64,000 nucleotides of DNA from Planctomycetota bacterium (GCA_039186605.1 JBCCZZ010000001.1:155252-219251); one strand, 5' to 3'; numbered from the stretch's first letter, positions 1 to 64,000 are shown. Program-made: numbers and translations. Notes: a model not told the origin generated them from the sequence alone.

Positions 1-496
1 CGCTCGCGAAGACCACAAGACCGGCGCCCCGGTAGATGTACATCTGCTTGATACCCACCGGGTCGCGACCCAGCAGCACCCGACGGCCTGCGCGGTCGAG
101 CACACACACCGTGTACATGCCCTCCAGGTGATCGAACAGTGCCCCACCGTGGCGAGTAAACAGATGGGGCAACACCTCGGCATCGCTGCCGGTCTCTAGG
201 CACGCCCCGTCGTGCGCCAGCCCAGCGCGGAGCCGCCTGTGGTTGAAGATCTCGCCGTTCAGAAAGCAGCTCGCGCGGCCCTCCTCGGGACCCGCTGTCT
301 CGAAGGGCTGTGTGCCGTTCGCGACGTCGAGGATGCTCAGGCGGACAAAACCCACCTCGGCGAACGGCGCGGATGCCCGGCCCCGAGAATCGGGCCCGCG
401 GTGGGCCATCGCGTCGAGCATCCGACCCACCCTTACGGCTGGTGGAGGTCCCTGGGGCGGGTCGCCTTCCCAATAGATGCCGCCGATCCCGCACAC
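1..496 (-). CDS. Asparagine synthase (glutamine-hydrolysing)-like amidotransferase, N-terminal part (runs off window start); possibly an exosortase-system-associated amidotransferase
   Basis: Reverse-strand translation from GTG at 496 gives M(V)CGIGGIYWEG...RMLDAMAHRGPD...GEIFNH, the class-II glutamine amidotransferase N-terminus (Cys2 nucleophile) typical of AsnB-family enzymes. Not in the ORF track because it is truncated and uses GTG. Confidence 0.75.
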   Translation of the reverse strand, partial: MCGIGGIYWEGDPPQGPPPAVRVGRMLDAMAHRGPDSRGRASAPFAEVGFVRLSILDVANGTQPFETAGPEEGRASCFLNGEIFNHRRLRAGLAHDGACLETGSDAEVLPHLFTRHGGALFDHLEGMYTVCVLDRAGRRVLLGRDPVGIKQMYIYRGAGLVVFAS

Positions 497-602
497 GCGT
501 CGATCATCCCTCCCTGGCCCCAACGTTGGGGCACAATCATGCCCTCAGCGAGCCGATGGCGTCTATCGGTCGTAGAACCCCACTCCCACGCGGGAATCCT
601 CG

Positions 603-1094
603 TTGCCAAAGCCCCGAACTACGCCCAGAACCAAGCGAGTACTGGCGGTCTCCAGCGGGGGCGGGCACTGGGTGCAGCTTCTCCGCCTCCGCCCCGCGTT
701 CCAGGACTGCGACGTGACCTATGTGACGGTCCGTCCGGGTTACGCCCAGGACGTCCCTGGGGATCGGTTCAAGGTCATTAACGACGCGACCCGCTGGGAC
801 AAGCTTGGGCTCCTCCGGATGGCCCTCAGGCTCGCTTGGATCGTCGCCCGAACCAGGCCCGATGTGATCGTCTCGACCGGGGCGGCGTGCGGGTATTTCG
901 CGTTTCGGATCGGCCGGCTCCTTGGGGCTCGAACCGTCTGGCTCGACTCGATCGCCAACGTCGAAGAACTCAGCATGACCGGGCGTCTGGTGGCCAATCA
1001 CGCCGACCTCTGGCTCACCCAATGGGCCCATCTCGCGGAGAAGCCAGCGGGTGAGACGGGCAAGAACCCCTGTTTTCAGGGATCAGTCCTGTGA
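603..1094 (+). CDS. Alg14-like glycosyltransferase accessory subunit (PssD/Cps14F family)
   Basis: 163 aa with VSSGGGHWVQLLRL motif and Alg14 size. Immediately followed by an Alg13-like gene with a GTGA overlap. Confidence 0.75.
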   Translation: MPKPRTTPRTKRVLAVSSGGGHWVQLLRLRPAFQDCDVTYVTVRPGYAQDVPGDRFKVINDATRWDKLGLLRMALRLAWIVARTRPDVIVSTGAACGYFAFRIGRLLGARTVWLDSIANVEELSMTGRLVANHADLWLTQWAHLAEKPAGETGKNPCFQGSVL

Positions 1095-1585
1095 TCTTTG
1101 TCACCGTCGGAGCCCAGATGCCGTTTGATCGGCTTGTGCAGGCGGTGGATGCCTGGGCCGCGCGGTCGGGGCGGGCAGACGAGGTGTTCGCTCAGATCGG
1201 GATCGATGCCGAGACCCCCACTCACATCGAGTCATCGCCGTTGCTCGATCCGAGCGAGTTCGAGGCACGGGTCGCGGGCTCGGACGTGATCGTTGCCCAT
1301 GCGGGAATGGGCTCCATCTTGACCGCACTCAGGCACGGCAAGCCCATCCTGGTCATGCCCCGGCGCGGTGCGCTGCAGGAAACCAGGAACGACCACCAGG
1401 TCGCAACCGCCGAGCGGCTTGGCGCGATGGCTAAAGTTGCCGTGGCGATGGACGAACGCGGGCTTGCCGATCGTCTCGATCGGATCGATGAGTTGGCAGC
1501 TGCCGACCCGATCGGGCCGCACGCGTCGGAGTCGCTAATCCGCGCGATCCGCGGATTCATCATGGACGATGGGCGGTCGAGTTAG
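1091..1585 (+). CDS. Alg13-like glycosyltransferase catalytic subunit (GT28 C-terminal domain; PssE/Cps14G family)
   Basis: 164 aa with IFVTVGAQMPFDRL...VIVAHAGMGSILTALRHGKPILVMPR, the MurG/GT28 C-terminal signature. GTG start overlaps the Alg14-like stop. Confidence 0.75.
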   Translation: MIFVTVGAQMPFDRLVQAVDAWAARSGRADEVFAQIGIDAETPTHIESSPLLDPSEFEARVAGSDVIVAHAGMGSILTALRHGKPILVMPRRGALQETRNDHQVATAERLGAMAKVAVAMDERGLADRLDRIDELAAADPIGPHASESLIRAIRGFIMDDGRSS

Positions 1586-1616
1586 CGCACACCGCCGCTT
1601 GCACAGGGGCTGATCC

Positions 1617-2963
1617 GTGAGTAATGCGTTCGAGACGCTGAAGTCGAAGCTCGAGTCGGGCGATGCCCTTGCCGCGGTTGTCGGCATGGGCTATGTGGGC
1701 CTCCCGCTGGCGAGCAGCCTGCACCGTGGCGGGCTCCGGGTCCTTGGCCTCGATATCGATCCCGCGAAGATCGAGGCCCTCGAAAAGGGCGAGAACTACC
1801 TCAAGCACCTTGGCGATGAGATGACCAGCGAGCTGGCATCCAGCAATCGCTTCGAGGCCAGCGCCGACTTCTCGCGGCAGGCCGAGGCGGACGTGGTGAT
1901 CGTTTGCCTCCCGACCCCGCTGGGTCGCCACCGCGAACCGGATCTGAGCTACGTCGTTGCCTCGGGCGAGTCGATCGGCAAGTACCTGCGAGCCGGCCAG
2001 CTCATCAGCCTCGAGAGCACGACGTACCCGGGCACGACACGCGGCGAGTTCCTTGAGGCGATCAAGAAAGGCATGGGCGAATCCGGCACGGATCTGGCCT
2101 GCGGCGAGGACTACTTCGTCGCTTACAGCCCCGAGCGTGAGGATCCGGGCCGAAAGGACCATACAACGAGCACGATCCCGAAGCTCGTCGGCGGTCTGGA
2201 CGATCGGGCGACGGACCTCGCCGTTCAGATGTACGCCAAGGGAATCGCGAACGTGCACCGCGTCGAGTCTGCGGAGATTGCCGAGGCCGCGAAGCTGCTG
2301 GAGAACATCTTCCGAGCGGTGAACATCGCGTTGGTGAACGAGATGAAGACCGTGATGGATGGTCTCGGGATCGATGTTTGGAAGGTCATCGACGCGGCCA
2401 GCACGAAGCCATTCGGCTTCATGCGGTTCACGCCGGGCCCGGGCCTGGGCGGCCACTGCATCCCGATCGATCCCTTCTACCTGTCGTGGAAGGCTCGCGA
2501 AGCAGGCGTCACGACACGGTTCATCGAGTTGGCTGGCGAGGTCAACACCGCAATGCCTGCCTACGTGATCAACCGTGCCGCCGACGCGCTGAACGAACGC
2601 GGCAAGGCGGTCAAGGGCTCGAAGGTCTTGGTTATGGGCCTCGCGTACAAGCCGGACGTTGATGATGTCCGCGAGAGCCCGGCCTTCGAGCTGATCGACC
2701 TGCTGCTCGACCGCGGCGCGATGGTGGATTACGCGGACCCGCACGTACCACAGACGCCGAGCATGCGGCATTACGACATCGAGATGCAGGCGGTTGAGCC
2801 GACTGCGGCGGCCCTGGCCTCGTACGACGCGGTGCTCATCGCGACGGACCACAAGGCGTTCGACTACGGGCAGGTCGCCGAGCATGCGAGGCTCGTGATC
2901 GATACCAGGAACGCGATGGCGGAACACGCGGACGCGATGGGCGACCGGCTTGTCAAGGCCTGA
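1617..2963 (+). CDS. Nucleotide-sugar dehydrogenase (UDP-N-acetyl-D-mannosamine/UDP-GlcNAc 6-dehydrogenase family)
   Basis: 448 aa. N-terminal GMGYVGLPLA Rossmann fold, central catalytic region, and C-terminal LAYKPDVDDVRESPA motif typical of the UDP-glucose/GDP-mannose dehydrogenase family. Confidence 0.85.
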   Translation: MSNAFETLKSKLESGDALAAVVGMGYVGLPLASSLHRGGLRVLGLDIDPAKIEALEKGENYLKHLGDEMTSELASSNRFEASADFSRQAEADVVIVCLPTPLGRHREPDLSYVVASGESIGKYLRAGQLISLESTTYPGTTRGEFLEAIKKGMGESGTDLACGEDYFVAYSPEREDPGRKDHTTSTIPKLVGGLDDRATDLAVQMYAKGIANVHRVESAEIAEAAKLLENIFRAVNIALVNEMKTVMDGLGIDVWKVIDAASTKPFGFMRFTPGPGLGGHCIPIDPFYLSWKAREAGVTTRFIELAGEVNTAMPAYVINRAADALNERGKAVKGSKVLVMGLAYKPDVDDVRESPAFELIDLLLDRGAMVDYADPHVPQTPSMRHYDIEMQAVEPTAAALASYDAVLIATDHKAFDYGQVAEHARLVIDTRNAMAEHADAMGDRLVKA

Positions 2964-3007
2964 CTGGCCGCCTGTCCTGCCGAACCGCGGATTGGGGTGA
3001 GCGGAGC

Positions 3008-3907
3008 ATGGGCGCCGGGGGCAACGGGATCGACCGCGTGGTGCTGCTCGCGGGTGGGCTCAAGCCCAGCCCGCTCGCTCGTGCACTGGGCCAGCCAGCG
3101 GTCGATCTGCCGCTGGTGCGGGACTCGACGCTGTTCTCGCTCTGGCTCCGAGCGTTCTCGGGCGCTCGGGAGGTACGCCTCGTCCATCACCGCGACCTTC
3201 CCCCCAAAGCAGAACTGCCTGAGGCCGAAGGCACCAAGATCTCGATCGAGGCGGACCGCGATGACTTCCGGGGTCCAGCGGGGATCGTCCGCGATGTCAC
3301 CGAGGACCTCGCCGACGATGCCCTTGTACTCGTCGTCGAATCCGCAAGGTTCCCGAGCCCCAGCGCCGCGGGCATGGCGGCTGCTCATCACCAGCACCGG
3401 GCCGACGTCACCTTGGGCGTGAACCCCGACCGATCACCCGCGGGGCTGTTTTTGTTCCGGCGTGAACTGATCGCGAGCGTCGCGGAACTTGGCTTTACCG
3501 ACCTCAAGGAACAGTGGCTTGGCAAGCTCATCAAGGACGGCGCTGAGGTCAGACCCCACGATCTCGAGACACCCGGCTGCTTCCTGATCCGGAGCGCGGA
3601 GGCTGCGCTCGACGCGGCCCGTTGGGCTTCGGAGCTATTCCAGTCGGGCGAGCACCCGATAACCGATGAACAGCCCACAGACGCGGGCGTACGAGTGGTG
3701 CAAGAAGGGGCCAAGGTCGATCCAACCGCTCGGGTCATCGACAGCATCGTCATGAACGGGGCGCAGGTGGGCCCAGGTGCGATCGTTGCCCGCAGCATCC
3801 TGTGCCCGGGGGCCGATATCCCCCCCGGAGCCGAGATTGTCGGGCGAATCGTGGGCGGGCCAGCTCAGGACGAGCCCGCGACAGCGGAGGCGGCATGGCG
3901 TTCCTAG
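3008..3907 (+). CDS. Sugar-nucleotidyltransferase-like protein with C-terminal left-handed beta-helix (hexapeptide) repeats
   Basis: VVLLAGGLKPSPLARALG N-terminus is NTP-transferase-like. C-terminus VIDSIVMNGAQVGPGAIVARSILCPGADIPPGAEI is hexapeptide/LbH-like. The ORF end overlaps the exosortase start. Confidence 0.5.
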   Translation: MGAGGNGIDRVVLLAGGLKPSPLARALGQPAVDLPLVRDSTLFSLWLRAFSGAREVRLVHHRDLPPKAELPEAEGTKISIEADRDDFRGPAGIVRDVTEDLADDALVLVVESARFPSPSAAGMAAAHHQHRADVTLGVNPDRSPAGLFLFRRELIASVAELGFTDLKEQWLGKLIKDGAEVRPHDLETPGCFLIRSAEAALDAARWASELFQSGEHPITDEQPTDAGVRVVQEGAKVDPTARVIDSIVMNGAQVGPGAIVARSILCPGADIPPGAEIVGRIVGGPAQDEPATAEAAWRS

Positions 3908-4803
3908 GCGGGACATCCGGGGACGGGCGCGAGCAGGCCCGCCGCTCTTGGCGTTTCGGTGACGGCTTGCTCGCGATGGGCCTGGTCGCACTCGCACTCG
4001 TCGGCACCAGCGAGATCTGGGCTGTCATCTGGCGGATCGGGCGCCACAACGAGGAGCAATCCCACGTGCTGCTCGCCCCGTTCGTTGCGGCCTGGCTCTT
4101 CTGGGTCCGGCGCGAGCGGTTGCGGTTCTGCAAGCCGGGCTTTAGCCCGGTCGGGCCGGTCCTGATCGCGGCAGGCTGGGCGCTCGCGGCCTTTGGATTC
4201 CGGGGTGCGTTCGACCTCTTCTGGCATCTGGGCGGGCTGATCGTCGTGCTCGGGGCACTCGTAACGGTCGTCGGTGTAGAGCCGCTCAGACGATTCGCAC
4301 CGGCGTTCGGCGCGTTGCTGTTCCTCCTCCCCGTACCGGGGCGGATCAGGCAGCAGATCGCGTTGCCGCTCCAGGAGTCGAGCGCCACGGTCACAACGTT
4401 CGTCCTCGATACCTTCGGTGTCCCGATCACCCAAGCGGGCAACCTGATGACCGTCAACGGCGTGGACATCGCGGTCGCCGAGGCATGCAACGGGATGCGC
4501 ATGGTGGCGGCATTGCTCCTCGTCACCTACGCGTTTGTGTTTTCAACACCCATGCGCAACAGCGTTCGAATCGGGCTGGTCCTTATCAGCCCGGTGCTCG
4601 CCCTGCTGGTCAACGTCATCCGCCTTGTGCCGACGGCGCTTTGGCACGGGTACGGCTCGGAGCGAGGGGCCGGCATGTTCCACGACATCGCGGGCTGGGC
4701 GATGCTCGGGATCGCCGCGGTGCTGCTCTGGGGCATCCTGGGCCTGCTCCGTTGGCTCGAGGTACCGATCGCGCCGTACGCCATCGCGGAGGACGAGCGA
4801 TGA
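3895..4803 (+). CDS. Exosortase (EpsH/Xrt family transpeptidase)
   Basis: Polytopic membrane protein with about 8 TM segments and a VAEACNGMRM motif that matches the conserved exosortase/archaeosortase AEACSG-type Cys active-site block. ATG at 3895 follows an SD-like GGAGG and overlaps the upstream stop. Confidence 0.8.
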   Translation: MAFLGGTSGDGREQARRSWRFGDGLLAMGLVALALVGTSEIWAVIWRIGRHNEEQSHVLLAPFVAAWLFWVRRERLRFCKPGFSPVGPVLIAAGWALAAFGFRGAFDLFWHLGGLIVVLGALVTVVGVEPLRRFAPAFGALLFLLPVPGRIRQQIALPLQESSATVTTFVLDTFGVPITQAGNLMTVNGVDIAVAEACNGMRMVAALLLVTYAFVFSTPMRNSVRIGLVLISPVLALLVNVIRLVPTALWHGYGSERGAGMFHDIAGWAMLGIAAVLLWGILGLLRWLEVPIAPYAIAEDER

Positions 4804-5540
4804 AGACCCCTCACCTGATCCGGATGGCATCCCCCGCGGTCGCCGCGGCGCTGCTGATTGCGTTGATCGCTTCAACCGGCGGAATCGCCGGTGCTAGGAC
4901 ACCTGGCAGCGCCGTGTACTTCGAGCGGGTCAAGGACGCGATCGAGGCGGTGCCCTACATCATCGATGGTCGCTGGGTGGGCCAAGACGAGGACCCGCAA
5001 GAGGCCGCGACGACGCTGCTCAAGCCCAACAAGCTGATGCAACGGCGGTACCGCGACCAAGAGACGGGACAGGTCGTCACCCTCCTGATCGTCCACTGCA
5101 AGGACGTCCGCGACATGGTGGGTCACTACCCGCTCAACTGTTACCCGAACGCGGGTTGGGAGCTGACGGGACAGGAGCGCGAATCGAACGCGGTCGGCGC
5201 GCTGAGCGTCTCTAGCACGGCCTATGGGTTCCGGCGCGAACACGAGGGCCTTCGCCACGAGATGCGTGTGCAGAACTTCTTTATTCTCCCGGCGGGGGAT
5301 GAGACCGCTGGACGCGTCGCGGCCGACTATGACGAGCTCGATCGTGCCGGGCGCAGCGCACGCTGGACTGAACTCGGGGCGGCGCAGGTGCAGATCCTGA
5401 CCGATCCGCTCATGGACGCAGAGTTCCGAGATGAAGCGACCCGAGCGTTCATGGCGGCGCTCGAGCCCGTGATCGATCAGATCGCGAGTGGCGTTCAGCC
5501 CGGTGACGCCGAGGCCGAGCGCGAAGGGGGAGGGGCATGA
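4800..5540 (+). CDS. EpsI-like exosortase-associated protein (N-terminal TM anchor, periplasmic domain)
   Basis: ATG at 4800 overlaps the exosortase TGA (ATGA). It has a single N-terminal hydrophobic segment, lies directly downstream of the exosortase as epsI does in XrtA loci, and is about 246 aa. Confidence 0.45.
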   Translation: MKTPHLIRMASPAVAAALLIALIASTGGIAGARTPGSAVYFERVKDAIEAVPYIIDGRWVGQDEDPQEAATTLLKPNKLMQRRYRDQETGQVVTLLIVHCKDVRDMVGHYPLNCYPNAGWELTGQERESNAVGALSVSSTAYGFRREHEGLRHEMRVQNFFILPAGDETAGRVAADYDELDRAGRSARWTELGAAQVQILTDPLMDAEFRDEATRAFMAALEPVIDQIASGVQPGDAEAEREGGGA

Positions 5541-7852
5541 GCGACTACGGGTCGATTTATGACCGCGATGTGACACCCGAGCCGGTCTCGGCGGGCTCGC
5601 CGAACGGCGCCCCACCGGTTGGGGCGATCGGTGGTTCGACGCAGGGCCCCGCAGCCCAAACCTCGGAGCCCCCGGAGGTGCAGCCTCTCGCGCTGTTCCA
5701 TCGGATCATGCGCAAGTACTACATCTGGGCGATCGTGCTCGGGCTTGTGCTCGGGCTCCCTGCCGCGTACGCGGGCTACAAGTTCATACCGAAGGAGTAC
5801 ACCAGCACCGGACAGCTGGTGATCGAGACCGAGCCAGAGCGGATGCTCTTCGATATCGAGGAGACCCGCGGCCCGCGATCCGTGAGCCTGGTCGCGGCGA
5901 CGCAGGCCGAGCTGCTGGGCCAGCGCCGAGTCATGGAGCGTGCGAGCGCCAAGCTCGAGCGTGAGGGAATCAGCTGGCCGATCGGGAACGACGGGGTCGT
6001 CAGACTGATCTCCTCGATGGATATCTTCGACTCACGGCGTGCGCCGATCGTCTACTGCTCGGCGACCGACCAGAGCGCGGTGATCGCCGAGCGCATGGCC
6101 AACGCGGTACTCGACGCGTACAAAGAGCTGTACATCGACAACGTGTCGAACCGCCAGCGCCGGGACTCGCTCCAGAGCGTGCGGGACAACCAGACACGCG
6201 AAATCCGTGAGATCCAGGAAGAAATCGACCGGCTGAGCCGGGCGTACGGGACGTCAGATCTCGCGCCGCTGGAGGCCGCCGGTGCGCGGCGAATTAGCGA
6301 GTTGAGCGCACGGATCGATGATCTGCTCCTCGCCCGAAACCAAGCAACGGCATCGCTCGCCCGGTCCGGTGAGGATGGTCCTGGAGAACTAGACGAGGAA
6401 CCGGAAGACCCGCCAGAAGCCATGGCGGCAGGTGAGCTCCCTCCCGAGCGAGTGCTTGAGGCGATGGCCACCAATGATGAGCGGCTCAAGGGCCTTCTCG
6501 ACTACTGGCGCGCACTTCAGGATCAGCGGACCCGCATGAGCCTGACGTTTTCACCCGAACACCGACAGATGAAGCGGAACGCCGTGAGCCTTGCGGCGGC
6601 GCGGCAAGACCTCCTCGCTCGCGTCGAGGAACTCGGAATCCCAGAAGATGCGACGGTCACCGCGTCCGATCCGCAGGAGCGGCTCGACCAGATCAACAGG
6701 CTTATCGAGCAGGAAGAGCAGCGCCTCACGACGCTCCAGAACGAGCAGAACGTGATGAGGCTCGCGCGGAACGAGATCGATGAGCGGCTGCGCGTCAAAC
6801 GAGACAAAGAATCAATCCTCGGCGAGGTCACCCGAGAGCTCGAACAGATCGAAGCAGAGCTTGCGGGCAACAACGATTTCGATCGTGTTCAGGTCGAACC
6901 GGCACCGATCCCGCTCACACCGAGCGCGGACAAACGAAACGCGGTCGCGGCGGCTGGTCTCGCCGCGGGCTTCGGGTTCAGCGGTGTGCTTTTCTTCGCG
7001 ATCGGGTTCCTCGGTCTTGGATATGAGCGGATCGGTGATCTCGAGGAGCTCGGCCACCTGACCCCGACGATCGGCGTGATGCCGGACCGCGACGATCCGG
7101 ACGCGGCCGACCAGACGATGGCGTCGCTGAGTGTCCACCACCTCCGCAACCTGCTTCTTGTGCGAAGACAGGGGCAGAAAGTCTGCCGGATCTACGCAGT
7201 AACGAGCCCGGCGCCATCCGACGGCAAAACGAGCCTTGTTGACCACCTCGGAACGAGCTTCGCGAAGGTCGGTCACAAGGCACTCGTCGTGGATGCTGAC
7301 ATGATCGGTCACTCGCTGAGCAGGCAGAGCGGGTTCGGTGAGGAAGACGGGCTCTGGCAGGCGCTCGATAACGCTCCGCTCGAAGACTGCGTCCATGAGA
7401 GCGAGCACGAGGGCCTGTTCGTGATGCCCTCCGGCGCCCTCCGGACGGCGCAGCCCGAACGTATGAGTGGCGAGTCCTTGGTCCGCCTCATCGCGCGCCT
7501 CCGCGAGCAGTACGACACAGTGCTGATCGATACCGGCCCCCTGCTCGGCAGCCTTGATGCGAGTCTCGTGGTTTCGGCATCCGACGAGACACTGCTCGTT
7601 GTGAGCCGAGGCCGGCGCGCCAGAATGGTGAAAGCCGCGATCGCGCGGCTCAAGAGCCTGGGTGTCTCGCGTGCGTCGATTGTGTTCAACCGTGCGCTCT
7701 GGAGTGACCTTGGGAGCAGCGTAAGCGGCGTTTCGATCAGCGGGCCGTCGCTCCGGTCGGTCGCGCCCGATGAGGTCAGACCCGGCTCATCGGGACGGAG
7801 TGTGAAGCGCCGGCTGAGGACCACCTCAGGCGGGGGCGCTCCGAAGCTGTGA
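5537..7852 (+). CDS. Polysaccharide chain-length determinant / BY-type tyrosine autokinase (Wzc/GumC/EpsG-like, fused)
   Basis: 771 aa. N-terminal TM segment plus Wzz-like domain, a long coiled-coil, a second TM, and a C-terminal P-loop domain (VTSPAPSDGKTSLVDHLG, LVVDADM, DTVLIDTGP) typical of the CpsD/Wzc kinase domain. ATGA overlap with the upstream gene. Confidence 0.8.
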   Translation: MSDYGSIYDRDVTPEPVSAGSPNGAPPVGAIGGSTQGPAAQTSEPPEVQPLALFHRIMRKYYIWAIVLGLVLGLPAAYAGYKFIPKEYTSTGQLVIETEPERMLFDIEETRGPRSVSLVAATQAELLGQRRVMERASAKLEREGISWPIGNDGVVRLISSMDIFDSRRAPIVYCSATDQSAVIAERMANAVLDAYKELYIDNVSNRQRRDSLQSVRDNQTREIREIQEEIDRLSRAYGTSDLAPLEAAGARRISELSARIDDLLLARNQATASLARSGEDGPGELDEEPEDPPEAMAAGELPPERVLEAMATNDERLKGLLDYWRALQDQRTRMSLTFSPEHRQMKRNAVSLAAARQDLLARVEELGIPEDATVTASDPQERLDQINRLIEQEEQRLTTLQNEQNVMRLARNEIDERLRVKRDKESILGEVTRELEQIEAELAGNNDFDRVQVEPAPIPLTPSADKRNAVAAAGLAAGFGFSGVLFFAIGFLGLGYERIGDLEELGHLTPTIGVMPDRDDPDAADQTMASLSVHHLRNLLLVRRQGQKVCRIYAVTSPAPSDGKTSLVDHLGTSFAKVGHKALVVDADMIGHSLSRQSGFGEEDGLWQALDNAPLEDCVHESEHEGLFVMPSGALRTAQPERMSGESLVRLIARLREQYDTVLIDTGPLLGSLDASLVVSASDETLLVVSRGRRARMVKAAIARLKSLGVSRASIVFNRALWSDLGSSVSGVSISGPSLRSVAPDEVRPGSSGRSVKRRLRTTSGGGAPKL

Positions 7853-9303
7853 TGACCCAGGGGCGTGCCATGTCCGAACTGGAGGGCGCCATCGCCCGAC
7901 CGGTATCGCCGACATTGCGCGGCGCACCGGGAACGGTCTGGGGGCTCGAGCCCGTCGAGCTGCACGACAGGTACTGGGCTTCGGCGCGTGTCCGCGTCGT
8001 ACGCCCTGGCGGCCCGGCCCCAGAGAAACGCGGGCCGAGCATGTACCTGCTTTGCGGGCCCGAGGACCTTGTGCTCTTCAAGCTCCACCCGATCGTCCGC
8101 CGGTTCGTGTGGGCCCAGGCGAAGATGGTCCGTCTGAGGATCAGCGATCCCGCCGGCGAGCGCTATTCCGAGCGCGTGGTCACAGACGCAGAGGGACGGA
8201 TCTCGGGCATCAAGCGGATCTACGGGGGCACGCTTCGGGGCTCTGTGCGGGTCGTGCTCACACCCAGCTACCGAGTTGCGGAAGCCTGGGCCCGGTCGGA
8301 GGAACCTGTCTCGGCGTTCCGCGCGGCGCGTGTCGAAGCTGGCCGAGACGCGATCCTCGCGCTGACCACGCGCGGCCGGACGCTCAACGCCGGCTCGACA
8401 CATGAGCAAGAGGCGTTCGTGCGCGAGCTCACCCAGGTGTGGCGTGAGGTGGGTGCTGCCCTCGATGGCGTTTATGAATTTGCCCCGCGCGTCTGGCTAC
8501 ACGAGACCGCGGAAATCGCGCAGTCCGCGAGACTGGTCGGTCCGCTTTGGATCGGTGGCGCCGCCTCGATCGGCGCCGATCAGATCCGTGTGGGCCCGGG
8601 CCTGATCCCCGACGCCGCGGGCTCGGAGGTCAAGCCGCCCCCCATCGATTGGCGTGAGCAGCACCCGCCGGGATGGCGGATCGTGCCGAGGCTCAGGCGC
8701 CGACGCGTCAGGCGGGTGAGCAAGCGGGCATTCGATGTCTTGTTCGCGTTGGCCGCTCTCCTGGGGACACTTCCCCTTTATCCCCTCGTGATGTTCCTGA
8801 TCTGGCGCGAAGATGGACGACCGTTCTTCTTCGCCCACACGCGGCAGACCGCCGGGGGGCGGGACTTCCCCTGCTACAAGTTCCGCACGATGCGGCGCGA
8901 CGCCGAGAAGATCAAAGCCGAACTCGCCAAGGCGAACCAGGCCGACGGCCCGCAGTTCTTCATGCGGGACGACCCTCGGCTGCTCCGCTGCGGGAAAGTC
9001 CTGAGGCGGCTCCAGATCGACGAGTTCCCCCAGTTCTTCAACGTGCTCTTGGGCCACATGAGCGTCGTCGGGCCCAGGCCCAGCCCCGACAAAGAAAATC
9101 AGTTCTGCCCAGCTTGGCGCGAGGCCCGCCTGAGCGTGCGGCCGGGGATCACGGGGCTTTGGCAGGTGCGGAGGACGAGAGAGCCGAAGACAGACTTCCA
9201 AGAATGGATCCGCTACGACCTCGAGTACGTCCAGCACGAGAGCTGGGCCCTCGACCTGTGGATCATCTACCAGACGGTGCGGCAGATCGTGCTGCGCGGC
9301 TGA
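7849..9303 (+). CDS. Polyprenyl-phosphate glycosyl-1-phosphate transferase (bacterial sugar transferase family, PglC/WbaP C-terminal-domain type) with ~290-aa non-membrane N-terminal domain
   Basis: The C-terminal 190 aa are KRAFDVLFALAALLGTLPLYPLVMFLIW (re-entrant helix) followed by FRTMRRDAE...IDEFPQFFNVLLGHMSVVGPRP, the Bac_transf signature. The N-terminus lacks TM helices and ends in a hexapeptide-like stretch. ATGA overlap with the Wzc-like stop. Confidence 0.8.
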   Translation: MMTQGRAMSELEGAIARPVSPTLRGAPGTVWGLEPVELHDRYWASARVRVVRPGGPAPEKRGPSMYLLCGPEDLVLFKLHPIVRRFVWAQAKMVRLRISDPAGERYSERVVTDAEGRISGIKRIYGGTLRGSVRVVLTPSYRVAEAWARSEEPVSAFRAARVEAGRDAILALTTRGRTLNAGSTHEQEAFVRELTQVWREVGAALDGVYEFAPRVWLHETAEIAQSARLVGPLWIGGAASIGADQIRVGPGLIPDAAGSEVKPPPIDWREQHPPGWRIVPRLRRRRVRRVSKRAFDVLFALAALLGTLPLYPLVMFLIWREDGRPFFFAHTRQTAGGRDFPCYKFRTMRRDAEKIKAELAKANQADGPQFFMRDDPRLLRCGKVLRRLQIDEFPQFFNVLLGHMSVVGPRPSPDKENQFCPAWREARLSVRPGITGLWQVRRTREPKTDFQEWIRYDLEYVQHESWALDLWIIYQTVRQIVLRG

Positions 9304-9371
9304 GGGAACAGCCGAAGTAGCACAGACCGACGGGGCCAACTGACCCGGCGAACGACTGACGGAGGCGTGGT

Positions 9372-12300
9372 ATGTCCAGCAGAGGCTTGCGGAGACTTGT
9401 GATCTTGCTCGTGGTCTTGGTGGTCACCGCCGGGGCCGGCTTCGCGCTGGTGCAGGTGAGAGACGCGGGACGCCGGGCCTCGGCCCTGGAGGCGAAGGAG
9501 GCGGGCGATGCCGCGTTCGAAGAGGAACGCTGGCGCGATGCCCTCTCGGGGATGGCGGCCTACCTGAGCTACGACGAGTTCAAAGGCGACGCCCAGGCGG
9601 TGTACAGGCTCGCAGAGGCGCGGAGCCGTGTGCCCGAGGATCGCACGAGCCGGCACAAGCTCGACGCATTGAGCCTGGCCAACCAAGCTGTACGTCTGGC
9701 GCCAGACTCGCTCGACGCGAGGCTTCTGCTGATGCGTTTGAACGTGGATCCCGCGATCCGTCGGCTACCCGAAGCGCTCGAGGCGAGTGCCGAGGTGCTC
9801 CGCATCGACCCGGACAACGAAGAGGCGGTGCTCACCCGTATCGCTTTGCTCGGCGCGTTCGATCGCCACGAGGAAGCCGTCGATCTCGCTGAGAGCTACG
9901 CCGAAGGCATGCCGGGTGATTTCCGCGCCGAGCTGATGAAGCTCCAGGCGATGCGCTCTGCAGGGGCGACGAACGAGGATGTCCTCGCGGAGGCAACGGG
10001 ACTCATCGACGCCTATCCCGATGAGCCCGGCTATCTCGTGCTGGCGACCGACCTGCTCTTGCGCACTGGCGATACCGCCGGTGCTCGGGCGATGGCGATC
10101 CGCGCGAACGACGCGGGCATCACGTCGCCCGCAACGCTGCGGGCACACACGGAGAACCTCGACGCATTGGGCTTGCGCGCGGAGGCCGACAGGCTGCTCG
10201 AGGACATGGTCGAGCAGGGCGGGTCAGACTGGGAGTTCGCGATCGCCTATGCCGACCGTGCGTGGCTCTCGGGCCGACCGCAGGAAGCTCTTGATCGTCT
10301 GCGGCCCCACACGAGTGCGCTGATCGAGGCAGACGACGGAGTGCTGGGCTTCGCGGCTTTCATCGAGCACGTCGCACTGGATGATGATGCGGACCGCCCG
10401 CTCCTCACGGCGCTGCGTGAGCGAGGGTCCTCCGCCGCTCAGTCCTGGGCGTCGCTCTGCGAAGCTGCGGACGCGCTTGAGGAAGACGACGCGGCACGCG
10501 CGCGTGATCTGCTTGAGGGCCTGCTGCTCACAATCCCCGGCGAGGCGTTGCCAGCCGCGATGCTCGCGAGGGCGTACGCGAAGCAGGGCGAGGCGCTCAA
10601 CGCGATCGATCTTTACGAGCAGGCTCTATCCCGGAGCCCCCGGTGGGTGGGGCCGAGGCTCGAGCTTGTGGAGGTGCTGATCAACCACGGCAGTCCGAGC
10701 CTGGCGCGCCAGAACGCGGCGATCGGGTACCGCTTCGCGCCGGAGTCGGTGGCGGCTCGTGAGGCGTTGCTCGAAGCGTCAACAGTCGCGTACGAAGCAG
10801 AGCCGGATCAGGGCGCGACCTGGCGCGCCGCGCTGATGGAAGATCTCGGTCGGCTGGCCGACGAGATCCCGGATTTCCGGGGCCGAGCGCTGGGCCGACT
10901 CGCCCGGATCGCGATCGCAGACGGAGACGCTGCGCAAGCCGAGGCACTGATTAGTGACCTGTTCGCATCAGAACCATCGATCCCGACGGGCGAGATGGCG
11001 AGGCTCGTCGCTGCAGCGGAGGGTGCGCAGCTCACCGCAGCGCGTCGGCTCCGCGGGCTCACGCCCATCGGCGAGTTGCAGGCGGCTCTAGCGGAGGCGG
11101 AGGCCGGGCGGGCGGACGCTGGCAAGGTCAGGCTCCGGGAGGCGATCAGCGGTGCCGAGGGCGTCGAAAGGCTCCGCGCCGAGCTCCGGCTCGCGGTGTA
11201 CCTCGACGAGATCGACGACCCGGAAGCCCGGGACGAGCTGCTCAAGCTCAGCCGTGCGTATCCAGACAACGCGGGGTTGCAAGCCGACATCCTCCGAACG
11301 AGGTCGATTTGGAATGATCAGGACACGTGCGGCGAGGTGATCAACCGCCTCCGCGAACTGACCGGCGACGGTGCCCTGAACTGGCGCACATTCGCGGCGC
11401 GCCGTGTGCTGGCTTTCGACAGGACCGAGCAGGCCGCGGCCGAGGCGCTGACGCTCCTCGACCCCGTACTCCGATCTGGGAACGACAACACCGATGCGCT
11501 CGTGCTCGCGGCCGACGCCTCTGGACTGTCAGGGCTTCGTGAGAAGAAGATCGAATATCTGGAAGCAGCATTGCGGACAGCGCCGGACCGCAGCGATCTG
11601 GCGCGGATTTTGGCTGATGCGCTCTCGGAGGCTGGGCAGTCCGAAGAGTCCACCGCGGTGCTCTTGCAGGGGCTCGGTGATCAGGACTTGGCGGCTCCTG
11701 ACCGCCGCAGGCTGATCGAGCGGCTCTTGGCGCGGGGTCTCGTCGCAGAGGCACGAGGTGAGCTCGAACTGCTCGCGGGCGATGACGCTCGGGACCGCGC
11801 GCTATCGGCGATGGTGGCCGCGATGTCGGGCGATGTACCCGGCGCGAGGGCGTCGTTCATCACCTTGTTGGATGCTCAGGATGCGCCCGCGACGGTGCTC
11901 ATGGATGCCGCCGAGTTCTTTGTTCAGATCGGCGAGCGGCAGCTCTTTACCCGTGCGATCGAGCGTGCGATGCCCGATGCGAGCGAAGCCGAGCGGCTCC
12001 GCGTCGGCACCGGGATCGCTGTTTCGGTCAACGCCTGGGCCTCTGCGGAGGCGTCGGCTCGCCGCCTGGTAGATATGGGTGAGACAGAGCCGACCGAGCT
12101 GGGTGTTCTGATCGCCGCGGCGCTCAGCCGGGGCGATCTCGAGGGCGCCGAGGCGAGCGCCTCGCTCGGAGCAGTAACAGACATTCATAGCCGAGCGGTG
12201 TCGCTCGCTCGCGAGGCCGCCGGCTCGGGCCGGCTTGATGCCATCCGATCGATCGGTCGGCTGTTGGCCGATCCGAGCGAGCGAGCGCAGGCTTTGTTCG

Positions 12301-13529
12301 GGGCGCTCGAGAGGCACCTGACCTCGCCTGATCGCACGAGCCTGGACGGGCTTCGTGGCTTCACCGAGGACCACCCAACCTGGTCGCTATCTTGGCTGAC
12401 ATTGGCGACGGAACTTGTTGCCGCGGGCGATGCAAACGAAGCAGTGCGCGTGCTCGTGAACGCCAGCGATCGTGTTCCGAACGAGGCGGTCATCCCGGCA
12501 ACCGGCTGGGAACTCGCCGCCGGGCTCGGTGAGTGGGGCCAGGCCGAACGATTCGCTCGGACATGGCGGACTCGATCGGCCCTGGATCCGCACGGCGCCA
12601 ACATGGCGCTTGCGACATCGCTCGCACGCCGTGGCGATCTCGCGGGAGCCGAGCAGATCCTGTCCGCGTCGCGCGATCGGATCATCGCAGAGGCCAACGC
12701 CAGACCGCGAGATCTGGTGACCTACGCGGAGGTGTTGGTCTCACTGGGCCGACTCGCGGAGGGTGAGGCCTTGCTCCGCCCAAGGCTTGACGAAGCGGAA
12801 GGCTGGGTGGCGTCCTACACGCAGCTCGGGCTGAGGCTTCCGGCCCTTGAAGAGCGGCGTGCTTTCCTTCGGCGGGCAATCGAGGTGGTCGCAGACAAGC
12901 CTGCGGGTATCGCGATCATTGGCCAGGCTTGGCTCGAAGACGCCGAAGCAACGGGAGAGGCCGCGAGCGCCGAAACCGCGCGGGACACGCTTCGGCTCGT
13001 CGCGAGAGAGCCAAGGTTCGCGGCCGCGGCCTGGGGCATGATCGCTCGCAGTGAGGAACTGCTCGACAACCAGGACGCGGCGATCGAGGCCTACCGGACC
13101 GCGGTCGAGCTGAGTCCTGACAACGTCCTGGCACTCAACAATCTGGCCTACATGATGCTGTCCGATGAGTCCAACGACGGTGTCGAAGCGGCTGGATATG
13201 CACGACGGGCGGTCGAGCTGCTCAGGCGAGGTGGGTCGTCGGGCGACGTTGTGGCTCAGGCCCTCGATACACTGGCGGACGCCGAACGACGACAGGGACG
13301 ATTCGAGGAGGCGGCGGCGGCCTCGGCCGAGGCGATCGAGCTCGGGCTGGGTCTTGCTATTGGAAGCCGAGCGGGCATTCTCCTTGACCTCGCTGAGGCT
13401 CAGGTCGAGCTGGGACAGCAGAGCCAAGCCGCCAGGACACTTGAACGGGCGGAAACTCTTGTGGGGGCTGAGCCAGATCCGGAGCGGGTGCGTCGGCTTA
13501 GCGAGTTGAAAGCTCGAAATTCAAGCTAA
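9372..13529 (+). CDS. Membrane-anchored TPR-repeat protein (1385 aa), PrsT-like candidate of the PEP-CTERM system
   Basis: N-terminal hydrophobic anchor LVILLVVLVVTAGAGFALV, then Ala/Leu/Arg-rich helical repeats with TPR-like periodicity throughout. It sits between the sugar transferase and the PEP-CTERM-like cargo gene. Confidence 0.65.
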   Translation: MSSRGLRRLVILLVVLVVTAGAGFALVQVRDAGRRASALEAKEAGDAAFEEERWRDALSGMAAYLSYDEFKGDAQAVYRLAEARSRVPEDRTSRHKLDALSLANQAVRLAPDSLDARLLLMRLNVDPAIRRLPEALEASAEVLRIDPDNEEAVLTRIALLGAFDRHEEAVDLAESYAEGMPGDFRAELMKLQAMRSAGATNEDVLAEATGLIDAYPDEPGYLVLATDLLLRTGDTAGARAMAIRANDAGITSPATLRAHTENLDALGLRAEADRLLEDMVEQGGSDWEFAIAYADRAWLSGRPQEALDRLRPHTSALIEADDGVLGFAAFIEHVALDDDADRPLLTALRERGSSAAQSWASLCEAADALEEDDAARARDLLEGLLLTIPGEALPAAMLARAYAKQGEALNAIDLYEQALSRSPRWVGPRLELVEVLINHGSPSLARQNAAIGYRFAPESVAAREALLEASTVAYEAEPDQGATWRAALMEDLGRLADEIPDFRGRALGRLARIAIADGDAAQAEALISDLFASEPSIPTGEMARLVAAAEGAQLTAARRLRGLTPIGELQAALAEAEAGRADAGKVRLREAISGAEGVERLRAELRLAVYLDEIDDPEARDELLKLSRAYPDNAGLQADILRTRSIWNDQDTCGEVINRLRELTGDGALNWRTFAARRVLAFDRTEQAAAEALTLLDPVLRSGNDNTDALVLAADASGLSGLREKKIEYLEAALRTAPDRSDLARILADALSEAGQSEESTAVLLQGLGDQDLAAPDRRRLIERLLARGLVAEARGELELLAGDDARDRALSAMVAAMSGDVPGARASFITLLDAQDAPATVLMDAAEFFVQIGERQLFTRAIERAMPDASEAERLRVGTGIAVSVNAWASAEASARRLVDMGETEPTELGVLIAAALSRGDLEGAEASASLGAVTDIHSRAVSLAREAAGSGRLDAIRSIGRLLADPSERAQALFGALERHLTSPDRTSLDGLRGFTEDHPTWSLSWLTLATELVAAGDANEAVRVLVNASDRVPNEAVIPATGWELAAGLGEWGQAERFARTWRTRSALDPHGANMALATSLARRGDLAGAEQILSASRDRIIAEANARPRDLVTYAEVLVSLGRLAEGEALLRPRLDEAEGWVASYTQLGLRLPALEERRAFLRRAIEVVADKPAGIAIIGQAWLEDAEATGEAASAETARDTLRLVAREPRFAAAAWGMIARSEELLDNQDAAIEAYRTAVELSPDNVLALNNLAYMMLSDESNDGVEAAGYARRAVELLRRGGSSGDVVAQALDTLADAERRQGRFEEAAAASAEAIELGLGLAIGSRAGILLDLAEAQVELGQQSQAARTLERAETLVGAEPDPERVRRLSELKARNSS

Positions 13530-13621
13530 TCCGTTGTTCAACAAGCCTTTGTGCCATTTCACATATCGGACCATTGGATCGTGACTAGCGCGCAAAGCTA
13601 GCGCGAAACTGGTACTTATCG

Positions 13622-13650
13622 CTTGTCGGGCAGGGAATGGCGGGCTATAC
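13622..13650 (+). promoter_or_regulatory. Candidate sigma70-like promoter (TTGTCG-17 bp-TATACA) upstream of the PEP-CTERM-like cargo gene
   Basis: Hexamers at 13622-13627 and 13645-13650 with a 17-bp spacer, in a locally AT-richer 208-bp intergenic region. An SD-like GGAGGG lies 9 nt before the ATG at 13738. Confidence 0.3.
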
Positions 13651-13737
13651 ATTGATCAGAGTAAAGAGAGAACCCACCCTGCGCCCTTGGCGTATGGGTG
13701 GTCAGCACTTGGGAAAATGCACTTGGAGGGACGTCAA

Positions 13738-14382
13738 ATGAAGATCGCAACAATCGCGGCTGTTGCCGCTGCAGCCGGCTTTGCCAGCTCGGCGATGGCC
13801 TCGGCCCCATACCCGAACCTGCGCTTCGACATTCAGCAGTTCAGCTACGAGGCTGACAGCGCGCTGAGCGAGAGCTACACCGGTTCGATCAACTACACGC
13901 TCGGCGCGGGCTTCCTGAACTCGGTTGAGGGTTCGGACTCCGGCGCGTTCGGCACCTTTGAGAGCGCTGGCGACGGCGGCACCCTGACCGACTTCACCGG
14001 CATGCTGACCTTCGTCAGCGGTAACGTGACCGGTGGCTCGTTCAGCTGGACCAACGACACCGGTGACACCATCACCGTCGACGTTGTTGCCAACGCCGGC
14101 AGCCTCAACTCGACCGCTGGCAGCGGTTTCGCCATCGACGGCCTGCTCATCGACTTCGTCTTCAGCGACGACATGTTCGGTGCGGTCGATGCCTCCGAGT
14201 TCTTTGACATGGGCACCCCGCTGCCCGCGACCGGTGACTTCCTGAACCTCCGCCTCGCCGGCGGCATGTCGGGCACCGCGGACGGCGAGTTCCAGATCTC
14301 TGCCCAGATCATCCCGGCCCCGACCGCGGCTGGCCTCGGCCTTGCCGGCCTCGCCGGTATCGCCACCCGTCGTCGCCGCTAA
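13738..14382 (+). CDS. PEP-CTERM-like sorting-signal protein (exosortase cargo), Gly/Ser/Thr/Asp-rich
   Basis: Signal peptide MKIATIAAVAAAAGFASSAMA. C-terminus IIPAPTAAGLGLAGLAGIATRRRR is a Pro-containing motif, hydrophobic helix and Arg cluster, i.e. a tripartite PEP-CTERM-type signal (a PAP variant). Confidence 0.75.
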   Translation: MKIATIAAVAAAAGFASSAMASAPYPNLRFDIQQFSYEADSALSESYTGSINYTLGAGFLNSVEGSDSGAFGTFESAGDGGTLTDFTGMLTFVSGNVTGGSFSWTNDTGDTITVDVVANAGSLNSTAGSGFAIDGLLIDFVFSDDMFGAVDASEFFDMGTPLPATGDFLNLRLAGGMSGTADGEFQISAQIIPAPTAAGLGLAGLAGIATRRRR

Positions 14383-14412
14383 TCGCGGATACGACACGAT
14401 TCGTCACTCCAA

Positions 14413-14443
14413 GCGGCATCCGCGTAAGCGGATGCCGCTTTTT
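14413..14443. terminator. Rho-independent terminator hairpin (bidirectional position between convergent genes)
   Basis: GCGGCATCCGC-GTAA-GCGGATGCCGC followed by TTTTT, lying between the cargo gene stop (14382) and the rfbB stop (14490). Confidence 0.6.
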
Positions 14444-14489
14444 CGTTCAGCACTTTTGTGTCGACTACCGGGACCGTGGAGTAGGCGGC

Positions 14490-15548
14490 TCAGCCGTACT
14501 GCTTCTCGTAGTACTCGCGGTACGCGCCCGATCGGACACGCTCCCACCATTGGCGGTTGTTACTGTACCAGCGGATGGTGTCTTCCAATGCGGCGGGCCA
14601 GGCCGAGCGAGTTGGCTCCCAACCAAGTTCATTCTTGATCTTGGTCGCATCGATCGCGTACCGGCGGTCGTGACCCGGGCGGTCGGGGACGTACTCGATC
14701 ATCTCCTCGCCGTGGCCCATGCCCTCAAGGATCGAACGAGTGAGCTCCAGGTTGCTGCGCTCATTGTTCCCGCCAATGTTGTATGTCTCGCCGCTCCGGC
14801 CCTTCTCAAGCGCCGCGAGGACGGCTTCGCAGTGATCTATCACGTGGAGCCAGTCCCGGACATTCTGGCCATCGCCGTACAGCGGGACCTTCTTTCCGTC
14901 GAGCAGATTGGTGACAAACAGCGGGATGACTTTCTCGGGGAACTGCCAAGGCCCGAAGTTGTTCGAGCAGTTGGTCGTCACCAGATCCATACCAAACGTG
15001 TTGTGGTAGGCATTGACGAGAAGATCGCTCGCGGCCTTGCTGGCCGAATACGGACTGCCCGGGTCGTAGGGCGTGGTCTCGGTGAAGAGCTGCGTCTTGT
15101 CATCGAGCGGCAGTGAGCCGTACACCTCGTCGGTGGAGACGTGGAGGAACCTGCCAGCGCCGTCCGCTAGGCCTTTGCCATCGCACGCGCGGCGTGCGGC
15201 GTCAAGCATGGTCTGGGTGCCGAGGACGTTGGTCTTGATGAACGGGCCCGAGTCCATGATCGACCGATCGACGTGGCTCTCGGCGGCCATGTGGACTACG
15301 GCGTCGCACTCGCTACAGAGATCACTCACGAGCCGAGCATCGCAGATGTCACCCTTGACGAATCGGTAGCGATCGTCGCCATCGACATCGGCGAGGTTCT
15401 CGAGGTTCGCGGCATATGTCAGCACGTCCAGGTTTGTCACGCGCACGCCGGGGCGGTTCTCGAGGACGAACCTGATGAAGTTCGACCCGATGAATCCGGC
15501 GCCGCCGGTGACCAGGATGTGCTCGAACGATCTTGGCTTGGTCATCAT
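14490..15548 (-). CDS. rfbB: dTDP-glucose 4,6-dehydratase
   Basis: ILVTGGAGFIGSNF and YSASKAASD motifs, SDR-extended RmlB family. ATG start preceded by GAGGA. Confidence 0.9.
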   Translation of the reverse strand: MMTKPRSFEHILVTGGAGFIGSNFIRFVLENRPGVRVTNLDVLTYAANLENLADVDGDDRYRFVKGDICDARLVSDLCSECDAVVHMAAESHVDRSIMDSGPFIKTNVLGTQTMLDAARRACDGKGLADGAGRFLHVSTDEVYGSLPLDDKTQLFTETTPYDPGSPYSASKAASDLLVNAYHNTFGMDLVTTNCSNNFGPWQFPEKVIPLFVTNLLDGKKVPLYGDGQNVRDWLHVIDHCEAVLAALEKGRSGETYNIGGNNERSNLELTRSILEGMGHGEEMIEYVPDRPGHDRRYAIDATKIKNELGWEPTRSAWPAALEDTIRWYSNNRQWWERVRSGAYREYYEKQYG

Positions 15549-15549
15549 C

Positions 15550-16386
15550 TCAGTCCTCAAGTCGGCTGATCACGGCTCGGAGGTTTTCGCGCCAATCGGG
15601 CATGGGGCCGATCGCGGCCTCGGTCTCGGAGAGGTCCATCACGCTATAGGGCGGACGCTTGGCGGGCCTGGGGTACTCATCGCTCGTGCAGGGATGGACA
15701 GTGCATCGTCCGTCGGCTGCGGTGCGGTTGATCTCCTGGGCAAAACCGTGCCAGGTGCACTCGCCTCCGTCGGTGATGTGATGGAATCCATCGACGCCCG
15801 CCCGGAGCATGCCGAGGGACGCCGAGGCCAGGTGCTCGGCGCTGGTGGGCCGACCACGCTGGTCGTCAACCACGCGGAGCTCATCCTTTGAGCGGGTGAG
15901 GTTCGCCATTGTGAGCACAAAGTTCTTGCCCCAGGGGGCGTAGAGCCAGCTCGTGCGGGCGGTGAGGTGTCGGCAGCCCGACTCGGCGATCGCGGCTTCG
16001 CCGACGGCCTTGCTGCGGCCGTAGGCGTTAAGTGGCTCGATGGGAGCTTCTGTGGGGTACGGTTCGGTGGCGTTGCCGTTGAAGACGTAATCGGTGCTGT
16101 AGTGGATGAGTGTTGCGCCTTCGTTTGCGCAGGCTCTGGCGAGCCGCCCCACCGCTTCACCGTTGATCTTCGTTGCTTCGGATTCGTGTGTCTCTGCGCC
16201 GTCTACATCGGTCCATGCGGCGCAGTTGATGACGGTGCCATAGCCGGCAAGATCCCAGTCTGCGTCCCCAAGATCGAGTTCGGTACGCGGGGGCGCGTCG
16301 TGCTCGAGCGCCTCGCGCTCCAGCAGTTCCTGCCACGCCCGGCCCAGCATGCCCGAGCCACCGATGAGCAAGGCCCGGCCCAGCAT
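15550..16386 (-). CDS. rfbD: dTDP-4-dehydrorhamnose reductase
   Basis: MLGRALLIGGSGMLG...YSTDYVF...YGRSKAVGE, RmlD family. The start overlaps the rfbA stop. Confidence 0.85.
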   Translation of the reverse strand: MLGRALLIGGSGMLGRAWQELLEREALEHDAPPRTELDLGDADWDLAGYGTVINCAAWTDVDGAETHESEATKINGEAVGRLARACANEGATLIHYSTDYVFNGNATEPYPTEAPIEPLNAYGRSKAVGEAAIAESGCRHLTARTSWLYAPWGKNFVLTMANLTRSKDELRVVDDQRGRPTSAEHLASASLGMLRAGVDGFHHITDGGECTWHGFAQEINRTAADGRCTVHPCTSDEYPRPAKRPPYSVMDLSETEAAIGPMPDWRENLRAVISRLED

Positions 16387-17159
16387 CAGGACGAGGCCAC
16401 CTCGACGGAGCCGGCGGCCATCTGCTCGGGCGTCTTGTTCGCACCGTCCCTTGCGACGTAGCTTGCTGCTCGGTGGAGACTCTCGAAGGTGCCGGCGTCG
16501 GTCCACCAGCCGTCGAGTTCGGTCCAGCTCAGGTCGCCGCGTTCGAGGTACATGTTGTTTACATCGGTGATCTCGAGCTCACCCCGGGCACTCGGCTCAA
16601 GGTTGTTGCACATGTCGAAGACCGAGCCGTCGTAGAAATAGATCCCCGTAACCGCTTTGTTGCTGGGCGGGTCCTTGGGCTTCTCCACGATGCCGGTGAT
16701 GTTGCCGTTGTCGTCGAGCGACGCGACGCCGAAGCGCTGGGGGTCGTGGACCTCCTTGAGCAGAAGCTTTGCGCCTGTGGGCTGGCTGAAGAAGTCGCCC
16801 GCAGCTCGGCGGATGTTTCCCTCGATGATGTTGTCACCGAGAATGACACAGATCTTGCTGCCCTCGGCGAAGTCCTCGGCCAGCCGGAGGGCATCGGCGA
16901 TCCCGCCCTCGCCCTCCTGGTAGGCGTAGGCGAGGCGTTTGAGGCCCGTGTCCTGACCGTTCTTGAGCAGCTTGAGGAAATCGCCTGCGTGCTCACCGCC
17001 GGTGACGATCAGAACCTCGTCGATCCCGGCATTGCGCAGGCACTCGATCGGGTAGTAGATCATCGGGCGGTCGTAGACCGGCAGGAGGTGCTTGTTGGTA
17101 ACGAGGGTCAGGGGCCGAAGCCTGGTCCCGAGCCCGCCGGCGAGGATTACACCCTTCAT
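16386..17159 (-). CDS. rfbA: Glucose-1-phosphate thymidylyltransferase
   Basis: MKGVILAGGLGTRLRPLT...HLLPVYDRPMIYYPIE, RmlA family. Confidence 0.9.
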   Translation of the reverse strand: MKGVILAGGLGTRLRPLTLVTNKHLLPVYDRPMIYYPIECLRNAGIDEVLIVTGGEHAGDFLKLLKNGQDTGLKRLAYAYQEGEGGIADALRLAEDFAEGSKICVILGDNIIEGNIRRAAGDFFSQPTGAKLLLKEVHDPQRFGVASLDDNGNITGIVEKPKDPPSNKAVTGIYFYDGSVFDMCNNLEPSARGELEITDVNNMYLERGDLSWTELDGWWTDAGTFESLHRAASYVARDGANKTPEQMAAGSVEVASS

Positions 17160-17242
17160 CTCACAGCCCCAATCCGCCTTTGATCCCGTCCGATCGGCCT
17201 TGTACTCGTCCCGTTATCGGCGGATCCTATCGCTCGGGTGAG

Positions 17243-18076
17243 TCACCTGGTGGTCTCATCACGGAGCCAGGCTTTGCCCTCTCCATCGGCGATGCGACGG
17301 GCCGCCTCCCACCTGGTTTGCAGCTTCGTCCAGAGGTAGACACCGAGGGCGGGCCAGAGCCAGGGGCGGAATCCGAGGAGCAACAGCGCGGTCTTCTGCG
17401 ACCGTTGGCGCCGCTCCATCAGGTCCGGGTACCGCTCGGCCAACTCGCTGAACCCGGACCGGCGGCGGATCTCGATCCGACGCAGGGCCTCGAGCGTCGC
17501 GGGTGGACTCATCCGAAACCTGGATCCTTCGATGACGGCCTGCTCCTTTGGCTCGACGCGCGTGGATGCGAAGGTGTCATCCGCGATCAGATCGGGCCAC
17601 TCATCGAAACGGCCTCGTCCCTCCTCGCTGAACGCGAACACTCCGCCGATCTTGGATCTGTAGTAAGGCAGCCTCGTCCAGATCCGGTAGTACGCGCGGA
17701 CCGACCAGGGACGGTCCTCAAGATCGATATCCATCCTTGGGCTCACCAGATGCAGATCGCCGGTGGGCGCGAGTGCGCTGGCGAGACGCCGGCAGTCATC
17801 GGTCGGCAGATCAACGTCGGCATCGAGGTAGATGCGCGGGAAGGACCTCGCGTGCTGATCGCCCAGATTGAGGGCGTGGATCTTCGACCCAACCTCGGTC
17901 TCGATGACCCGGATCGGGTAATCGATGCCCCGCGCCCGGTCCGCGGTCTCGTCGGTGCAGCCGTTCGCAACGACGATGATGTCGAGTTCACCTGGTGAGG
18001 CATCACGCGTCAGCGCGGTGAGTGTCCGCTCGATAACCGACGCCTCGTTGTGTGCCGGAACTATGACGGTGATCAC
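17243..18076 (-). CDS. Family 2 glycosyltransferase
   Basis: MITVIVPAHNEASVIERTL...DADVDL, a GT-A fold with a DxD motif. Confidence 0.8.
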   Translation of the reverse strand: MITVIVPAHNEASVIERTLTALTRDASPGELDIIVVANGCTDETADRARGIDYPIRVIETEVGSKIHALNLGDQHARSFPRIYLDADVDLPTDDCRRLASALAPTGDLHLVSPRMDIDLEDRPWSVRAYYRIWTRLPYYRSKIGGVFAFSEEGRGRFDEWPDLIADDTFASTRVEPKEQAVIEGSRFRMSPPATLEALRRIEIRRRSGFSELAERYPDLMERRQRSQKTALLLLGFRPWLWPALGVYLWTKLQTRWEAARRIADGEGKAWLRDETTR

Positions 18077-18162
18077 TGGACGCTCGCCTCGGGCTCGATG
18101 GGTGGGCCCGAGCGTAACCCGATACGCGACGGGCGCTCGTTCGGGCCACGGTAGCGCGTGAT

Positions 18163-19134
18163 CTAGCGCCTCGTGGTGCCTACACCCATCGGCGGTTCAT
18201 CGCGAGCGTTCCAGTCCGGATTGTCGTACCGTCGGGCTTCATTGGCCCAGAACCTCAGGTCACGGAAGTCATCCTCATCGCGGAGACTGACAGCCCCGTC
18301 GAGGGTCGCGGCGATCGCTTTCCCACCCCATCGCAGATCGACATATCCGAAGTCGCTGTCTGCAGACTGAGTCCCGAACTCGCTTCGAGAAAAGATGTCG
18401 GTCTGGTACGGGTTTTCCCGGACGGGAGGGTTGATGCGCCAGTAGCCATCGAACGAACCGTGGAAGCCAGCATCCTGGAGCGTCAGATCGAAGGCGTCGG
18501 GATCGACCCGGCTTCGGGCGGACGCGAATACAAGGAGTTCGCCGGGTGCAATGGCCTCGCTGAGACGCCGGACGGGCCCGTACTGGTCAAAGAACGGGTT
18601 TCCGTACTGCGATCTGCTGTATGTGCTGTAGTCGCCCCCGACGTAATAGCCGTTCAGGCCAAACGACGGATAGAGAGACACAAGGTAGTAGAACCACTCG
18701 CCCAACTCGCTCCGGACGTCAAGGAGGCCTGACTGACGGCCGGCAAGGAAGACGCCGTCCACGCTCCGATTGATGTAGGGAACGAGACGCCAGACCCAGC
18801 GTGCAGGCACCTCTCCGGCGGACAGCCCCTCAGACCCGAACGGCTGTCCGAGGTCGTCAACGAGATCCTCGACCTCATCCTTCGTGTAGGCCGGGAGAAA
18901 CGCGTCGTTGTGCTCGATCGCATACGACGTGTACGCGGTGACCAGGTTGCGAACCGCAGCCAGTTCTTTGGTCTTTGCCGCCTGACTCCGAGCGGAGCCC
19001 AGGGCGGGGAGGAGGATACCAATCAGGATTGCGATTATTGCGATCGAGACCAGCAACTCAATCAGTGTGAAAGCACCGGCTCGACCAGGACGAGCGAGGT
19101 AACAAGTCATTCTATCCCTCACGCGATCGATCAT
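18163..19134 (-). CDS. Type IV pilin-like (prepilin N-terminal methylation motif) secreted protein, planctomycete DUF1559-type
   Basis: GAFTLIELLVSIAIIAILIGILLPAL is the class III signal/prepilin cleavage-methylation motif. The true start is probably the MTCY codon at about 19110. Confidence 0.7.
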   Translation of the reverse strand: MIDRVRDRMTCYLARPGRAGAFTLIELLVSIAIIAILIGILLPALGSARSQAAKTKELAAVRNLVTAYTSYAIEHNDAFLPAYTKDEVEDLVDDLGQPFGSEGLSAGEVPARWVWRLVPYINRSVDGVFLAGRQSGLLDVRSELGEWFYYLVSLYPSFGLNGYYVGGDYSTYSRSQYGNPFFDQYGPVRRLSEAIAPGELLVFASARSRVDPDAFDLTLQDAGFHGSFDGYWRINPPVRENPYQTDIFSRSEFGTQSADSDFGYVDLRWGGKAIAATLDGAVSLRDEDDFRDLRFWANEARRYDNPDWNARDEPPMGVGTTRR

Positions 19135-20262
19135 TCAGGGGCACCCGGGGAGCCAGACCGTCAGGAAGTACCCGAGGTCGTCGAGATCAACGACGCCATC
19201 GGAGATGCCAAACCCCGGCTGACCGCTCAGCGTGGCACCGCTCGTCGTGACATCGCCGACCGGATCACCAACGAGCCAGAACCCGAGGAAATAACCGAGA
19301 TCGTCGAGATCTGCGGTGCCATCGGGCTCACCAAAGCCTGCCTGGCCCGGGAGCGTGGCGCCGGTCGTCGTCAGGTCGGCCTCGCTGCAAGCCAATACCG
19401 GGCCCTCAAAGATCGTGATGTCTAGTTCGGGCAGCGGGAAGGTGAACAGGTTCTCTGTGGCAAACCGCGCGTAGATATCGCCTAATCCTGAGCCATCGAT
19501 CGGCGAGGTGGCGCCATGGAGACCGGAGATAACCAGGCCCAGGTAACCGTTCCCGATCTCGGTCACGAGATAGTCATTTATCCGGTTATCTGATGCGGCG
19601 ACTGAGAACGTGATCGCGGCACCGTCTTGGATACGCTCGGTGCCCCCAAACATCTGGGTCTGTGTGGTCTGTCCTACAGCGAATGGGCGGGCTTCGATCA
19701 CATCATCAACATTGCTGAGAACGGATTCCGGTGTACCACCTTCACCCGCTTGGACCGGCTGGACCGAGTACTCGCCACCCGAGATGAGCGGCGCGTTCGC
19801 CGCCTCCCAAGTCATGAAATCGAACGTGTCGGTGAGCCCTGCGCCGAAGAGCGAGAGGGGGCGGCCCGGATCCGAGTCGGTCGAGGTCCCGGCGGGCGGA
19901 TAGGTATCGATCGAGTCGTAGGTCGGGTCGTAGATGATCGTGTCCAACGGATCGCCCGTGCTCGAGTTGAGGATGTACGTGGTCAGATCGAGAGTGACCT
20001 GCGGGTTCGAGAATCCAGAGAGATCGATGCCGGAGGTATCAAACACCAGGACGAAGAAACTCAACCGATCAGGATCGGCTGGGACTCCGAAAGGAGAAGC
20101 GAAGACAGCCGCACTCGTACGTACAAGGCCATTCACTACCGGGGGATAGTGATAGACGTCGTAAGCAGGGTTGAGGGTGAATGTCTGAGCAGCGGACGGA
20201 GCGGCAGCGCAGGCCGCGAACACTGCTGCGGAAAGTGTCCCGATGGTCTTGCGGGTATTCAT
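19135..20262 (-). CDS. Secreted protein with two C-terminal dockerin/EF-hand-like repeats
   Basis: Signal peptide MNTRKTIGTLSAAVFAACAAAPSAAQ. A tandem ~36-aa repeat ATLxGQxGFGxxDGxxDLDDLGYFLxxWL occurs at the C-terminus. Confidence 0.5.
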   Translation of the reverse strand: MNTRKTIGTLSAAVFAACAAAPSAAQTFTLNPAYDVYHYPPVVNGLVRTSAAVFASPFGVPADPDRLSFFVLVFDTSGIDLSGFSNPQVTLDLTTYILNSSTGDPLDTIIYDPTYDSIDTYPPAGTSTDSDPGRPLSLFGAGLTDTFDFMTWEAANAPLISGGEYSVQPVQAGEGGTPESVLSNVDDVIEARPFAVGQTTQTQMFGGTERIQDGAAITFSVAASDNRINDYLVTEIGNGYLGLVISGLHGATSPIDGSGLGDIYARFATENLFTFPLPELDITIFEGPVLACSEADLTTTGATLPGQAGFGEPDGTADLDDLGYFLGFWLVGDPVGDVTTSGATLSGQPGFGISDGVVDLDDLGYFLTVWLPGCP

Positions 20263-20412
20263 TTCTTGCCTCTTGCGCAAGTATTTGCGCCGGATGGGGT
20301 CTGGAGGGTTCATCGATCCGACGGGTGCCGGATTGCAGCCTCAGCCACCTGCAATAGCGACTGAGACCCAGTCTCAACGAGTGTACGACTGACCCCCCGC
20401 TTTAGTCAAAGC

Positions 20413-23001
20413 TCATGCACCCGAATCGAGGCGGATCGAGGCATTGATCACGGCGAGGTGGCTGTAGGCCTGGGGGTGGTTCCCAAGGGCCACCGACTGG
20501 GCCGGGTCGTACTGCTCGGGGAGCAGCCCGGTGGGCCCGGCCAGAGCGCAGAGGTCGGTCAGCAGGGCTCTAGCTGCAGCAACCCGGCCGATCAGTACCA
20601 GCGACTCGATCAGCCAGCCCGTGCAGATCAGGAACCCGCCCTCGCGGCCGGCGAGCCCGTCGTCGTAGCGGTAGCGCCACACGGCGGGGCCCTCGCGGAG
20701 TTGCTCATCCACCAGTTCCACGGTCTTAACGAACCGCTCATCCATGGGATCGAGCATGCCGGTCAGCCCGACGAGCAGGGCCGAGGCATCGGGGTCGGGA
20801 TAGCCGTACGCGGTCGTGAACGCGCCGGTGTCGGGATCGACGCCGTTGCGGAGCAGATCGGACTTGATCTCCTCGGCGAGCGCGGCCCATTCGGGCTTGT
20901 CGCGGCCTGTGAAGCGTCGGGCGATCCGAGCACCGCGGTCTGCAGCGAGCCAGCACATGGCGCGGGAGTGGACGTGGTGGCGTCTCGCGAGGCGTATCTC
21001 CCAGATGCCGTGGTCCGGCTCATGCCAGCGTTTTTCGACGGCGGAGAGCAGAGACTCGGTCAGCCGCATGTGCTCGGCGCTGATGGGGGCGCCGCGTTCG
21101 CCGAGCTCGTCGATGAGCTCGATGATCGGGCCGATGACATCGAGTTGGATTTGTGCACTCGCGGCGTTGCCAACACGGACCGGACGGCTGCCCGCGTAGC
21201 CGGCCAGTTCGGTGATCTCTGCCTCGGGAGGTAGATCGCCGCCCGTGACGCTGTAAATCGGCCGGATGCGGTCTGGGCTCGGCAGTTCATCGACGATGTT
21301 GAGGCACCAATCGAGGAAACGCATCGCCTCCTGTGTTGAGCCGAGGCGCACGAGCGCCAGGGCACTCATCGATGCGTCGCGGGGCCAGCAGAAGCGGTAG
21401 TCCCAGTTTCGAACGCCCCCCAGGGTCTCGGGGAGGCTCGTCGTAGCGGCGGCGGAGAACGCGCCGGTCGGACCGTACGCGAGAGCGCGGAGGGTGAGGG
21501 CGCTACGCCGGACGAGGTCGGTGTGCAGGCCCGGCAACTCGAGCTTGTCAGCCCACTTCGTCCAGCCGTGGGCGGTCTCGCTCCGCCTTGCCGCCTCGTC
21601 ACGGGAATCGGGACGGAGGTTGCCGGTGCCGCACCGGAGTTCGAGCATGAGCGGCTCACCGGCCTTCAGGGTGATCTCGGCTGTGGCCGTCACGTGCTGG
21701 CCCTCGCGGTGGAGTTCCCAGTTGACACCAGGCGCACGGAGGACGATGGGGTCCACGGTGTCAGAGACGCTGAGCCCCTCATCGGTTACATCGAATGCGG
21801 TCGCGGTTCGGCCGAAGTCCAGACGCGGAGCAAACTCGATCCGGACGGGGCCCTTGCCTTCAAGCACACGGATCAGGTCGGTGCGGCCGGCACGCTGTGT
21901 GGCTCGCCCGCCCGAGGTGTCGAGATAGTCGGTCACCGAGAGATCAGGCCAGGACGTTCGCAGGACCAGCGAGTTGCTGTCGTAGGCCTGTTTGGGTTCC
22001 CCGCCCGAGAGGGGATGGACTGTGAAGTGCCCGGCGGCGTCGCCGCCCAGCAGGTCGGCGAAGAGGGCGGGCGAGTCGATCCGGGGTGCGCACATCCACG
22101 TCACCCGAGCCTTAGGCGTCACAAGCGCAACGGTCCGACCATCGCTCAGGAGTGCGTGTTCCTCGATGGGAACTGCACCCTCGCCTCGGAGCCAGGCCGC
22201 GCGGTGGTCACTGAGCTTGGCCAGGATGCGGCTGACGTCCTGGGTGTCATCCACACGGAATGTCGCGAGGGTCTCGCCAACGCCGACTTTGACCGAGACG
22301 TCTGGCCCACTCATCGCGGCAAACGCGTCCTCGTCGGTGCGGTCGTCACCGAGGAAGACCGCGGCGCTCGCGCCGAAGCGCTGACGGAGTGTCGCGAGGG
22401 CCCGGCCCTTGTCGGTGGGCACGACGGCAAGCTCGATGACCTTCTTCCCACGGCGGACGTGCACACCCGGGAGGCATGCGGGCCCCGCGTTGACACGGCT
22501 TACCGCGGCGTCGGCCTCGGCTTCGGCTGCGTTGCGGTAGTGGAACGCGGTGCTCGCGGGCTTGGTCTCGATCGCGAGGCCTTGGGCCGAGCTGGCGATA
22601 TCGCCCAGCTGCTCTGTCACCCGCTCGAGCAGCCGGCGCTGGGCAGGGGTGAGCGAGTCGGCGAAGCCCACGTCGAACTCGCTGCCGTGGCTGCCGACCA
22701 GATGGACACCTGCCGGGGAGCCGGTGAGGTCGGCGAGGTCGGCCAGCGAGCGGCCCGAGATGATTGCGGCCTCGGTCTTGTGGATCTCGGCGAGTGTGCG
22801 CACGGCGATGACTGCCTCGCGGTGGGGCCTGGCGTCCGCGGGGTTCTCGACGATGGGCGCGAGGGTTCCGTCGTAGTCGGTTGCGACAAGCAGTACTGGC
22901 GAACGAGCGACACGGGCGATGGCCTCGTCGAGGGTCTCGGCGGGGCGGTGCTCTGCGGGCCGTTGTTCTGAGGCGTTGTGTCGGTCGGTCATGGTTGGCA
23001 C
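20413..23001 (-). CDS. otsB: Bifunctional trehalose-6-phosphate phosphatase (HAD) / glycoside hydrolase family 15
   Basis: N-terminus has ATDYDGTLAP and FLGDDRTDEDAF HAD motifs. The C-terminal ~600 aa form a GH15 (glucoamylase/trehalase-like) alpha-alpha toroid region. Confidence 0.8.
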   Translation of the reverse strand: MPTMTDRHNASEQRPAEHRPAETLDEAIARVARSPVLLVATDYDGTLAPIVENPADARPHREAVIAVRTLAEIHKTEAAIISGRSLADLADLTGSPAGVHLVGSHGSEFDVGFADSLTPAQRRLLERVTEQLGDIASSAQGLAIETKPASTAFHYRNAAEAEADAAVSRVNAGPACLPGVHVRRGKKVIELAVVPTDKGRALATLRQRFGASAAVFLGDDRTDEDAFAAMSGPDVSVKVGVGETLATFRVDDTQDVSRILAKLSDHRAAWLRGEGAVPIEEHALLSDGRTVALVTPKARVTWMCAPRIDSPALFADLLGGDAAGHFTVHPLSGGEPKQAYDSNSLVLRTSWPDLSVTDYLDTSGGRATQRAGRTDLIRVLEGKGPVRIEFAPRLDFGRTATAFDVTDEGLSVSDTVDPIVLRAPGVNWELHREGQHVTATAEITLKAGEPLMLELRCGTGNLRPDSRDEAARRSETAHGWTKWADKLELPGLHTDLVRRSALTLRALAYGPTGAFSAAATTSLPETLGGVRNWDYRFCWPRDASMSALALVRLGSTQEAMRFLDWCLNIVDELPSPDRIRPIYSVTGGDLPPEAEITELAGYAGSRPVRVGNAASAQIQLDVIGPIIELIDELGERGAPISAEHMRLTESLLSAVEKRWHEPDHGIWEIRLARRHHVHSRAMCWLAADRGARIARRFTGRDKPEWAALAEEIKSDLLRNGVDPDTGAFTTAYGYPDPDASALLVGLTGMLDPMDERFVKTVELVDEQLREGPAVWRYRYDDGLAGREGGFLICTGWLIESLVLIGRVAAARALLTDLCALAGPTGLLPEQYDPAQSVALGNHPQAYSHLAVINASIRLDSGA

Positions 23002-23006
23002 GGGGA

Positions 23007-24413
23007 TCAGGCGAGCATCGGCTGGCCGGCGAGGTCACTCAAGAAGGCATCAGCCCAGCGGAACACGTCGTGCCGGGTCACGATCTTGCGGAGCGTAGCC
23101 ATGCGTTTTCGGGCCTCGTTGCTGGTCATGTCGAGAGCCTCGGTCAGGGCGCCCGCCATGCCGTCAACGTCATGAGGATTGACCAGGATTGCGCCGCGGA
23201 GCTCGGCGGCGGCACCGGCGAACTCGCTGAGCACGAGTACGCCGTCGGATTCGAGCCTGCACGCGCAGTACTCCTTGCACACCAGGTTCATGCCGTCGCG
23301 GAGAGGCGTGACCATCAGAATGTCAGCGGCGAGGTAGAAGCTGATCAGTTCTCGGATGGGCAGGCCCCTGTACAGGTAGTGGACCGCGACCCAGCCGGGG
23401 CTGGCGTGCTGGCCGTTGATGCGACCAACGATCTGCTCGATGTTGGCCCGCTCGGTGGCGTACTCCTCGACGCCGGCGCGGCTGGGAACGGCGACCTGAA
23501 CAAAGACCACGTCGTCGGATGTCGCCTTGCCCGAGGAGAGGATCTCCTCGAAGGCCCTCAGGCGGATGTCGATGCCCTTGGTGTAGTCGAGGCGATCGAC
23601 ACCAAGGATGATCTTTCGATCACCAAGAACTGTTCGGAGTTCGTCGGCCTTTGCGATGACCTCCGGTTCCCGAGCCATCTTGTCGAAAAATGGCGTGTCC
23701 ACGCTTATCGGGAAGCATCGTGCGCGGCAGACGTGCTCATCGACCTGGAGGTCGCGATCGCGGCCCTTGGCGTCGGCGAGCATGCGCGCAGCGCGTGCGA
23801 AGTTCTGGGCACCGGAAGCTGTTTGGAACCCGACCAGGTCGGCGCCGAGCAGTCCGCGGAGGATCTCGCGACGCCATGGCATCTGTGCGAAGAGCTCTTC
23901 GGGCGGGAAGGGGATGTGCAGGAAGAACCCGATGCGGCAATCGGGGCGGAGTTTCCGGATCATCTCGGGCACCAGTTGGAGCTGGTAGTCGTGGACCCAG
24001 ATGGTGTCGCCCGGCTTGGCCTGGCTGGCCGCGGCCTTCGCGAAGCGCTTATTGATCTCGACATATGGGCGCCACCAGTGACGGTGGAACTCGGGCGGCC
24101 TGACGCAGTCGTGGTAGAGGGGCCAGAGGGTCCGATTACTGAAGCCCTCGTAGAAGGCCTCGAACTCAACCTCATCGAGGGGTACCGGGCGGTTGCGGAT
24201 GCCGTCGAGCTTAAAGGGGCGCGGGGCGGGCCCGGTCTCGCCCGCCCAGCCGACCCAGGTGCCCTCGCGTTCCTGGAGGATGGGTTTAAGGGCGCTCACG
24301 AGGCCCCCGGGACTGACCTTCCAGCCTTGGCCGTCTTTGCCACCCGTGTCCACCCGTCGAACGGGCAGGCGGTTGGCGACAACGATCAGTCTTCCTGCGG
24401 GATCCGCTGGCAT
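23007..24413 (-). CDS. otsA: Alpha,alpha-trehalose-phosphate synthase (UDP-forming)
   Basis: [10 protein letters not shown]...[11 protein letters not shown]...[10 protein letters not shown]20 family. Start taken at the internal ATG (MPADPAG); the long ORF extension upstream is not conserved. Confidence 0.9.
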
Positions 24414-24703
24414 GAACTGAACGTACCAGAAACCACGACCCGCTCGTGGCACCTGTGCTTCGGGACAGCGGGCGGTGGCCTGCGTATCCTCCTGACCCGG
24501 GGGGAAAGAGCCCTTCCGGCACCCCATGGAGGGGACGGCGGGGCTAGAGCCGTGAGCAGCGGCGCATGCCCGGCAGACACCAGTCAGGACCCATGCCTGT
24601 TTCGGGCACCCGTGGACGATCCTCGGGCCCCGTGAAGCCGGCCCTCGGGGCGGGCGGCTGGGACGACGTACACCGAGCACCGCACGCGAAAGGCGAGCAA
24701 CCC

Positions 24704-25015
24704 ATGAGCGACAACCCCGAGCAGCGTCAGGTCCAGCTCCGCATCGACGAGAGCAAGATGCAGACGACCTATGCCAACACGATCCGAACCTCGACAACTC
24801 AGGACGAGGTCATCATGGACTACGGCGTGAACATCCCGGTGCAGGGCCAGGACGGGCAGCCGGCGATGAACTTCGGGATCACCAGCCGCGTGATCATGAA
24901 CTGGTCGGGCGCGAAGCGTCTGGCGATTAATCTGGGTCAAGTCATCCGCGCCTATGAGGAGCGGAACGGCGAGATCGAACTCCAGCGTCCGCAGCAGCCA
25001 GGGGCCGAGGGCTGA
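24704..25015 (+). CDS. DUF3467-like small protein (103 aa)
   Basis: MSDNPEQRQVQLRIDESKMQTTYANTIR...FGITSRVIMNWSGAKRLAINLGQVIRAYEE matches the conserved pattern of the ~100-aa DUF3467 family. It is the first gene of the operon described in findings. Confidence 0.55.
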   Translation: MSDNPEQRQVQLRIDESKMQTTYANTIRTSTTQDEVIMDYGVNIPVQGQDGQPAMNFGITSRVIMNWSGAKRLAINLGQVIRAYEERNGEIELQRPQQPGAEG

Positions 25016-25056
25016 GCGAGCGCCGCTCCGAGCGGGGCCTGGGGCCCCACTGAGAC

Positions 25057-26943
25057 ATGAGTACAACCGGGACCGAACGCGAACAAGCTGCGCTCGGGCG
25101 CACGAGCCCGAACGCGGAGGGTGCCGCGCGGCTCCGTGCGTTCCTGGGTGAGCTGCTGGAGTTCCAGTGCTCGCTGGTTGGCGCAACGGGCGGTGTGGTT
25201 GTTCTACGCGAGACCAAGGTGCGCCAAGGGGGGGTGATCGCCGAGCGGGCCTGGCCCGGGGGCGGACCGCTTGATCCATCGGTCCGCGCCCGGCTTGAGC
25301 GTGCGGGTGCGGATTCGCTTCGCACGCCTGCGAGATCGAGCGTCGCGGGTCAGTTGCGGGATTTGGGTGGCAGCGGGATCTACGGCGAGGGCGAGGCGAG
25401 GCCGATGGTCGTCGTTGGGCTCTTCGCCGCCGGCATGCGTGAGGGCTCGGCGGTGCTGCTGTTACCGCCCGGGACAGACGAGCGTGACGCCCTAGACAAG
25501 CTTGAGCTGACTGCGGACCGGTTCGAGAGCTATCTGTGGTCTCAGCGTGCGATCGCCGAAGCCGAGCAGAAGACGGTGCTTCGCGAAACGCTTGAACTGC
25601 TGGACACGATGCAGCAAGGGCGAGACGCACGCGCAATGGCGTCGCTCCTGGCTCACGAGATCGCGCGGCGGTTCGGCTGCGTGCGCGTGAGCGTCGGGCT
25701 TGTCGGCAGGGATCGGATCAGGCTCTCAGCGGTGAGCGGCTCGGACGACCCTGACCCAAAGGGTGAGGCAGCCGAAGCGCTGGAAGCCGCGATGGAGGAG
25801 GTTGCTCAACAAGACGCGGAGGTGATCTACCCGGAGCCTCCAGAGGCCGAGCATGACCCGATGCTGCGGCGCGTGACTCGTGCGGCCGAAGCGCTGAGCA
25901 AACGGTTTGGGCCTACGGCGGTCATGGGACTTCCTCTGCGTGTGGAGGGCGACCTGGTCGGGGTCGCGATCCTGGAGCGGGATCCAGAAGAGCCTTTCCC
26001 GTCGGGCGCGGCTTCGCTGACAAGGCTTGTCGCGGAGTATGCGGGACCGGCGCTCTGGACGAGGCGTCTGGCGGACCGCGGGCTGATCCGGGTGGTGTAC
26101 GACTGGTGCATGGATATCGCGTCGATCCTGGTCGGGCCCAGGTACACGGCGACGAAGCTGGTGTGTGCGTTGCTGCTGGGGATTGCGGTTGCATCCGCGC
26201 TCGTGCCGATCCCCGGGCGTGTGACGGCGGAAACCCGTGTCAGAGCGGGGATGTCGCGCACGGTGGTTCCAGCGATCACGGGGTACCTGAACGGGGTCTT
26301 CGTTGAGCCCGGCGATCGGGTTGAGGTGGGCGATGAGCTGGCCCGGATCGATACCTCCGACATGGAGTTGGACCGCGCCGAAATCCTCGGTGAGTTGGCT
26401 CGGCTTCGAAGCGAGCGGGACGGCGCGGCTGCTCGGCGCAGGAACGCCGAAGTCAGGCAGCTCGAAGCGCAGATTGAGCAGCAGGACGCCAGGCTTATGC
26501 TGCTCGACCTGCGCATTAGCCGTGCCACACTGACCGCGCCGATCGACGGGGTGGTCGGCCGGGGCCGGCTGGACGAGTTGGTCGGCGCACAGGTCGATCC
26601 GAGCCGGCCGCTCTTCGAACTGGTGGATGAGGAACGGGTGCTGGTGCTTCAGGTGCCCGAGTCCGTCGTAACAAAGGTCGAGGTGGGCCAGACGGGCCGG
26701 TTTGTCTCGAAGGCAATCCCGGGCGAGAGCGTCGACGTGCGTGTCGTCTCGATTAGCCCTGTTGCCGAGCCGATCGAGGGTGGGAACGTGTACGGCGTCG
26801 AGGCCGAGATTGTTGGTGAGGTGCCGGCCTGGCTCCGCCCAGGCATGTCGGGCAAGACCAAGCTCGACAAGGGGCAGACCACGGTGATGCGTTTGCTGGC
26901 GGACCCGCTGATCGATCGGGCGAGGCTGTACCTTTGGTGGTAA
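25057..26943 (+). CDS. HlyD-family membrane-fusion/adaptor protein with cytoplasmic tandem GAF-like N-terminal domains
   Basis: Two GAF-like modules (~370 aa), one TM helix (LVCALLLGIAVASALVPI), then a biotinyl-lipoyl-like hairpin (GYLNGVFVEPGDRVEVGDELARID), coiled coil and beta-barrel, as in HlyD/MFP proteins. Confidence 0.7.
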   Translation: MSTTGTEREQAALGRTSPNAEGAARLRAFLGELLEFQCSLVGATGGVVVLRETKVRQGGVIAERAWPGGGPLDPSVRARLERAGADSLRTPARSSVAGQLRDLGGSGIYGEGEARPMVVVGLFAAGMREGSAVLLLPPGTDERDALDKLELTADRFESYLWSQRAIAEAEQKTVLRETLELLDTMQQGRDARAMASLLAHEIARRFGCVRVSVGLVGRDRIRLSAVSGSDDPDPKGEAAEALEAAMEEVAQQDAEVIYPEPPEAEHDPMLRRVTRAAEALSKRFGPTAVMGLPLRVEGDLVGVAILERDPEEPFPSGAASLTRLVAEYAGPALWTRRLADRGLIRVVYDWCMDIASILVGPRYTATKLVCALLLGIAVASALVPIPGRVTAETRVRAGMSRTVVPAITGYLNGVFVEPGDRVEVGDELARIDTSDMELDRAEILGELARLRSERDGAAARRRNAEVRQLEAQIEQQDARLMLLDLRISRATLTAPIDGVVGRGRLDELVGAQVDPSRPLFELVDEERVLVLQVPESVVTKVEVGQTGRFVSKAIPGESVDVRVVSISPVAEPIEGGNVYGVEAEIVGEVPAWLRPGMSGKTKLDKGQTTVMRLLADPLIDRARLYLWW

Positions 26944-26953
26944 GGGGCGCGCG

Positions 26954-29185
26954 GTGCGGCTTTTCGAGGTAGACACCGGCGGGACCTATTCCGACGAGTG
27001 GTACAGGGTCAGCCAGCTCCAGCCCAGGCTGAACCCGATCGCACACGTCGTGCGTCAGAGCAGCGGGGACACGGTGTGGTACATCATCGAGGACCCGGCA
27101 GGGAGCCGCTACTTCCGGGCGGGTGAGGGGGCGTACTTCTTCGCCGCGCTCCTCGATGGCAGGCGGACGGTGGATGACGCGTGGGAGGCGTGCTGCGCGC
27201 AACTTGGGGACGCGGCGCCGACACAGCGTTCGTGCCTCGACATCCTGATGAAGCTCCAGTCTTTCGGGCTGCTGCTTGGCGATGATGTAGCAGCGGCGGA
27301 TCTCGTGGGCGAGCGGATCAGGCGGGGGCGGAAGAGCCGCCGCGAGAAGCGAACAGGGCGCTGGTTTTTCCTCAGCGTGCCGCTGGTCAACCCGGAACGG
27401 CCGCTGGCAGCGACGAACTGGCTCTGGAAAGCGGCATGGGGACCCCTCGGGCTGATCCTCTTTCTCGCGTCCGTTGTGGCGGGCGGGTACAGCGTTTGGA
27501 CCAACGCCGATCAGCTCGCGGATCCGATCAATGAGTTGATGACACCCACGCGGCTCATGCTGGTGGGGCTGATCTTCATTGTTCTTCGTGCGGTTCATGA
27601 GCTCGGGCATGCGACGGCTTGTAAGGCGTACGGCGGCCGTTGCACAGAGATTGGGCTTTTCCTGGTGGCGCTCATTCTCCCGCTTCCCTACTGCGATGCA
27701 TCGAGTTCGTGGCGCTTCCCGGAGCGTTGGAAGCGGATCATGGTCGCGTTGGGCGGCGTGATGGTTGAGCTGTTCATTGCCGGGATTGCGGCGGTGATTT
27801 GGGCGAACACATCCGCAACGGATGCGCCCGCTCTAAAGAACGTGTGCTACCACGTGATGCTGGTGTCGGGTGTCGCGACGTTCCTGTTCAACCTCAATCC
27901 GCTGCTTCGATACGACGGGTACTACATCCTGAGCGATCTCATCGCTGCGCCAAATCTGGCGCAGCGCAGCAAGGAGATCTGGCGCTACCTGACGGAGCGG
28001 ATCGCGTTCGGGGTCAAGAGGAGCAGGCCTCCGACACTGCGATCCAGGAGCGAGGCAATCTGGCTTTTCTTCTACGCACTCGCATCCACGCCCTACCGAT
28101 TGTTCATCGCGGTGTCGATCATCCTTCTGGTCTCGTCGAAGTACCTGACAGTTGGTGTTGTGATCGCGGTCGCGACCGCGACGATCATGTTGATCTGGCC
28201 ATCACTCAAGGGCGCGTGGTACCTGCTGAGTTCGCCCACACTTATCGGGCGGCGTGTTCGAGCGTTCGCTGTGGTTGCGGTCGTGCTCGGTGCGTTGATC
28301 GGTGGGCTCGGGTTCGTCCCCGCACCGGCGGCGGAGATCTCGCCGGCAACGATCGAGGCCCGGTGGACCGATCCCATCCGGGCACCGCTCGACGGGTTCG
28401 TTGAGAGCTTCCTTGTTTCTCCCGGAGACGAGGTCGAGGCGGGCCAGCCGCTGATTCTGCTGCGCAACGATCCGCTTGATATCCAGATCACCGAGCTCGA
28501 GTCGATCAGAAGGCTGACTGAGGCGCAGCTCGCGCAGGCCGAGACGGAATCTCCGGCGCTCGCGGTGCTCGCGAGGCAGAAACTCGATCTGATCAACGAG
28601 CGCCTGGCGGACGCGGTCGGGAGACGGGACTCGCTGACCGTTCGTGCGACACGTGCCGGACGGTACGTCGCGCCCGGCGCGATCGCGGGTGGGCTCGACC
28701 GGCTGACGGGTGTGTTTGTGTCGCGCGGGGAACCTCTGGGCAGTGTGGCGAGCCGAGACTCGTTGGTCGTGCGGGCGTATGTCTCTGATCGAGAGCACGC
28801 GTACGTATTCAGGAATGACGACCTGGGTGCGGTACCCGCGTCGGTTCGGCTGTGGGGCCGGGCGGGGCTGGAACTGCCCGCGGTGGTGACCGCGACTGAG
28901 CCTGTTGCGTCGCGCGGCGCAGACTTGGCGGTGACCACGCTCGCTGGAGGAGAGGTAGAGATCACCCAGGACGCCGAGGGGAACCAGATCGCCATGGTGC
29001 CCCAGTTCCGTGTGGATCTCCAGCCATCTGATGACGGGCGGTGGGCCGAAGCGGGCGAGATCCGCGCTGGTTTGCGTGCCCGCGTGCGTTTCGCGGCTCC
29101 TGATGAACCGCTCGGCGCGCAGTGGTTCAGGCGTGCGAGCCGCTATTTCGAGGAGCGGTTCGCGGGCGGCGGGGGTGCCCTGTGA
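26954..29185 (+). CDS. Site-2 protease (peptidase M50) fused to N-terminal PqqD/RRE-like domain and C-terminal HlyD-like periplasmic domain
   Basis: N-terminal ~110 aa (P..P....R..G..W...DP...RYFR..EGAYFFAALLDGRRTVDDAWE...DILMKLQSFGLLL) is PqqD-like. HELGH lies in a TM helix, and FNLNPLLRYDGYYILSD is the second S2P motif. The C-terminus has VESFLVSPGDEVEAGQPLILL plus coiled coil, i.e. HlyD-like. Confidence 0.75.
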   Translation: MRLFEVDTGGTYSDEWYRVSQLQPRLNPIAHVVRQSSGDTVWYIIEDPAGSRYFRAGEGAYFFAALLDGRRTVDDAWEACCAQLGDAAPTQRSCLDILMKLQSFGLLLGDDVAAADLVGERIRRGRKSRREKRTGRWFFLSVPLVNPERPLAATNWLWKAAWGPLGLILFLASVVAGGYSVWTNADQLADPINELMTPTRLMLVGLIFIVLRAVHELGHATACKAYGGRCTEIGLFLVALILPLPYCDASSSWRFPERWKRIMVALGGVMVELFIAGIAAVIWANTSATDAPALKNVCYHVMLVSGVATFLFNLNPLLRYDGYYILSDLIAAPNLAQRSKEIWRYLTERIAFGVKRSRPPTLRSRSEAIWLFFYALASTPYRLFIAVSIILLVSSKYLTVGVVIAVATATIMLIWPSLKGAWYLLSSPTLIGRRVRAFAVVAVVLGALIGGLGFVPAPAAEISPATIEARWTDPIRAPLDGFVESFLVSPGDEVEAGQPLILLRNDPLDIQITELESIRRLTEAQLAQAETESPALAVLARQKLDLINERLADAVGRRDSLTVRATRAGRYVAPGAIAGGLDRLTGVFVSRGEPLGSVASRDSLVVRAYVSDREHAYVFRNDDLGAVPASVRLWGRAGLELPAVVTATEPVASRGADLAVTTLAGGEVEITQDAEGNQIAMVPQFRVDLQPSDDGRWAEAGEIRAGLRARVRFAAPDEPLGAQWFRRASRYFEERFAGGGGAL

Positions 29186-31221
29186 GCGGTGTGGTCGGCG
29201 GGGGCACGATCGGCCGGTCGGGGCGGCTCTGGGCAGACCTCGCGAAGCCACAGGAACGAACGCTCGCGCTTCGAGGCGCGGACGTGTTTGGCTCGACAGT
29301 CGTTGGAATCGGTGCCCGGTTCAGGCGTGCAAGAACCGAGCGAGGTCGGGCAAAGTCCATACTCACCGAGGCCCGAACGCTCAGCGATCACTCGTCCGCG
29401 GCGTTCGCTGAACGGGTGAGTGAGGCGCAGTCGTTGGTGCTCTTGGATCGCTCGAGCAGAGCCGCGGTTGACGCTGCGTACGCCTGTGCGGTCGAGGCGG
29501 TGCGCCGCACGCTCGGGTTCGAACTGCACACGGTGCAGGTGATGGCCGCGCTCGCGATGGCGAAAGGCTGCTGCTGCGAGCTGGCGACCGGCGAGGGAAA
29601 GACGGCGGCCGCGATCTTGCCTGCGGCGCTAGACGGCATGGTCGGTCGCGGCGTTCACGTGATCACGGTGAATGACTACCTCGCGGGGCGCGATGCGGAA
29701 ATCACTGGTCCTGCGTATCGGTTGCTGGGCTTGCGTGTCGGCTTCGTGACGGAGACTTCGTCGACGGAGGCGCGTCGAGAGGCGTATTCGGCAGATATCA
29801 CCTACGCGGCGGAGAAGCAGCTGATCTTCGACTACCTGAGGGATCGCCTCCTGACCCCCGTGAACCCCCGGATGGCCTCGGCGTTGCTTGACGAGGTGGC
29901 GGGATACGACCGACGTGTACGCGGCGCGGAGACCGAGCGGGGCGACGCCAAATGGGCACAAACGGTAACCCAGCGCGGGCTGCACGCGGCGGTGATCGAC
30001 GAGGCGGACAGCGTGCTGATCGACCAGGCCGGGACGCCGGCGATCATCGGGCGTGACGCGCCGGAGGAACTCGGTGAGGCGGCAGCCGAGCGGTACCGGA
30101 CGTCCGACGCCATCGCGGCCTCGTTGACCCGGGGGGTTCATTACAAGCTGGATGAAGGGCAACGCTTTGTTGCGCTCACCGACGCGGGACGACACGTGCT
30201 TGACGAGCGTTCTGTGGAACTCCCCCCGTTCTGGTCGGGACCGAGGCGTCGAGAAGAACTTGTGAAGCTCTCACTCATGGCTCGGGAGACGTTCGAGCGG
30301 GACGACGACTATGTCGTCCGCGACGGTGCGGTCGAGCTTGTTGACCGACAGACGGGGCGGGTGCTGACGGGTCGGCAGTGGCAGCAGGGGTTGCACCAGG
30401 CGGTCGAGGCGAAAGAGGGCGTCACGATCACCGCGGGTCGGCAGACCATGAGCCGGATCGGTTATGCCGCGTTCTTTGCTCGCTACCGGCGGCTATGCGG
30501 CATGAGCGGTACTTGCTGGGAAACACGGCACGAGCTGTGGCGCATGTATCGGTTGCCGGTTGCGCGTGTGCCAACCCATAAACGCGTGCGGCGGAGGCAC
30601 GCGGGTGATCGCGTGTTCACGAGCGAGACTCAGAAGTTCGAGGCGGTCGCGAACCGAACTGCGAAGCTCAGCGGTGTGGGACGGCCCGTGCTCATTGGGA
30701 CGCGGAGTGTTGCAGCAAGCGAGCGGCTTGGCAAGCTGCTTGACGAACGAGGCGTCGGATGCAAGATCCTGAACGCCTACCGCGAGGCTGAAGAAGCGGA
30801 GATCATCGCTGCCGCCGGCGAAGAACACGCGGTCACGGTCGCGACGAACATGGCTGGCCGCGGCACGGATATCAAACTGACGAAGAAAGCCAAGAAGCTG
30901 GGCGGACTGGTGGTTGTTGCCACAGAGCGGCACAACGAGCGACGCGTTGATCGCCAGCTCTTCGGCCGTGCGGGACGGCAGGGCGATCCTGGGCGTGCAG
31001 AGATGTTCGTCTCGCTCGACGATGAACTGGTGCGCGGCGCGATGCCCACGACCGGCCGTCTGGCGCTCAGGCTAACGCCTCCGCCTTTCCGCTCGCTGCT
31101 CGGGCGCCTGCTGTTGCCGGTGAGCCAGCGGATCGCGAGCGGCCGCGCAGCGGTGCATCGGCTCGAAAGCTGGAAGCATGACTCGTCGAAGGATCTTGCG
31201 CTGCGAGGTCACACGCGTTAG
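29182..31221 (+). CDS. SecA-like motor ATPase (NBD1 + PPXD-like + NBD2 only; no helical scaffold/wing/C-tail)
   Basis: GEGKTAAAILPA (Walker A), VHVITVNDYLAGRDAE, VIDEADSVLIDQAGTPAIIG, ATNMAGRGTDIKL and ERHNERRVDRQLFGRAGRQGDPG all match SecA DEAD-motor signatures. The protein ends ~70 aa after NBD2. GTG start overlaps the upstream stop (GTGA). Confidence 0.75.
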   Translation: MSGVVGGGTIGRSGRLWADLAKPQERTLALRGADVFGSTVVGIGARFRRARTERGRAKSILTEARTLSDHSSAAFAERVSEAQSLVLLDRSSRAAVDAAYACAVEAVRRTLGFELHTVQVMAALAMAKGCCCELATGEGKTAAAILPAALDGMVGRGVHVITVNDYLAGRDAEITGPAYRLLGLRVGFVTETSSTEARREAYSADITYAAEKQLIFDYLRDRLLTPVNPRMASALLDEVAGYDRRVRGAETERGDAKWAQTVTQRGLHAAVIDEADSVLIDQAGTPAIIGRDAPEELGEAAAERYRTSDAIAASLTRGVHYKLDEGQRFVALTDAGRHVLDERSVELPPFWSGPRRREELVKLSLMARETFERDDDYVVRDGAVELVDRQTGRVLTGRQWQQGLHQAVEAKEGVTITAGRQTMSRIGYAAFFARYRRLCGMSGTCWETRHELWRMYRLPVARVPTHKRVRRRHAGDRVFTSETQKFEAVANRTAKLSGVGRPVLIGTRSVAASERLGKLLDERGVGCKILNAYREAEEAEIIAAAGEEHAVTVATNMAGRGTDIKLTKKAKKLGGLVVVATERHNERRVDRQLFGRAGRQGDPGRAEMFVSLDDELVRGAMPTTGRLALRLTPPPFRSLLGRLLLPVSQRIASGRAAVHRLESWKHDSSKDLALRGHTR

Positions 31222-32783
31222 GGCGTTCGTTGGCTCGGCTGTGGATCGCGGTCGATCATTGAGTCGAGCATGGTGCCGATGAGGGCGGTCGTGGCGCTAT
31301 CGCTCTCATCCGCACCACCACCGTTGACCATTACACGCGGTGCGATGTTGATCCCGCGTTCGCCGATCACCTGCAGCACTTCGATGAGCGCGGCGTTTCC
31401 GGGGCCGATCTCGCGGGCGATGGCCTGGAATGCCGCAGCCTGGGCCTCGGCGCGGACGCGGATCGCCTCGGCTTCGGCCTCTGCGGCGATGATGCGCTTG
31501 CGCTTGTCTTCCTCAGCGATCTGCACCTCGTAGCGCGCTGTGGCGAGGCGCCGCTCTTCCTCGGCCTCCTGCTCGGTTCTGGTCAGCTGCTTGCGTTGTT
31601 CTGCGGCTCGTTGCTGCTCCTGGAACGTGATCTGCTCCTGGAGCGCGATCTCCCGATCGGTCTGGGTCTGCAGCAGCTCTCCCAGCGTTTCGCGATCTCC
31701 GACATCACCGATCGCGACGCCGGTGACGGTCACACCAAGCGGCGCAAGCCTCATCTGGAGCATGCTCAGCGATTGGGCTTCCTGGCTTGAACGCTGCTGC
31801 ACATAGTCAAGAGCCTTGACACCCTCGGCGTTGTTCCGAAAGACGGAGCGGACTGCGGAGATCAGGCGGTCTTGGAGCAGTTCTCCATCATCGCGGAAGG
31901 TCGCGACGACCAAGGGGGCATCGATCGGTTTGATCTCGTACTCGACACGCACATCAACGGGGAATGTGAACCCATCGCTTGAGCGGACTGTGATCTCGCT
32001 CTCGGCTTCCGTACGTTGCGCCTTGGTGAACTCGAGTACGCGTTTGGCGGTGCTGATCACGGTGACCTCGAGCGCTTTGCTGTTCAGGTAGTACTCCTTA
32101 GGCTCGAGTGGTTGGCGACGGATGCCGCGCTCGTCGGGGCCGACAAGCCCGTCGTCCGAGATGGCTGGAGGCGTGGCGCCAACGTTGGACTTCACGACAC
32201 CAACGGTGGCCCGCTCGATGTTGGTCAGACGGACGAGTTCGACATCGAAGAGCTTGGGGTTGATCCTGTAGGACCCGGGCCTGAGCACGCTGGTCTGTGG
32301 GCCCTTGTACCCCCCGCCATCACCCAAGAAGTAACCGGCATCCTGCGCCATGCGCTTCGTGTCACTCTCGGCCCACTCCGGCGCGTAGATTGAATCGGCG
32401 GGGAGTGGAAGCCCGTCACGTGCGGTTACGAGCCCGACCGAGCCCGTCTCAACGCGAACGATTGGGTGGAACTCGACATCGAAGATGAAGGGCCACAGGA
32501 ACGGGTGCCAGCCGGGTGGGAGGATGTCCGCCTGCGGTCCTTTCTCGCCTTCTGTCGCGATGATCTTCCCGGGTGGGAGCCCCTTGCCGCCGACGTTCTT
32601 GATCACAACGCCGATGCGGTCCTCGGGAACGAAGCGGAAGCTCCCGAGCACGAAGAACACGCCGAGCACGATGATCGCAGCCGTGGCGATCGATGCCCTC
32701 AGCGCTGAGGACTTCACCTTTGGGATGAGTGCGAGGATGCCGCCAGCAATGACGAGCCCGAACACGAGCAGGATCGCGGTCAT
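31218..32783 (-). CDS. SPFH/Band 7 (flotillin-like) membrane protein
   Basis: N-terminal TM hairpin, SPFH core, and a long Ala/Glu-rich coiled-coil C-terminus (EAEAEAIRVRAEAQAAAFQAIA). Confidence 0.8.
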   Translation of the reverse strand: MTAILLVFGLVIAGGILALIPKVKSSALRASIATAAIIVLGVFFVLGSFRFVPEDRIGVVIKNVGGKGLPPGKIIATEGEKGPQADILPPGWHPFLWPFIFDVEFHPIVRVETGSVGLVTARDGLPLPADSIYAPEWAESDTKRMAQDAGYFLGDGGGYKGPQTSVLRPGSYRINPKLFDVELVRLTNIERATVGVVKSNVGATPPAISDDGLVGPDERGIRRQPLEPKEYYLNSKALEVTVISTAKRVLEFTKAQRTEAESEITVRSSDGFTFPVDVRVEYEIKPIDAPLVVATFRDDGELLQDRLISAVRSVFRNNAEGVKALDYVQQRSSQEAQSLSMLQMRLAPLGVTVTGVAIGDVGDRETLGELLQTQTDREIALQEQITFQEQQRAAEQRKQLTRTEQEAEEERRLATARYEVQIAEEDKRKRIIAAEAEAEAIRVRAEAQAAAFQAIAREIGPGNAALIEVLQVIGERGINIAPRVMVNGGGADESDSATTALIGTMLDSMIDRDPQPSQRTP

Positions 32784-32830
32784 GAAGATCCCCCATTCTG
32801 AATCACTACAACCAGCATATGCCCGCGTGA

Positions 32831-33634
32831 TTACACGTCGAGATCAACGGAGACAGGTGCGTGATCTGAGATCGCTAGGCCCGCTTCGCGGTCGATAGAG
32901 ACCGATTTGACGAGTTTGGCCGCTGCCTTGTTCGCGAGCAGATAGTCGATGCGCCAGCCGCGATCCAGTTCGCGGGCGTTGCCGCGATTCGACCACCACG
33001 TGTAGGGCCCGTCGCGGTCGCCGGCGTCAAGGCGGATAAGGTCGGCCCAGCCCTGGGCGAGTAGCTCTCCGAACCACGCTCGTTCGTGAGGGAGGAAGCC
33101 GCTCGTTTTCTGGTTCGATCGCCAATGGAAGATATCGCGCTCGGTGTGGGCGATGTTGAAGTCGCCGCCGAGAACTGTGGGCACGCGAGAACGAGCAAGC
33201 GCTTCTGCCCAGGGAAAGAACGACTTCATCCAGCGTTCCTTCTCGGCTTGGCGGTGGTCGCCCGATGTGCCACTGGGGAGGTAAACGCTGGCCGCGCGGA
33301 CAGGTCCGACTTTGGCCATCACCAAGCGTCCCTCGGGGTCGGGCTCACCGATGCCGGTCTTGGGCGCGGCGTGCTTCTCACGACTCCAGAGCGCGGTGCC
33401 CGAGTAGCCCTTCTTCTCCGCCGGATGCCAGCGGGCGTGATAGCCCTCTGGGTTCGCCCACTCGTCGTCGAGTTGCTCGGGCAGCGCTCGGACCTCCTGG
33501 AGGAGCAAGACGTCCGGGTCGAGCGAGCGGAGGCGGAGGTCGAGGCCTTTCCGGATCGCGGCGCGGATGCCGTTGAGGTTCCAGGTCGTGATACGCACGG
33601 AGGGAACGGTAGCATGGCTCAGCCAAAGGAGCAT
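32831..33634 (-). CDS. xth: Exodeoxyribonuclease III
   Basis: VRITTWNLNGIRA...LLLQE...GDFNIAH...DHAPVSVDL, EEP-family AP endonuclease. Start is ATG at 33634 or GTG at 33598. Confidence 0.8.
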   Translation of the reverse strand: MLLWLSHATVPSVRITTWNLNGIRAAIRKGLDLRLRSLDPDVLLLQEVRALPEQLDDEWANPEGYHARWHPAEKKGYSGTALWSREKHAAPKTGIGEPDPEGRLVMAKVGPVRAASVYLPSGTSGDHRQAEKERWMKSFFPWAEALARSRVPTVLGGDFNIAHTERDIFHWRSNQKTSGFLPHERAWFGELLAQGWADLIRLDAGDRDGPYTWWSNRGNARELDRGWRIDYLLANKAAAKLVKSVSIDREAGLAISDHAPVSVDLDV

Positions 33635-34780
33635 GCGATGGGCTACGACGCGACGCTGATCGGCGGGAACCCCGGTGACCACATGGGTCTGTACCACGCG
33701 GTACGGTTCGGTTGCCACGACGCTGGGGCCTACCTCCGGTTCGAACAGACTGGCGAGACCGTGTTCATCGTGCGCGACATCGAGCTGCTCCGCGCTCGCG
33801 AGCAGGCGAGGGCCGACAGGGTCTACGCACCGGCCGAACTCGCACCGGCGGGAGGGCTGAGCAAGGACCGCGACACCGGGGTCGCCCAGGCGGTGGCCGA
33901 GTGCCTCAGGCGAGGCGGCGCCTCGCGGGTACGCGTTGATCGTGCGACACCCATGCTCTTCGCCCACGTGCTCATGGGATCAGGCTTCGAGGTGGTCTGC
34001 GATCCGGATCTTGGCGCCGCCGAGCGACGTGCGAAGGATGAGCAGGAAGTCGCGTGGCTGACCGAGGCACAGGCCGCGACCGAGGAAGTGATGCGTCTTG
34101 CGTGCGAGACCATTGCGCGAGCCAGCCCTGGGCCAGACGGATCGCTCTCGCTCGACGGGGCAGCGCTGACGAGTGAACGTGTTCGGGCGATGATCGATGT
34201 CAGGCTCCTCGAGCTTGGGTACTCGAACGGTGATTGTGTTGTGGCAGGCGGTGTGCATGGGGCTGACCCGCACGAGCGCGGCTCCGGTGTGCTGCGCACC
34301 GCTGAGGCGGTGGTCATCGACATCTTCCCGAGGAACAAGCGGACGCTCTACAACGGCGATTGCACGCGCTGCGTAGTCAACGGGGAAGTGCCCGATGCAA
34401 TCACACGGATGCATGCGGCGGTTGTCGAGGCGAAGGCGGCGGGGATCGCCCGGGCATCGGCGGGGACACCGGCGGGCGACCTGCACGCCGATGTTGTCTC
34501 GGTGATCGAGAAGCACGGTTTCGCTTTCAGGAGGCCCGGGATCGAGGGCACTGGTGCTGCGATGCTCCACGGCACCGGGCACGGCATCGGGCTGGATGTA
34601 CATGAGCCGCCGCTGCTGGATGAGGGCCAGGGTCCGCTGATCGCGGGAGACGCCGTGACAATCGAGCCCGGCCTCTACGACCCGGCGATCGGTGGGATCC
34701 GTATCGAGGACATGGTCATCGTTACGGAAGACGGCGCAATGAATCTCAACAGCCTGCCAGAGGGGCTCGGTTGGGCCTGA
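33614..34780 (+). CDS. M24-family Xaa-Pro aminopeptidase/dipeptidase
   Basis: Creatinase-like N-terminus. C-terminus has the HGTGHGIGLDVHEPP and metal-ligand pattern of the M24B family. An SD-like GGAGGG precedes the ATG at 33614. Confidence 0.75.
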   Translation: MAQPKEHAMGYDATLIGGNPGDHMGLYHAVRFGCHDAGAYLRFEQTGETVFIVRDIELLRAREQARADRVYAPAELAPAGGLSKDRDTGVAQAVAECLRRGGASRVRVDRATPMLFAHVLMGSGFEVVCDPDLGAAERRAKDEQEVAWLTEAQAATEEVMRLACETIARASPGPDGSLSLDGAALTSERVRAMIDVRLLELGYSNGDCVVAGGVHGADPHERGSGVLRTAEAVVIDIFPRNKRTLYNGDCTRCVVNGEVPDAITRMHAAVVEAKAAGIARASAGTPAGDLHADVVSVIEKHGFAFRRPGIEGTGAAMLHGTGHGIGLDVHEPPLLDEGQGPLIAGDAVTIEPGLYDPAIGGIRIEDMVIVTEDGAMNLNSLPEGLGWA

Positions 34781-34789
34781 GCTTTGGAT

Positions 34790-36139
34790 CTAGACGATGC
34801 GGCCGAGCGTTACGATCGCGAGGAGCGCGGCGAGTGTTACGGGACCGAGCAGGGCGAGTGGATGTGGCGAGGCTCCTCTGGCACGGATCGCACAAGCCGC
34901 GGCGATGGGGAAGAGCAGGAGGACCATCGGCTCCATGTAGCGCTGGTAGGCCTGTGCGTTGGCCGACTGCGCTGCGGTCGAGGCGACGAGCGCGAGGGTG
35001 AGTAGCCAGCGTGAACTCGACCCTGGCGCAACGAGAAGGCAGGCCGCGGCGAATCCGGCCCCGACCGCGCTGCCGATGACGATCAGTGGACTGCGATCAA
35101 ACACCGTGGGTGTTACCCGCACGGCCTCCCAGATCCCGCTCACGCGGCCCTCCTCGAATGAGTAGGTCGATTCCGGGAGTATGCCGATCAGCAGCCCGAG
35201 CGCAGCGGCCGATCCCACGATCGGCACCACTGGTGCGCCACCCGATATCGCCTGGCGTAGCGCGGGGAGGAAGACCGGGAAGAACGCGAGCCCGGCGAGC
35301 CCGCAGAGCGAGAGCATGAACGCGGGTGTGACCGGGTTGGGCCCGACATTTGCTGCGATGAACCGGCCCGGGGTGAGGCTGCCCCAGATGCTGTAGAACC
35401 ATGCAATCACCGCGAACGCGGGTAGTGTTGCAACGAAAGCGATGGCTGTTCGCTTGGCTCTCGATGCACGATCCTGGATGGGCGGCGCGAAGACGTCGGA
35501 TGGCGGGTCGTTGCCTTTGGGACCGAGCCAGGCGGCCAGCCAGACTAGCGATGCGGTCCAGAGATTCACCTGCCGGGTGAGGACGCAGAACAGGACGACA
35601 AGACCGGCAACAACCGTTGTCGAGTTGGTGAACCGGTCGCGCATCGCGAGAATCATGAGCAGGAGGACGAATGCCCAAGCGCTCGATTCCGGCAACACAT
35701 GGGTCGAGAAGCCGACGGTGTGCGGCGAGCACATGAGCGGGAGGCCCGAGAGGATCGCCACGGTTGGTCCTGCGCGGGCCGAGCAGTAGAAAACAAAGAG
35801 CCCGATCATGAGTGTGACCGGCGTCCCACTGATAAGCCTGAGTGTCTCAAGGCTTGGGTCGAAGCGATCGTCAATGGCTGCGAGTGCGAGGTGGTGGCCA
35901 GGTGTCGAGGCTGCGGCGTAGTCGCTGACGTCGGGCGATGGCCACTGCTGTACGAACTGCTCGACAGTGGGTTGATGGAAGTTGAGCGCGTCGGTTTCGG
36001 CCGGGCCCGTGATCCCAGGGCCAAAGATCACCAGCGTGCGCAGCACGGTGTGCACGAGCATTGCCGCGACCGCCGCGATCGCGGCATGTCGGCGAGCTCG
36101 TGCGTCTCGTTCCCCAACTAATTCGGACACACCGCTCAT
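34790..36139 (-). CDS. Polytopic integral membrane protein (possible GT-C-type glycosyltransferase or polymerase)
   Basis: More than 10 predicted TM segments and an acidic DD motif in the first loop (LAAIDDRFDP). Adjacent to rfbC. Function not assignable by eye. Confidence 0.35.
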   Translation of the reverse strand: MSGVSELVGERDARARRHAAIAAVAAMLVHTVLRTLVIFGPGITGPAETDALNFHQPTVEQFVQQWPSPDVSDYAAASTPGHHLALAAIDDRFDPSLETLRLISGTPVTLMIGLFVFYCSARAGPTVAILSGLPLMCSPHTVGFSTHVLPESSAWAFVLLLMILAMRDRFTNSTTVVAGLVVLFCVLTRQVNLWTASLVWLAAWLGPKGNDPPSDVFAPPIQDRASRAKRTAIAFVATLPAFAVIAWFYSIWGSLTPGRFIAANVGPNPVTPAFMLSLCGLAGLAFFPVFLPALRQAISGGAPVVPIVGSAAALGLLIGILPESTYSFEEGRVSGIWEAVRVTPTVFDRSPLIVIGSAVGAGFAAACLLVAPGSSSRWLLTLALVASTAAQSANAQAYQRYMEPMVLLLFPIAAACAIRARGASPHPLALLGPVTLAALLAIVTLGRIV

Positions 36140-36142
36140 TCG

Positions 36143-36712
36143 TCAGTCGAACTCGAAATAGTCCGGTGTCGCCGCGAAGGCGGGGTTCTTTGCGTCCTTA
36201 TCGCTCAGCACCGGGGTGAGCCCGTTCAGGGGCCAGTCGATTGCGAGGTCCGGGTCGTTCCACATGATCCCGGCCTCGCGATCCGGGTCGTATGGGCTGT
36301 CAACCTTGTAGGCGACCTCCGTGTCTGGCTCGAGCGTCATGAAGCCGTGAGCGAAACCACGAGGGATGTAGATCTGCGACCAGTTCGATTCGCTGATCTC
36401 GGCGCCGACCCACTCGCCGAATGTCGGCGAGCCTTTTCGGATGTCGATCGCGACATCAAAGATCGAGCCTCGTAGCACCCGAACGAGCTTCGCTTGGACG
36501 GACGCGCCGTGCTGGAAATGGAGCCCGCGGAGCGTGCCGGGGACGGCTGACCTCGACTGGTTGTCCTGGACGAACTCGCAGCTGATGCCGGCTTCGGCGA
36601 GGTGGGCTTTGTTGTAGGTTTCGCTAAAGAAGCCGCGGTGGTCCCCGAACTTCGGTGGGGTAATGACCAGGACCCCGGGGATCTTCAACTCACGGACTTC
36701 GGGGGCGGGCAT
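36143..36712 (-). CDS. rfbC: dTDP-4-dehydrorhamnose 3,5-epimerase
   Basis: GVLVITPPKFGDHRGFFSETY...LRGLHFQ, RmlC cupin family. Confidence 0.9.
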   Translation of the reverse strand: MPAPEVRELKIPGVLVITPPKFGDHRGFFSETYNKAHLAEAGISCEFVQDNQSRSAVPGTLRGLHFQHGASVQAKLVRVLRGSIFDVAIDIRKGSPTFGEWVGAEISESNWSQIYIPRGFAHGFMTLEPDTEVAYKVDSPYDPDREAGIMWNDPDLAIDWPLNGLTPVLSDKDAKNPAFAATPDYFEFD

Positions 36713-36800
36713 CGGTCACGGCTCCCTCTGGAAATGGCCGGTTGGGCGTCAGTGTATGGGCCCGATCCGGTAGGTTGGTCGGCTGCGAACCGACAGGAGG

Positions 36801-38573
36801 ATGAGCGATATGGCGGAAGATGGTCTTTCGAGCGGTAGAGGTCCGGACGGGTTCTCAAGGCGGGGGTTCATGGGCGCTGGCGCAGCGTTCTCGGCCTGGC
36901 TGATCGCCAATGAGGTCAGGGTCGCCGAGGGGGCCAGCCAGCCCCAGTCGCCCCTGTCGCTCCCTGGCGAGGAAGCTCCGGGGTTGGGCGGGAACGACGG
37001 GGCCATCACGAAAAGCACGGTGCGGGAGGCTGAGAAGCTGGCAGGGCTTCGGTATACGGATGCTGAGCGGGCCATGATCGTCGAGTCGATCGGCGGAGCC
37101 GAGCGGTTCAACGACAGGCGAGCCCATCAGATCCCGAACGGGGTCGGGCCGGCGACCGTGTTCCGGGTCAGCGCGGATGCCCCCACCGCCGATGGCCCGG
37201 TCATCCCGGGGATCGCCGACCCGGGTCCTCTCCCCGCGAGTGAAGAGGACATCGCGTTTGCACCTGTAACGAGCTTGAGCGTTTGGGTCCGGGATCGGGA
37301 GCTGACGAGCACCCGCCTCACGCGGATCTACCTTGAGCGGATCAAAAGGCTCGATCCGAAGCTTGAGTGCATCGTGACCCTGACCGAGACCCTGGCGCTC
37401 GAGCAAGCGACGCAGGCGGACCGGGAGATCGCGGCCGGCAACTACCGCGGACCTCTCCACGGGCTTCCGTACGGGCTGAAGGATCTGTTCGACACAGAGC
37501 AGATCCGGACGAGCTTCGGCGCGATGCCCTACAAGGATCGCGTACCACAGTCGGACAGCACGGTGTACCGAAAGCTGACCGAAGCCGGCGCGGTGCTGAT
37601 CGCGAAAACAACGCTTGGCGCGCTGGCGTATGGCGACATCTGGTTTGATGGCCGCACGAACAACCCGTTCAACCTTGATGAGGGTTCGAGCGGTTCGAGC
37701 GCGGGCTCGGCGTCCGGCACAGCAGCTGGACTGTTCGCTTTCAGCATCGGCACCGAGACGCTTGGCTCGATCGTGTCACCCAGTATGCGGTGCGGCACGA
37801 CGGGGCTTCGGCCCACGTTCGGGAGGGTCGGGCGCGGCAACGCGATGGCGCTCTGCTGGAGCCTGGACAAGGTCGGGCCCATCTGCCGGGGTGTGGAAGA
37901 CACGGCGTTGGTGCTGTCGGCGCTGAATGGGCACGACCCCCTGGATGCTTCGAGTGTTGCGAGCGGGTTCACCTATGACGGCACGCGGTCGGTCCGTGGC
38001 ATGCGCGTCGGATACAGCCCCGCGTGGTTCGCCGAGGGCGCGGCGGACGATATTGACCGCAAAGCGTTCGAGGAGCTCCGGCAGGTCGGCGTGGAACTCG
38101 TCGAGATCGAACTCCCCGATCTTCCGTACGGCGCGCTCTACACCCAGCTGATCGGTGAGGCCGCGGCGGCATTCGAGGAGATCACACTGACAAACTCCGA
38201 TGACACGATGAAGTGGCAAGAGCCACAGGCCTGGCCCAACAGCTTCCGTACGGCGTGGTTCACGCCCATGATCGAGCTGATCCAGGCGGATCGGATCCGA
38301 CGACAGATCGTGGTAGAGATGGATCGGATCTTTGGTGATGAAGAGAACGGACTCGATTGTTTGTTCGGCCCAAGCTTTGCGGGGCCGATGCTCCTCATCA
38401 CGAACTACACGGGCCATCCGCAGCTTTGCCTGCGTGCCGGCTTCCGGGACAATGGGACGCCGAAGGGCGTGAGCGTCTGGGGCCGGTTGTACGGCGAGGA
38501 GAAGGTTTGCCGGCTCGGCGCAGCGCTCGAGAGGCGGCTCGGGGTTGCATCGCGACGGCCTGATTTGAGTTAG
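36801..38573 (+). CDS. Amidase-signature family amidase with twin-arginine (TAT) signal
   Basis: SRRGFMGAGAAFSAWL is a TAT motif. GSSGSSAGSASGTAAG is the Gly/Ser-rich AS signature. The catalytic Ser-cisSer-Lys context is present. Confidence 0.8.
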   Translation: MSDMAEDGLSSGRGPDGFSRRGFMGAGAAFSAWLIANEVRVAEGASQPQSPLSLPGEEAPGLGGNDGAITKSTVREAEKLAGLRYTDAERAMIVESIGGAERFNDRRAHQIPNGVGPATVFRVSADAPTADGPVIPGIADPGPLPASEEDIAFAPVTSLSVWVRDRELTSTRLTRIYLERIKRLDPKLECIVTLTETLALEQATQADREIAAGNYRGPLHGLPYGLKDLFDTEQIRTSFGAMPYKDRVPQSDSTVYRKLTEAGAVLIAKTTLGALAYGDIWFDGRTNNPFNLDEGSSGSSAGSASGTAAGLFAFSIGTETLGSIVSPSMRCGTTGLRPTFGRVGRGNAMALCWSLDKVGPICRGVEDTALVLSALNGHDPLDASSVASGFTYDGTRSVRGMRVGYSPAWFAEGAADDIDRKAFEELRQVGVELVEIELPDLPYGALYTQLIGEAAAAFEEITLTNSDDTMKWQEPQAWPNSFRTAWFTPMIELIQADRIRRQIVVEMDRIFGDEENGLDCLFGPSFAGPMLLITNYTGHPQLCLRAGFRDNGTPKGVSVWGRLYGEEKVCRLGAALERRLGVASRRPDLS

Positions 38574-39175
38574 CGCTCGATCAGCGAGAACAGGTAGATC
38601 ATCTCGCGAGCGATCTCCTTCGCTCGCTCGCGATAGGTCTCCGTTTCACGATCAGTGCCATCGGACGCTTTGGGATCCTTGTAGAGAAGCGGGATGCGGG
38701 CATCGGCGTTGGGAAGCGTCGGGCACGCTTCGTTCGCGGAGTCGCAGACCATCACAGCGACAAGCCCCGACGCAGGCAGCGACGGGTCATCGAAGCGTTT
38801 GCTGAAGCACTCTGTGGGTTCAGTAGTGGCACCGAGTGTGATACGGTGCTTGGGGTTGGGTGCCTGGGGGTCGGCGGTCTCGATGAGAAAACCCGCGCCG
38901 TGGATGGACGCGAGCGCTCGCTTGTCGAAAGCGGTGGCTTCGGTGCCCGCGGAGTACGTGGGACACTCGATACCGGCTCGTGCAGCGGCGGCCGCAGCGA
39001 AACGCTCTGCCATGTGGCTGCGGCGGCTGTTGTGGGTACAAACGAAGATCAGAGCCGAATCGCGGTGCTCGCTGATGACCTCGGCGAGAGCGGCGAGTTC
39101 ATTGCGCCGCTCGCTCGGGATCTGGTCCCGCTCAGCTTCGCGTGCTTTGAGATAGTCGGCGAGATCGGGATTCAT
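38570..39175 (-). CDS. Low-molecular-weight phosphotyrosine phosphatase / ArsC-like family protein
   Basis: IFVCTHNSRRSHMAE contains the CX5R(S) P-loop of LMW-PTP/ArsC-type enzymes. ~200 aa. Confidence 0.7.
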   Translation of the reverse strand: MNPDLADYLKAREAERDQIPSERRNELAALAEVISEHRDSALIFVCTHNSRRSHMAERFAAAAAARAGIECPTYSAGTEATAFDKRALASIHGAGFLIETADPQAPNPKHRITLGATTEPTECFSKRFDDPSLPASGLVAVMVCDSANEACPTLPNADARIPLLYKDPKASDGTDRETETYRERAKEIAREMIYLFSLIER

Positions 39176-39178
39176 GGC

Positions 39179-40966
39179 TCAACTCAAGACGCCAAACGCG
39201 TCGCGTGGGCTGCGCTCAGCGATCAGGCGCCGGTCGGCGTCGCGGACGCTTTCGACGAGTTCCATCAGTTGCTGTGCCGCGCCCTCGACCTTGAGGCTGG
39301 TGTGCCTGTCGCTGGAGTCGGACACGGTGCGGAACTTGAGTTCGAGCTCGCCGTTGTCGAGATTTCGAGGTGAGACCACGACCCGTACAGGCGCTGATAC
39401 CAGGTCGGCGTCGGCAAACATGATGCCAGGGCTGAGCTTCCGATCGTCGATGAGCACGTCGGCACCCAGGGCTTTGAGTTCTTCGTAGAGCTTGTCGGCG
39501 ACCTCACGGACCGCAGGTTTCTTCGCCTGGAGACAGCAGAGGGCGATCTGGAATGGAGCCATGTCCATCGGCCAGAGCGGCCCGTGCTCGTCGTGGTGCT
39601 CCTCGATGATGCAGGCGAGGGATCGGCCGACGCCGATGCCGTAGCAGCCCATGATCGGGTGGACCTTGGCGCCGTTCTCCTCGGAATAGACGAAGCCCAT
39701 CGACTCGGAGTACTTGGTGCCGAGCTGGAATATGTTGCCGATCTCGATGCCGTTCTGCGCGGTCAGCGGTTCCCCGCTGATCGGGCACGGGAGGCCCGCC
39801 GCCGCCTCGGCGATGTCGCCCACATTTGCATCGGGGGTGTCGCGGCTGTAGTTGTAACCAAGGACGTGCTTGTCTGGTTCGTTGGCCCCCACCACCATCG
39901 CGTTGGACTTGGCGATGACCTGGTCGATGATGATCTCAACGCCGTCTGGCAGCCCCATCGGGCCCATAAAGCCTGCGACAAGGCCCAGATTGGTGAGCTC
40001 TTCTTCTTGCATGGGCCGGACGTCGCGGGCGTCCAGGTGGGCCCGGAGCTTGGGGATGCTCACGTTGAGATCGCCTCGGCAGAACACGAGGATCATCCGC
40101 TCGTTGTCGGCGACCAGGGCGTTGGCGCGAGCGGTGGCTGTCGTTTCCATCCCGAGGAAAGCTGCGACCTCATCGATCGTCTTGGCATTCGGCGTCTCGA
40201 CGGTCTCGAGCTCGCGGACATCGCTCGGCACGACTGTCTTATCGATGTCGAACGACGCGATCTCTCGGTTGGCTTTGTAGCCTGACTCGGGGCAGATGAT
40301 CAGGTGGTCCTCGCCGAACTCGCTGAGGAACATGAACTCGTGAGCGAGGCTTCCGCCCATCATGCCCACGTCGGACTTGATGCTGAGTACGCGCGAGAGG
40401 CCGAGGCGCTGGAAGATCCGCTCGTATGCGGCGTGGCACTCGGCGTAGAACTCTTCGAGGCTCTCTTGGGTGCGATGGAAGGAGTACGCGTCCTTCATCG
40501 TGAACTCGCGGACACGAACCAGCCCGCCTCGACTCCGGGGCTCATCGCGGAACTTGGTCTGGATCTGGTACACCGCGACCGGGAGTTGGCGGTAGCTGTC
40601 GAGGTTGGCCGCCGCGGCGTCCACGACGGCTTCCTCGTGCGTCATGTTCAGGACGTGGCCTTGGCCGGTGCGGTCCTCGAAGCGAACGAGCTCGGAGCCC
40701 ACAGCGTCGAGCCGGCCTGACTTCTGCCAGAGGCTGTCGGGCACCGCGACGGGCATGAGCAGCTCTTGGCAGCCGATCGCGTCCATCTCTTCTCGGAGAA
40801 TGGCTTCGATTTTGCGCGCGATCCGAGCACCGAGAGGCAGAAGCGTGAAGATGCCCTGACCGACTTGGCGGACGTAGCCGCCCCTGGAAAGGAGCTGGTG
40901 GCTGGGGAGAAGGCTGCCACTGGGTGCGTCCGGTGACCGCTTGCCGAAGAGGTGCTGCATGCGCAT
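39179..40966 (-). CDS. proS: Proline--tRNA ligase (bacterial type with editing insertion)
   Basis: LMPVAVPDSLWQKSGR, HEEAV, YQIQTKFRDEPRSR and FTMKDAYSFH are class II aaRS ProRS motifs. 595 aa. Confidence 0.9.
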   Translation of the reverse strand: MRMQHLFGKRSPDAPSGSLLPSHQLLSRGGYVRQVGQGIFTLLPLGARIARKIEAILREEMDAIGCQELLMPVAVPDSLWQKSGRLDAVGSELVRFEDRTGQGHVLNMTHEEAVVDAAAANLDSYRQLPVAVYQIQTKFRDEPRSRGGLVRVREFTMKDAYSFHRTQESLEEFYAECHAAYERIFQRLGLSRVLSIKSDVGMMGGSLAHEFMFLSEFGEDHLIICPESGYKANREIASFDIDKTVVPSDVRELETVETPNAKTIDEVAAFLGMETTATARANALVADNERMILVFCRGDLNVSIPKLRAHLDARDVRPMQEEELTNLGLVAGFMGPMGLPDGVEIIIDQVIAKSNAMVVGANEPDKHVLGYNYSRDTPDANVGDIAEAAAGLPCPISGEPLTAQNGIEIGNIFQLGTKYSESMGFVYSEENGAKVHPIMGCYGIGVGRSLACIIEEHHDEHGPLWPMDMAPFQIALCCLQAKKPAVREVADKLYEELKALGADVLIDDRKLSPGIMFADADLVSAPVRVVVSPRNLDNGELELKFRTVSDSSDRHTSLKVEGAAQQLMELVESVRDADRRLIAERSPRDAFGVLS

Positions 40967-41087
40967 GGGCCTAGCGTATGCGGGGCATTCAACCGGCCCT
41001 GTCCCCTACCCCACGCGAGACAGCTCCTCAGGCGCGAGAGCAGCCCGGGCGGAGGCGGTGTCGCGTTGTTGAACTCGGTTGGCGCTA

Positions 41088-43076
41088 CTAGACCCGGAAC
41101 TCCTCGGTGAGGTTCCGGAGACCCCCCACCTTATGCGAGAGTGAGGCGATGGCGGTGGCCGACTCCTCACACGCCGCGGTGGTGTTCTGGGCAGCGGCCG
41201 CGATCTCCTCGACCGAACGGCCAACCTCTTCGGCGGTTGCGCTTTGCTCGGTGGTCGCGGCGGCAATCGAGGAGACGACGTTGCTGATGTCACGGGAGGT
41301 GTCGACGATGCGGTCGAGCGACTCCCCCGCCTCGTTGACTCGTGCGACACCGGCGTTGACCTTGGTCGAGCCGGCATCCATACGCTCGACCGCCTCACTT
41401 GTCTTCTCTTGGATCGCCTGGATGGCTGTGGCGATGCCCTCGGTGGCCTGGGTGGTCCGGTCGGCGAGCTTCCGAACCTCGTCGGCGACAACGGCGAAAC
41501 CGCGGCCGTGCTCGCCCGCTCTGGCGGCCTCGATCGCGGCATTGAGTGCCAACAGGTTGGTCTGATCTGCGATGTCGTTGATGACTGCGATGATCTCACC
41601 GATCTGCTCGCTGCGGCTACCAAGCTCACTGACACATTCGGACGACATGCTGACTGCCTCGACGATCTCGTCCATGGTTGAGATGGTCGCGCGAACGGTT
41701 ACCCCACCCGTCTCGGCGATGCTGCCGGCCTCTTCTGCCTGGGTTGAACCGTCCGTGGCCTTGCTGGCGACGTCGCCGACGGAGGCCGCCATCTCGCTGG
41801 CCGCGGAGGCGATCCGCGAGACCTGAGCACTCTGGCCGCGGGCGCGATCAGCGATTTGTTCAGAAGTCGCGGCGAGGTCTTCAACATCCGAGGCGACCTC
41901 CACCGCGGAGTCTCTCACCGAGGCCAGAAGGTTGGTGAGCGAGCGCTGCATCTCATCAACCGCGCGGCCGACATCGCCGATCTCGTCCTGGCGCTCCATC
42001 GTGAGCGGCGCGCCGGTCAGGTTGCGACCTGCGATTTCCTGAGCACGATTCCGGACGGTGGCGAGGCCCGACGCGATCGAGCGAGAGATCGCAAAGGCAA
42101 TCGCGGCTCCCACGCCGATCGCGGCGACCGCTGCGATACCCACGAATGTCAGGAGCTTTGCTCGGGACTGCTTGAAGGACGCGATCCCTGAGTCGCGGAC
42201 CTCGGTCTGCCGCTGAGCGATTACAGCGGCCAAGTCGTTGGCTTTGTTCGCGAGAGGCGTGACTTGGTTAAGACACACATCCTCCGAGACGCACCACCCA
42301 TCGCTGCGCCGGATCTCGACGGCTTCCAATGTGGTCGCGAGAAACTGATCTCGAACGGCGAGGTACTCGCCGAACGAACTCGCTTGCTCGGGAGTGAACA
42401 GATCGGTCATTGTCTTCAAGCGCTCGACGGAGGCAGAGCAGTTGGCAGCGTAGCTTTCGAATGTGCCATAGTCTTCGTCGGTACCCGACGAGAGAAACGT
42501 GGTGGCGGCCGCTTTGGTCTTCAGGAAGTGGCCCTTGGCCTCGGCAAGGCGCTCGACGAGCAGCTTGCGTTCATCCGTGGCCGGCTGGCTTCGTTCGAGG
42601 TGTAGAACTTCATCCACGGCTTCGAGCATGCGCTTCCCAAGCGGGCCGCCTTTACCAAAGAAGAGAGCATCGGCCGGCCGGTCGGCCGGGGTGTGAGCCA
42701 CTGAGGCGATCTTGTCCTGGTGAGCGCGGAAGTCTGCCAAGACAACGCCGAGCTCGTGAAGTGCTTGCCGCGACTCCTCGTCCTGCCATGCAACCGCATG
42801 CTGTTCGAGTTGCCCCTGGTATTCCCCAATCTTGTCCCAGGCATCGAGTCGCTCGTTGGCGAGGGACGGCATCCCCAGGATCATGTAGCCGCGATGCATT
42901 GACAGAGCATGGTGAAGTTCGGACTGGATGCCTCGAGCGCCTTCGACAGACGGGATCGCCACGTCGAGTAGCCCATCGGACTGTCTTAGCTGCCAGAACA
43001 CACCTGCGCTCAATATGCAGTTAAGGAGAAGGATGACACCGAACCCAAGAATCAGTTTCCTGGAAATCGTCCAACG
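41088..43076 (-). CDS. Methyl-accepting chemotaxis protein
   Basis: N-terminal TM, periplasmic sensor region, HAMP, and the highly conserved MCP signalling-domain block [32 protein letters not shown]. Confidence 0.85.
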
Positions 43077-43330
43077 CATAAGGCTCACTCCCCGGATGCT
43101 CCATATCAACCAGGTAGGTATGGCAGGAGACATCCCTACCGCAATCGGAGGATCGATCCACCGTATTGATAGATCTCGCCCCCCTATTCTGCGGACGACC
43201 GGATGTAGGGGATCTCGGGTTTCGGTGGCCGAATGCGCAGCGCAATCGCGGAGCAGTTCTCTCGATTCTGGAGAATTGGCGGTCCTTATCCTGAGTGCAT
43301 GCTGCGATCTCTTGTGCGACAGCTCTGCCG

Positions 43331-44863
43331 CTATAGGGCCAGGATCTTTGGGAGTCTGTGGTCTGGCACGTTGTCATAGCACGCCAGCCTTGTGAACCTG
43401 CGGAGTGATGCGGGGATCCCCACTGCAGTGAAATGTGGGTGCCCAGTGGCGGGGAACGGGCCACCGTGATTCATCGCGGGGCTGACCGCAACGCCGGTGG
43501 GCATCTTGTCATTGATGAGCCTGCCGACTCTTGGGCGGAGCGCGGAAGCAACGAGGTGGTATCGGTCTTCTTCTGTTCCATCGGTGGAGGCATAAATCGT
43601 GCCCGTTAGATTGCCTCCCAGAACGCCGAGCACGCGGGCGGCCTCATCGTCACCGCGTACAACCACGAAGAGAAGTGCATTGCCGAACGCCTCGGCCTGT
43701 AGGTCTTCCGATCGTTCAAGGAACCCTTCACCCGACACACGGAGCACAGTGTTTTTGAAGGTATTGTGTGGTTCGGCATTGCCCGCTCCACAGACAATCT
43801 CAGCGCCTGCTTCGATCAATGCCGCAACAGAAGTCGCGAGGTTGTCACGGACACCAGCGGTCAGGAGCGATCCGCATGGACTTGCCTGATACTTTCGTGC
43901 GACTGCGTCCAGAACCGCTTCGGAAGTGTCGCTCATCCAAAGCACGACAAGACCAGGGCTGGTGCAGAACTGGCCGGTGCCCATGAGCCCGCTCATAGCG
44001 AGTTCGTCAGCGATCGCCTCGCCGCGTTCTGCAATAGCACCGGGCAGGATGACAACCGGGTTGATCGATGACATCTCACCGAAGAAGGGCGTTCCGACCC
44101 GGTCTGCCTCGGCCTTGAGCGCTACACCCGCCTCACGCGAACCAGTGAAGGCGAATGCACCGAGACGGCGGTCTTGAGCGAGGCGGAGGCCGTCATCTCG
44201 ATCGAGGGCGTAGAGAAGTTGGAACGACGTGTCAGGGAGGCCAGATGCAACGAGGGCTTCCCAAGCAGACTCGGCTAGCAGGCGCGTCGTTGTTGGGTGT
44301 GCCGGGTGTGCCTTTGCGATAACTGGGTTGCCAGCGGCAATGGCAGTCGCGAAATCACCCCCGCTCACGCTGTTGAATGCGAATGGGAAGTTGTTGGGCC
44401 CGAAGATCGCGACCGGGCCGACGGGTTCGAGCACGGAACGAAGGTTGTTGTCGGTATCGATGATCGGCGAGCGCCACGACTGATCCTCGGCAGCGGACGC
44501 GGCCAGACGGAGTTGGTTCGTTGTGCGCGGGAGTTCAACACTGCGGAATCTGGGCTCTGCGGGTAACGCGGTTTCCTTTTCGGCCGTGGCGATCAGTTGC
44601 TCGGCTCTGGATTCGATGTTGTCCGCGTATGACCTCAGGAATGCGGCGAAGCTGCTGCCTTCGATATCGCGGAGTTGAGTACAGGCGCTTGCGGCTGCAT
44701 TGAGTGCGAGCTCAGCGTCGGCCCACTTGCTCATCGGATATTGGTCGCTGAGGTCATCGCCACGCTTGGGATCGACCGCTCGGAACATGCCGCTTACCTG
44801 GGCACTGCGCCATGCGCCATCGATCAGGACAGGGTGACATTGTGCGTTGTCCTGTGCTGGCAT
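43331..44863 (-). CDS. NADP-dependent aldehyde dehydrogenase, alpha-ketoglutarate-semialdehyde dehydrogenase-like
   Basis: ALDH superfamily (FTGS, catalytic Cys in [14 protein letters not shown]). The ATG at 44863 has an AGGGAGGA SD. Context is the hydroxyproline pathway. Confidence 0.75.
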
Positions 44864-44971
44864 TGGTCGATCCTCCCTGGTTTGCTCCCATGCCATGGCA
44901 ACACGGGCCTGATTGGAGCGGAAGCGTACGATATGCGCTCCTAGTCCGGGGTCTCCCACGAGAGGATCAGC

Positions 44972-45922
44972 ATGACCGGGACCGAGATCTTTCAGGGCTG
45001 TTTACCGGCGCTGATGACGCCTTGTGATAGCGGAGGAACCATCGATCACGCGAGGCTCGTGGAGACCGCACGATCACTTATGGACGCTGGCATGTGCGGC
45101 GTGGTTTATTGCGGCTCGATGGGTGACTGGCCTTTACTGACCGACGAGCAGCGTCGAATGGGTGTCAAGGCACTCGCGGATGCGGGTATCCCTGTCGTCG
45201 TCGGAACGGGGGCTCAGAACACGAGGCTTGCTGCCGAGCACGCTGCTCATGCGAAAGAGGTCGGCGCCGCTGGCCTGATGGTGATCCCGCGCGTGCTCTC
45301 GCGTGGTTCTTCGCAGCAGGCTCAGCGGAACCACTTTGCCGCGATCCTTCGGGCCGGCGCCGGCATCCCCTCGGTCATATACAACAGCAAGTACTACGGG
45401 TTCGAGACCAAGGCGGATCTGTTCTTCGATCTGAGGCGAGATTTTTCATCGCTCGTCGGGTTCAAAGAGTTCGCGGGGGCCGGCGCACTAAGCTACGCGG
45501 CGGAGCACATCACAAGCGGCGATCCGGATCTGTGTCTGCTTGTTGGCGTCGATACGCAGGTATATCACGGGTATGTGCGGTGCGGTGCTGTCGGCGCGAT
45601 CACCGGCGTTGGGAACGCCTTGCCGCGGGAGGCATTGCGGCTCATCGAGTTGTGCCGCCAGGCCGCGAGCGGCGATGCCGACGCGACCCGTCTTGCCCGA
45701 GAGTTGGACGACGCGCTCTCGGTGCTCGCATCGTTCGACGAGGGGCCGGATCTTGTGCTGTATTACAAGCGGCTGATGTCGCTTGAGGGCCATCCTGGGT
45801 ACGAGCACCAGATCTGCGGGAGTGATTCGCTGTCAGACAGCCAGCTTGGGTTCATCGATTCCCAGTGGAAAGCGTTCCGTGCCTGGTGGGACTGCTGGCC
45901 AGGGCGTGGGCAGCCTAGGTGA
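44972..45922 (+). CDS. DapA-family lyase (1-pyrroline-4-hydroxy-2-carboxylate deaminase candidate)
   Basis: Dihydrodipicolinate-synthase family pattern (ALMTP...GVVYCGSMGDW, Schiff-base Lys region). Adjacent to a hydroxyproline epimerase. Confidence 0.7.
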   Translation: MTGTEIFQGCLPALMTPCDSGGTIDHARLVETARSLMDAGMCGVVYCGSMGDWPLLTDEQRRMGVKALADAGIPVVVGTGAQNTRLAAEHAAHAKEVGAAGLMVIPRVLSRGSSQQAQRNHFAAILRAGAGIPSVIYNSKYYGFETKADLFFDLRRDFSSLVGFKEFAGAGALSYAAEHITSGDPDLCLLVGVDTQVYHGYVRCGAVGAITGVGNALPREALRLIELCRQAASGDADATRLARELDDALSVLASFDEGPDLVLYYKRLMSLEGHPGYEHQICGSDSLSDSQLGFIDSQWKAFRAWWDCWPGRGQPR

Positions 45923-46860
45923 CCGGCAAGCTCCGATACATCGATTCCCACACCGGTGGCGAACCGACTCGTGTCGTCCTCGAGGGTGGGCCAGACCTTG
46001 GTACTGGGCCGCTCGACGAGCGGCTCGAGCGTCTTGCGCGCGATCATGACACGCTTCGGACATCGGTCATCCTTGAGCCGCGAGGTTCGGACGCGATGGT
46101 TGGTGCGTTGCTGTGCGAGCCAACCGATCCGAAGTATTCAGCGGGCGTCATCTTTTTCAACAATGTTTCCTATCTCGGCATGTGTGGGCATGGGACCATC
46201 GGGCTCATGGTGACACTGGCACATCTCGGCCGGCTCGGACCGGGCAACCATTTATTCGAAACACCGGTCGGACCCGTCGAGGTACGGCTCCTCAACACCA
46301 ACACAGTGGAGATTGAGAACGTCCCGAGTTGGCGATACGCCTCGGCCGTCGCGATCGATGTGGAGGAAGATGGACGGTACGTGGGCGATATTGCATGGGG
46401 GGGAAACTGGTTCTACCTGACAACACATCCAACGCTGAGGCTGACGCGCGAGAACATCCCCAACTTGCTCCGAGCGAGCGACCGCATACGCGAAGCGCTT
46501 CGACGCGCAGGTATCACCGGGGCAAACGGCGGTGATATCGACCATGTCGAGTTCTTCGGCCCTCCTGACGACACCAGCGCGAATGGCAAGAACTTCGTCA
46601 ACTGCCCGGGCGGCGCCTACGACCGCTCGCCTTGCGGCACCGGCACGAGTGCAAAGCTCGCATGTCTCGCGGCTGAGGGGAAGCTCGCGCCGGGCGAGAC
46701 CTGGGTGCAAGAGAGCATTCTCGGCAGCCAGTTTCACGCTCGCTACCGTCCCGATCGCGAAGGCAGGATCGTTCCGATGATCCAAGGGAGCGCATATGTG
46801 TGCGCCGAAGGTGTGCTCGTGCGCCAGCCAGGTGATCCTTTCGCAGACGGGATCCACTGA
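45919..46860 (+). CDS. Proline racemase family protein (4-hydroxyproline 2-epimerase candidate)
   Basis: Both catalytic-Cys blocks are present: SYLGMCGHGTIG and DRSPCGTGTSAKLA. GTG start overlaps the upstream stop. Confidence 0.85.
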   Translation: MTGKLRYIDSHTGGEPTRVVLEGGPDLGTGPLDERLERLARDHDTLRTSVILEPRGSDAMVGALLCEPTDPKYSAGVIFFNNVSYLGMCGHGTIGLMVTLAHLGRLGPGNHLFETPVGPVEVRLLNTNTVEIENVPSWRYASAVAIDVEEDGRYVGDIAWGGNWFYLTTHPTLRLTRENIPNLLRASDRIREALRRAGITGANGGDIDHVEFFGPPDDTSANGKNFVNCPGGAYDRSPCGTGTSAKLACLAAEGKLAPGETWVQESILGSQFHARYRPDREGRIVPMIQGSAYVCAEGVLVRQPGDPFADGIH

Positions 46861-46862
46861 TC

Positions 46863-48116
46863 ATGGCCGACAAGCCGGACTTCTTGGTCGTCGGCGGCGG
46901 GATCATCGGTCTCGCGTGCGCGCACTATCTGCGCGCGCTCGGGGGCCGCGTCACAGTTATCGACCGCGGCACAATCGGTGGTGCTTGTTCGCACGGAAAC
47001 TGTGGGTACATCTGCCCAAGCCACGTGCTGCCTCTCACCGAGCCTGGAGCATTGGCGGAGGGCCTGCGGTCGTTGTTCGATCCCGGCGCGGCCTTCCGGA
47101 TACGACCTAGCCTATCTCCCGCGTTGTGGTACTGGCTCGCACAGTTCGGTTCGCGCTGTACGAAGAAGCAGATGATGCGAGCCGCGCCAGCGCTTAAGGC
47201 GATGCTTGATTCATCGATTGCTGAGTATCGTGATCTTGTCAGACAGGGAACGGTCGATGGCGAATGGGAAGACCGCGGCTTGCTGTACGTCTTCCGATCG
47301 GCATCGGCCCTGGACCGGTTCGGTGAGAAGGTCGCACTGATACGAGATTCGCTGGGCGTGTCTGCGACGAACATCAACCGTGAAGAGCTTCCCGATTTTG
47401 ATCCGGCTATACGGCCAGGCATGGCCGGTGCCTACCACTTCATGGGAGACGCATCCGTTAGGCCCGAGGCACTCATTTCGAGCTGGGCTGATACGCTGCA
47501 AGAAAAGGGTGTTGAACTGATTGAAGGCTGCGCTTTTGAAGGCCTCGATACCCATGCTGGGCGTATACGCGCGATTCGCACCGATCGAGGGAACATGCCC
47601 GCTGGTTCATTTGTGTTTGCGCTTGGCGCGTGGAGTTCGCAGTTCGCGAGCATACTCGGTTGCGCGATACCAATCCAGCCCGGCAAGGGCTACTCGATCA
47701 CGATGCGCAGGCCCGACGTATGTCCGATCCACCCGATGCTCTTCCCTGAAGAACACGTCGGGGTGAGCCCGTTCAGGGACGGCTACCGCCTGGGCTCGAT
47801 GATGGAGTTCGCCGGTTACGATGAGCACATACCAGAGCGCCGTATCCAACAACTTCGCCGGGCGGCAGAGCCATACCTGGTCGAGCCGCACAGCCCAGAC
47901 GAGATCGATCGATGGTACGGCTGGCGACCAATGACATGGGATAGCCTGCCGATCATCGGACGCCTCGACGAGCTGTCGAACGTGATTTTAGCGACGGGCC
48001 ACAACATGCTGGGAATCAGCATGGCTGCCGCGACGGGCCGATTGGTCGCGGAGATCGCGGCAGACAAAGTGCCCCACATCGATCCCAAGCCGTACTCGCC
48101 TGCACGGTTTCGATAG
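46863..48116 (+). CDS. FAD-dependent oxidoreductase (D-hydroxyproline/D-amino-acid dehydrogenase family)
   Basis: DFLVVGGGIIGLACAHYL dinucleotide-binding motif, DAO-family length (417 aa). Confidence 0.75.
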   Translation: MADKPDFLVVGGGIIGLACAHYLRALGGRVTVIDRGTIGGACSHGNCGYICPSHVLPLTEPGALAEGLRSLFDPGAAFRIRPSLSPALWYWLAQFGSRCTKKQMMRAAPALKAMLDSSIAEYRDLVRQGTVDGEWEDRGLLYVFRSASALDRFGEKVALIRDSLGVSATNINREELPDFDPAIRPGMAGAYHFMGDASVRPEALISSWADTLQEKGVELIEGCAFEGLDTHAGRIRAIRTDRGNMPAGSFVFALGAWSSQFASILGCAIPIQPGKGYSITMRRPDVCPIHPMLFPEEHVGVSPFRDGYRLGSMMEFAGYDEHIPERRIQQLRRAAEPYLVEPHSPDEIDRWYGWRPMTWDSLPIIGRLDELSNVILATGHNMLGISMAAATGRLVAEIAADKVPHIDPKPYSPARFR

Positions 48117-48233
48117 CGGTTTGCAGCCAGCTCGGGATCAGCGCTTATGGCACGGTACGATGGGTTTTCTGCGAGCACAACAATGTTCGTGTGCGAGTCC
48201 TAGGCTTGCTGCAAACCAGGCTCCTGAGAAGTT

Positions 48234-48268
48234 TTCCGGTGTAGCCCAGTGGTAGAACGTCAGCTTCT
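48234..48268 (+). pseudogene. tRNA-Gly-like 5' fragment (acceptor/D-arm/anticodon-stem part only)
   Basis: CCGGTGTAGCCCAGTGGTAGAACGTCAGCTTC is nearly identical to nt 3-35 of the intact tRNA-Gly at 52044, then diverges. No T-arm or 3' acceptor strand. Confidence 0.45.
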
Positions 48269-48348
48269 CAATGCACAGAAGCACGACTTTCACATATCAG
48301 AGTTCCCGCTCATGAGCTCTCAAATCTGATTTGCAGATTGAGCGTGGG

Positions 48349-51174
48349 TCAACTGGTCAATTCAACTCGTTCTGGATCGACTGCCGTCTGCCAGCCTGCT
48401 TGCAGGTACTTGCGCTGGTCCAGTTGCCCACCCTCAAGCTTGCCGAGATCGAGATCGATCCACCGAGCCCACACGGCTTGCTCGCCGTCGGCCGCGACGA
48501 CCATCGCCCGAGCCCGCGTGAATGCCGCCTCGGCTTCTTCGATCCGGCCCAACGCGGCGAGCGCGTAGCCGCTTTCGCGAACGATGACCCCGGCTTCGCG
48601 CAGGGGCGCGCCTTGAAGATCGAACCCTTCGACTTCATCCAGAAACTGACCGATCACTTCCAGGGATTCCTTGGGTCTTTCCTTCATGCGCGCGATCGCT
48701 GCAAGCTGCCCCTTGTGGCGCAGCTGGTCTTCTCCACTAGGATCCCGGAATGGCATTGGCACTGTGAGGTCATCCTCGTCTGGCAGTCCTTCAAGCGCGC
48801 GTTCTGCTTCGGCGATCTGGCCATCGGCTAGCAGGGTCAGGGCGAGCACGGTGTGCGCAGAGTAGGTTTCGGTTGAATCTGAACCGAATACATCGAGGAC
48901 CACAGCGAGGGCGTCATGTGCCGTGCGCACCGCCTCTGCCGATTGGCCTTCAAAAAGATGGAACGTTGCGATAGACGACTCCCAGCTCGCGGTGTAGGCA
49001 TGCTTTACGCCCAGCAAAGATCGGTATTCTTCGAGGCCTGCAGTGCCATACTCAACGGCATCGCCCGGGATCCCGTGCGCCCCGTACAGCCTGGCAGTAG
49101 TCAACAGCGCGAACCCGCGGGAGAGGCCCGGAAATGTCTTGGGATCCGAGTTCAGTACAATCTCAAGCTGCCGGATCGCCTCTTCGAACCGACCTGTTCG
49201 CCGTAGGGCGTTTGCGAGAAAGACGCGGTCAAGACCTGCGAAGTCCCTCACGATTTGGCTGATCGAGCCGTCTTCGCAAAGCCCGACACGCGGCGTCAGG
49301 AACTCGATTGTGTCTTCGAACTGTCCCGCAAAGAATGCGGTTCCTCCGATGAGATGGCAGAGATTCCGGTACCGCTCGTGACAAACGTCGACGAGACCGC
49401 TGACCGCGGCCTCTTTTTTCATGGCAACTCGCAGACGCTCATCCATCGGAAGCGACGTGTCGTACAGCGCGGCGAGACCTTCGGCGATCAGAAGGCGGGG
49501 GTCACCTTCGGGGAGCCCTGCTTCGCGGTAGAGACGGACGATGTCCTGAGATTGATCAGGGATCCCCTCGAAGTTACCTGTCGAGAAAATCGCTGCTTCG
49601 ATCGCGATCCGGGCTTCTACTTCTAGGAGCGGCCGGCCTTCAAAGCGGATAGGAAGCATCTCCATTGCACGCTGGATGACATCGTGGACTGTGCTTTCAG
49701 ATGTAATCTTGATTTCACCGGAGGAACTTGTACCCCACGTGATCCCTCCGAACATGTCGAGGAAGTACGAGTTGAGTAACTCCGTATCGAGCCTTGCTTG
49801 CTGAGCCGCGATGTACTGATTGTGAGCGTCTTCACGTGCTGACTCTGCTCGGAAGTAGAGACCTGTTAAACCAGCGACGGCGCCGACGGCGAGCAAGATG
49901 AACAGTCCGGCGACAGTCACCGGAGCGCGGTTCCGGCGGACGAACTTGCGGACCCGGTACGCGCTGCTGGGGGGCCCCGCGAGCACGGGCTCGTCGTGCA
50001 GATGTCGCTGGAGATCTGTGGCGAGCCCGTTTGCGGTCTCGTAGCGCCGCGTGCGGTCCTTCTCAAGGCACTTCATCACGATCCAGTCGATGTCACCCCG
50101 AAGCAGCGCGCCAAGCTTCTGCACGTCAGCTCGGCGTTGGTCCGCCGTCTCGGTTGCGGTCGCGCCGAGCGTCGAAAGCCGGGTTGAGGGCTTGTGCGGC
50201 TCGACCTCGCGGATCATTCGCATCATGCCGTCGTAGCCCGCAGACCCCAGCTCTTCTTCGGTGAAGGGGGTCGTGCCGGTCAGCAGCTCGTAGAGCAGGA
50301 CGCCGAGCGAATAGATGTCACTCCTCGTGTCTATGTCGAGCCCGGACATCTCGGCCTGTTCGGGGCTCATGTAAGCAGGAGTGCCAATCATCTGGCGGTG
50401 CTGTGTGTAGATGGTCTTCTCGGTAAGCTCCTGGTTGGTGGCCTTCGCGATACCGAAGTCGATAACCTTGACGACCGGCACACTGTCGTGCAGTGTGACC
50501 AGCACGTTGTTAGGCTTGATGTCCCGATGAATGATGCCCTTTTGATGTGCGTGCTGGATCGCGTTGCACACTTGGGTGAATAGCCCGAGCCTTTCCCTCG
50601 TTCCGAGCCTCTCTGTGTCGCAGTATTCGAGAATTGGGACACCTCGAACCAGCTCCATGACAAAGAACGGTCGGCCCGTCTCTGTCGCACCCGCGTCGAG
50701 CACCTTGGCGATGTTTGGGTGGTCCATCATCGCCAGGGCCTGCCGCTCGGCCTCGAATCGAGCGATCACCTGCTTCGTATCCATACCCAGCTTGATGATC
50801 TTCAACGCAACGCGTCGTTTTACGGGTTCCTTTTGTTCAGCAGCCCAGACCGAGCCGAACCCACCCTCTCCGAGCTGCTCGAGAAGCTTGAATCGATCGA
50901 TCTGCTGTCCAACAAACTCTTGCTGCCGTGATGCCGGGACGGGCGATGGGACACCATCCGGCGCGGGGCTCTCGGTGAGAGCCGCTTCGGCTGTAACATC
51001 GCCAAGAAAGCCATCGTCCTCCGCTGCACGCACTATCGTGAGCACACGCTGCTTGAGTTCCTCATCACCACCACACTCGCGTTGAAGCAACTGCTCCCGT
51101 TCTTTGCCCTTGGTATCGAGCGCGAGGTCGAACAGTCTGCGAATGTCGTCTTGGGAGTATCGCGTCATGGCCAC
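48349..51174 (-). CDS. Ser/Thr protein kinase with TM segment and C-terminal TPR-like region
   Basis: LGEGGFGSVW, VALK, HRDIKPNNVL, DFGIAK and GTPAYMSPE are Hanks kinase subdomains. This is followed by a TM helix and a ~500-aa helical repeat region. Confidence 0.9.
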   Translation of the reverse strand: MAMTRYSQDDIRRLFDLALDTKGKEREQLLQRECGGDEELKQRVLTIVRAAEDDGFLGDVTAEAALTESPAPDGVPSPVPASRQQEFVGQQIDRFKLLEQLGEGGFGSVWAAEQKEPVKRRVALKIIKLGMDTKQVIARFEAERQALAMMDHPNIAKVLDAGATETGRPFFVMELVRGVPILEYCDTERLGTRERLGLFTQVCNAIQHAHQKGIIHRDIKPNNVLVTLHDSVPVVKVIDFGIAKATNQELTEKTIYTQHRQMIGTPAYMSPEQAEMSGLDIDTRSDIYSLGVLLYELLTGTTPFTEEELGSAGYDGMMRMIREVEPHKPSTRLSTLGATATETADQRRADVQKLGALLRGDIDWIVMKCLEKDRTRRYETANGLATDLQRHLHDEPVLAGPPSSAYRVRKFVRRNRAPVTVAGLFILLAVGAVAGLTGLYFRAESAREDAHNQYIAAQQARLDTELLNSYFLDMFGGITWGTSSSGEIKITSESTVHDVIQRAMEMLPIRFEGRPLLEVEARIAIEAAIFSTGNFEGIPDQSQDIVRLYREAGLPEGDPRLLIAEGLAALYDTSLPMDERLRVAMKKEAAVSGLVDVCHERYRNLCHLIGGTAFFAGQFEDTIEFLTPRVGLCEDGSISQIVRDFAGLDRVFLANALRRTGRFEEAIRQLEIVLNSDPKTFPGLSRGFALLTTARLYGAHGIPGDAVEYGTAGLEEYRSLLGVKHAYTASWESSIATFHLFEGQSAEAVRTAHDALAVVLDVFGSDSTETYSAHTVLALTLLADGQIAEAERALEGLPDEDDLTVPMPFRDPSGEDQLRHKGQLAAIARMKERPKESLEVIGQFLDEVEGFDLQGAPLREAGVIVRESGYALAALGRIEEAEAAFTRARAMVVAADGEQAVWARWIDLDLGKLEGGQLDQRKYLQAGWQTAVDPERVELTS

Positions 51175-51179
51175 TCCTG

Positions 51180-51821
51180 TCAGTCACGCGTCGACTCGAT
51201 CGCTTCACGCAGCCAGCCACGAGCGAAGGCCCATGTGCGTTTCACGGTGGGCTCCGAGACGTTGAGCACGAGCGCGGTCTGCTCGATGCTCAGCCCCGCA
51301 AAGTACCGAAGGCGGACGATCTGAGCCGATTTTGGATCCACACTCTCCAAGCGGAAGATCGCGTCGTGGAGGATCAGGAATCCCGCATTTTCGCACACAG
51401 AGGATGGGTCTGGCAGGGATGCCAGGTTCAGCGCGCATTTCCGAGCGTCAGGGCCACCTCGTTTCTTGGCCACTTTTGCGCGGGCGTGATCGATCAGGAC
51501 TTGCCTCATGGCCTCGGCAGCCGCTGCATAGAAGTGCGCCCGACCGGCCCACGGGACCTGCCTATGCCCGGCGAGTTTGAGAAAGGCCTCGTGGACCAAT
51601 GCGGTCGCCGATAGCGTGTGCCCTGGGTGTTCACTCGCCAGATGCCCACGGGCGGCCGCGCGAAGTTGCTCGAACACCAGTGGCAGGAGCGCATCCGCGG
51701 CTGCACGGTTGCCACCAGCGGCGGCGTTCATGAGGACGGTTGCATCCGTATATGAGCTGGCCCCGGACATGTTCTCCATTATGCTGGACGTGTGCGGCGA
51801 GCCTGGCGAGTTCGGCTTCAC
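51180..51821 (-). CDS. ECF-type RNA polymerase sigma factor (planctomycete STK-associated type)
   Basis: Sigma-2 region (ALVHEAFLKL) and sigma-4 HTH (LRYFAGLSIEQTALVLNVSEPTVKRTW). Immediately upstream of the kinase on the same strand. Confidence 0.85.
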   Translation of the reverse strand: MKPNSPGSPHTSSIMENMSGASSYTDATVLMNAAAGGNRAAADALLPLVFEQLRAAARGHLASEHPGHTLSATALVHEAFLKLAGHRQVPWAGRAHFYAAAAEAMRQVLIDHARAKVAKKRGGPDARKCALNLASLPDPSSVCENAGFLILHDAIFRLESVDPKSAQIVRLRYFAGLSIEQTALVLNVSEPTVKRTWAFARGWLREAIESTRD

Positions 51822-52043
51822 TCCGGTGCGGCAGATGGCGATCGCATTCGGCCTGGGAACTCAAAGAAATTCTAGCTTTGGGAGCTGACGTTCTGACTCG
51901 CGATACCGGCTGAGCGATGCTGGAGCGGGATTCGGCGCATACTCTGAAGAGCAACGTAGTAAAATGTCGCGCGATGTCGAGCGATTTTGCACGACTTCAA
52001 CCCAGAGGTCTTGTCGCCGTAAAATACCGTAGAATATTGACTT

Positions 52044-52116
52044 GCGGGTGTAGTTCAGTGGTAGAACGTCAGCTTCCCAAGCTGAATGTCGCCGGTTCGA
52101 CTCCGGTCACCCGCTT
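52044..52116 (+). tRNA. tRNA-Gly (anticodon CCC)
   Basis: GCGGGTG acceptor, D-arm TAGTTCAGTGGTAGAAC, anticodon stem-loop TCAGC-TTCCCAA-GCTGA, T-arm GGTTCGACTCC, 3' CACCCGC. Candidate promoter TTGTCG/TAGAAT immediately upstream. Confidence 0.85.
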
Positions 52117-53454
52117 TCCAGTTTCCGCCGATGCATGGGGGTGCGAGGCGGTGCTAAGCCCCGCGAATTGCAGCACTTCGCCATCGGTCGACTGACCGTC
52201 GTCCGCGGCTGTCTTGGTGCCGCCGAATGGCAGCGAAGCGCGGCCAACCGCACTGGAAAGCTGTGTGCGCGCTGCGCCAGGCGCTGCAACCCCGGGCAAG
52301 CCATCGATGGCTCTGGTGGTGTCGGACAGCCCCAGGACGGTGTAGTGCGACAGGGTGGTGCGGTAGTCGCTGTGCCGCATGATCTGCTGAGCCAGCTGCG
52401 GGGCCACGCCCGCCCGCGCGAGCGAGGTGCCCAGTGTGGTCCGCATCGCGTGAAAGTCGACGACGCGACCCTCGCTGTCGGTCTGCTTCAAGAAGTCTGA
52501 TGCCGAGCGGGTTTCGCGATCGTCTTCCGTCTCCGCTGCCTCGATCCATGCTTGACGGGCTCTATCGAGATCGCTGTAGAAGGTGCGGATCGTGGGCATC
52601 GTCTGGAAGACCGGGCTGTTCGGGTCGGGTGCCTCGGGGCGGATCGAGACCAGGGCGTCAACCGCGGCCAAGTGGAGCGGGATCACGTCCTCACGTTTGG
52701 CTTTGCCCACGCTGATGCGCACTCGAAGCGACCGCTGGTCGAGGTCCACGTCGCTCCAGGCGATCTTGCCCATCTCGCCTCGTCGCAGCCCAGTGAGTGC
52801 CGCCACGAGGTACACGACATGCCGCGGCGTGTACTTTCGCTTCGTGTGTCGTTGGTCCTCATGAACCGTCTGACCAATGAGCCAACTGAGTTCTTCAACG
52901 GACAAAGCGCGTCGCTGGCGGCGACGGTCGACCCGCTCTTCTGCCTTCGCCACTCGCGCCAGCGGGTTGCTGCGCAGCCGACCGGTCTTCACGCACCAGT
53001 TCATGAACGCGACGATGTCCTGACGGCGATGATTCACCGTTCGTGCCGCAAGCCCTTCTTTGCGCAGACCGTGGAGGTATCGCTCGAACGAGTTGGTGTC
53101 AAGATGAGCCAGTCGGGTCGCCCGCGACATCGAGACGAAGGCGTCGAGGTGATTGCGCTTCTGGCCGACTGTCCGGCCAGACATCCGCACGTGCTCGCAG
53201 TGCTCGTAGTACTCAGTCAGATGTTCCGCAAGGTCTCGATCGCCCTCACTCGCATATCGATCATCGTCGGCATTCGTGACGCCGAACCGACGACGCATGA
53301 CTTTGGACTCGAACTCCCGGGCAATCTCCTGGGTGACGGCCTTGTCGGTGCTGCCGGTGACGGTCCGGCGACGTCCGTGTTCGTCGGTATAGGCGATCAT
53401 CCACGGGCGGCCCTTCTTGCCCTTGTCGCAGGCTCGCTTGAAGATGCTGGCCAT
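52069..53454 (-). CDS. Tyrosine-type site-specific integrase (3' end overlaps the tRNA-Gly 3' half)
   Basis: C-terminal catalytic domain with the R...HxxR...Y pattern (HAMRTTLGT...IMRHSDYRTTLSHYT). No stop codon until inside the tRNA, as is typical for int genes that overlap their att site. Start taken at MASIF. Confidence 0.85.
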   Translation of the reverse strand: MASIFKRACDKGKKGRPWMIAYTDEHGRRRTVTGSTDKAVTQEIAREFESKVMRRRFGVTNADDDRYASEGDRDLAEHLTEYYEHCEHVRMSGRTVGQKRNHLDAFVSMSRATRLAHLDTNSFERYLHGLRKEGLAARTVNHRRQDIVAFMNWCVKTGRLRSNPLARVAKAEERVDRRRQRRALSVEELSWLIGQTVHEDQRHTKRKYTPRHVVYLVAALTGLRRGEMGKIAWSDVDLDQRSLRVRISVGKAKREDVIPLHLAAVDALVSIRPEAPDPNSPVFQTMPTIRTFYSDLDRARQAWIEAAETEDDRETRSASDFLKQTDSEGRVVDFHAMRTTLGTSLARAGVAPQLAQQIMRHSDYRTTLSHYTVLGLSDTTRAIDGLPGVAAPGAARTQLSSAVGRASLPFGGTKTAADDGQSTDGEVLQFAGLSTASHPHASAETGKRVTGVEPATFSLGS

Positions 53455-53455
53455 C

Positions 53456-53668
53456 TCACGCGTCCTTGTCTTGGTACGCAACCACAAGCCCCAGGTACTC
53501 GGCGAGGGCGTCGACGTACCGGAGCGAGAGACTGCTCTTCTTGTTCACGAATCTGGAGAGCAGCGATTGGTCGATGCCGGTGTCCTTGGCGATCCGGTAC
53601 TGGCTCTCGTCGGCCTTGATCACGGCTGCTCGAAGCTGATCGCTGAGTGACAGTTTCTTGCGAGGCAT
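53456..53668 (-). CDS. Small HTH DNA-binding protein (XRE/excisionase-like)
   Basis: 71 aa. LRAAVIKADESQYRIAKDTGIDQSLLSRFVN is an HTH. Immediately upstream of the integrase. Confidence 0.55.
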   Translation of the reverse strand: MPRKKLSLSDQLRAAVIKADESQYRIAKDTGIDQSLLSRFVNKKSSLSLRYVDALAEYLGLVVAYQDKDA

Positions 53669-53969
53669 GGCTGTTCCTAATACATGACTATTTGTCAAGT
53701 ATATGTGCTGTATGCAAGCTTGGCAATGACCAGGCTGCCCGGTAGGGCAACCCGGCCTGTCGAGGCCTGAGAGGCGTTGAGATGCCCTCAGAGGCCACTG
53801 GGCACCGGGCAGGGCACATGGCGTGGGCCAGGGCCGTGCACGGGCAGGCACGCGTACAGCGGCACTGCCGTTGCCCCATTGGCCATGTACACAGGTTCCC
53901 TTTCCAGCGCCAAGGGCCCTGGGTACCGCGTGTCATTGCGTGCACCCCGGGCCCCACCCAGCCCCGGGG

Positions 53970-56159
53970 CTAGAACCCAAGCCTGGGGGCGTTGGGCAGC
54001 AGCCGAACGCCGCGATAGACGCGGTACCGGCTTTCCTTGCTGCCCCGCTGTGACACCGATACCTCCGGATGAGCTGCGAGCAGATCACGTCCAAAGGTCT
54101 GAACTGGCGTGGGGTGATCGATCCCGACTCGTTCGCACCAGGCGCGGTACGAGCCATGCAGATCCGTCACTGACGTCTCCGCACCATCCGTCAGATCGCA
54201 ACACTCTTTGACGAACGTGGATACGGGGCTCGCGAGCTCGGTGAGCATGCCAAGGGCTTCCTCACCCGCACGAGGCTGGATGAACTTACCTCGCTCGTAG
54301 AGCCGACGCCGCCCTTCCATTGCCCAGATCAGGATGCCGGGTAGATCGGCGAGTAGCCGGTCTGTCAGCCGGGTGTCTTCCTTTCCCAAGAACGACTTCT
54401 TGAGCGACAGAACGATGAAACGCTGCGCAAGAGCACCACTCGAATCTTGCAGCCGAGGGAGTTCGTTGGACATGATGATCAACCGAGACTGCAGCGTGAC
54501 TGTGATGGTCTCCTTGAACTTTCGGTTCACGGTCAACGCGTCCTCGCCGCTGATGCTCAGCAGACGTTCGGCGATCTGACCAACCGCGGCACCTCGTTGG
54601 ATGCGGGCATCGGAGATGATTGCCAGAATCGCGTTGAGCAATGGAGCAAGCCCGAACTCGCCACCAAGACTCGAGAGCGTCGGGCCCTTCACACTCTGGT
54701 TCCCGAGAAGACCACGAATCACACGAGCAATAGTGCCCTTTCCAGATCGCGGCGGCCCGACGATGAGAAGCATCTTGTGGAACCGCACATCCGGAGTCAG
54801 GCAGAGCCCGATGAATTCCTGGAGAACGCCCATCTGCTGGGTGTCTCCATCGAAAATATCATCGAGGAAATCGAACCATGCGGTGGGTGGGCCTGCTCCG
54901 GGGTCGTAGTCCATCGGGGCGTGGTAGGTACAGAAGAACTGAGGCGTTGCGGGCACAAGCATCCCGCTCTGGACATCAACCAGACCGTTTCGAGCGGGAA
55001 GCAGTTGTTTGGCCGGTACGCTTGCTGAACGGGCATCGAGCCACTCATGAGTCCCGCGATCAATCTCGCGGTGTCTCAAACGACTCAATGCATGCCTGAC
55101 TCGCTCGATCAGCGCTTTGTCGGGCTTGAGCAAAGTTCTTGCGGGCCCACCTTTGACCTTGGACGCTACCTTCAGCTTGGCCAGGTAGAGGTACAGCTCT
55201 TTCTCGATGTGGGCACTCTCAATGACTCGATAGCTTCCTTCTGTGTACGCATAGAAGTCGCCTGCGTAGTAGACAAGTGTCGGATCTCCCCGAAGGGTGT
55301 ACTTGGCGTTGAGGAACCCCAGTGACAGCTGAAGCACATCACGCGGGTCGGACACACGCTCGTCTCCCTCCCCGGTGATGTACTCAGCAAGGACGTCGAG
55401 ACCGCCGGCCTTTGAGCTTGCTAGGACCAAGAGCTCATCCAGGGTGTGCCCGGCCTCAAGCCAATCAGACACATCTTGTTTGTTCTCAAGGCCGTCGAGC
55501 AACAGGATCGAGACGGACGCAACGCCCGCTCTTTGCAGCTGCTCAAACACGGTCATTGCGTATCGGAAGCCAGCAATGTCGTGATCAGGCACGATGCATA
55601 CCCGCCGACCCATCAGATTCGAGAGATCGGTGAGGTGCGGGGATGACGCGCCGCCGAGTGTCGTAGTGGCTACGCCACCGAGGTCGTTGATGTTCTCAGC
55701 GTCCTTCTCGCCCTCGACAAAGAAGACAGTCTCGGCGTGATCTGCCCTCATAATCCCGCGCAGATTGAACGGGATTCGATCAGTACCACCAAGACCATCA
55801 ACCCGGCCTTCTGGTGTCGTCCGTTCAATGGCGAAATGCTTGTTTGGGTATCTGACCACCCAGTACGCGATATCGCCGTCCTCGTCCTCGTATGGCCACG
55901 CATTCACGTAGTCATCGCGAACACCAGGGAACGAACCGAGATCACTCTCAGTCAGGCCGAGAGCAGCCAAGACCTTGCCGCGCGAACAGCCTGCGTGACA
56001 CTTGACGTGGACGCGATCGCCGCACACGCCGGCCCAAAAACTCGGTCGCTGATCATCGTGACCTGGCACGGGGCAGCGACCACGGATAAACGTGCCGTCT
56101 GGGCTCCACGTCACATCTTCAATTCGCGATGCGATTCGATCGAGAGTTGAGTGATTCAC
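53970..56159 (-). CDS. DNA primase/helicase, phage/plasmid P4-type (zinc-binding N-terminus, TOPRIM, D5_N-like, P-loop NTPase)
   Basis: CxxH...C...C zinc module (CPVPGHDD...HVKCHAGC), TOPRIM acidic blocks (VFFVEGEKDAENIN, IVPDHDIAG) and Walker A LLIVGPPRSGKGT. A GTG at 56159 overlaps the AlpA-like stop (GTGA). Confidence 0.8.
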   Translation of the reverse strand: MNHSTLDRIASRIEDVTWSPDGTFIRGRCPVPGHDDQRPSFWAGVCGDRVHVKCHAGCSRGKVLAALGLTESDLGSFPGVRDDYVNAWPYEDEDGDIAYWVVRYPNKHFAIERTTPEGRVDGLGGTDRIPFNLRGIMRADHAETVFFVEGEKDAENINDLGGVATTTLGGASSPHLTDLSNLMGRRVCIVPDHDIAGFRYAMTVFEQLQRAGVASVSILLLDGLENKQDVSDWLEAGHTLDELLVLASSKAGGLDVLAEYITGEGDERVSDPRDVLQLSLGFLNAKYTLRGDPTLVYYAGDFYAYTEGSYRVIESAHIEKELYLYLAKLKVASKVKGGPARTLLKPDKALIERVRHALSRLRHREIDRGTHEWLDARSASVPAKQLLPARNGLVDVQSGMLVPATPQFFCTYHAPMDYDPGAGPPTAWFDFLDDIFDGDTQQMGVLQEFIGLCLTPDVRFHKMLLIVGPPRSGKGTIARVIRGLLGNQSVKGPTLSSLGGEFGLAPLLNAILAIISDARIQRGAAVGQIAERLLSISGEDALTVNRKFKETITVTLQSRLIIMSNELPRLQDSSGALAQRFIVLSLKKSFLGKEDTRLTDRLLADLPGILIWAMEGRRRLYERGKFIQPRAGEEALGMLTELASPVSTFVKECCDLTDGAETSVTDLHGSYRAWCERVGIDHPTPVQTFGRDLLAAHPEVSVSQRGSKESRYRVYRGVRLLPNAPRLGF

Positions 56160-56386
56160 GCGCCACCTCGCTGTCCCCACTCAGCGCGGATGAACGTGTC
56201 GATTGTGGACTTGCGCCAGCGACGAATTCGCTTCGTCGCAACATCTGGAGGAGGAAACTGTCCTTGGGACCTACGCGACTGCAGAGTTCGCTTGCCAATC
56301 TTGAGGTACCGGGCGATCTCGTGGAGTGTGAGAAAACAGTCTTCAACCCCGTCGTGGGCTTCGTAGCCCAAAATCTGACTTGTCAT
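56156..56386 (-). CDS. AlpA/MerR-like phage-type HTH regulator (excisionase-like)
   Basis: FLTLHEIARYLKIGKRTLQSRRSQGQFPPP is an AlpA-family HTH_17 signature. About 76 aa. Confidence 0.6.
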   Translation of the reverse strand: MTSQILGYEAHDGVEDCFLTLHEIARYLKIGKRTLQSRRSQGQFPPPDVATKRIRRWRKSTIDTFIRAEWGQRGGA

Positions 56387-57165
56387 TCGAGTGATTCCAT
56401 GGCAACCGCAGCGGGCCATAACGAGCTGTCGCGACCCGCTGCCCGGTGTCTTTCACCGGTAGCCAGACACGATTCAACGGCAACAGCTCACGAACATGAA
56501 GATGATCGTTGAGCGTCGTCGCATTGCTGCGTTGAGAGGTTGGAATCAGTGAGGCACCGGAGCTTTGGAACGGGCTCCAAGACCGGAAGTTCAGGCAGTC
56601 ATCCGATTGATACGACGCAAAAAGGCCGCTGAAGACTGGTCCGTACCGCCGGGGTGTGGTCCCGATGTATCCAGCGTAGCGATGACTGCCAGGTAGTCAA
56701 GACCAGGTTTGGTGGCGGCACCCCGATGCGCGAAAAAGCACCAAGATTCATGCTCGGTATCAATCTACGTTGCTGGGGATCTGTAGGTCGGCAATCCGGC
56801 CAAGGGGCGGTGAGCTGGCGCGACGGGTGTTTAGCCAATACCCTTGAGGTGCGGGAGTTGCTGGGCAGCGTGCCCCGGCCCGCTTGGACATGAAGGAGCC
56901 ACGAACCTGAGCCTGGCCCGGGCTGAACGGGCCGACATCCGAACGACGCGCGAGCGTCTTTGCTGCTTCCGGAGAAACCGCCAACCTGGGCTTCGGCCCT
57001 TGAACAGGAATGGCAGCACTGGTGCCGCGCCCCCGTATGGGGGTGTCGGCCATGTGTTGTCTTCCTGTGCCCCTTGGCGGGGGCCTCCGGAGCAGCCATG
57101 GTTCGGCGCCTCCTTTTTTGGTGGACCGAACCTGCCGGCTCAGCAGCTCCGCAGGAGGTACCGCC

Positions 57166-57984
57166 ATGACACATGATCGAGTTGCCGTTGCCCTTGTTGC
57201 TGTCGCCATTGCGATCACCGGCTGTGAACGAGAGGAAGAGTCGCAATCTGCAGACAAGCGAAGGTCTATTCCCCTTGGTGTGACCGAAGAGCGAGTCGAT
57301 GACACGAGAACTCCGGCCGGCCTCCGGAACACACCCATTGCGCCAGGGATACGCCAGCCCGAACAGTCAGCACCGGCAGCCGAAGAGCTGAGCGAACCGG
57401 AGTACATACGAGTTGGTCGCGTTCGCGGCTTTCCGTATGCGGGCGTCAGGCGATGGGAAGTCCGAATCGAGATCCAGCCAGGGCACACTCGCGACGAAGT
57501 GGGATCAATCATCGAAACTGCTGCACGAGATGCCATCGCCCAGTACGGGGGAAAGGCTGCCGATGTGCTAGCCTTCGCACCGGGTGACGACACGAGCGGA
57601 ATGGCTACCATCGGCCAAGGCGTGTTTGCTCCCAATGGCAGGTGGGGAGATGCCGCCAAGGATGCGCCGATGGCGTTTCAGCTAACCGGACTACGCGACG
57701 AGTACTTCCGTACTCCGGATGGGCTCGACCGCTGGGCAGTCGGAACCACCGTCACATTGCGGAGTTCGGGTGATCGGGCAATCCGGGTGTCCAACAGTCG
57801 TGATCGATGGGATTCAGAAAGCGAGATTGCCGCTGTGACGCCAGGCACCGAAGCTTTGATCATGCAGCGGTACGTGACGCCGATTGCCTCTGATATGGAG
57901 CTGATCCGATACGAGGTGGAATTAGAGCGCGAAGGCCAGACGATTCGTGGCTGGGTCAGCCAATGGGCCGTGGAAGGCTCCTGA
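57166..57984 (+). CDS. Hypothetical lipoprotein
   Basis: Lipobox AIAITGC after a hydrophobic signal. GGAGG SD 7 nt upstream of the ATG. No recognisable domain. Confidence 0.5.
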   Translation: MTHDRVAVALVAVAIAITGCEREEESQSADKRRSIPLGVTEERVDDTRTPAGLRNTPIAPGIRQPEQSAPAAEELSEPEYIRVGRVRGFPYAGVRRWEVRIEIQPGHTRDEVGSIIETAARDAIAQYGGKAADVLAFAPGDDTSGMATIGQGVFAPNGRWGDAAKDAPMAFQLTGLRDEYFRTPDGLDRWAVGTTVTLRSSGDRAIRVSNSRDRWDSESEIAAVTPGTEALIMQRYVTPIASDMELIRYEVELEREGQTIRGWVSQWAVEGS

Positions 57985-57994
57985 TCGTGAGTAC

Positions 57995-58969
57995 CTAGCT
58001 ATCTGCTCCGGTACCACTTTCATTTTGCCACTCGCGGAATGTCGTACTTGTCCCGGCAACGCGCCACTCCTTGCGCCCGTTTGCATTGCGCGCCATGATG
58101 ACTGATGCCGCAGCGCTGGGACTCGCGAAAGGGACATCCTGACCGAACACGAAAAGTTCAGGATCATCGTCAGGGGTGAGCTTGCCTGCTTCGATCAGTT
58201 GCTCGCGAAGCCCCTTGTAGCTGGTCCACGACTCGACACCTTCACGTCGAGCGGTTGACCCCACAGAGACAACGAACTCACCGTCGATCTCACGCGCTCG
58301 CGCCGAGGCACCGACTCGATTCAGCTCGAAGATGGGTGAGCTTGACGCCAGCTCGCTCGGACCAGCCTCGACCGATGGGCGCTCGTGTAGGAAGGAGAAG
58401 CCGATCGCGGGCAGCACAAGCCGCATCTGGTCCAGAAACCCCTCCATATCAGCGATCTCCGACTCTGGAAGCGGAGGTGGCACTGGAGCCGCGCTGTTCA
58501 TCAATCGCGCGCGACCGGCTTTGCTGATCATGTCGATCAGGCGGCTCTCGAGATAACGCCCGTGAGCCTTCGTGATGTTGTCGTCCTTACTCACCACGAT
58601 GACCGTTCGAGACCAGAAGTCCTTCGAGTCGTCCTTGTCGTGGTGGGCGAGGCGCGTGGCGACACTGTCACCTTCACCGACGTACACGGCGTCTTGGCCA
58701 GTTGTGTCGGGGTCCGGGCCGACCAGGAGGTACACACCTGTCCGACGAGCTTCCTCTCGCTTTGCAGCATCAGCGAGCTGTGAGCGAGGTACGACCAAGA
58801 CCTTGCCGGTCCAGTTGATGATCTCGGCCGTCAACGTGCCGGTTGCGGTCCCGTCAACCAGATAGAGGCGGATGGTCTTGCCCTTCACAGTGAGAGCATA
58901 GCCGATAGATCTCAGGGTTCTGAAAACCAAACAAAGATCGTACAAATTGGACTTAGCCAGCGACATCGC
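57995..58969 (-). CDS. GIY-YIG/T5orf172-like nuclease-domain protein with C-terminal extension (possible DUF4357)
   Basis: GVYLLVG...AVYVGEGDSVATRLAHH fits the GIY-YIG core. Its position next to a type I R-M module is typical for this architecture. Confidence 0.45.
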   Translation of the reverse strand, partial: AMSLAKSNLYDLCLVFRTLRSIGYALTVKGKTIRLYLVDGTATGTLTAEIINWTGKVLVVPRSQLADAAKREEARRTGVYLLVGPDPDTTGQDAVYVGEGDSVATRLAHHDKDDSKDFWSRTVIVVSKDDNITKAHGRYLESRLIDMISKAGRARLMNSAAPVPPPLPESEIADMEGFLDQMRLVLPAIGFSFLHERPSVEAGPSELASSSPIFELNRVGASARAREIDGEFVVSVGSTARREGVESWTSYKGLREQLIEAGKLTPDDDPELFVFGQDVPFASPSAAASVIMARNANGRKEWRVAGTSTTFREWQNESGTGADS

Positions 58970-59282
58970 ACAATTTTTGAAAAGTAGCACCGCTACACAT
59001 TCGTAAACTTGACTCTGAGTTGTGATTCAGTATGGTTGTAGGGGGACTACTGCCTCCAAAATGACAAACGCCCGGTGCGACAACACCGGGCGAGTAGATC
59101 CTTGAACGAGGCCGAGTAGGCCGGACGCACAGGACCAGCTACGGGCATTCAACCGTCCGCCGGTGCGTCGGTCAAGTCTCGGCCGCAGAGATGAAGGGAG
59201 GTCGCTCCCAGCCGAGACAGAACGAGTGCCGTCAGACCTGGCGGCTCCTTCCCGATCGATTCACCTGACTGGAGGCACAACC

Positions 59283-59579
59283 ATGCCCACCACCTCGAGC
59301 GTCGCGAGCGAGATCGACGCACACATTCACAAGTGCGGAGGCGGATACCAGAGCTGGTACATCGGCATCGCGGCCGATCCCCGTGCCCGCCTCTTCGCCG
59401 ACCACAACGTCGCCGAGAACGGGGACGCCTGGATCTTCCGGGATGCCGGCACCGACGCCGCCGCCCGTCAGATCGAGGACCACTTCCTCCGCCTCGGATG
59501 TCGTGGCGGCGATGGTGGCGGCAGCTCCGCCACCAAGTACGTCTACGCGTACAAGATCAACTCGCACACCCGCGAGTAG
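59283..59579 (+). CDS. Small hypothetical protein with GIY-YIG/T5orf172-like motif (98 aa)
   Basis: Strong GGAGG SD. GGGYQSWYIGIAADPRARLFADH resembles the GIY...YIG...R...H motif. Confidence 0.35.
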   Translation: MPTTSSVASEIDAHIHKCGGGYQSWYIGIAADPRARLFADHNVAENGDAWIFRDAGTDAAARQIEDHFLRLGCRGGDGGGSSATKYVYAYKINSHTRE

Positions 59580-59624
59580 TAAGCACCCTCCCGTCGGCGG
59601 GCGGAAACGCCCGCCGACGCATTC

Positions 59625-60227
59625 ATGACCACACGAACAGCACAACTCGACCAGATCGCCGAGGTCTTCAGCGGTCATTACGAGAAAGGCGCTGGAAGTG
59701 ACGATCCCGCCGGTACGCATCGGCTGGTGTTCATCGCATCGATCGACCCCGCGCCAGATCATGCTCTGATCCGTCAGAGCTGCCCCCGATTCATGCCCAA
59801 GAAGGCCCCTGGCAGAGCAGTTCTCGAGCATGGTGATCTGCTGGTCCCCGCCCGTGGTGATCGATTGCACATCGCCATTATCGAGCATCCTGATGACCGC
59901 CGTCCGCTCGTGGCGGCGTCCTTCCTCCACGTAGTGAGGCCGAGGGCTGATGACCTTGATCCATATTACCTCCGTTGGTGGATTGAGTTCGGCGCTCGTG
60001 AGCGACTGCAGCAGGGCATCCAGGGCAGCAACATTCCGACGCTATCGATCAAGGTACTGCGGACTGTGGCGGTCCCGATCCCACCTCTCGATATCCAGCG
60101 TCGCATCGCCGAATTTCACGCCCTCACTGTCCGCGAATCCCAGATCATGACCGACCTGCGTGATACGAGATCGCAATTGAACAACGCCCTCGCACTCCAG
60201 GTCGCCACAGGAGCCGTCCACGCATGA
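59625..60227 (+). CDS. hsdS: Type I restriction-modification specificity subunit, half-size (single target-recognition domain)
   Basis: LDQIAEVFSG...GDLLVPARG and terminal conserved block VPIPPLDIQRRIAEF, typical of HsdS TRD plus conserved region. 200 aa. Confidence 0.55.
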   Translation: MTTRTAQLDQIAEVFSGHYEKGAGSDDPAGTHRLVFIASIDPAPDHALIRQSCPRFMPKKAPGRAVLEHGDLLVPARGDRLHIAIIEHPDDRRPLVAASFLHVVRPRADDLDPYYLRWWIEFGARERLQQGIQGSNIPTLSIKVLRTVAVPIPPLDIQRRIAEFHALTVRESQIMTDLRDTRSQLNNALALQVATGAVHA

Positions 60228-61741
60228 GCCAGACCAAGCACACCAGACCGCAGATCTCCAACGCAGTGTGGGCCGCGTGCGACACGTTCCGAGGCGCTGT
60301 CGACCCGGCGAACTACAAGAACTACGTCCTCACCATGCTCTTCCTGAAGTACCTCTCCGACATGATGCTCGACCGCCGGGACGAGCTGCTGGAGAAGTAC
60401 AAGGGCGACGAGGCTCGCGTCGAGCGTGCCCTCCGAAACGAGCGGTTCGTGCTCCCGGCGGGCTCCGACTTCCGCGACCTCTACACGAAGCGGGATGCCG
60501 ACAACATTGGTGAGCTGATCAACATCGCCCTGGCCGAGCTCGAGGACAACAACAAGGCCAAGCTCGAGAACGTCTTCAGCAACGTTGACTTCAATAGCGA
60601 GGCCGAGCTTGGCGAGACCCGCGAGCGAAACGTGCGTCTCAAGAACCTGCTGGAGGACTTCAACAAGATCGACTGCCGCCCATCACACCTCGATGGCCGA
60701 GACACGATCGGCGACGCGTACGAGGAGTTGATTGGCTGGTTCGCCGCTGGTGCTGGAAAGAAGGCTGGCGAGTTCTATACGCCGCCGGCCGTGTCGACAC
60801 TCCTCGCCAAGCTGCTCAAACCCGAGGAGGGTGCCCGCATCCTCGACCCCGCCTGCGGCTCGGGCTCGCTGCTCATCAAGGTCGCCCGCGAGGTCGGCTC
60901 GGACAACTTCGCCGTCTTCGGCCAGGAGTCCAACGGCTCCACCTGGGCCCTGTGCAAGCAGAACATGTTCCTGCACCGCATGGACCAGGCCCGCATCGAG
61001 CGGTGCGACACGCTCCGCTCACCCAAGCTCCTCGACAACGACGAGCTCATGCGGTTCGACATCGTCACCGCCAATCCCCCGTTCAGTCTCGACAAATGGG
61101 GCCAGGAGGACGCCGAGAAGGACCGCTTCAACCGCTTCTGGCGGGGCGTGCCGCCTAAGAGCCGGGGCGACTACGCGTTCATCAGCCACATGATCGAGAC
61201 CGCCCTGGAGGGGCACGGCCGCGTCGGCGTCATCGTGCCTCACGGCGTGCTCTTCCGCTCGGGGGCTGAGGGCCGCATCCGCCGCAGGCTCATCGAGGAC
61301 AACCTGCTCGACCTCATCGTCGGGCTGCCGCCCAACCTCTTCTACGGCACCGGCATCCCCGCCGCAATCCTCATCTTCGACAAGTCGCGGAAGGGGAACA
61401 CCAAGCAGGACACAGTCCTCTTCATCGACGCCAGCCGCGAGTTTGAGCAGGGCACCAACCAAAACCGTCTGACCGAGGACAACATCCAGAAGATTCTCGC
61501 GACCTACGAGGCATACGAGAGCGTCGAGAAGTACGCCCACGCCGCGACGGCCGAGGAGCTCGCCGCGAACGACTTCAACCTGAACATCCCGCGGTATGTC
61601 GACACCTTCGAGGACGAGGAGGAGATCGACATCGAGGAGACGCAGACCGAGATCGAGCGGCTTGAGAACGAGCTGACCGAGGTCCGCGGCAAGATGGCGG
61701 CAACGCTGAAGGAGCTTGGGCTTGCGACCAACATTGCCTGA
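60224..61741 (+). CDS. hsdM: Type I restriction-modification N6-adenine DNA methyltransferase subunit
   Basis: HsdM N-terminal domain (NYKNYVLTMLFLKYLSD), AdoMet-binding ILDPACGSGSLL, and catalytic DIVTANPPFS. Confidence 0.9.
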   Translation: MSQTKHTRPQISNAVWAACDTFRGAVDPANYKNYVLTMLFLKYLSDMMLDRRDELLEKYKGDEARVERALRNERFVLPAGSDFRDLYTKRDADNIGELINIALAELEDNNKAKLENVFSNVDFNSEAELGETRERNVRLKNLLEDFNKIDCRPSHLDGRDTIGDAYEELIGWFAAGAGKKAGEFYTPPAVSTLLAKLLKPEEGARILDPACGSGSLLIKVAREVGSDNFAVFGQESNGSTWALCKQNMFLHRMDQARIERCDTLRSPKLLDNDELMRFDIVTANPPFSLDKWGQEDAEKDRFNRFWRGVPPKSRGDYAFISHMIETALEGHGRVGVIVPHGVLFRSGAEGRIRRRLIEDNLLDLIVGLPPNLFYGTGIPAAILIFDKSRKGNTKQDTVLFIDASREFEQGTNQNRLTEDNIQKILATYEAYESVEKYAHAATAEELAANDFNLNIPRYVDTFEDEEEIDIEETQTEIERLENELTEVRGKMAATLKELGLATNIA

Positions 61742-62957
61742 ATCCTGGAAGTGGTGTCACCTCGACGATGTCGCGACGGTCCAGACGGGTCTTGCTCTCG
61801 GCAGGAAGGATCTGAAGGATGCCGTCGAGCGTCCGTACCTTCGCGTCGCGAATGTGCAGGATGGATACTTCGACCTCCGCGAGGTGAAGACCGTTCGTGT
61901 CGAACGCAGTAAGGTTGCGAGGCACTCCCTTCGGTACGGCGATGTTCTCCTCACCGAGGGCGGCGACTTCGACAAACTCGGACGCGGACACATCTGGCGT
62001 GATGAGGTTGCGGAGTGTCTACACCAGAACCATGTGTTCGCGGTTCGCCCGGACGATTCTGTCTTGCTGCCCGAATACCTCGCCGCAATCACCAGTGGGC
62101 CGTGGGGCCGGGCCTACTTCCTCGGGTGCTCAAAGCAGTCGACTAACTTGGCGAGCATCAACTCGACACAGGTCAAAGAGATGCCTCTGCCGCTGCCACC
62201 GCTCGACGAACAGAGTCAGATCGTTGACCGACTCACCCAGTTTGACGAGGCGAGCACATGCTTGGAGGAACTGACCGAGCACCGTCGCCAGTACCTCCGC
62301 GGCCTGATGCAGCAGCTCCTGACCGGCCGCCGCCGCCTCCCGGCGTTCGCGGGCGAGGCGTGGGATGAGGATCACCTCGGTGATCTGTTCGGTGAGCGTG
62401 CTGAAACCGGCCGGGCCGACCTGCCTCTTCTCTCCATCACCGCCGAGCGTGGCGTGATTCCTCGGGAGGAGATCGAGCGGAAGGACACTTCCAACGCGGA
62501 CAAGTCCAAGTACAAGCGGATCGCCCCCGGCGACATTGGCTACAACACAATGCGGATGTGGCAGGGCGTGTCGGCACTGTCGAGCCTGGAGGGCATCGTC
62601 AGCCCCGCGTACACGATCTGCATCCCGGGACCGAAGGTCGACGGCCGCTTCGCTCGCTGGTTCTTCAAGTTCCCGCGTGTGGTCAACCTGTTCTACCGAT
62701 ACTCGCAGGGCTTGGTGGACGACACCCTGAACCTCAAGTACCCGCACTTCGCCGAGATCAAGGTTAGTGTGCCGACCTTGCTCGATGAGCAGCGTGCCAT
62801 CGCCGACATCCTCGACACCGCTCAACGCGAGATCGAGCTGCGCGAACAGCTCCGCGAGCAGATCCAGCTCCAGAAGCGTGGCCTGATGCAGAAGCTGCTG
62901 ACCGGCGAGATCCGCGTGCCCGCCGACGAGCCTGTCACCGAGGAGGTGTCGACATGA
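61716..62957 (+). CDS. hsdS: Type I restriction-modification specificity subunit (two TRDs)
   Basis: LPESWKWCHLDDV start, central MPLPLPPLDEQSQIVDRL conserved repeat, second TRD, and terminal coiled-coil conserved region. Confidence 0.85.
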   Translation: MGLRPTLPESWKWCHLDDVATVQTGLALGRKDLKDAVERPYLRVANVQDGYFDLREVKTVRVERSKVARHSLRYGDVLLTEGGDFDKLGRGHIWRDEVAECLHQNHVFAVRPDDSVLLPEYLAAITSGPWGRAYFLGCSKQSTNLASINSTQVKEMPLPLPPLDEQSQIVDRLTQFDEASTCLEELTEHRRQYLRGLMQQLLTGRRRLPAFAGEAWDEDHLGDLFGERAETGRADLPLLSITAERGVIPREEIERKDTSNADKSKYKRIAPGDIGYNTMRMWQGVSALSSLEGIVSPAYTICIPGPKVDGRFARWFFKFPRVVNLFYRYSQGLVDDTLNLKYPHFAEIKVSVPTLLDEQRAIADILDTAQREIELREQLREQIQLQKRGLMQKLLTGEIRVPADEPVTEEVST

Positions 62958-64000
62958 CGACATCAGAGCTGCTCGACTTCAACGACGCGATCAAGCAATG
63001 CAACAAGTCTCCACACGCCTTGCTCGGCAACGGCTTCAGTGTGGCCTGCCGGCCCAATCTGTTCAACTACAGCCGTCTTCTGGACCAGGCAAACCTCACC
63101 GATCGCCCACAGGCACGCGAGGCATTCGACCGGCTCGGCACGACGGACTTCGAGATCGTGATGAACGGCCTCTCCCGGGCCGCTGAGCTTGCAGACGTGT
63201 ACGGCACCTCTGATGGGTCACTCGCCGACCGATTCCGCGAGGATGCCGAAGCCCTGAAAGAGGTCCTCGTTCAGACGATTGCCGGGACGCACCCTGACCT
63301 GCCCAAGGCGATCACTGACGGGGAGTGTGCGGCAGCGAAACGCTTCTTGTCCAACTTCCGTGGACGGGGCGACAAGCAGAAGATCTACCTGCTCAACTAT
63401 GACCTGTTGACCTACTGGGCGTTGATGCGGTCCGATGTCGAGCCGCAGCTTCAGTTCGACGACGGGTTTCGGCAGCCGGAGAACGGTCCCGAAGACTGGG
63501 TCGTGTGGGAATCGAACCGCCACAGCCAAGATCTCTTCTACCTTCATGGCGGCCTGCACATCTACCAGTCCGGTCCGGAGATCCGGAAGTTCACTTGGTG
63601 CAACACCGGCTTGCCGCTGATGGATCAGATCCGTGGGGCTCTCGACGAGAACCGGTTCCCGCTTTACGTCGCCGAAGGCACATGGCGGGACAAGATGACG
63701 CGGATCCGCCGGAGCGATTTCCTCGGCCGCGGCCGACGTAGCTTCCGACAGATCGGTGGCACGCTCTTCATCTACGGAATGTCAATGAGTGACAACGATG
63801 ACCACATCCTGCACGCCATAGCGGCTGGCAAGGTTGAGCAGCTCTTCGTCTCTGTGTACGACGATATCGGCAGCGAGGTGAATCAGGAGCTCGTAAGCCG
63901 CGCGTTGACCTTGCCAGATCGGCGAGCGACAGCAGGTGGTACAAATCCAAAGCCGCTCGAGATCAAGTTCTTTGATGCAGAGTCCGCTCAGGTATGGAGC
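62954..64000 (+). CDS. DUF4917/SIR2-like domain protein (partial, runs off window end)
   Basis: AGGAGG SD. ATG overlaps the hsdS TGA. The N-terminal LLGNGFS...FDxL block is the SIR2-like/DUF4917 signature. No stop codon before the window end. Confidence 0.5.
   Translation, partial: MTTSELLDFNDAIKQCNKSPHALLGNGFSVACRPNLFNYSRLLDQANLTDRPQAREAFDRLGTTDFEIVMNGLSRAAELADVYGTSDGSLADRFREDAEALKEVLVQTIAGTHPDLPKAITDGECAAAKRFLSNFRGRGDKQKIYLLNYDLLTYWALMRSDVEPQLQFDDGFRQPENGPEDWVVWESNRHSQDLFYLHGGLHIYQSGPEIRKFTWCNTGLPLMDQIRGALDENRFPLYVAEGTWRDKMTRIRRSDFLGRGRRSFRQIGGTLFIYGMSMSDNDDHILHAIAAGKVEQLFVSVYDDIGSEVNQELVSRALTLPDRRATAGGTNPKPLEIKFFDAESAQVWS

What the first reader, a model, noticed from the sequence alone, without database searches (positions are those of the whole stretch)
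52044..64000. Integrase-bearing genomic island inserted at tRNA-Gly(CCC)
The tRNA is followed immediately by a tyrosine integrase whose 3' end overlaps the tRNA 3' half. Downstream are an XRE-like HTH gene, a P4-type primase/helicase with an AlpA-like regulator (GTGA-coupled), a lipoprotein, GIY-YIG-like genes and a type I R-M/defence module. The right end (attR, expected as a 3' tRNA repeat containing GGTTCGACTCCGGTCACCCGC) is beyond the window.
Basis: partly seen in the sequence, partly recalled or inferred. Interest (0 to 1): 0.55.

Follow-up and report, generated by a model that had tools for sequence, protein, structure and literature searches.

The report
Defence island in tRNA-Gly, split integrase
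This is a real but fairly ordinary 19.6-kb mobile island inserted in a glycine tRNA gene of a marine planctomycete; it carries anti-phage genes, and its integrase gene is cut short when the island is inserted.

Summary
tRNA-Gly(CCC) lies at 52044-52115. A tyrosine integrase gene on the minus strand (52069-53454) overlaps its last 47 nt. Behind it lie an HTH_3 regulator, a P4-family primase-helicase, an AlpA-like HTH_17 gene, a lipoprotein, two candidate defence genes (PDC-S14 and DUF4917/PDC-S21) and a type I R-M system.

The source contig was not retrievable. A 9.4-kb contig from the same sample (L017) matches the window end exactly over 1696 nt and runs 7.7 kb further. It adds HsdR, YgjP, TetR, a hydrolase and an epimerase. 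It ends in a direct repeat of tRNA positions 29-57 (28/29 identical). That repeat is the predicted attR, so the island is about 19.6 kb.

First, the integrase ORF spans attP. In the excised circle it would gain 72 codons from the far end of the island, ending in a helix motif (AWPxLPxxIRxxIxxLV) that eight homologues carry at their extreme C-terminus. Integration therefore truncates Int, as in phage Mx8. Second, a displaced 5' half of the tRNA (48233-48271) lies upstream. It fits family members that insert on the 5' side.

Verdict: new member of a known kind. The empty-site test was impossible.

The parts
48233..48271 (+). Displaced 5' half of a tRNA-Gly (positions -2 to 37, ending at the 3' edge of the anticodon loop). 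A relic, not part of the present island.
   Evidence: 39 nt, 87% identical to 52042-52080 (repeat finder D1). The 30-nt core has blastn-short E=2e-7.
51866..51894 (-). Inverted, degenerate copy of tRNA positions 20-47 (anticodon arm and variable loop), 150 nt upstream of the tRNA. Unexplained relic or secondary site.
   Evidence: 21 nt, 90% complementary to 52063-52083 (I4; E=0.048). Extends to 29 nt with one gap. Borderline significance.
52044..52115 (+). tRNA-Gly(CCC), the integration target; this is attL.
   Evidence: ARAGORN; Rfam RF00005 at 72.7 bits.
52072..52115 (+). att identity block: tRNA positions 29-72, from the last 2 nt of the 5' strand of the anticodon stem to the 3' end. Presumed to be the element-derived part of the tRNA.
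   Evidence: Positions 29-57 recur 28/29 at L017 9336-9364, where that contig ends. The sister element L010 keeps a fragment of positions 27-72.
52069..53454 (-). Tyrosine integrase, integrated (truncated) form, 461 aa. The last 15 codons are antisense to the tRNA. The stop is TGA at tRNA positions 26-28, just outside the identity block.
   Evidence: Pfam Phage_integrase and SAM-like domains; PHROG_1 integrase 2e-44. The HxxR, H and Y motifs align to Tn1549 Int, PDB 6en0. Frame and stop verified.
53456..53668 (-). HTH_3 (Cro/CI-type) regulator, 70 aa. Its stop lies 1 nt before the int ATG.
   Evidence: Pfam HTH_3 7e-6; PHROG repressor-type hits. A 48%-identical homologue sits in the same position in L010.
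53970..56159 (-). Primase-helicase: Toprim-like N-terminal part plus a D5/P4-type SF3 helicase C-terminal part.
   Evidence: DUF5906, D5_N and Pox_D5; TIGR01613 P4-family primase C-terminal domain above its cutoff; PHROG_6088 DNA primase 8e-95; PDB 7ola, deposited as 'DNA primase'.
56156..56386 (-). AlpA-like HTH_17 protein, a candidate excisionase or activator. Its TGA stop overlaps the primase GTG start (GTGA).
   Evidence: Pfam HTH_17 1e-7; PHROG_66 'excisionase and transcriptional regulator' 7e-8; sequence.
57166..57984 (+). Predicted lipoprotein, 272 aa, cargo of unknown function.
   Evidence: Lipobox AITGC after a hydrophobic N-terminus. No hit in Pfam, PHROGs, PADLOC or NCBIfam.
57995..58990 (-). 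DUF4357 protein, matching the PADLOC candidate defence gene PDC-S14.
   Evidence: Pfam DUF4357 1.5e-16; PADLOC PDC-S14 2.8e-116; PHROG_12629 3e-86.
59283..59579 (+). Small ORF of about 99 aa with no known family.
   Evidence: GC3 0.87 in this frame. No family or structure hit.
59625..60227 (+). Single-TRD HsdS-like protein, first gene of the R-M cassette.
   Evidence: Methylase_S 4.5e-6; PADLOC Specificity_I. Conserved at 61-70% ahead of HsdM in L002, L003 and L005-7. Similarity to those loci starts sharply at 59608-59625.
60224..61741 (+). HsdM, the type I methyltransferase.
   Evidence: N6_Mtase 1.7e-100 and HsdM_N; PADLOC MTase_I.
61716..62957 (+). HsdS, the specificity subunit with two TRDs. 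The TRDs are variable between relatives.
   Evidence: Methylase_S, two stretches; PADLOC Specificity_I 7.5e-68. The TRD region is not alignable at DNA level with relatives.
62954..64000 (+). DUF4917 protein, matching PADLOC candidate PDC-S21, embedded between HsdS and HsdR. Cut by the window end; 351 aa in full.
   Evidence: Pfam DUF4917 3.6e-67; PADLOC PDC-S21 2e-110. The full protein is P0363 / MEM9064034.1.

Best explanation
A 19.6-kb integrative island sits in the tRNA-Gly(CCC) gene of a marine Planctomycetota (Phycisphaerae-like) genome.

Backbone: tyrosine integrase, a small Cro/CI-type HTH, a P4-family primase-helicase and an AlpA-like HTH.

Cargo, mostly anti-phage:
- PDC-S14.
- A type I R-M system: single-TRD S, HsdM, HsdS, embedded DUF4917/PDC-S21, HsdR and YgjP.
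- A lipoprotein.
- A TetR, hydrolase and epimerase trio.

Mechanism. Steps 1 and 2 are read from the sequence. Steps 3 to 5 are inferred.
1. The island carries a copy of tRNA positions 29-72. Recombination at or near the anticodon loop rebuilt the tRNA (attL, 52044-52115) and displaced the original 3' part to the far end (attR, window-equivalent 71640 onward).
2. The integrase ORF runs antisense through this block. In the integrated state it stops at a TGA supplied by the part of the tRNA that the island did not bring (positions 26-28), giving 461 aa. In the excised circle the same frame continues for 72 codons into the distal arm, giving 533 aa. That extension ends in a helix motif that homologous integrases carry at their extreme C-terminus.
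3. Integration therefore changes the integrase C-terminus, as in Myxococcus phage Mx8 (IntP/IntX). This probably biases the enzyme towards stable maintenance.
4. The HTH_17 protein probably acts as recombination directionality factor or activator, and the HTH_3 protein as repressor.
5. The primase-helicase probably replicates the excised circle. How the island moves between cells is unknown: no capsid, relaxase or conjugation genes were found.
For: Gene identities.

Extension and attR:
- L017 is 100% identical to window 62305-64000 and extends 7.7 kb further.
- L017 9336-9364 equals tRNA positions 29-57, 28/29, E=7e-10, in direct orientation, 19,568 bp downstream of the same block in the tRNA.

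Integrase reading frame:
- The in-silico attP gives one 533-aa ORF.
- Its 72-aa extension matches the extreme C-termini of P0117 (E=1.7e-5), P0094 and P0056.
- The motif aligns across five sequences with invariant L, A, W and L.
- Five more full-length forms were found among 141 further homologues.
- In L008 the same motif follows an antisense tRNA-3'-like fragment in frame.

Family regularity:
- 37 of 120 homologues carry the antisense tRNA-coded peptide in the same frame. 29 of them end exactly at the tRNA's TGA.
- Looked-up homologues abut tRNA-Gly(TCC) with the same 47-nt overlap (L008, L013-15) or read through it (L009, L011).
- Sister element L010 has the same primase, HTH_3 and int order (Int 54% identical) and keeps a tRNA-Gly(CCC) fragment of positions 27-72.

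Cargo turnover:
- Gabija-like genes in L009, a type ISP enzyme in L010, and a different type I R-M in L013.
- This R-M cassette is 80-92% identical in L002, L003 and L005-7, but in other contexts.

Composition: island GC is 0.58-0.62 against 0.64-0.67 for 1-40 kb, with a larger tetranucleotide distance.
Against: - The extension comes from a different assembly (Logan contig of SRR22824305) than the window. It stops inside the repeat, so the last 15 nt of attR and the host flank beyond it are unseen.
- No empty site or excised circle was observed, so mobility is inferred.
- The compositional shift begins around 42 kb, not at the tRNA.
- A 72-codon open frame at this GC content would occur by chance about 9% of the time (my estimate). 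The argument therefore rests on the conserved motif, not on openness.
- The window's own integrase protein is not in the protein collection although its neighbours are. This could mean the depositors' annotation treats it as a pseudogene.
Confidence: 0.85

Rival explanations
1. Larger element with tRNA-dependent integration. Here the mobile unit would be 48272 to about 71640 (23.4 kb). It would have split a host tRNA-Gly at a 9-nt core in the anticodon loop, leaving the 5' half at 48233-48271 and the 3' half at attR. The element would carry its own intact tRNA-Gly(CCC) next to int to compensate, as in mycobacteriophage 'tRNA-dependent lysogeny' (PMC10865867).
For: - The upstream 5' half ends at position 37 and the downstream fragment starts at position 29, so they overlap by just 9 nt (GCTTCYCAA).
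- The ECF-sigma and Ser/Thr-kinase segment between them is island-like in composition: GC 0.598, tetranucleotide distance 0.22.
- A precedent exists.
Against: - The distal flank of attR continues the integrase frame through the 3' block of the tRNA next to int and encodes the family's C-terminal motif. In the circle, therefore, attR's flank joins that tRNA block, not the flank of the upstream fragment.
- In homologues the int-adjacent tRNA borders core genes directly, for example smpB, frr, pyrH, tsf and rpsB in L009. This is the standard configuration.
- The 5' fragment is more diverged (5/39) than attR (1/29).
- A weak 22-nt direct repeat links the attR flank with the int-side flank (p about 0.03), not with the flank of the 5' fragment.
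Confidence: 0.07
2. Fixed relic. The region arose by integration but is now immobile, a domesticated defence locus. The integrase, primase and regulators would be retained by chance or for other roles.
For: - No excision product or empty site was seen.
- The window's integrase is absent from the protein collection although neighbouring genes of the same genome are present.
- tRNA-fragment relics around the locus show old, decayed events.
Against: - All backbone ORFs are intact and full length against homologues.
- The catalytic HxxR, H and Y motifs are present.
- attL and attR differ at only 1 of 29 positions.
- The 72-codon distal extension is still open and keeps the motif.
Confidence: 0.2
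3. Phage satellite. The int, AlpA and P4-family primase backbone would mark a helper-dependent satellite (P4-like or PICI-like) that hijacks a Phycisphaerae phage for transfer and carries defence genes against competitors.
For: - It has the backbone triad typical of P4-like satellites and PICIs.
- The helicase part matches PDB 7ola, deposited as 'DNA primase'. From memory only, I take that entry to be the SaPI5 replication protein.
- The defence cargo sits in a variable slot, as described for P4-like elements. That comparison is from my own knowledge, not tested here.
Against: - No capsid-redirecting, packaging (terS) or Psu/Sid/Delta-like gene was detected. The only unassigned backbone-side proteins, the lipoprotein and the 99-aa ORF, have no PHROG hit.
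- There are no relatives in IMG/VR.
Confidence: 0.15

Closest known systems
tRNA-gene-integrated genomic islands as defined by Islander (Williams 2002; Hudson et al. 2015, PMC4383910)
   Same: A tyrosine integrase lies next to an intact tRNA gene. A displaced 3' tRNA fragment lies in direct orientation at the far end. The identity block starts at the anticodon arm. The length is 19.6 kb.
   Different: The integrase belongs to a Planctomycetota clade with at most 55% identity to anything retrieved, and only about 22% to any phage integrase in GenBank phages.
Myxococcus phage Mx8 IntP/IntX: attP inside the int ORF (Tojo et al. 1996, cited in PMC4383910 and PMC6070905)
   Same: The int ORF extends across attP, so integration at a tRNA gene replaces the 3' end of int and changes the protein's C-terminus.
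   Different: No detectable sequence relationship: no Mx8 hit at E<=1e-5. Here the integrated form is shortened by a stop codon inside the tRNA. The element is a primase-bearing island, not a phage. The functional consequence is untested.
P4-like satellites and PICIs with defence hotspots
   Same: Integrase, AlpA-type HTH and a P4-family (TIGR01613) primase-helicase, with variable anti-phage cargo.
   Different: No Psu/Delta/Sid, packaging or capsid genes. The host is a planctomycete. No helper phage is known.
Elements that recombine with the 5' part of a tRNA gene (Zhao & Williams 2002, cited in PMC6563490)
   Same: The upstream 5' fragment (48233-48271) and the family members whose tails are sense translations of tRNA-Gly (P0028, P0033, P0067, P0374, P0395, P0460) fit this rarer configuration.
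   Different: In the window only the displaced fragment remains. There is no integrase and no tail remnant on that side.
tRNA-dependent lysogeny (Guerrero-Bustamante & Hatfull 2024, PMC10865867)
   Same: [quoted passage not shown]
   Different: The attR flank is joined in frame to the int-adjacent tRNA block, so the tRNA is rebuilt in the standard way. See the first rival explanation.

Membership tests
tRNA-integrated genomic island (Islander criteria) | Tyrosine integrase gene inside the candidate interval | tested here: met
   Phage_integrase 5.8e-17; catalytic motifs aligned to Tn1549 Int.
tRNA-integrated genomic island (Islander criteria) | Intact tDNA at one end and a cognate tDNA fragment at the other, in the same orientation, with the 3' fragment downstream | tested here: met
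   tRNA at 52044-52115. Positions 29-57 recur 28/29 on the + strand at L017 9336-9364, which is window-equivalent 71640-71668. Only 29 of the expected 44 nt are visible because the contig ends.
tRNA-integrated genomic island (Islander criteria) | Length between 2 and 200 kb | tested here: met
   19,568 bp from block to block.
tRNA-integrated genomic island (Islander criteria) | Absent from the same site in related genomes (empty attB) | not testable with these tools
   The source genome and close relatives are not in the scanned collections. The next-best homologue of the flanking DAO enzyme is 61% identical.
P4-like phage satellite | Integrase, AlpA-type regulator and P4 alpha-type primase | tested here: met
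   (TIGR01613 at 161.6 bits, cutoff 108.7).
P4-like phage satellite | Capsid-size and helper-exploitation genes (psu, delta, sid, epsilon) | tested here: not met
   No Pfam, PHROG or NCBIfam hit of that kind in any island ORF.
Mx8-type integrase spanning attP | The int ORF continues across the att core, so integration changes its C-terminus | tested here: met
   In-silico attP gives 533 aa against 461 aa when integrated. The extension carries a family-conserved C-terminal motif. This is shown in silico only.
Mx8-type integrase spanning attP | Sequence homology to Mx8 IntP | tested here: not met
   tblastn against 50,697 phage records gave only Salinibacter phage and two unnamed phage hits at about 22%. 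There was no Mx8 hit at E<=1e-5.
Type I restriction-modification system | HsdM, HsdS and HsdR all present | tested here: met
   HsdM and HsdS are in the window. HsdR (1103 aa; HSDR_N, SWI2_SNF2, T1R_D3) is on L017 1690-5001.
tRNA-dependent lysogeny | attP and attB share only about 10 bp, the tRNA is not rebuilt, and the element brings a replacement tRNA | tested here: inconclusive
   The two half fragments overlap by 9 nt. However, attR shares at least 29 nt with the int-adjacent tRNA, and its flank is in frame with int, which favours standard rebuilding.
   Pfam at E<=5 gives only DUF4357. No PDB sequence match. The AlphaFold single-sequence model is unusable, pLDDT 37. A GVY...YVG motif is visible by eye only.

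The most novel reading that the evidence does not exclude
The island belongs to a large integrase family. A search with P0117 (42% identical to the window's Int) found 677 cluster representatives at E<=1e-30. The named relatives are Planctomycetota MAGs. In this family the gene would be a state sensor. The ORF is built as catalytic core, then linker, then the att block itself (translated), then a short C-terminal helix (AWPxLPxxIRxxIxxLV). The complete protein can therefore be made only from the excised circle, and every integration truncates it at a stop codon inside tRNA-Gly. Members use the same anticodon-loop site in either orientation, carrying either positions 29-72 (antisense through int) or positions 1-37 (sense through int). 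In this window both halves of the tRNA-Gly(CCC) gene may therefore be element-derived.
Probability: 0.4. Interest if true: 0.55.

Novelty: new member of a known kind. Interest (0 to 1): 0.4.

Why it matters
The finding adds a precisely bounded, defence-carrying integrative element for Planctomycetota. I did not search the literature for such elements in this phylum.

It gives concrete predicted attL, attR, attP and attB sequences for tRNA-Gly(CCC). Those could seed integration tools for these hard-to-manipulate bacteria.

The integrase family offers many independent cases of an int gene spanning attP, in both orientations relative to the tRNA. That makes the Mx8-style question directly testable: does integration itself reprogram the integrase? 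The test is to compare the 461-aa and 533-aa forms.

It also shows one type I R-M cassette, with an embedded DUF4917 gene, moving between unrelated contexts in marine Phycisphaerae.

Tried and rejected
- Finding the source contig. The genome contigs and metagenome-contig scans with the DUF4917 fragment found only 84-90% relatives. The 571-kb NCBI contig is known only through protein records and could not be fetched.
- Exact-protein look-ups failed for HsdS (two starts), Int-461 and HTH_3. I did not try the 472-aa form of Int.
- A fused DUF4917+YgjP query returned only DUF4917 hits. The source protein was recovered instead through the listing of cluster members, and that led to L017.
- IMG/VR has no relatives of the primase or the integrase.
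- An empty-site comparison was impossible, because there is no close host relative.
- A single-sequence AlphaFold model of PDC-S14 was unusable, pLDDT 37, so no fold search was run.
- Arm-type site hunt. I found only one weak 22-nt direct repeat shared by the two attP arms (L017 9252-9273 and window 52267-52288, 19/22, p about 0.03).
- There are no tandem repeats or iterons of note in the island. No sigma-70-like promoter or terminator was found around the tRNA.
- No integrase remnant lies left of the tRNA in the window. The frame after the 5' fragment closes after 19 codons without the tail motif (read from the sequence).
- The larger-element (tRNA-dependent) model was considered and disfavoured; see the rival explanations.

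Full report
**1. Checking the observation**

ARAGORN and Rfam both find a single tRNA in the window, tRNA-Gly(CCC) at 52044-52115 on the + strand. Directly to its right, on the minus strand, lies an ORF (52069-53487) that matches the Phage_integrase catalytic domain and SAM-like N-terminal domains. Its HxxR, H and Y motifs align with Tn1549 Int. The likely start is the ATG at 53454, one base after the stop of the preceding HTH gene. A sister locus has the same arrangement. The ORF overlaps the last 47 nt of the tRNA, and its TGA stop is the complement of tRNA positions 26-28.

- an HTH_3 protein;
- a primase-helicase with D5_N, DUF5906 and Pox_D5 domains that passes NCBI's 'phage/plasmid primase, P4 family' model;
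- an HTH_17 (AlpA-like) protein whose TGA overlaps the primase GTG (GTGA at 56156-56159);
- a protein with a lipobox;
- a DUF4357 protein;
- a type I R-M set, followed by a DUF4917 gene cut by the window end.

PADLOC files the DUF4357 and DUF4917 proteins as candidate defence genes PDC-S14 and PDC-S21. Only the label 'GIY-YIG-like' could not be verified. Upstream of the tRNA are an ECF sigma factor, a Ser/Thr kinase with TPR repeats, and a hydroxyproline-catabolism cluster.

**2. Getting past the window end**

No second copy of the tRNA 3' end exists in the window. The source genome is in neither scanned collection. A homology search with a flanking enzyme returned a 100% match annotated in an NCBI 'Planctomycetota bacterium' MAG, on a 571-kb contig. 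The cluster listing of the best DUF4917 hit contained that genome's own protein, MEM9064034.1.

Looking this protein up gave L017, a 9364-bp contig assembled from run SRR22824305. L017 is 100% identical to window 62305-64000 and continues 7.7 kb beyond it. The continuation carries the rest of DUF4917, then HsdR (1103 aa), a YgjP-like metallopeptidase, a TetR regulator, an alpha/beta hydrolase and an NAD-dependent epimerase.

Its last 29 bases (9336-9364) are GCTTCCCAAGCTGAATGTCGTCGGTTCGA. This is tRNA positions 29-57 with one mismatch, in direct orientation (E=7e-10). The distance from the same block in the tRNA is 19,568 bp. The contig stops inside the repeat, so the last 15 nt and the host flank are unseen.

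**3. The integrase gene spans attP**

The gene called on the minus strand at the end of L017 (9117-9362) is in the same frame as the integrase C-terminus. I joined the distal arm (L017 up to 9335) to the identity block and the int side, as in an excised circle. That gives a single ORF of 533 aa instead of 461.

The added 72 residues end in ...ELALLIEAWPALRTEIRTAVLALVAAARSGG. This segment matches the extreme C-termini of three homologous integrases: P0117 (E=1.7e-5), P0094 and P0056. The motif L..LI.AWP.LP..IR.GI.ALV aligns across five sequences. A full HMMER scan with P0117 found 677 representatives at E<=1e-30. Among the 141 new sequences listed, five more carry the motif at their C-terminus. 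In L008 the motif follows an antisense tRNA-3'-like fragment in frame.

In all these full-length forms, a peptide that is a translation of a tRNA gene lies between the catalytic domain and the motif. Conversely, 37 of the first 120 homologues carry the antisense peptide xEPxTFSLxx. Of those 37, 29 end exactly there: FSLGS* for tRNA-Gly(CCC) and FSLEG* for tRNA-Gly(UCC). The fixed frame across so many lineages argues that translation through the att block is selected.

So this family's int gene contains attP, and integration shortens the protein. The situation is known from Mx8 and SSV-type integrases (PMC4383910, PMC6070905). The protein is not detectably related to Mx8 IntP. What the shortening does is inference. 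By analogy with Mx8, it would alter activity after integration.

**4. Related elements**

Looked-up homologues (41-55% identical) lie next to tRNA-Gly genes with the same geometry. L009 and L010 share the HTH_17, primase and int backbone (L010 also the HTH_3) but carry other defence cargo: Gabija-like OLD/UvrD genes in L009 and a type ISP enzyme in L010. L013-15 carry a different type I R-M with an AAA_25 helicase instead of the primase.

L010 has no intact tRNA. It does have a tRNA-Gly(CCC) fragment covering positions 27-72, with anticodon CCC. This confirms the extent of the identity block in a sister element. It may be the middle site of a tandem array.

The R-M cassette of the window starts sharply at 59608-59625. 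It recurs at 80-92% identity in a Phycisphaerales MAG, another Planctomycetota MAG and Tara Oceans contigs, next to McrBC or a serine recombinase, with diverged HsdS target-recognition domains. Backbone and cargo therefore travel separately, as expected for a defence island.

**5. Relics on the other side of the tRNA**

A 39-nt copy of the tRNA's 5' half (positions -2 to 37, 87% identical) lies at 48233-48271. That is 3.8 kb upstream of the tRNA, just left of the kinase and sigma-factor pair. An inverted, degenerate copy of positions 20-47 lies at 51866-51894, with borderline significance.

A standard island does not leave a 5' fragment. Two explanations were weighed.

(a) The mobile unit runs from 48272 to attR, splits a host tRNA at a 9-nt core, and brings its own tRNA, as in tRNA-dependent lysogeny (PMC10865867). 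The in-frame join between the attR flank and the int-adjacent tRNA block speaks against this. So does the standard configuration in homologues, where core genes abut the tRNA.

(b) The fragment is the trace of an earlier element that recombined with the 5' part of the tRNA. This configuration is rarer (PMC6563490). The same integrase family contains such members. Their tails are sense translations of tRNA-Gly (GVAQLVERQLPKLNVAGSSP...). Full-length forms (P0374, P0395, P0460) leave the tRNA sequence right after the anticodon loop, exactly where the fragment at 48271 ends. L008 even keeps a decayed integrase on the 5' side of its tRNA.

I favour (b). However, no integrase or tail remnant survives on that side of the window's tRNA, so it stays an inference. 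The kinase and sigma-factor segment is island-like in composition.

**6. Composition**

GC is 0.64-0.67 for 1-40 kb. It falls to about 0.60-0.62 from 42 kb, and to 0.58-0.62 in the island. The tetranucleotide distance to the host part rises from 0.12-0.19 to 0.21-0.30. This supports foreign origin but gives no sharp boundary at the tRNA.

**7. What it is not**

No capsid, packaging, Psu/Sid/Delta, relaxase or conjugation gene was found. It therefore cannot be filed as a P4-like satellite, PICI or ICE, although the backbone resembles the first two. Its route between cells is unknown.

**8. Verdict**

The predicted attR exists and the island is about 19.6 kb. As an object it is a new member of a well-known kind. 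The added value is threefold: the Mx8-like split of the integrase gene, which is conserved across a large family (the named relatives are Planctomycetota MAGs) and occurs in both orientations; the precise att sequences; and the relic showing that this tRNA gene has been hit from both sides.

Noticed in passing
window 48233-48271: Displaced 5' half of tRNA-Gly (positions -2 to 37, 87% identical to the live gene) lies 3.8 kb upstream of the tRNA. The ECF sigma factor and Ser/Thr kinase pair (48349-51821) lies between the two. Possibly the trace of an earlier element that recombined with the 5' part of the tRNA.
   Followed up: partly
window 51866-51894 (- strand): Inverted, degenerate copy of tRNA positions 20-47 lies 150 nt upstream of the tRNA (21 nt at 90%, E=0.048; 29 nt with one gap). 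Together with 48233-48271 it brackets the kinase and sigma-factor pair as imperfect inverted repeats. No explanation.
   Followed up: partly
window 59608 and 62305-62334: The short-read contigs of SRR22824305 break exactly where the R-M cassette begins (L001 starts at 59608) and inside the variable part of hsdS (L001 ends at 62334; L017 starts at 62305). L001 also differs from the window at 2 of 2727 bases. This suggests more than one context or variant of the cassette in that sample.
   Followed up: no
L009 457-5706; L010 970-4389; L013 579-6390: Sister elements with homologous integrases carry other defence cargo. L009 has an OLD-like TOPRIM/AAA_15 gene plus a UvrD helicase (Gabija-like) and a DEAD/ResIII helicase. 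L010 has a type ISP R-M enzyme. L013 has a different type I R-M system.
   Followed up: partly
L008 11782-11973 (- strand) and 20491-20649 (+ strand): A decayed integrase fragment, 75% identical to residues 326-389 of the window's Int, lies on the 5' side of L008's tRNA-Gly. A stand-alone 52-aa ORF carrying the integrase tail motif follows an antisense tRNA-3'-like fragment 9 kb away, among transposases.
   Followed up: partly
L005 3800-3825 (- strand): A tRNA-Gly-like 3' fragment (26 nt, 88%, E=0.004) lies 2 kb upstream of the homologous R-M cassette in a Tara Oceans contig. That copy may therefore also ride on a tRNA-Gly island.
   Followed up: no
window 52069-53454: The window's own integrase was not returned by the homology search (best hit 55% identical) and was not found by exact look-up. 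Neighbouring proteins of the same MAG are in the collection. The public annotation may have dropped it or marked it as a pseudogene, perhaps because it overlaps the tRNA.
   Followed up: no
window 52267-52288 and L017 9252-9273: A 22-nt direct repeat (19/22, GCGCGCTGCGnnnGGCGCTGCA) lies on both sides of the att block as they would sit in attP. A weak candidate for arm-type integrase binding sites (p about 0.03 against shuffles).
   Followed up: partly
window 42000-52000: GC content and tetranucleotide signature already drift towards island-like values from about 42 kb. That covers the hydroxyproline-catabolism genes as well as the kinase and sigma-factor pair.
   Followed up: no
window 59625-60227 and homologues in L002, L003, L005-L007: A single-TRD HsdS-like gene always precedes hsdM in this cassette, in addition to the full two-TRD hsdS. 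DUF4917 always sits between hsdS and hsdR. Some relatives have extra unknown genes there (575-580 aa in L002 and L005; 438 aa in L003 and L007).
   Followed up: no
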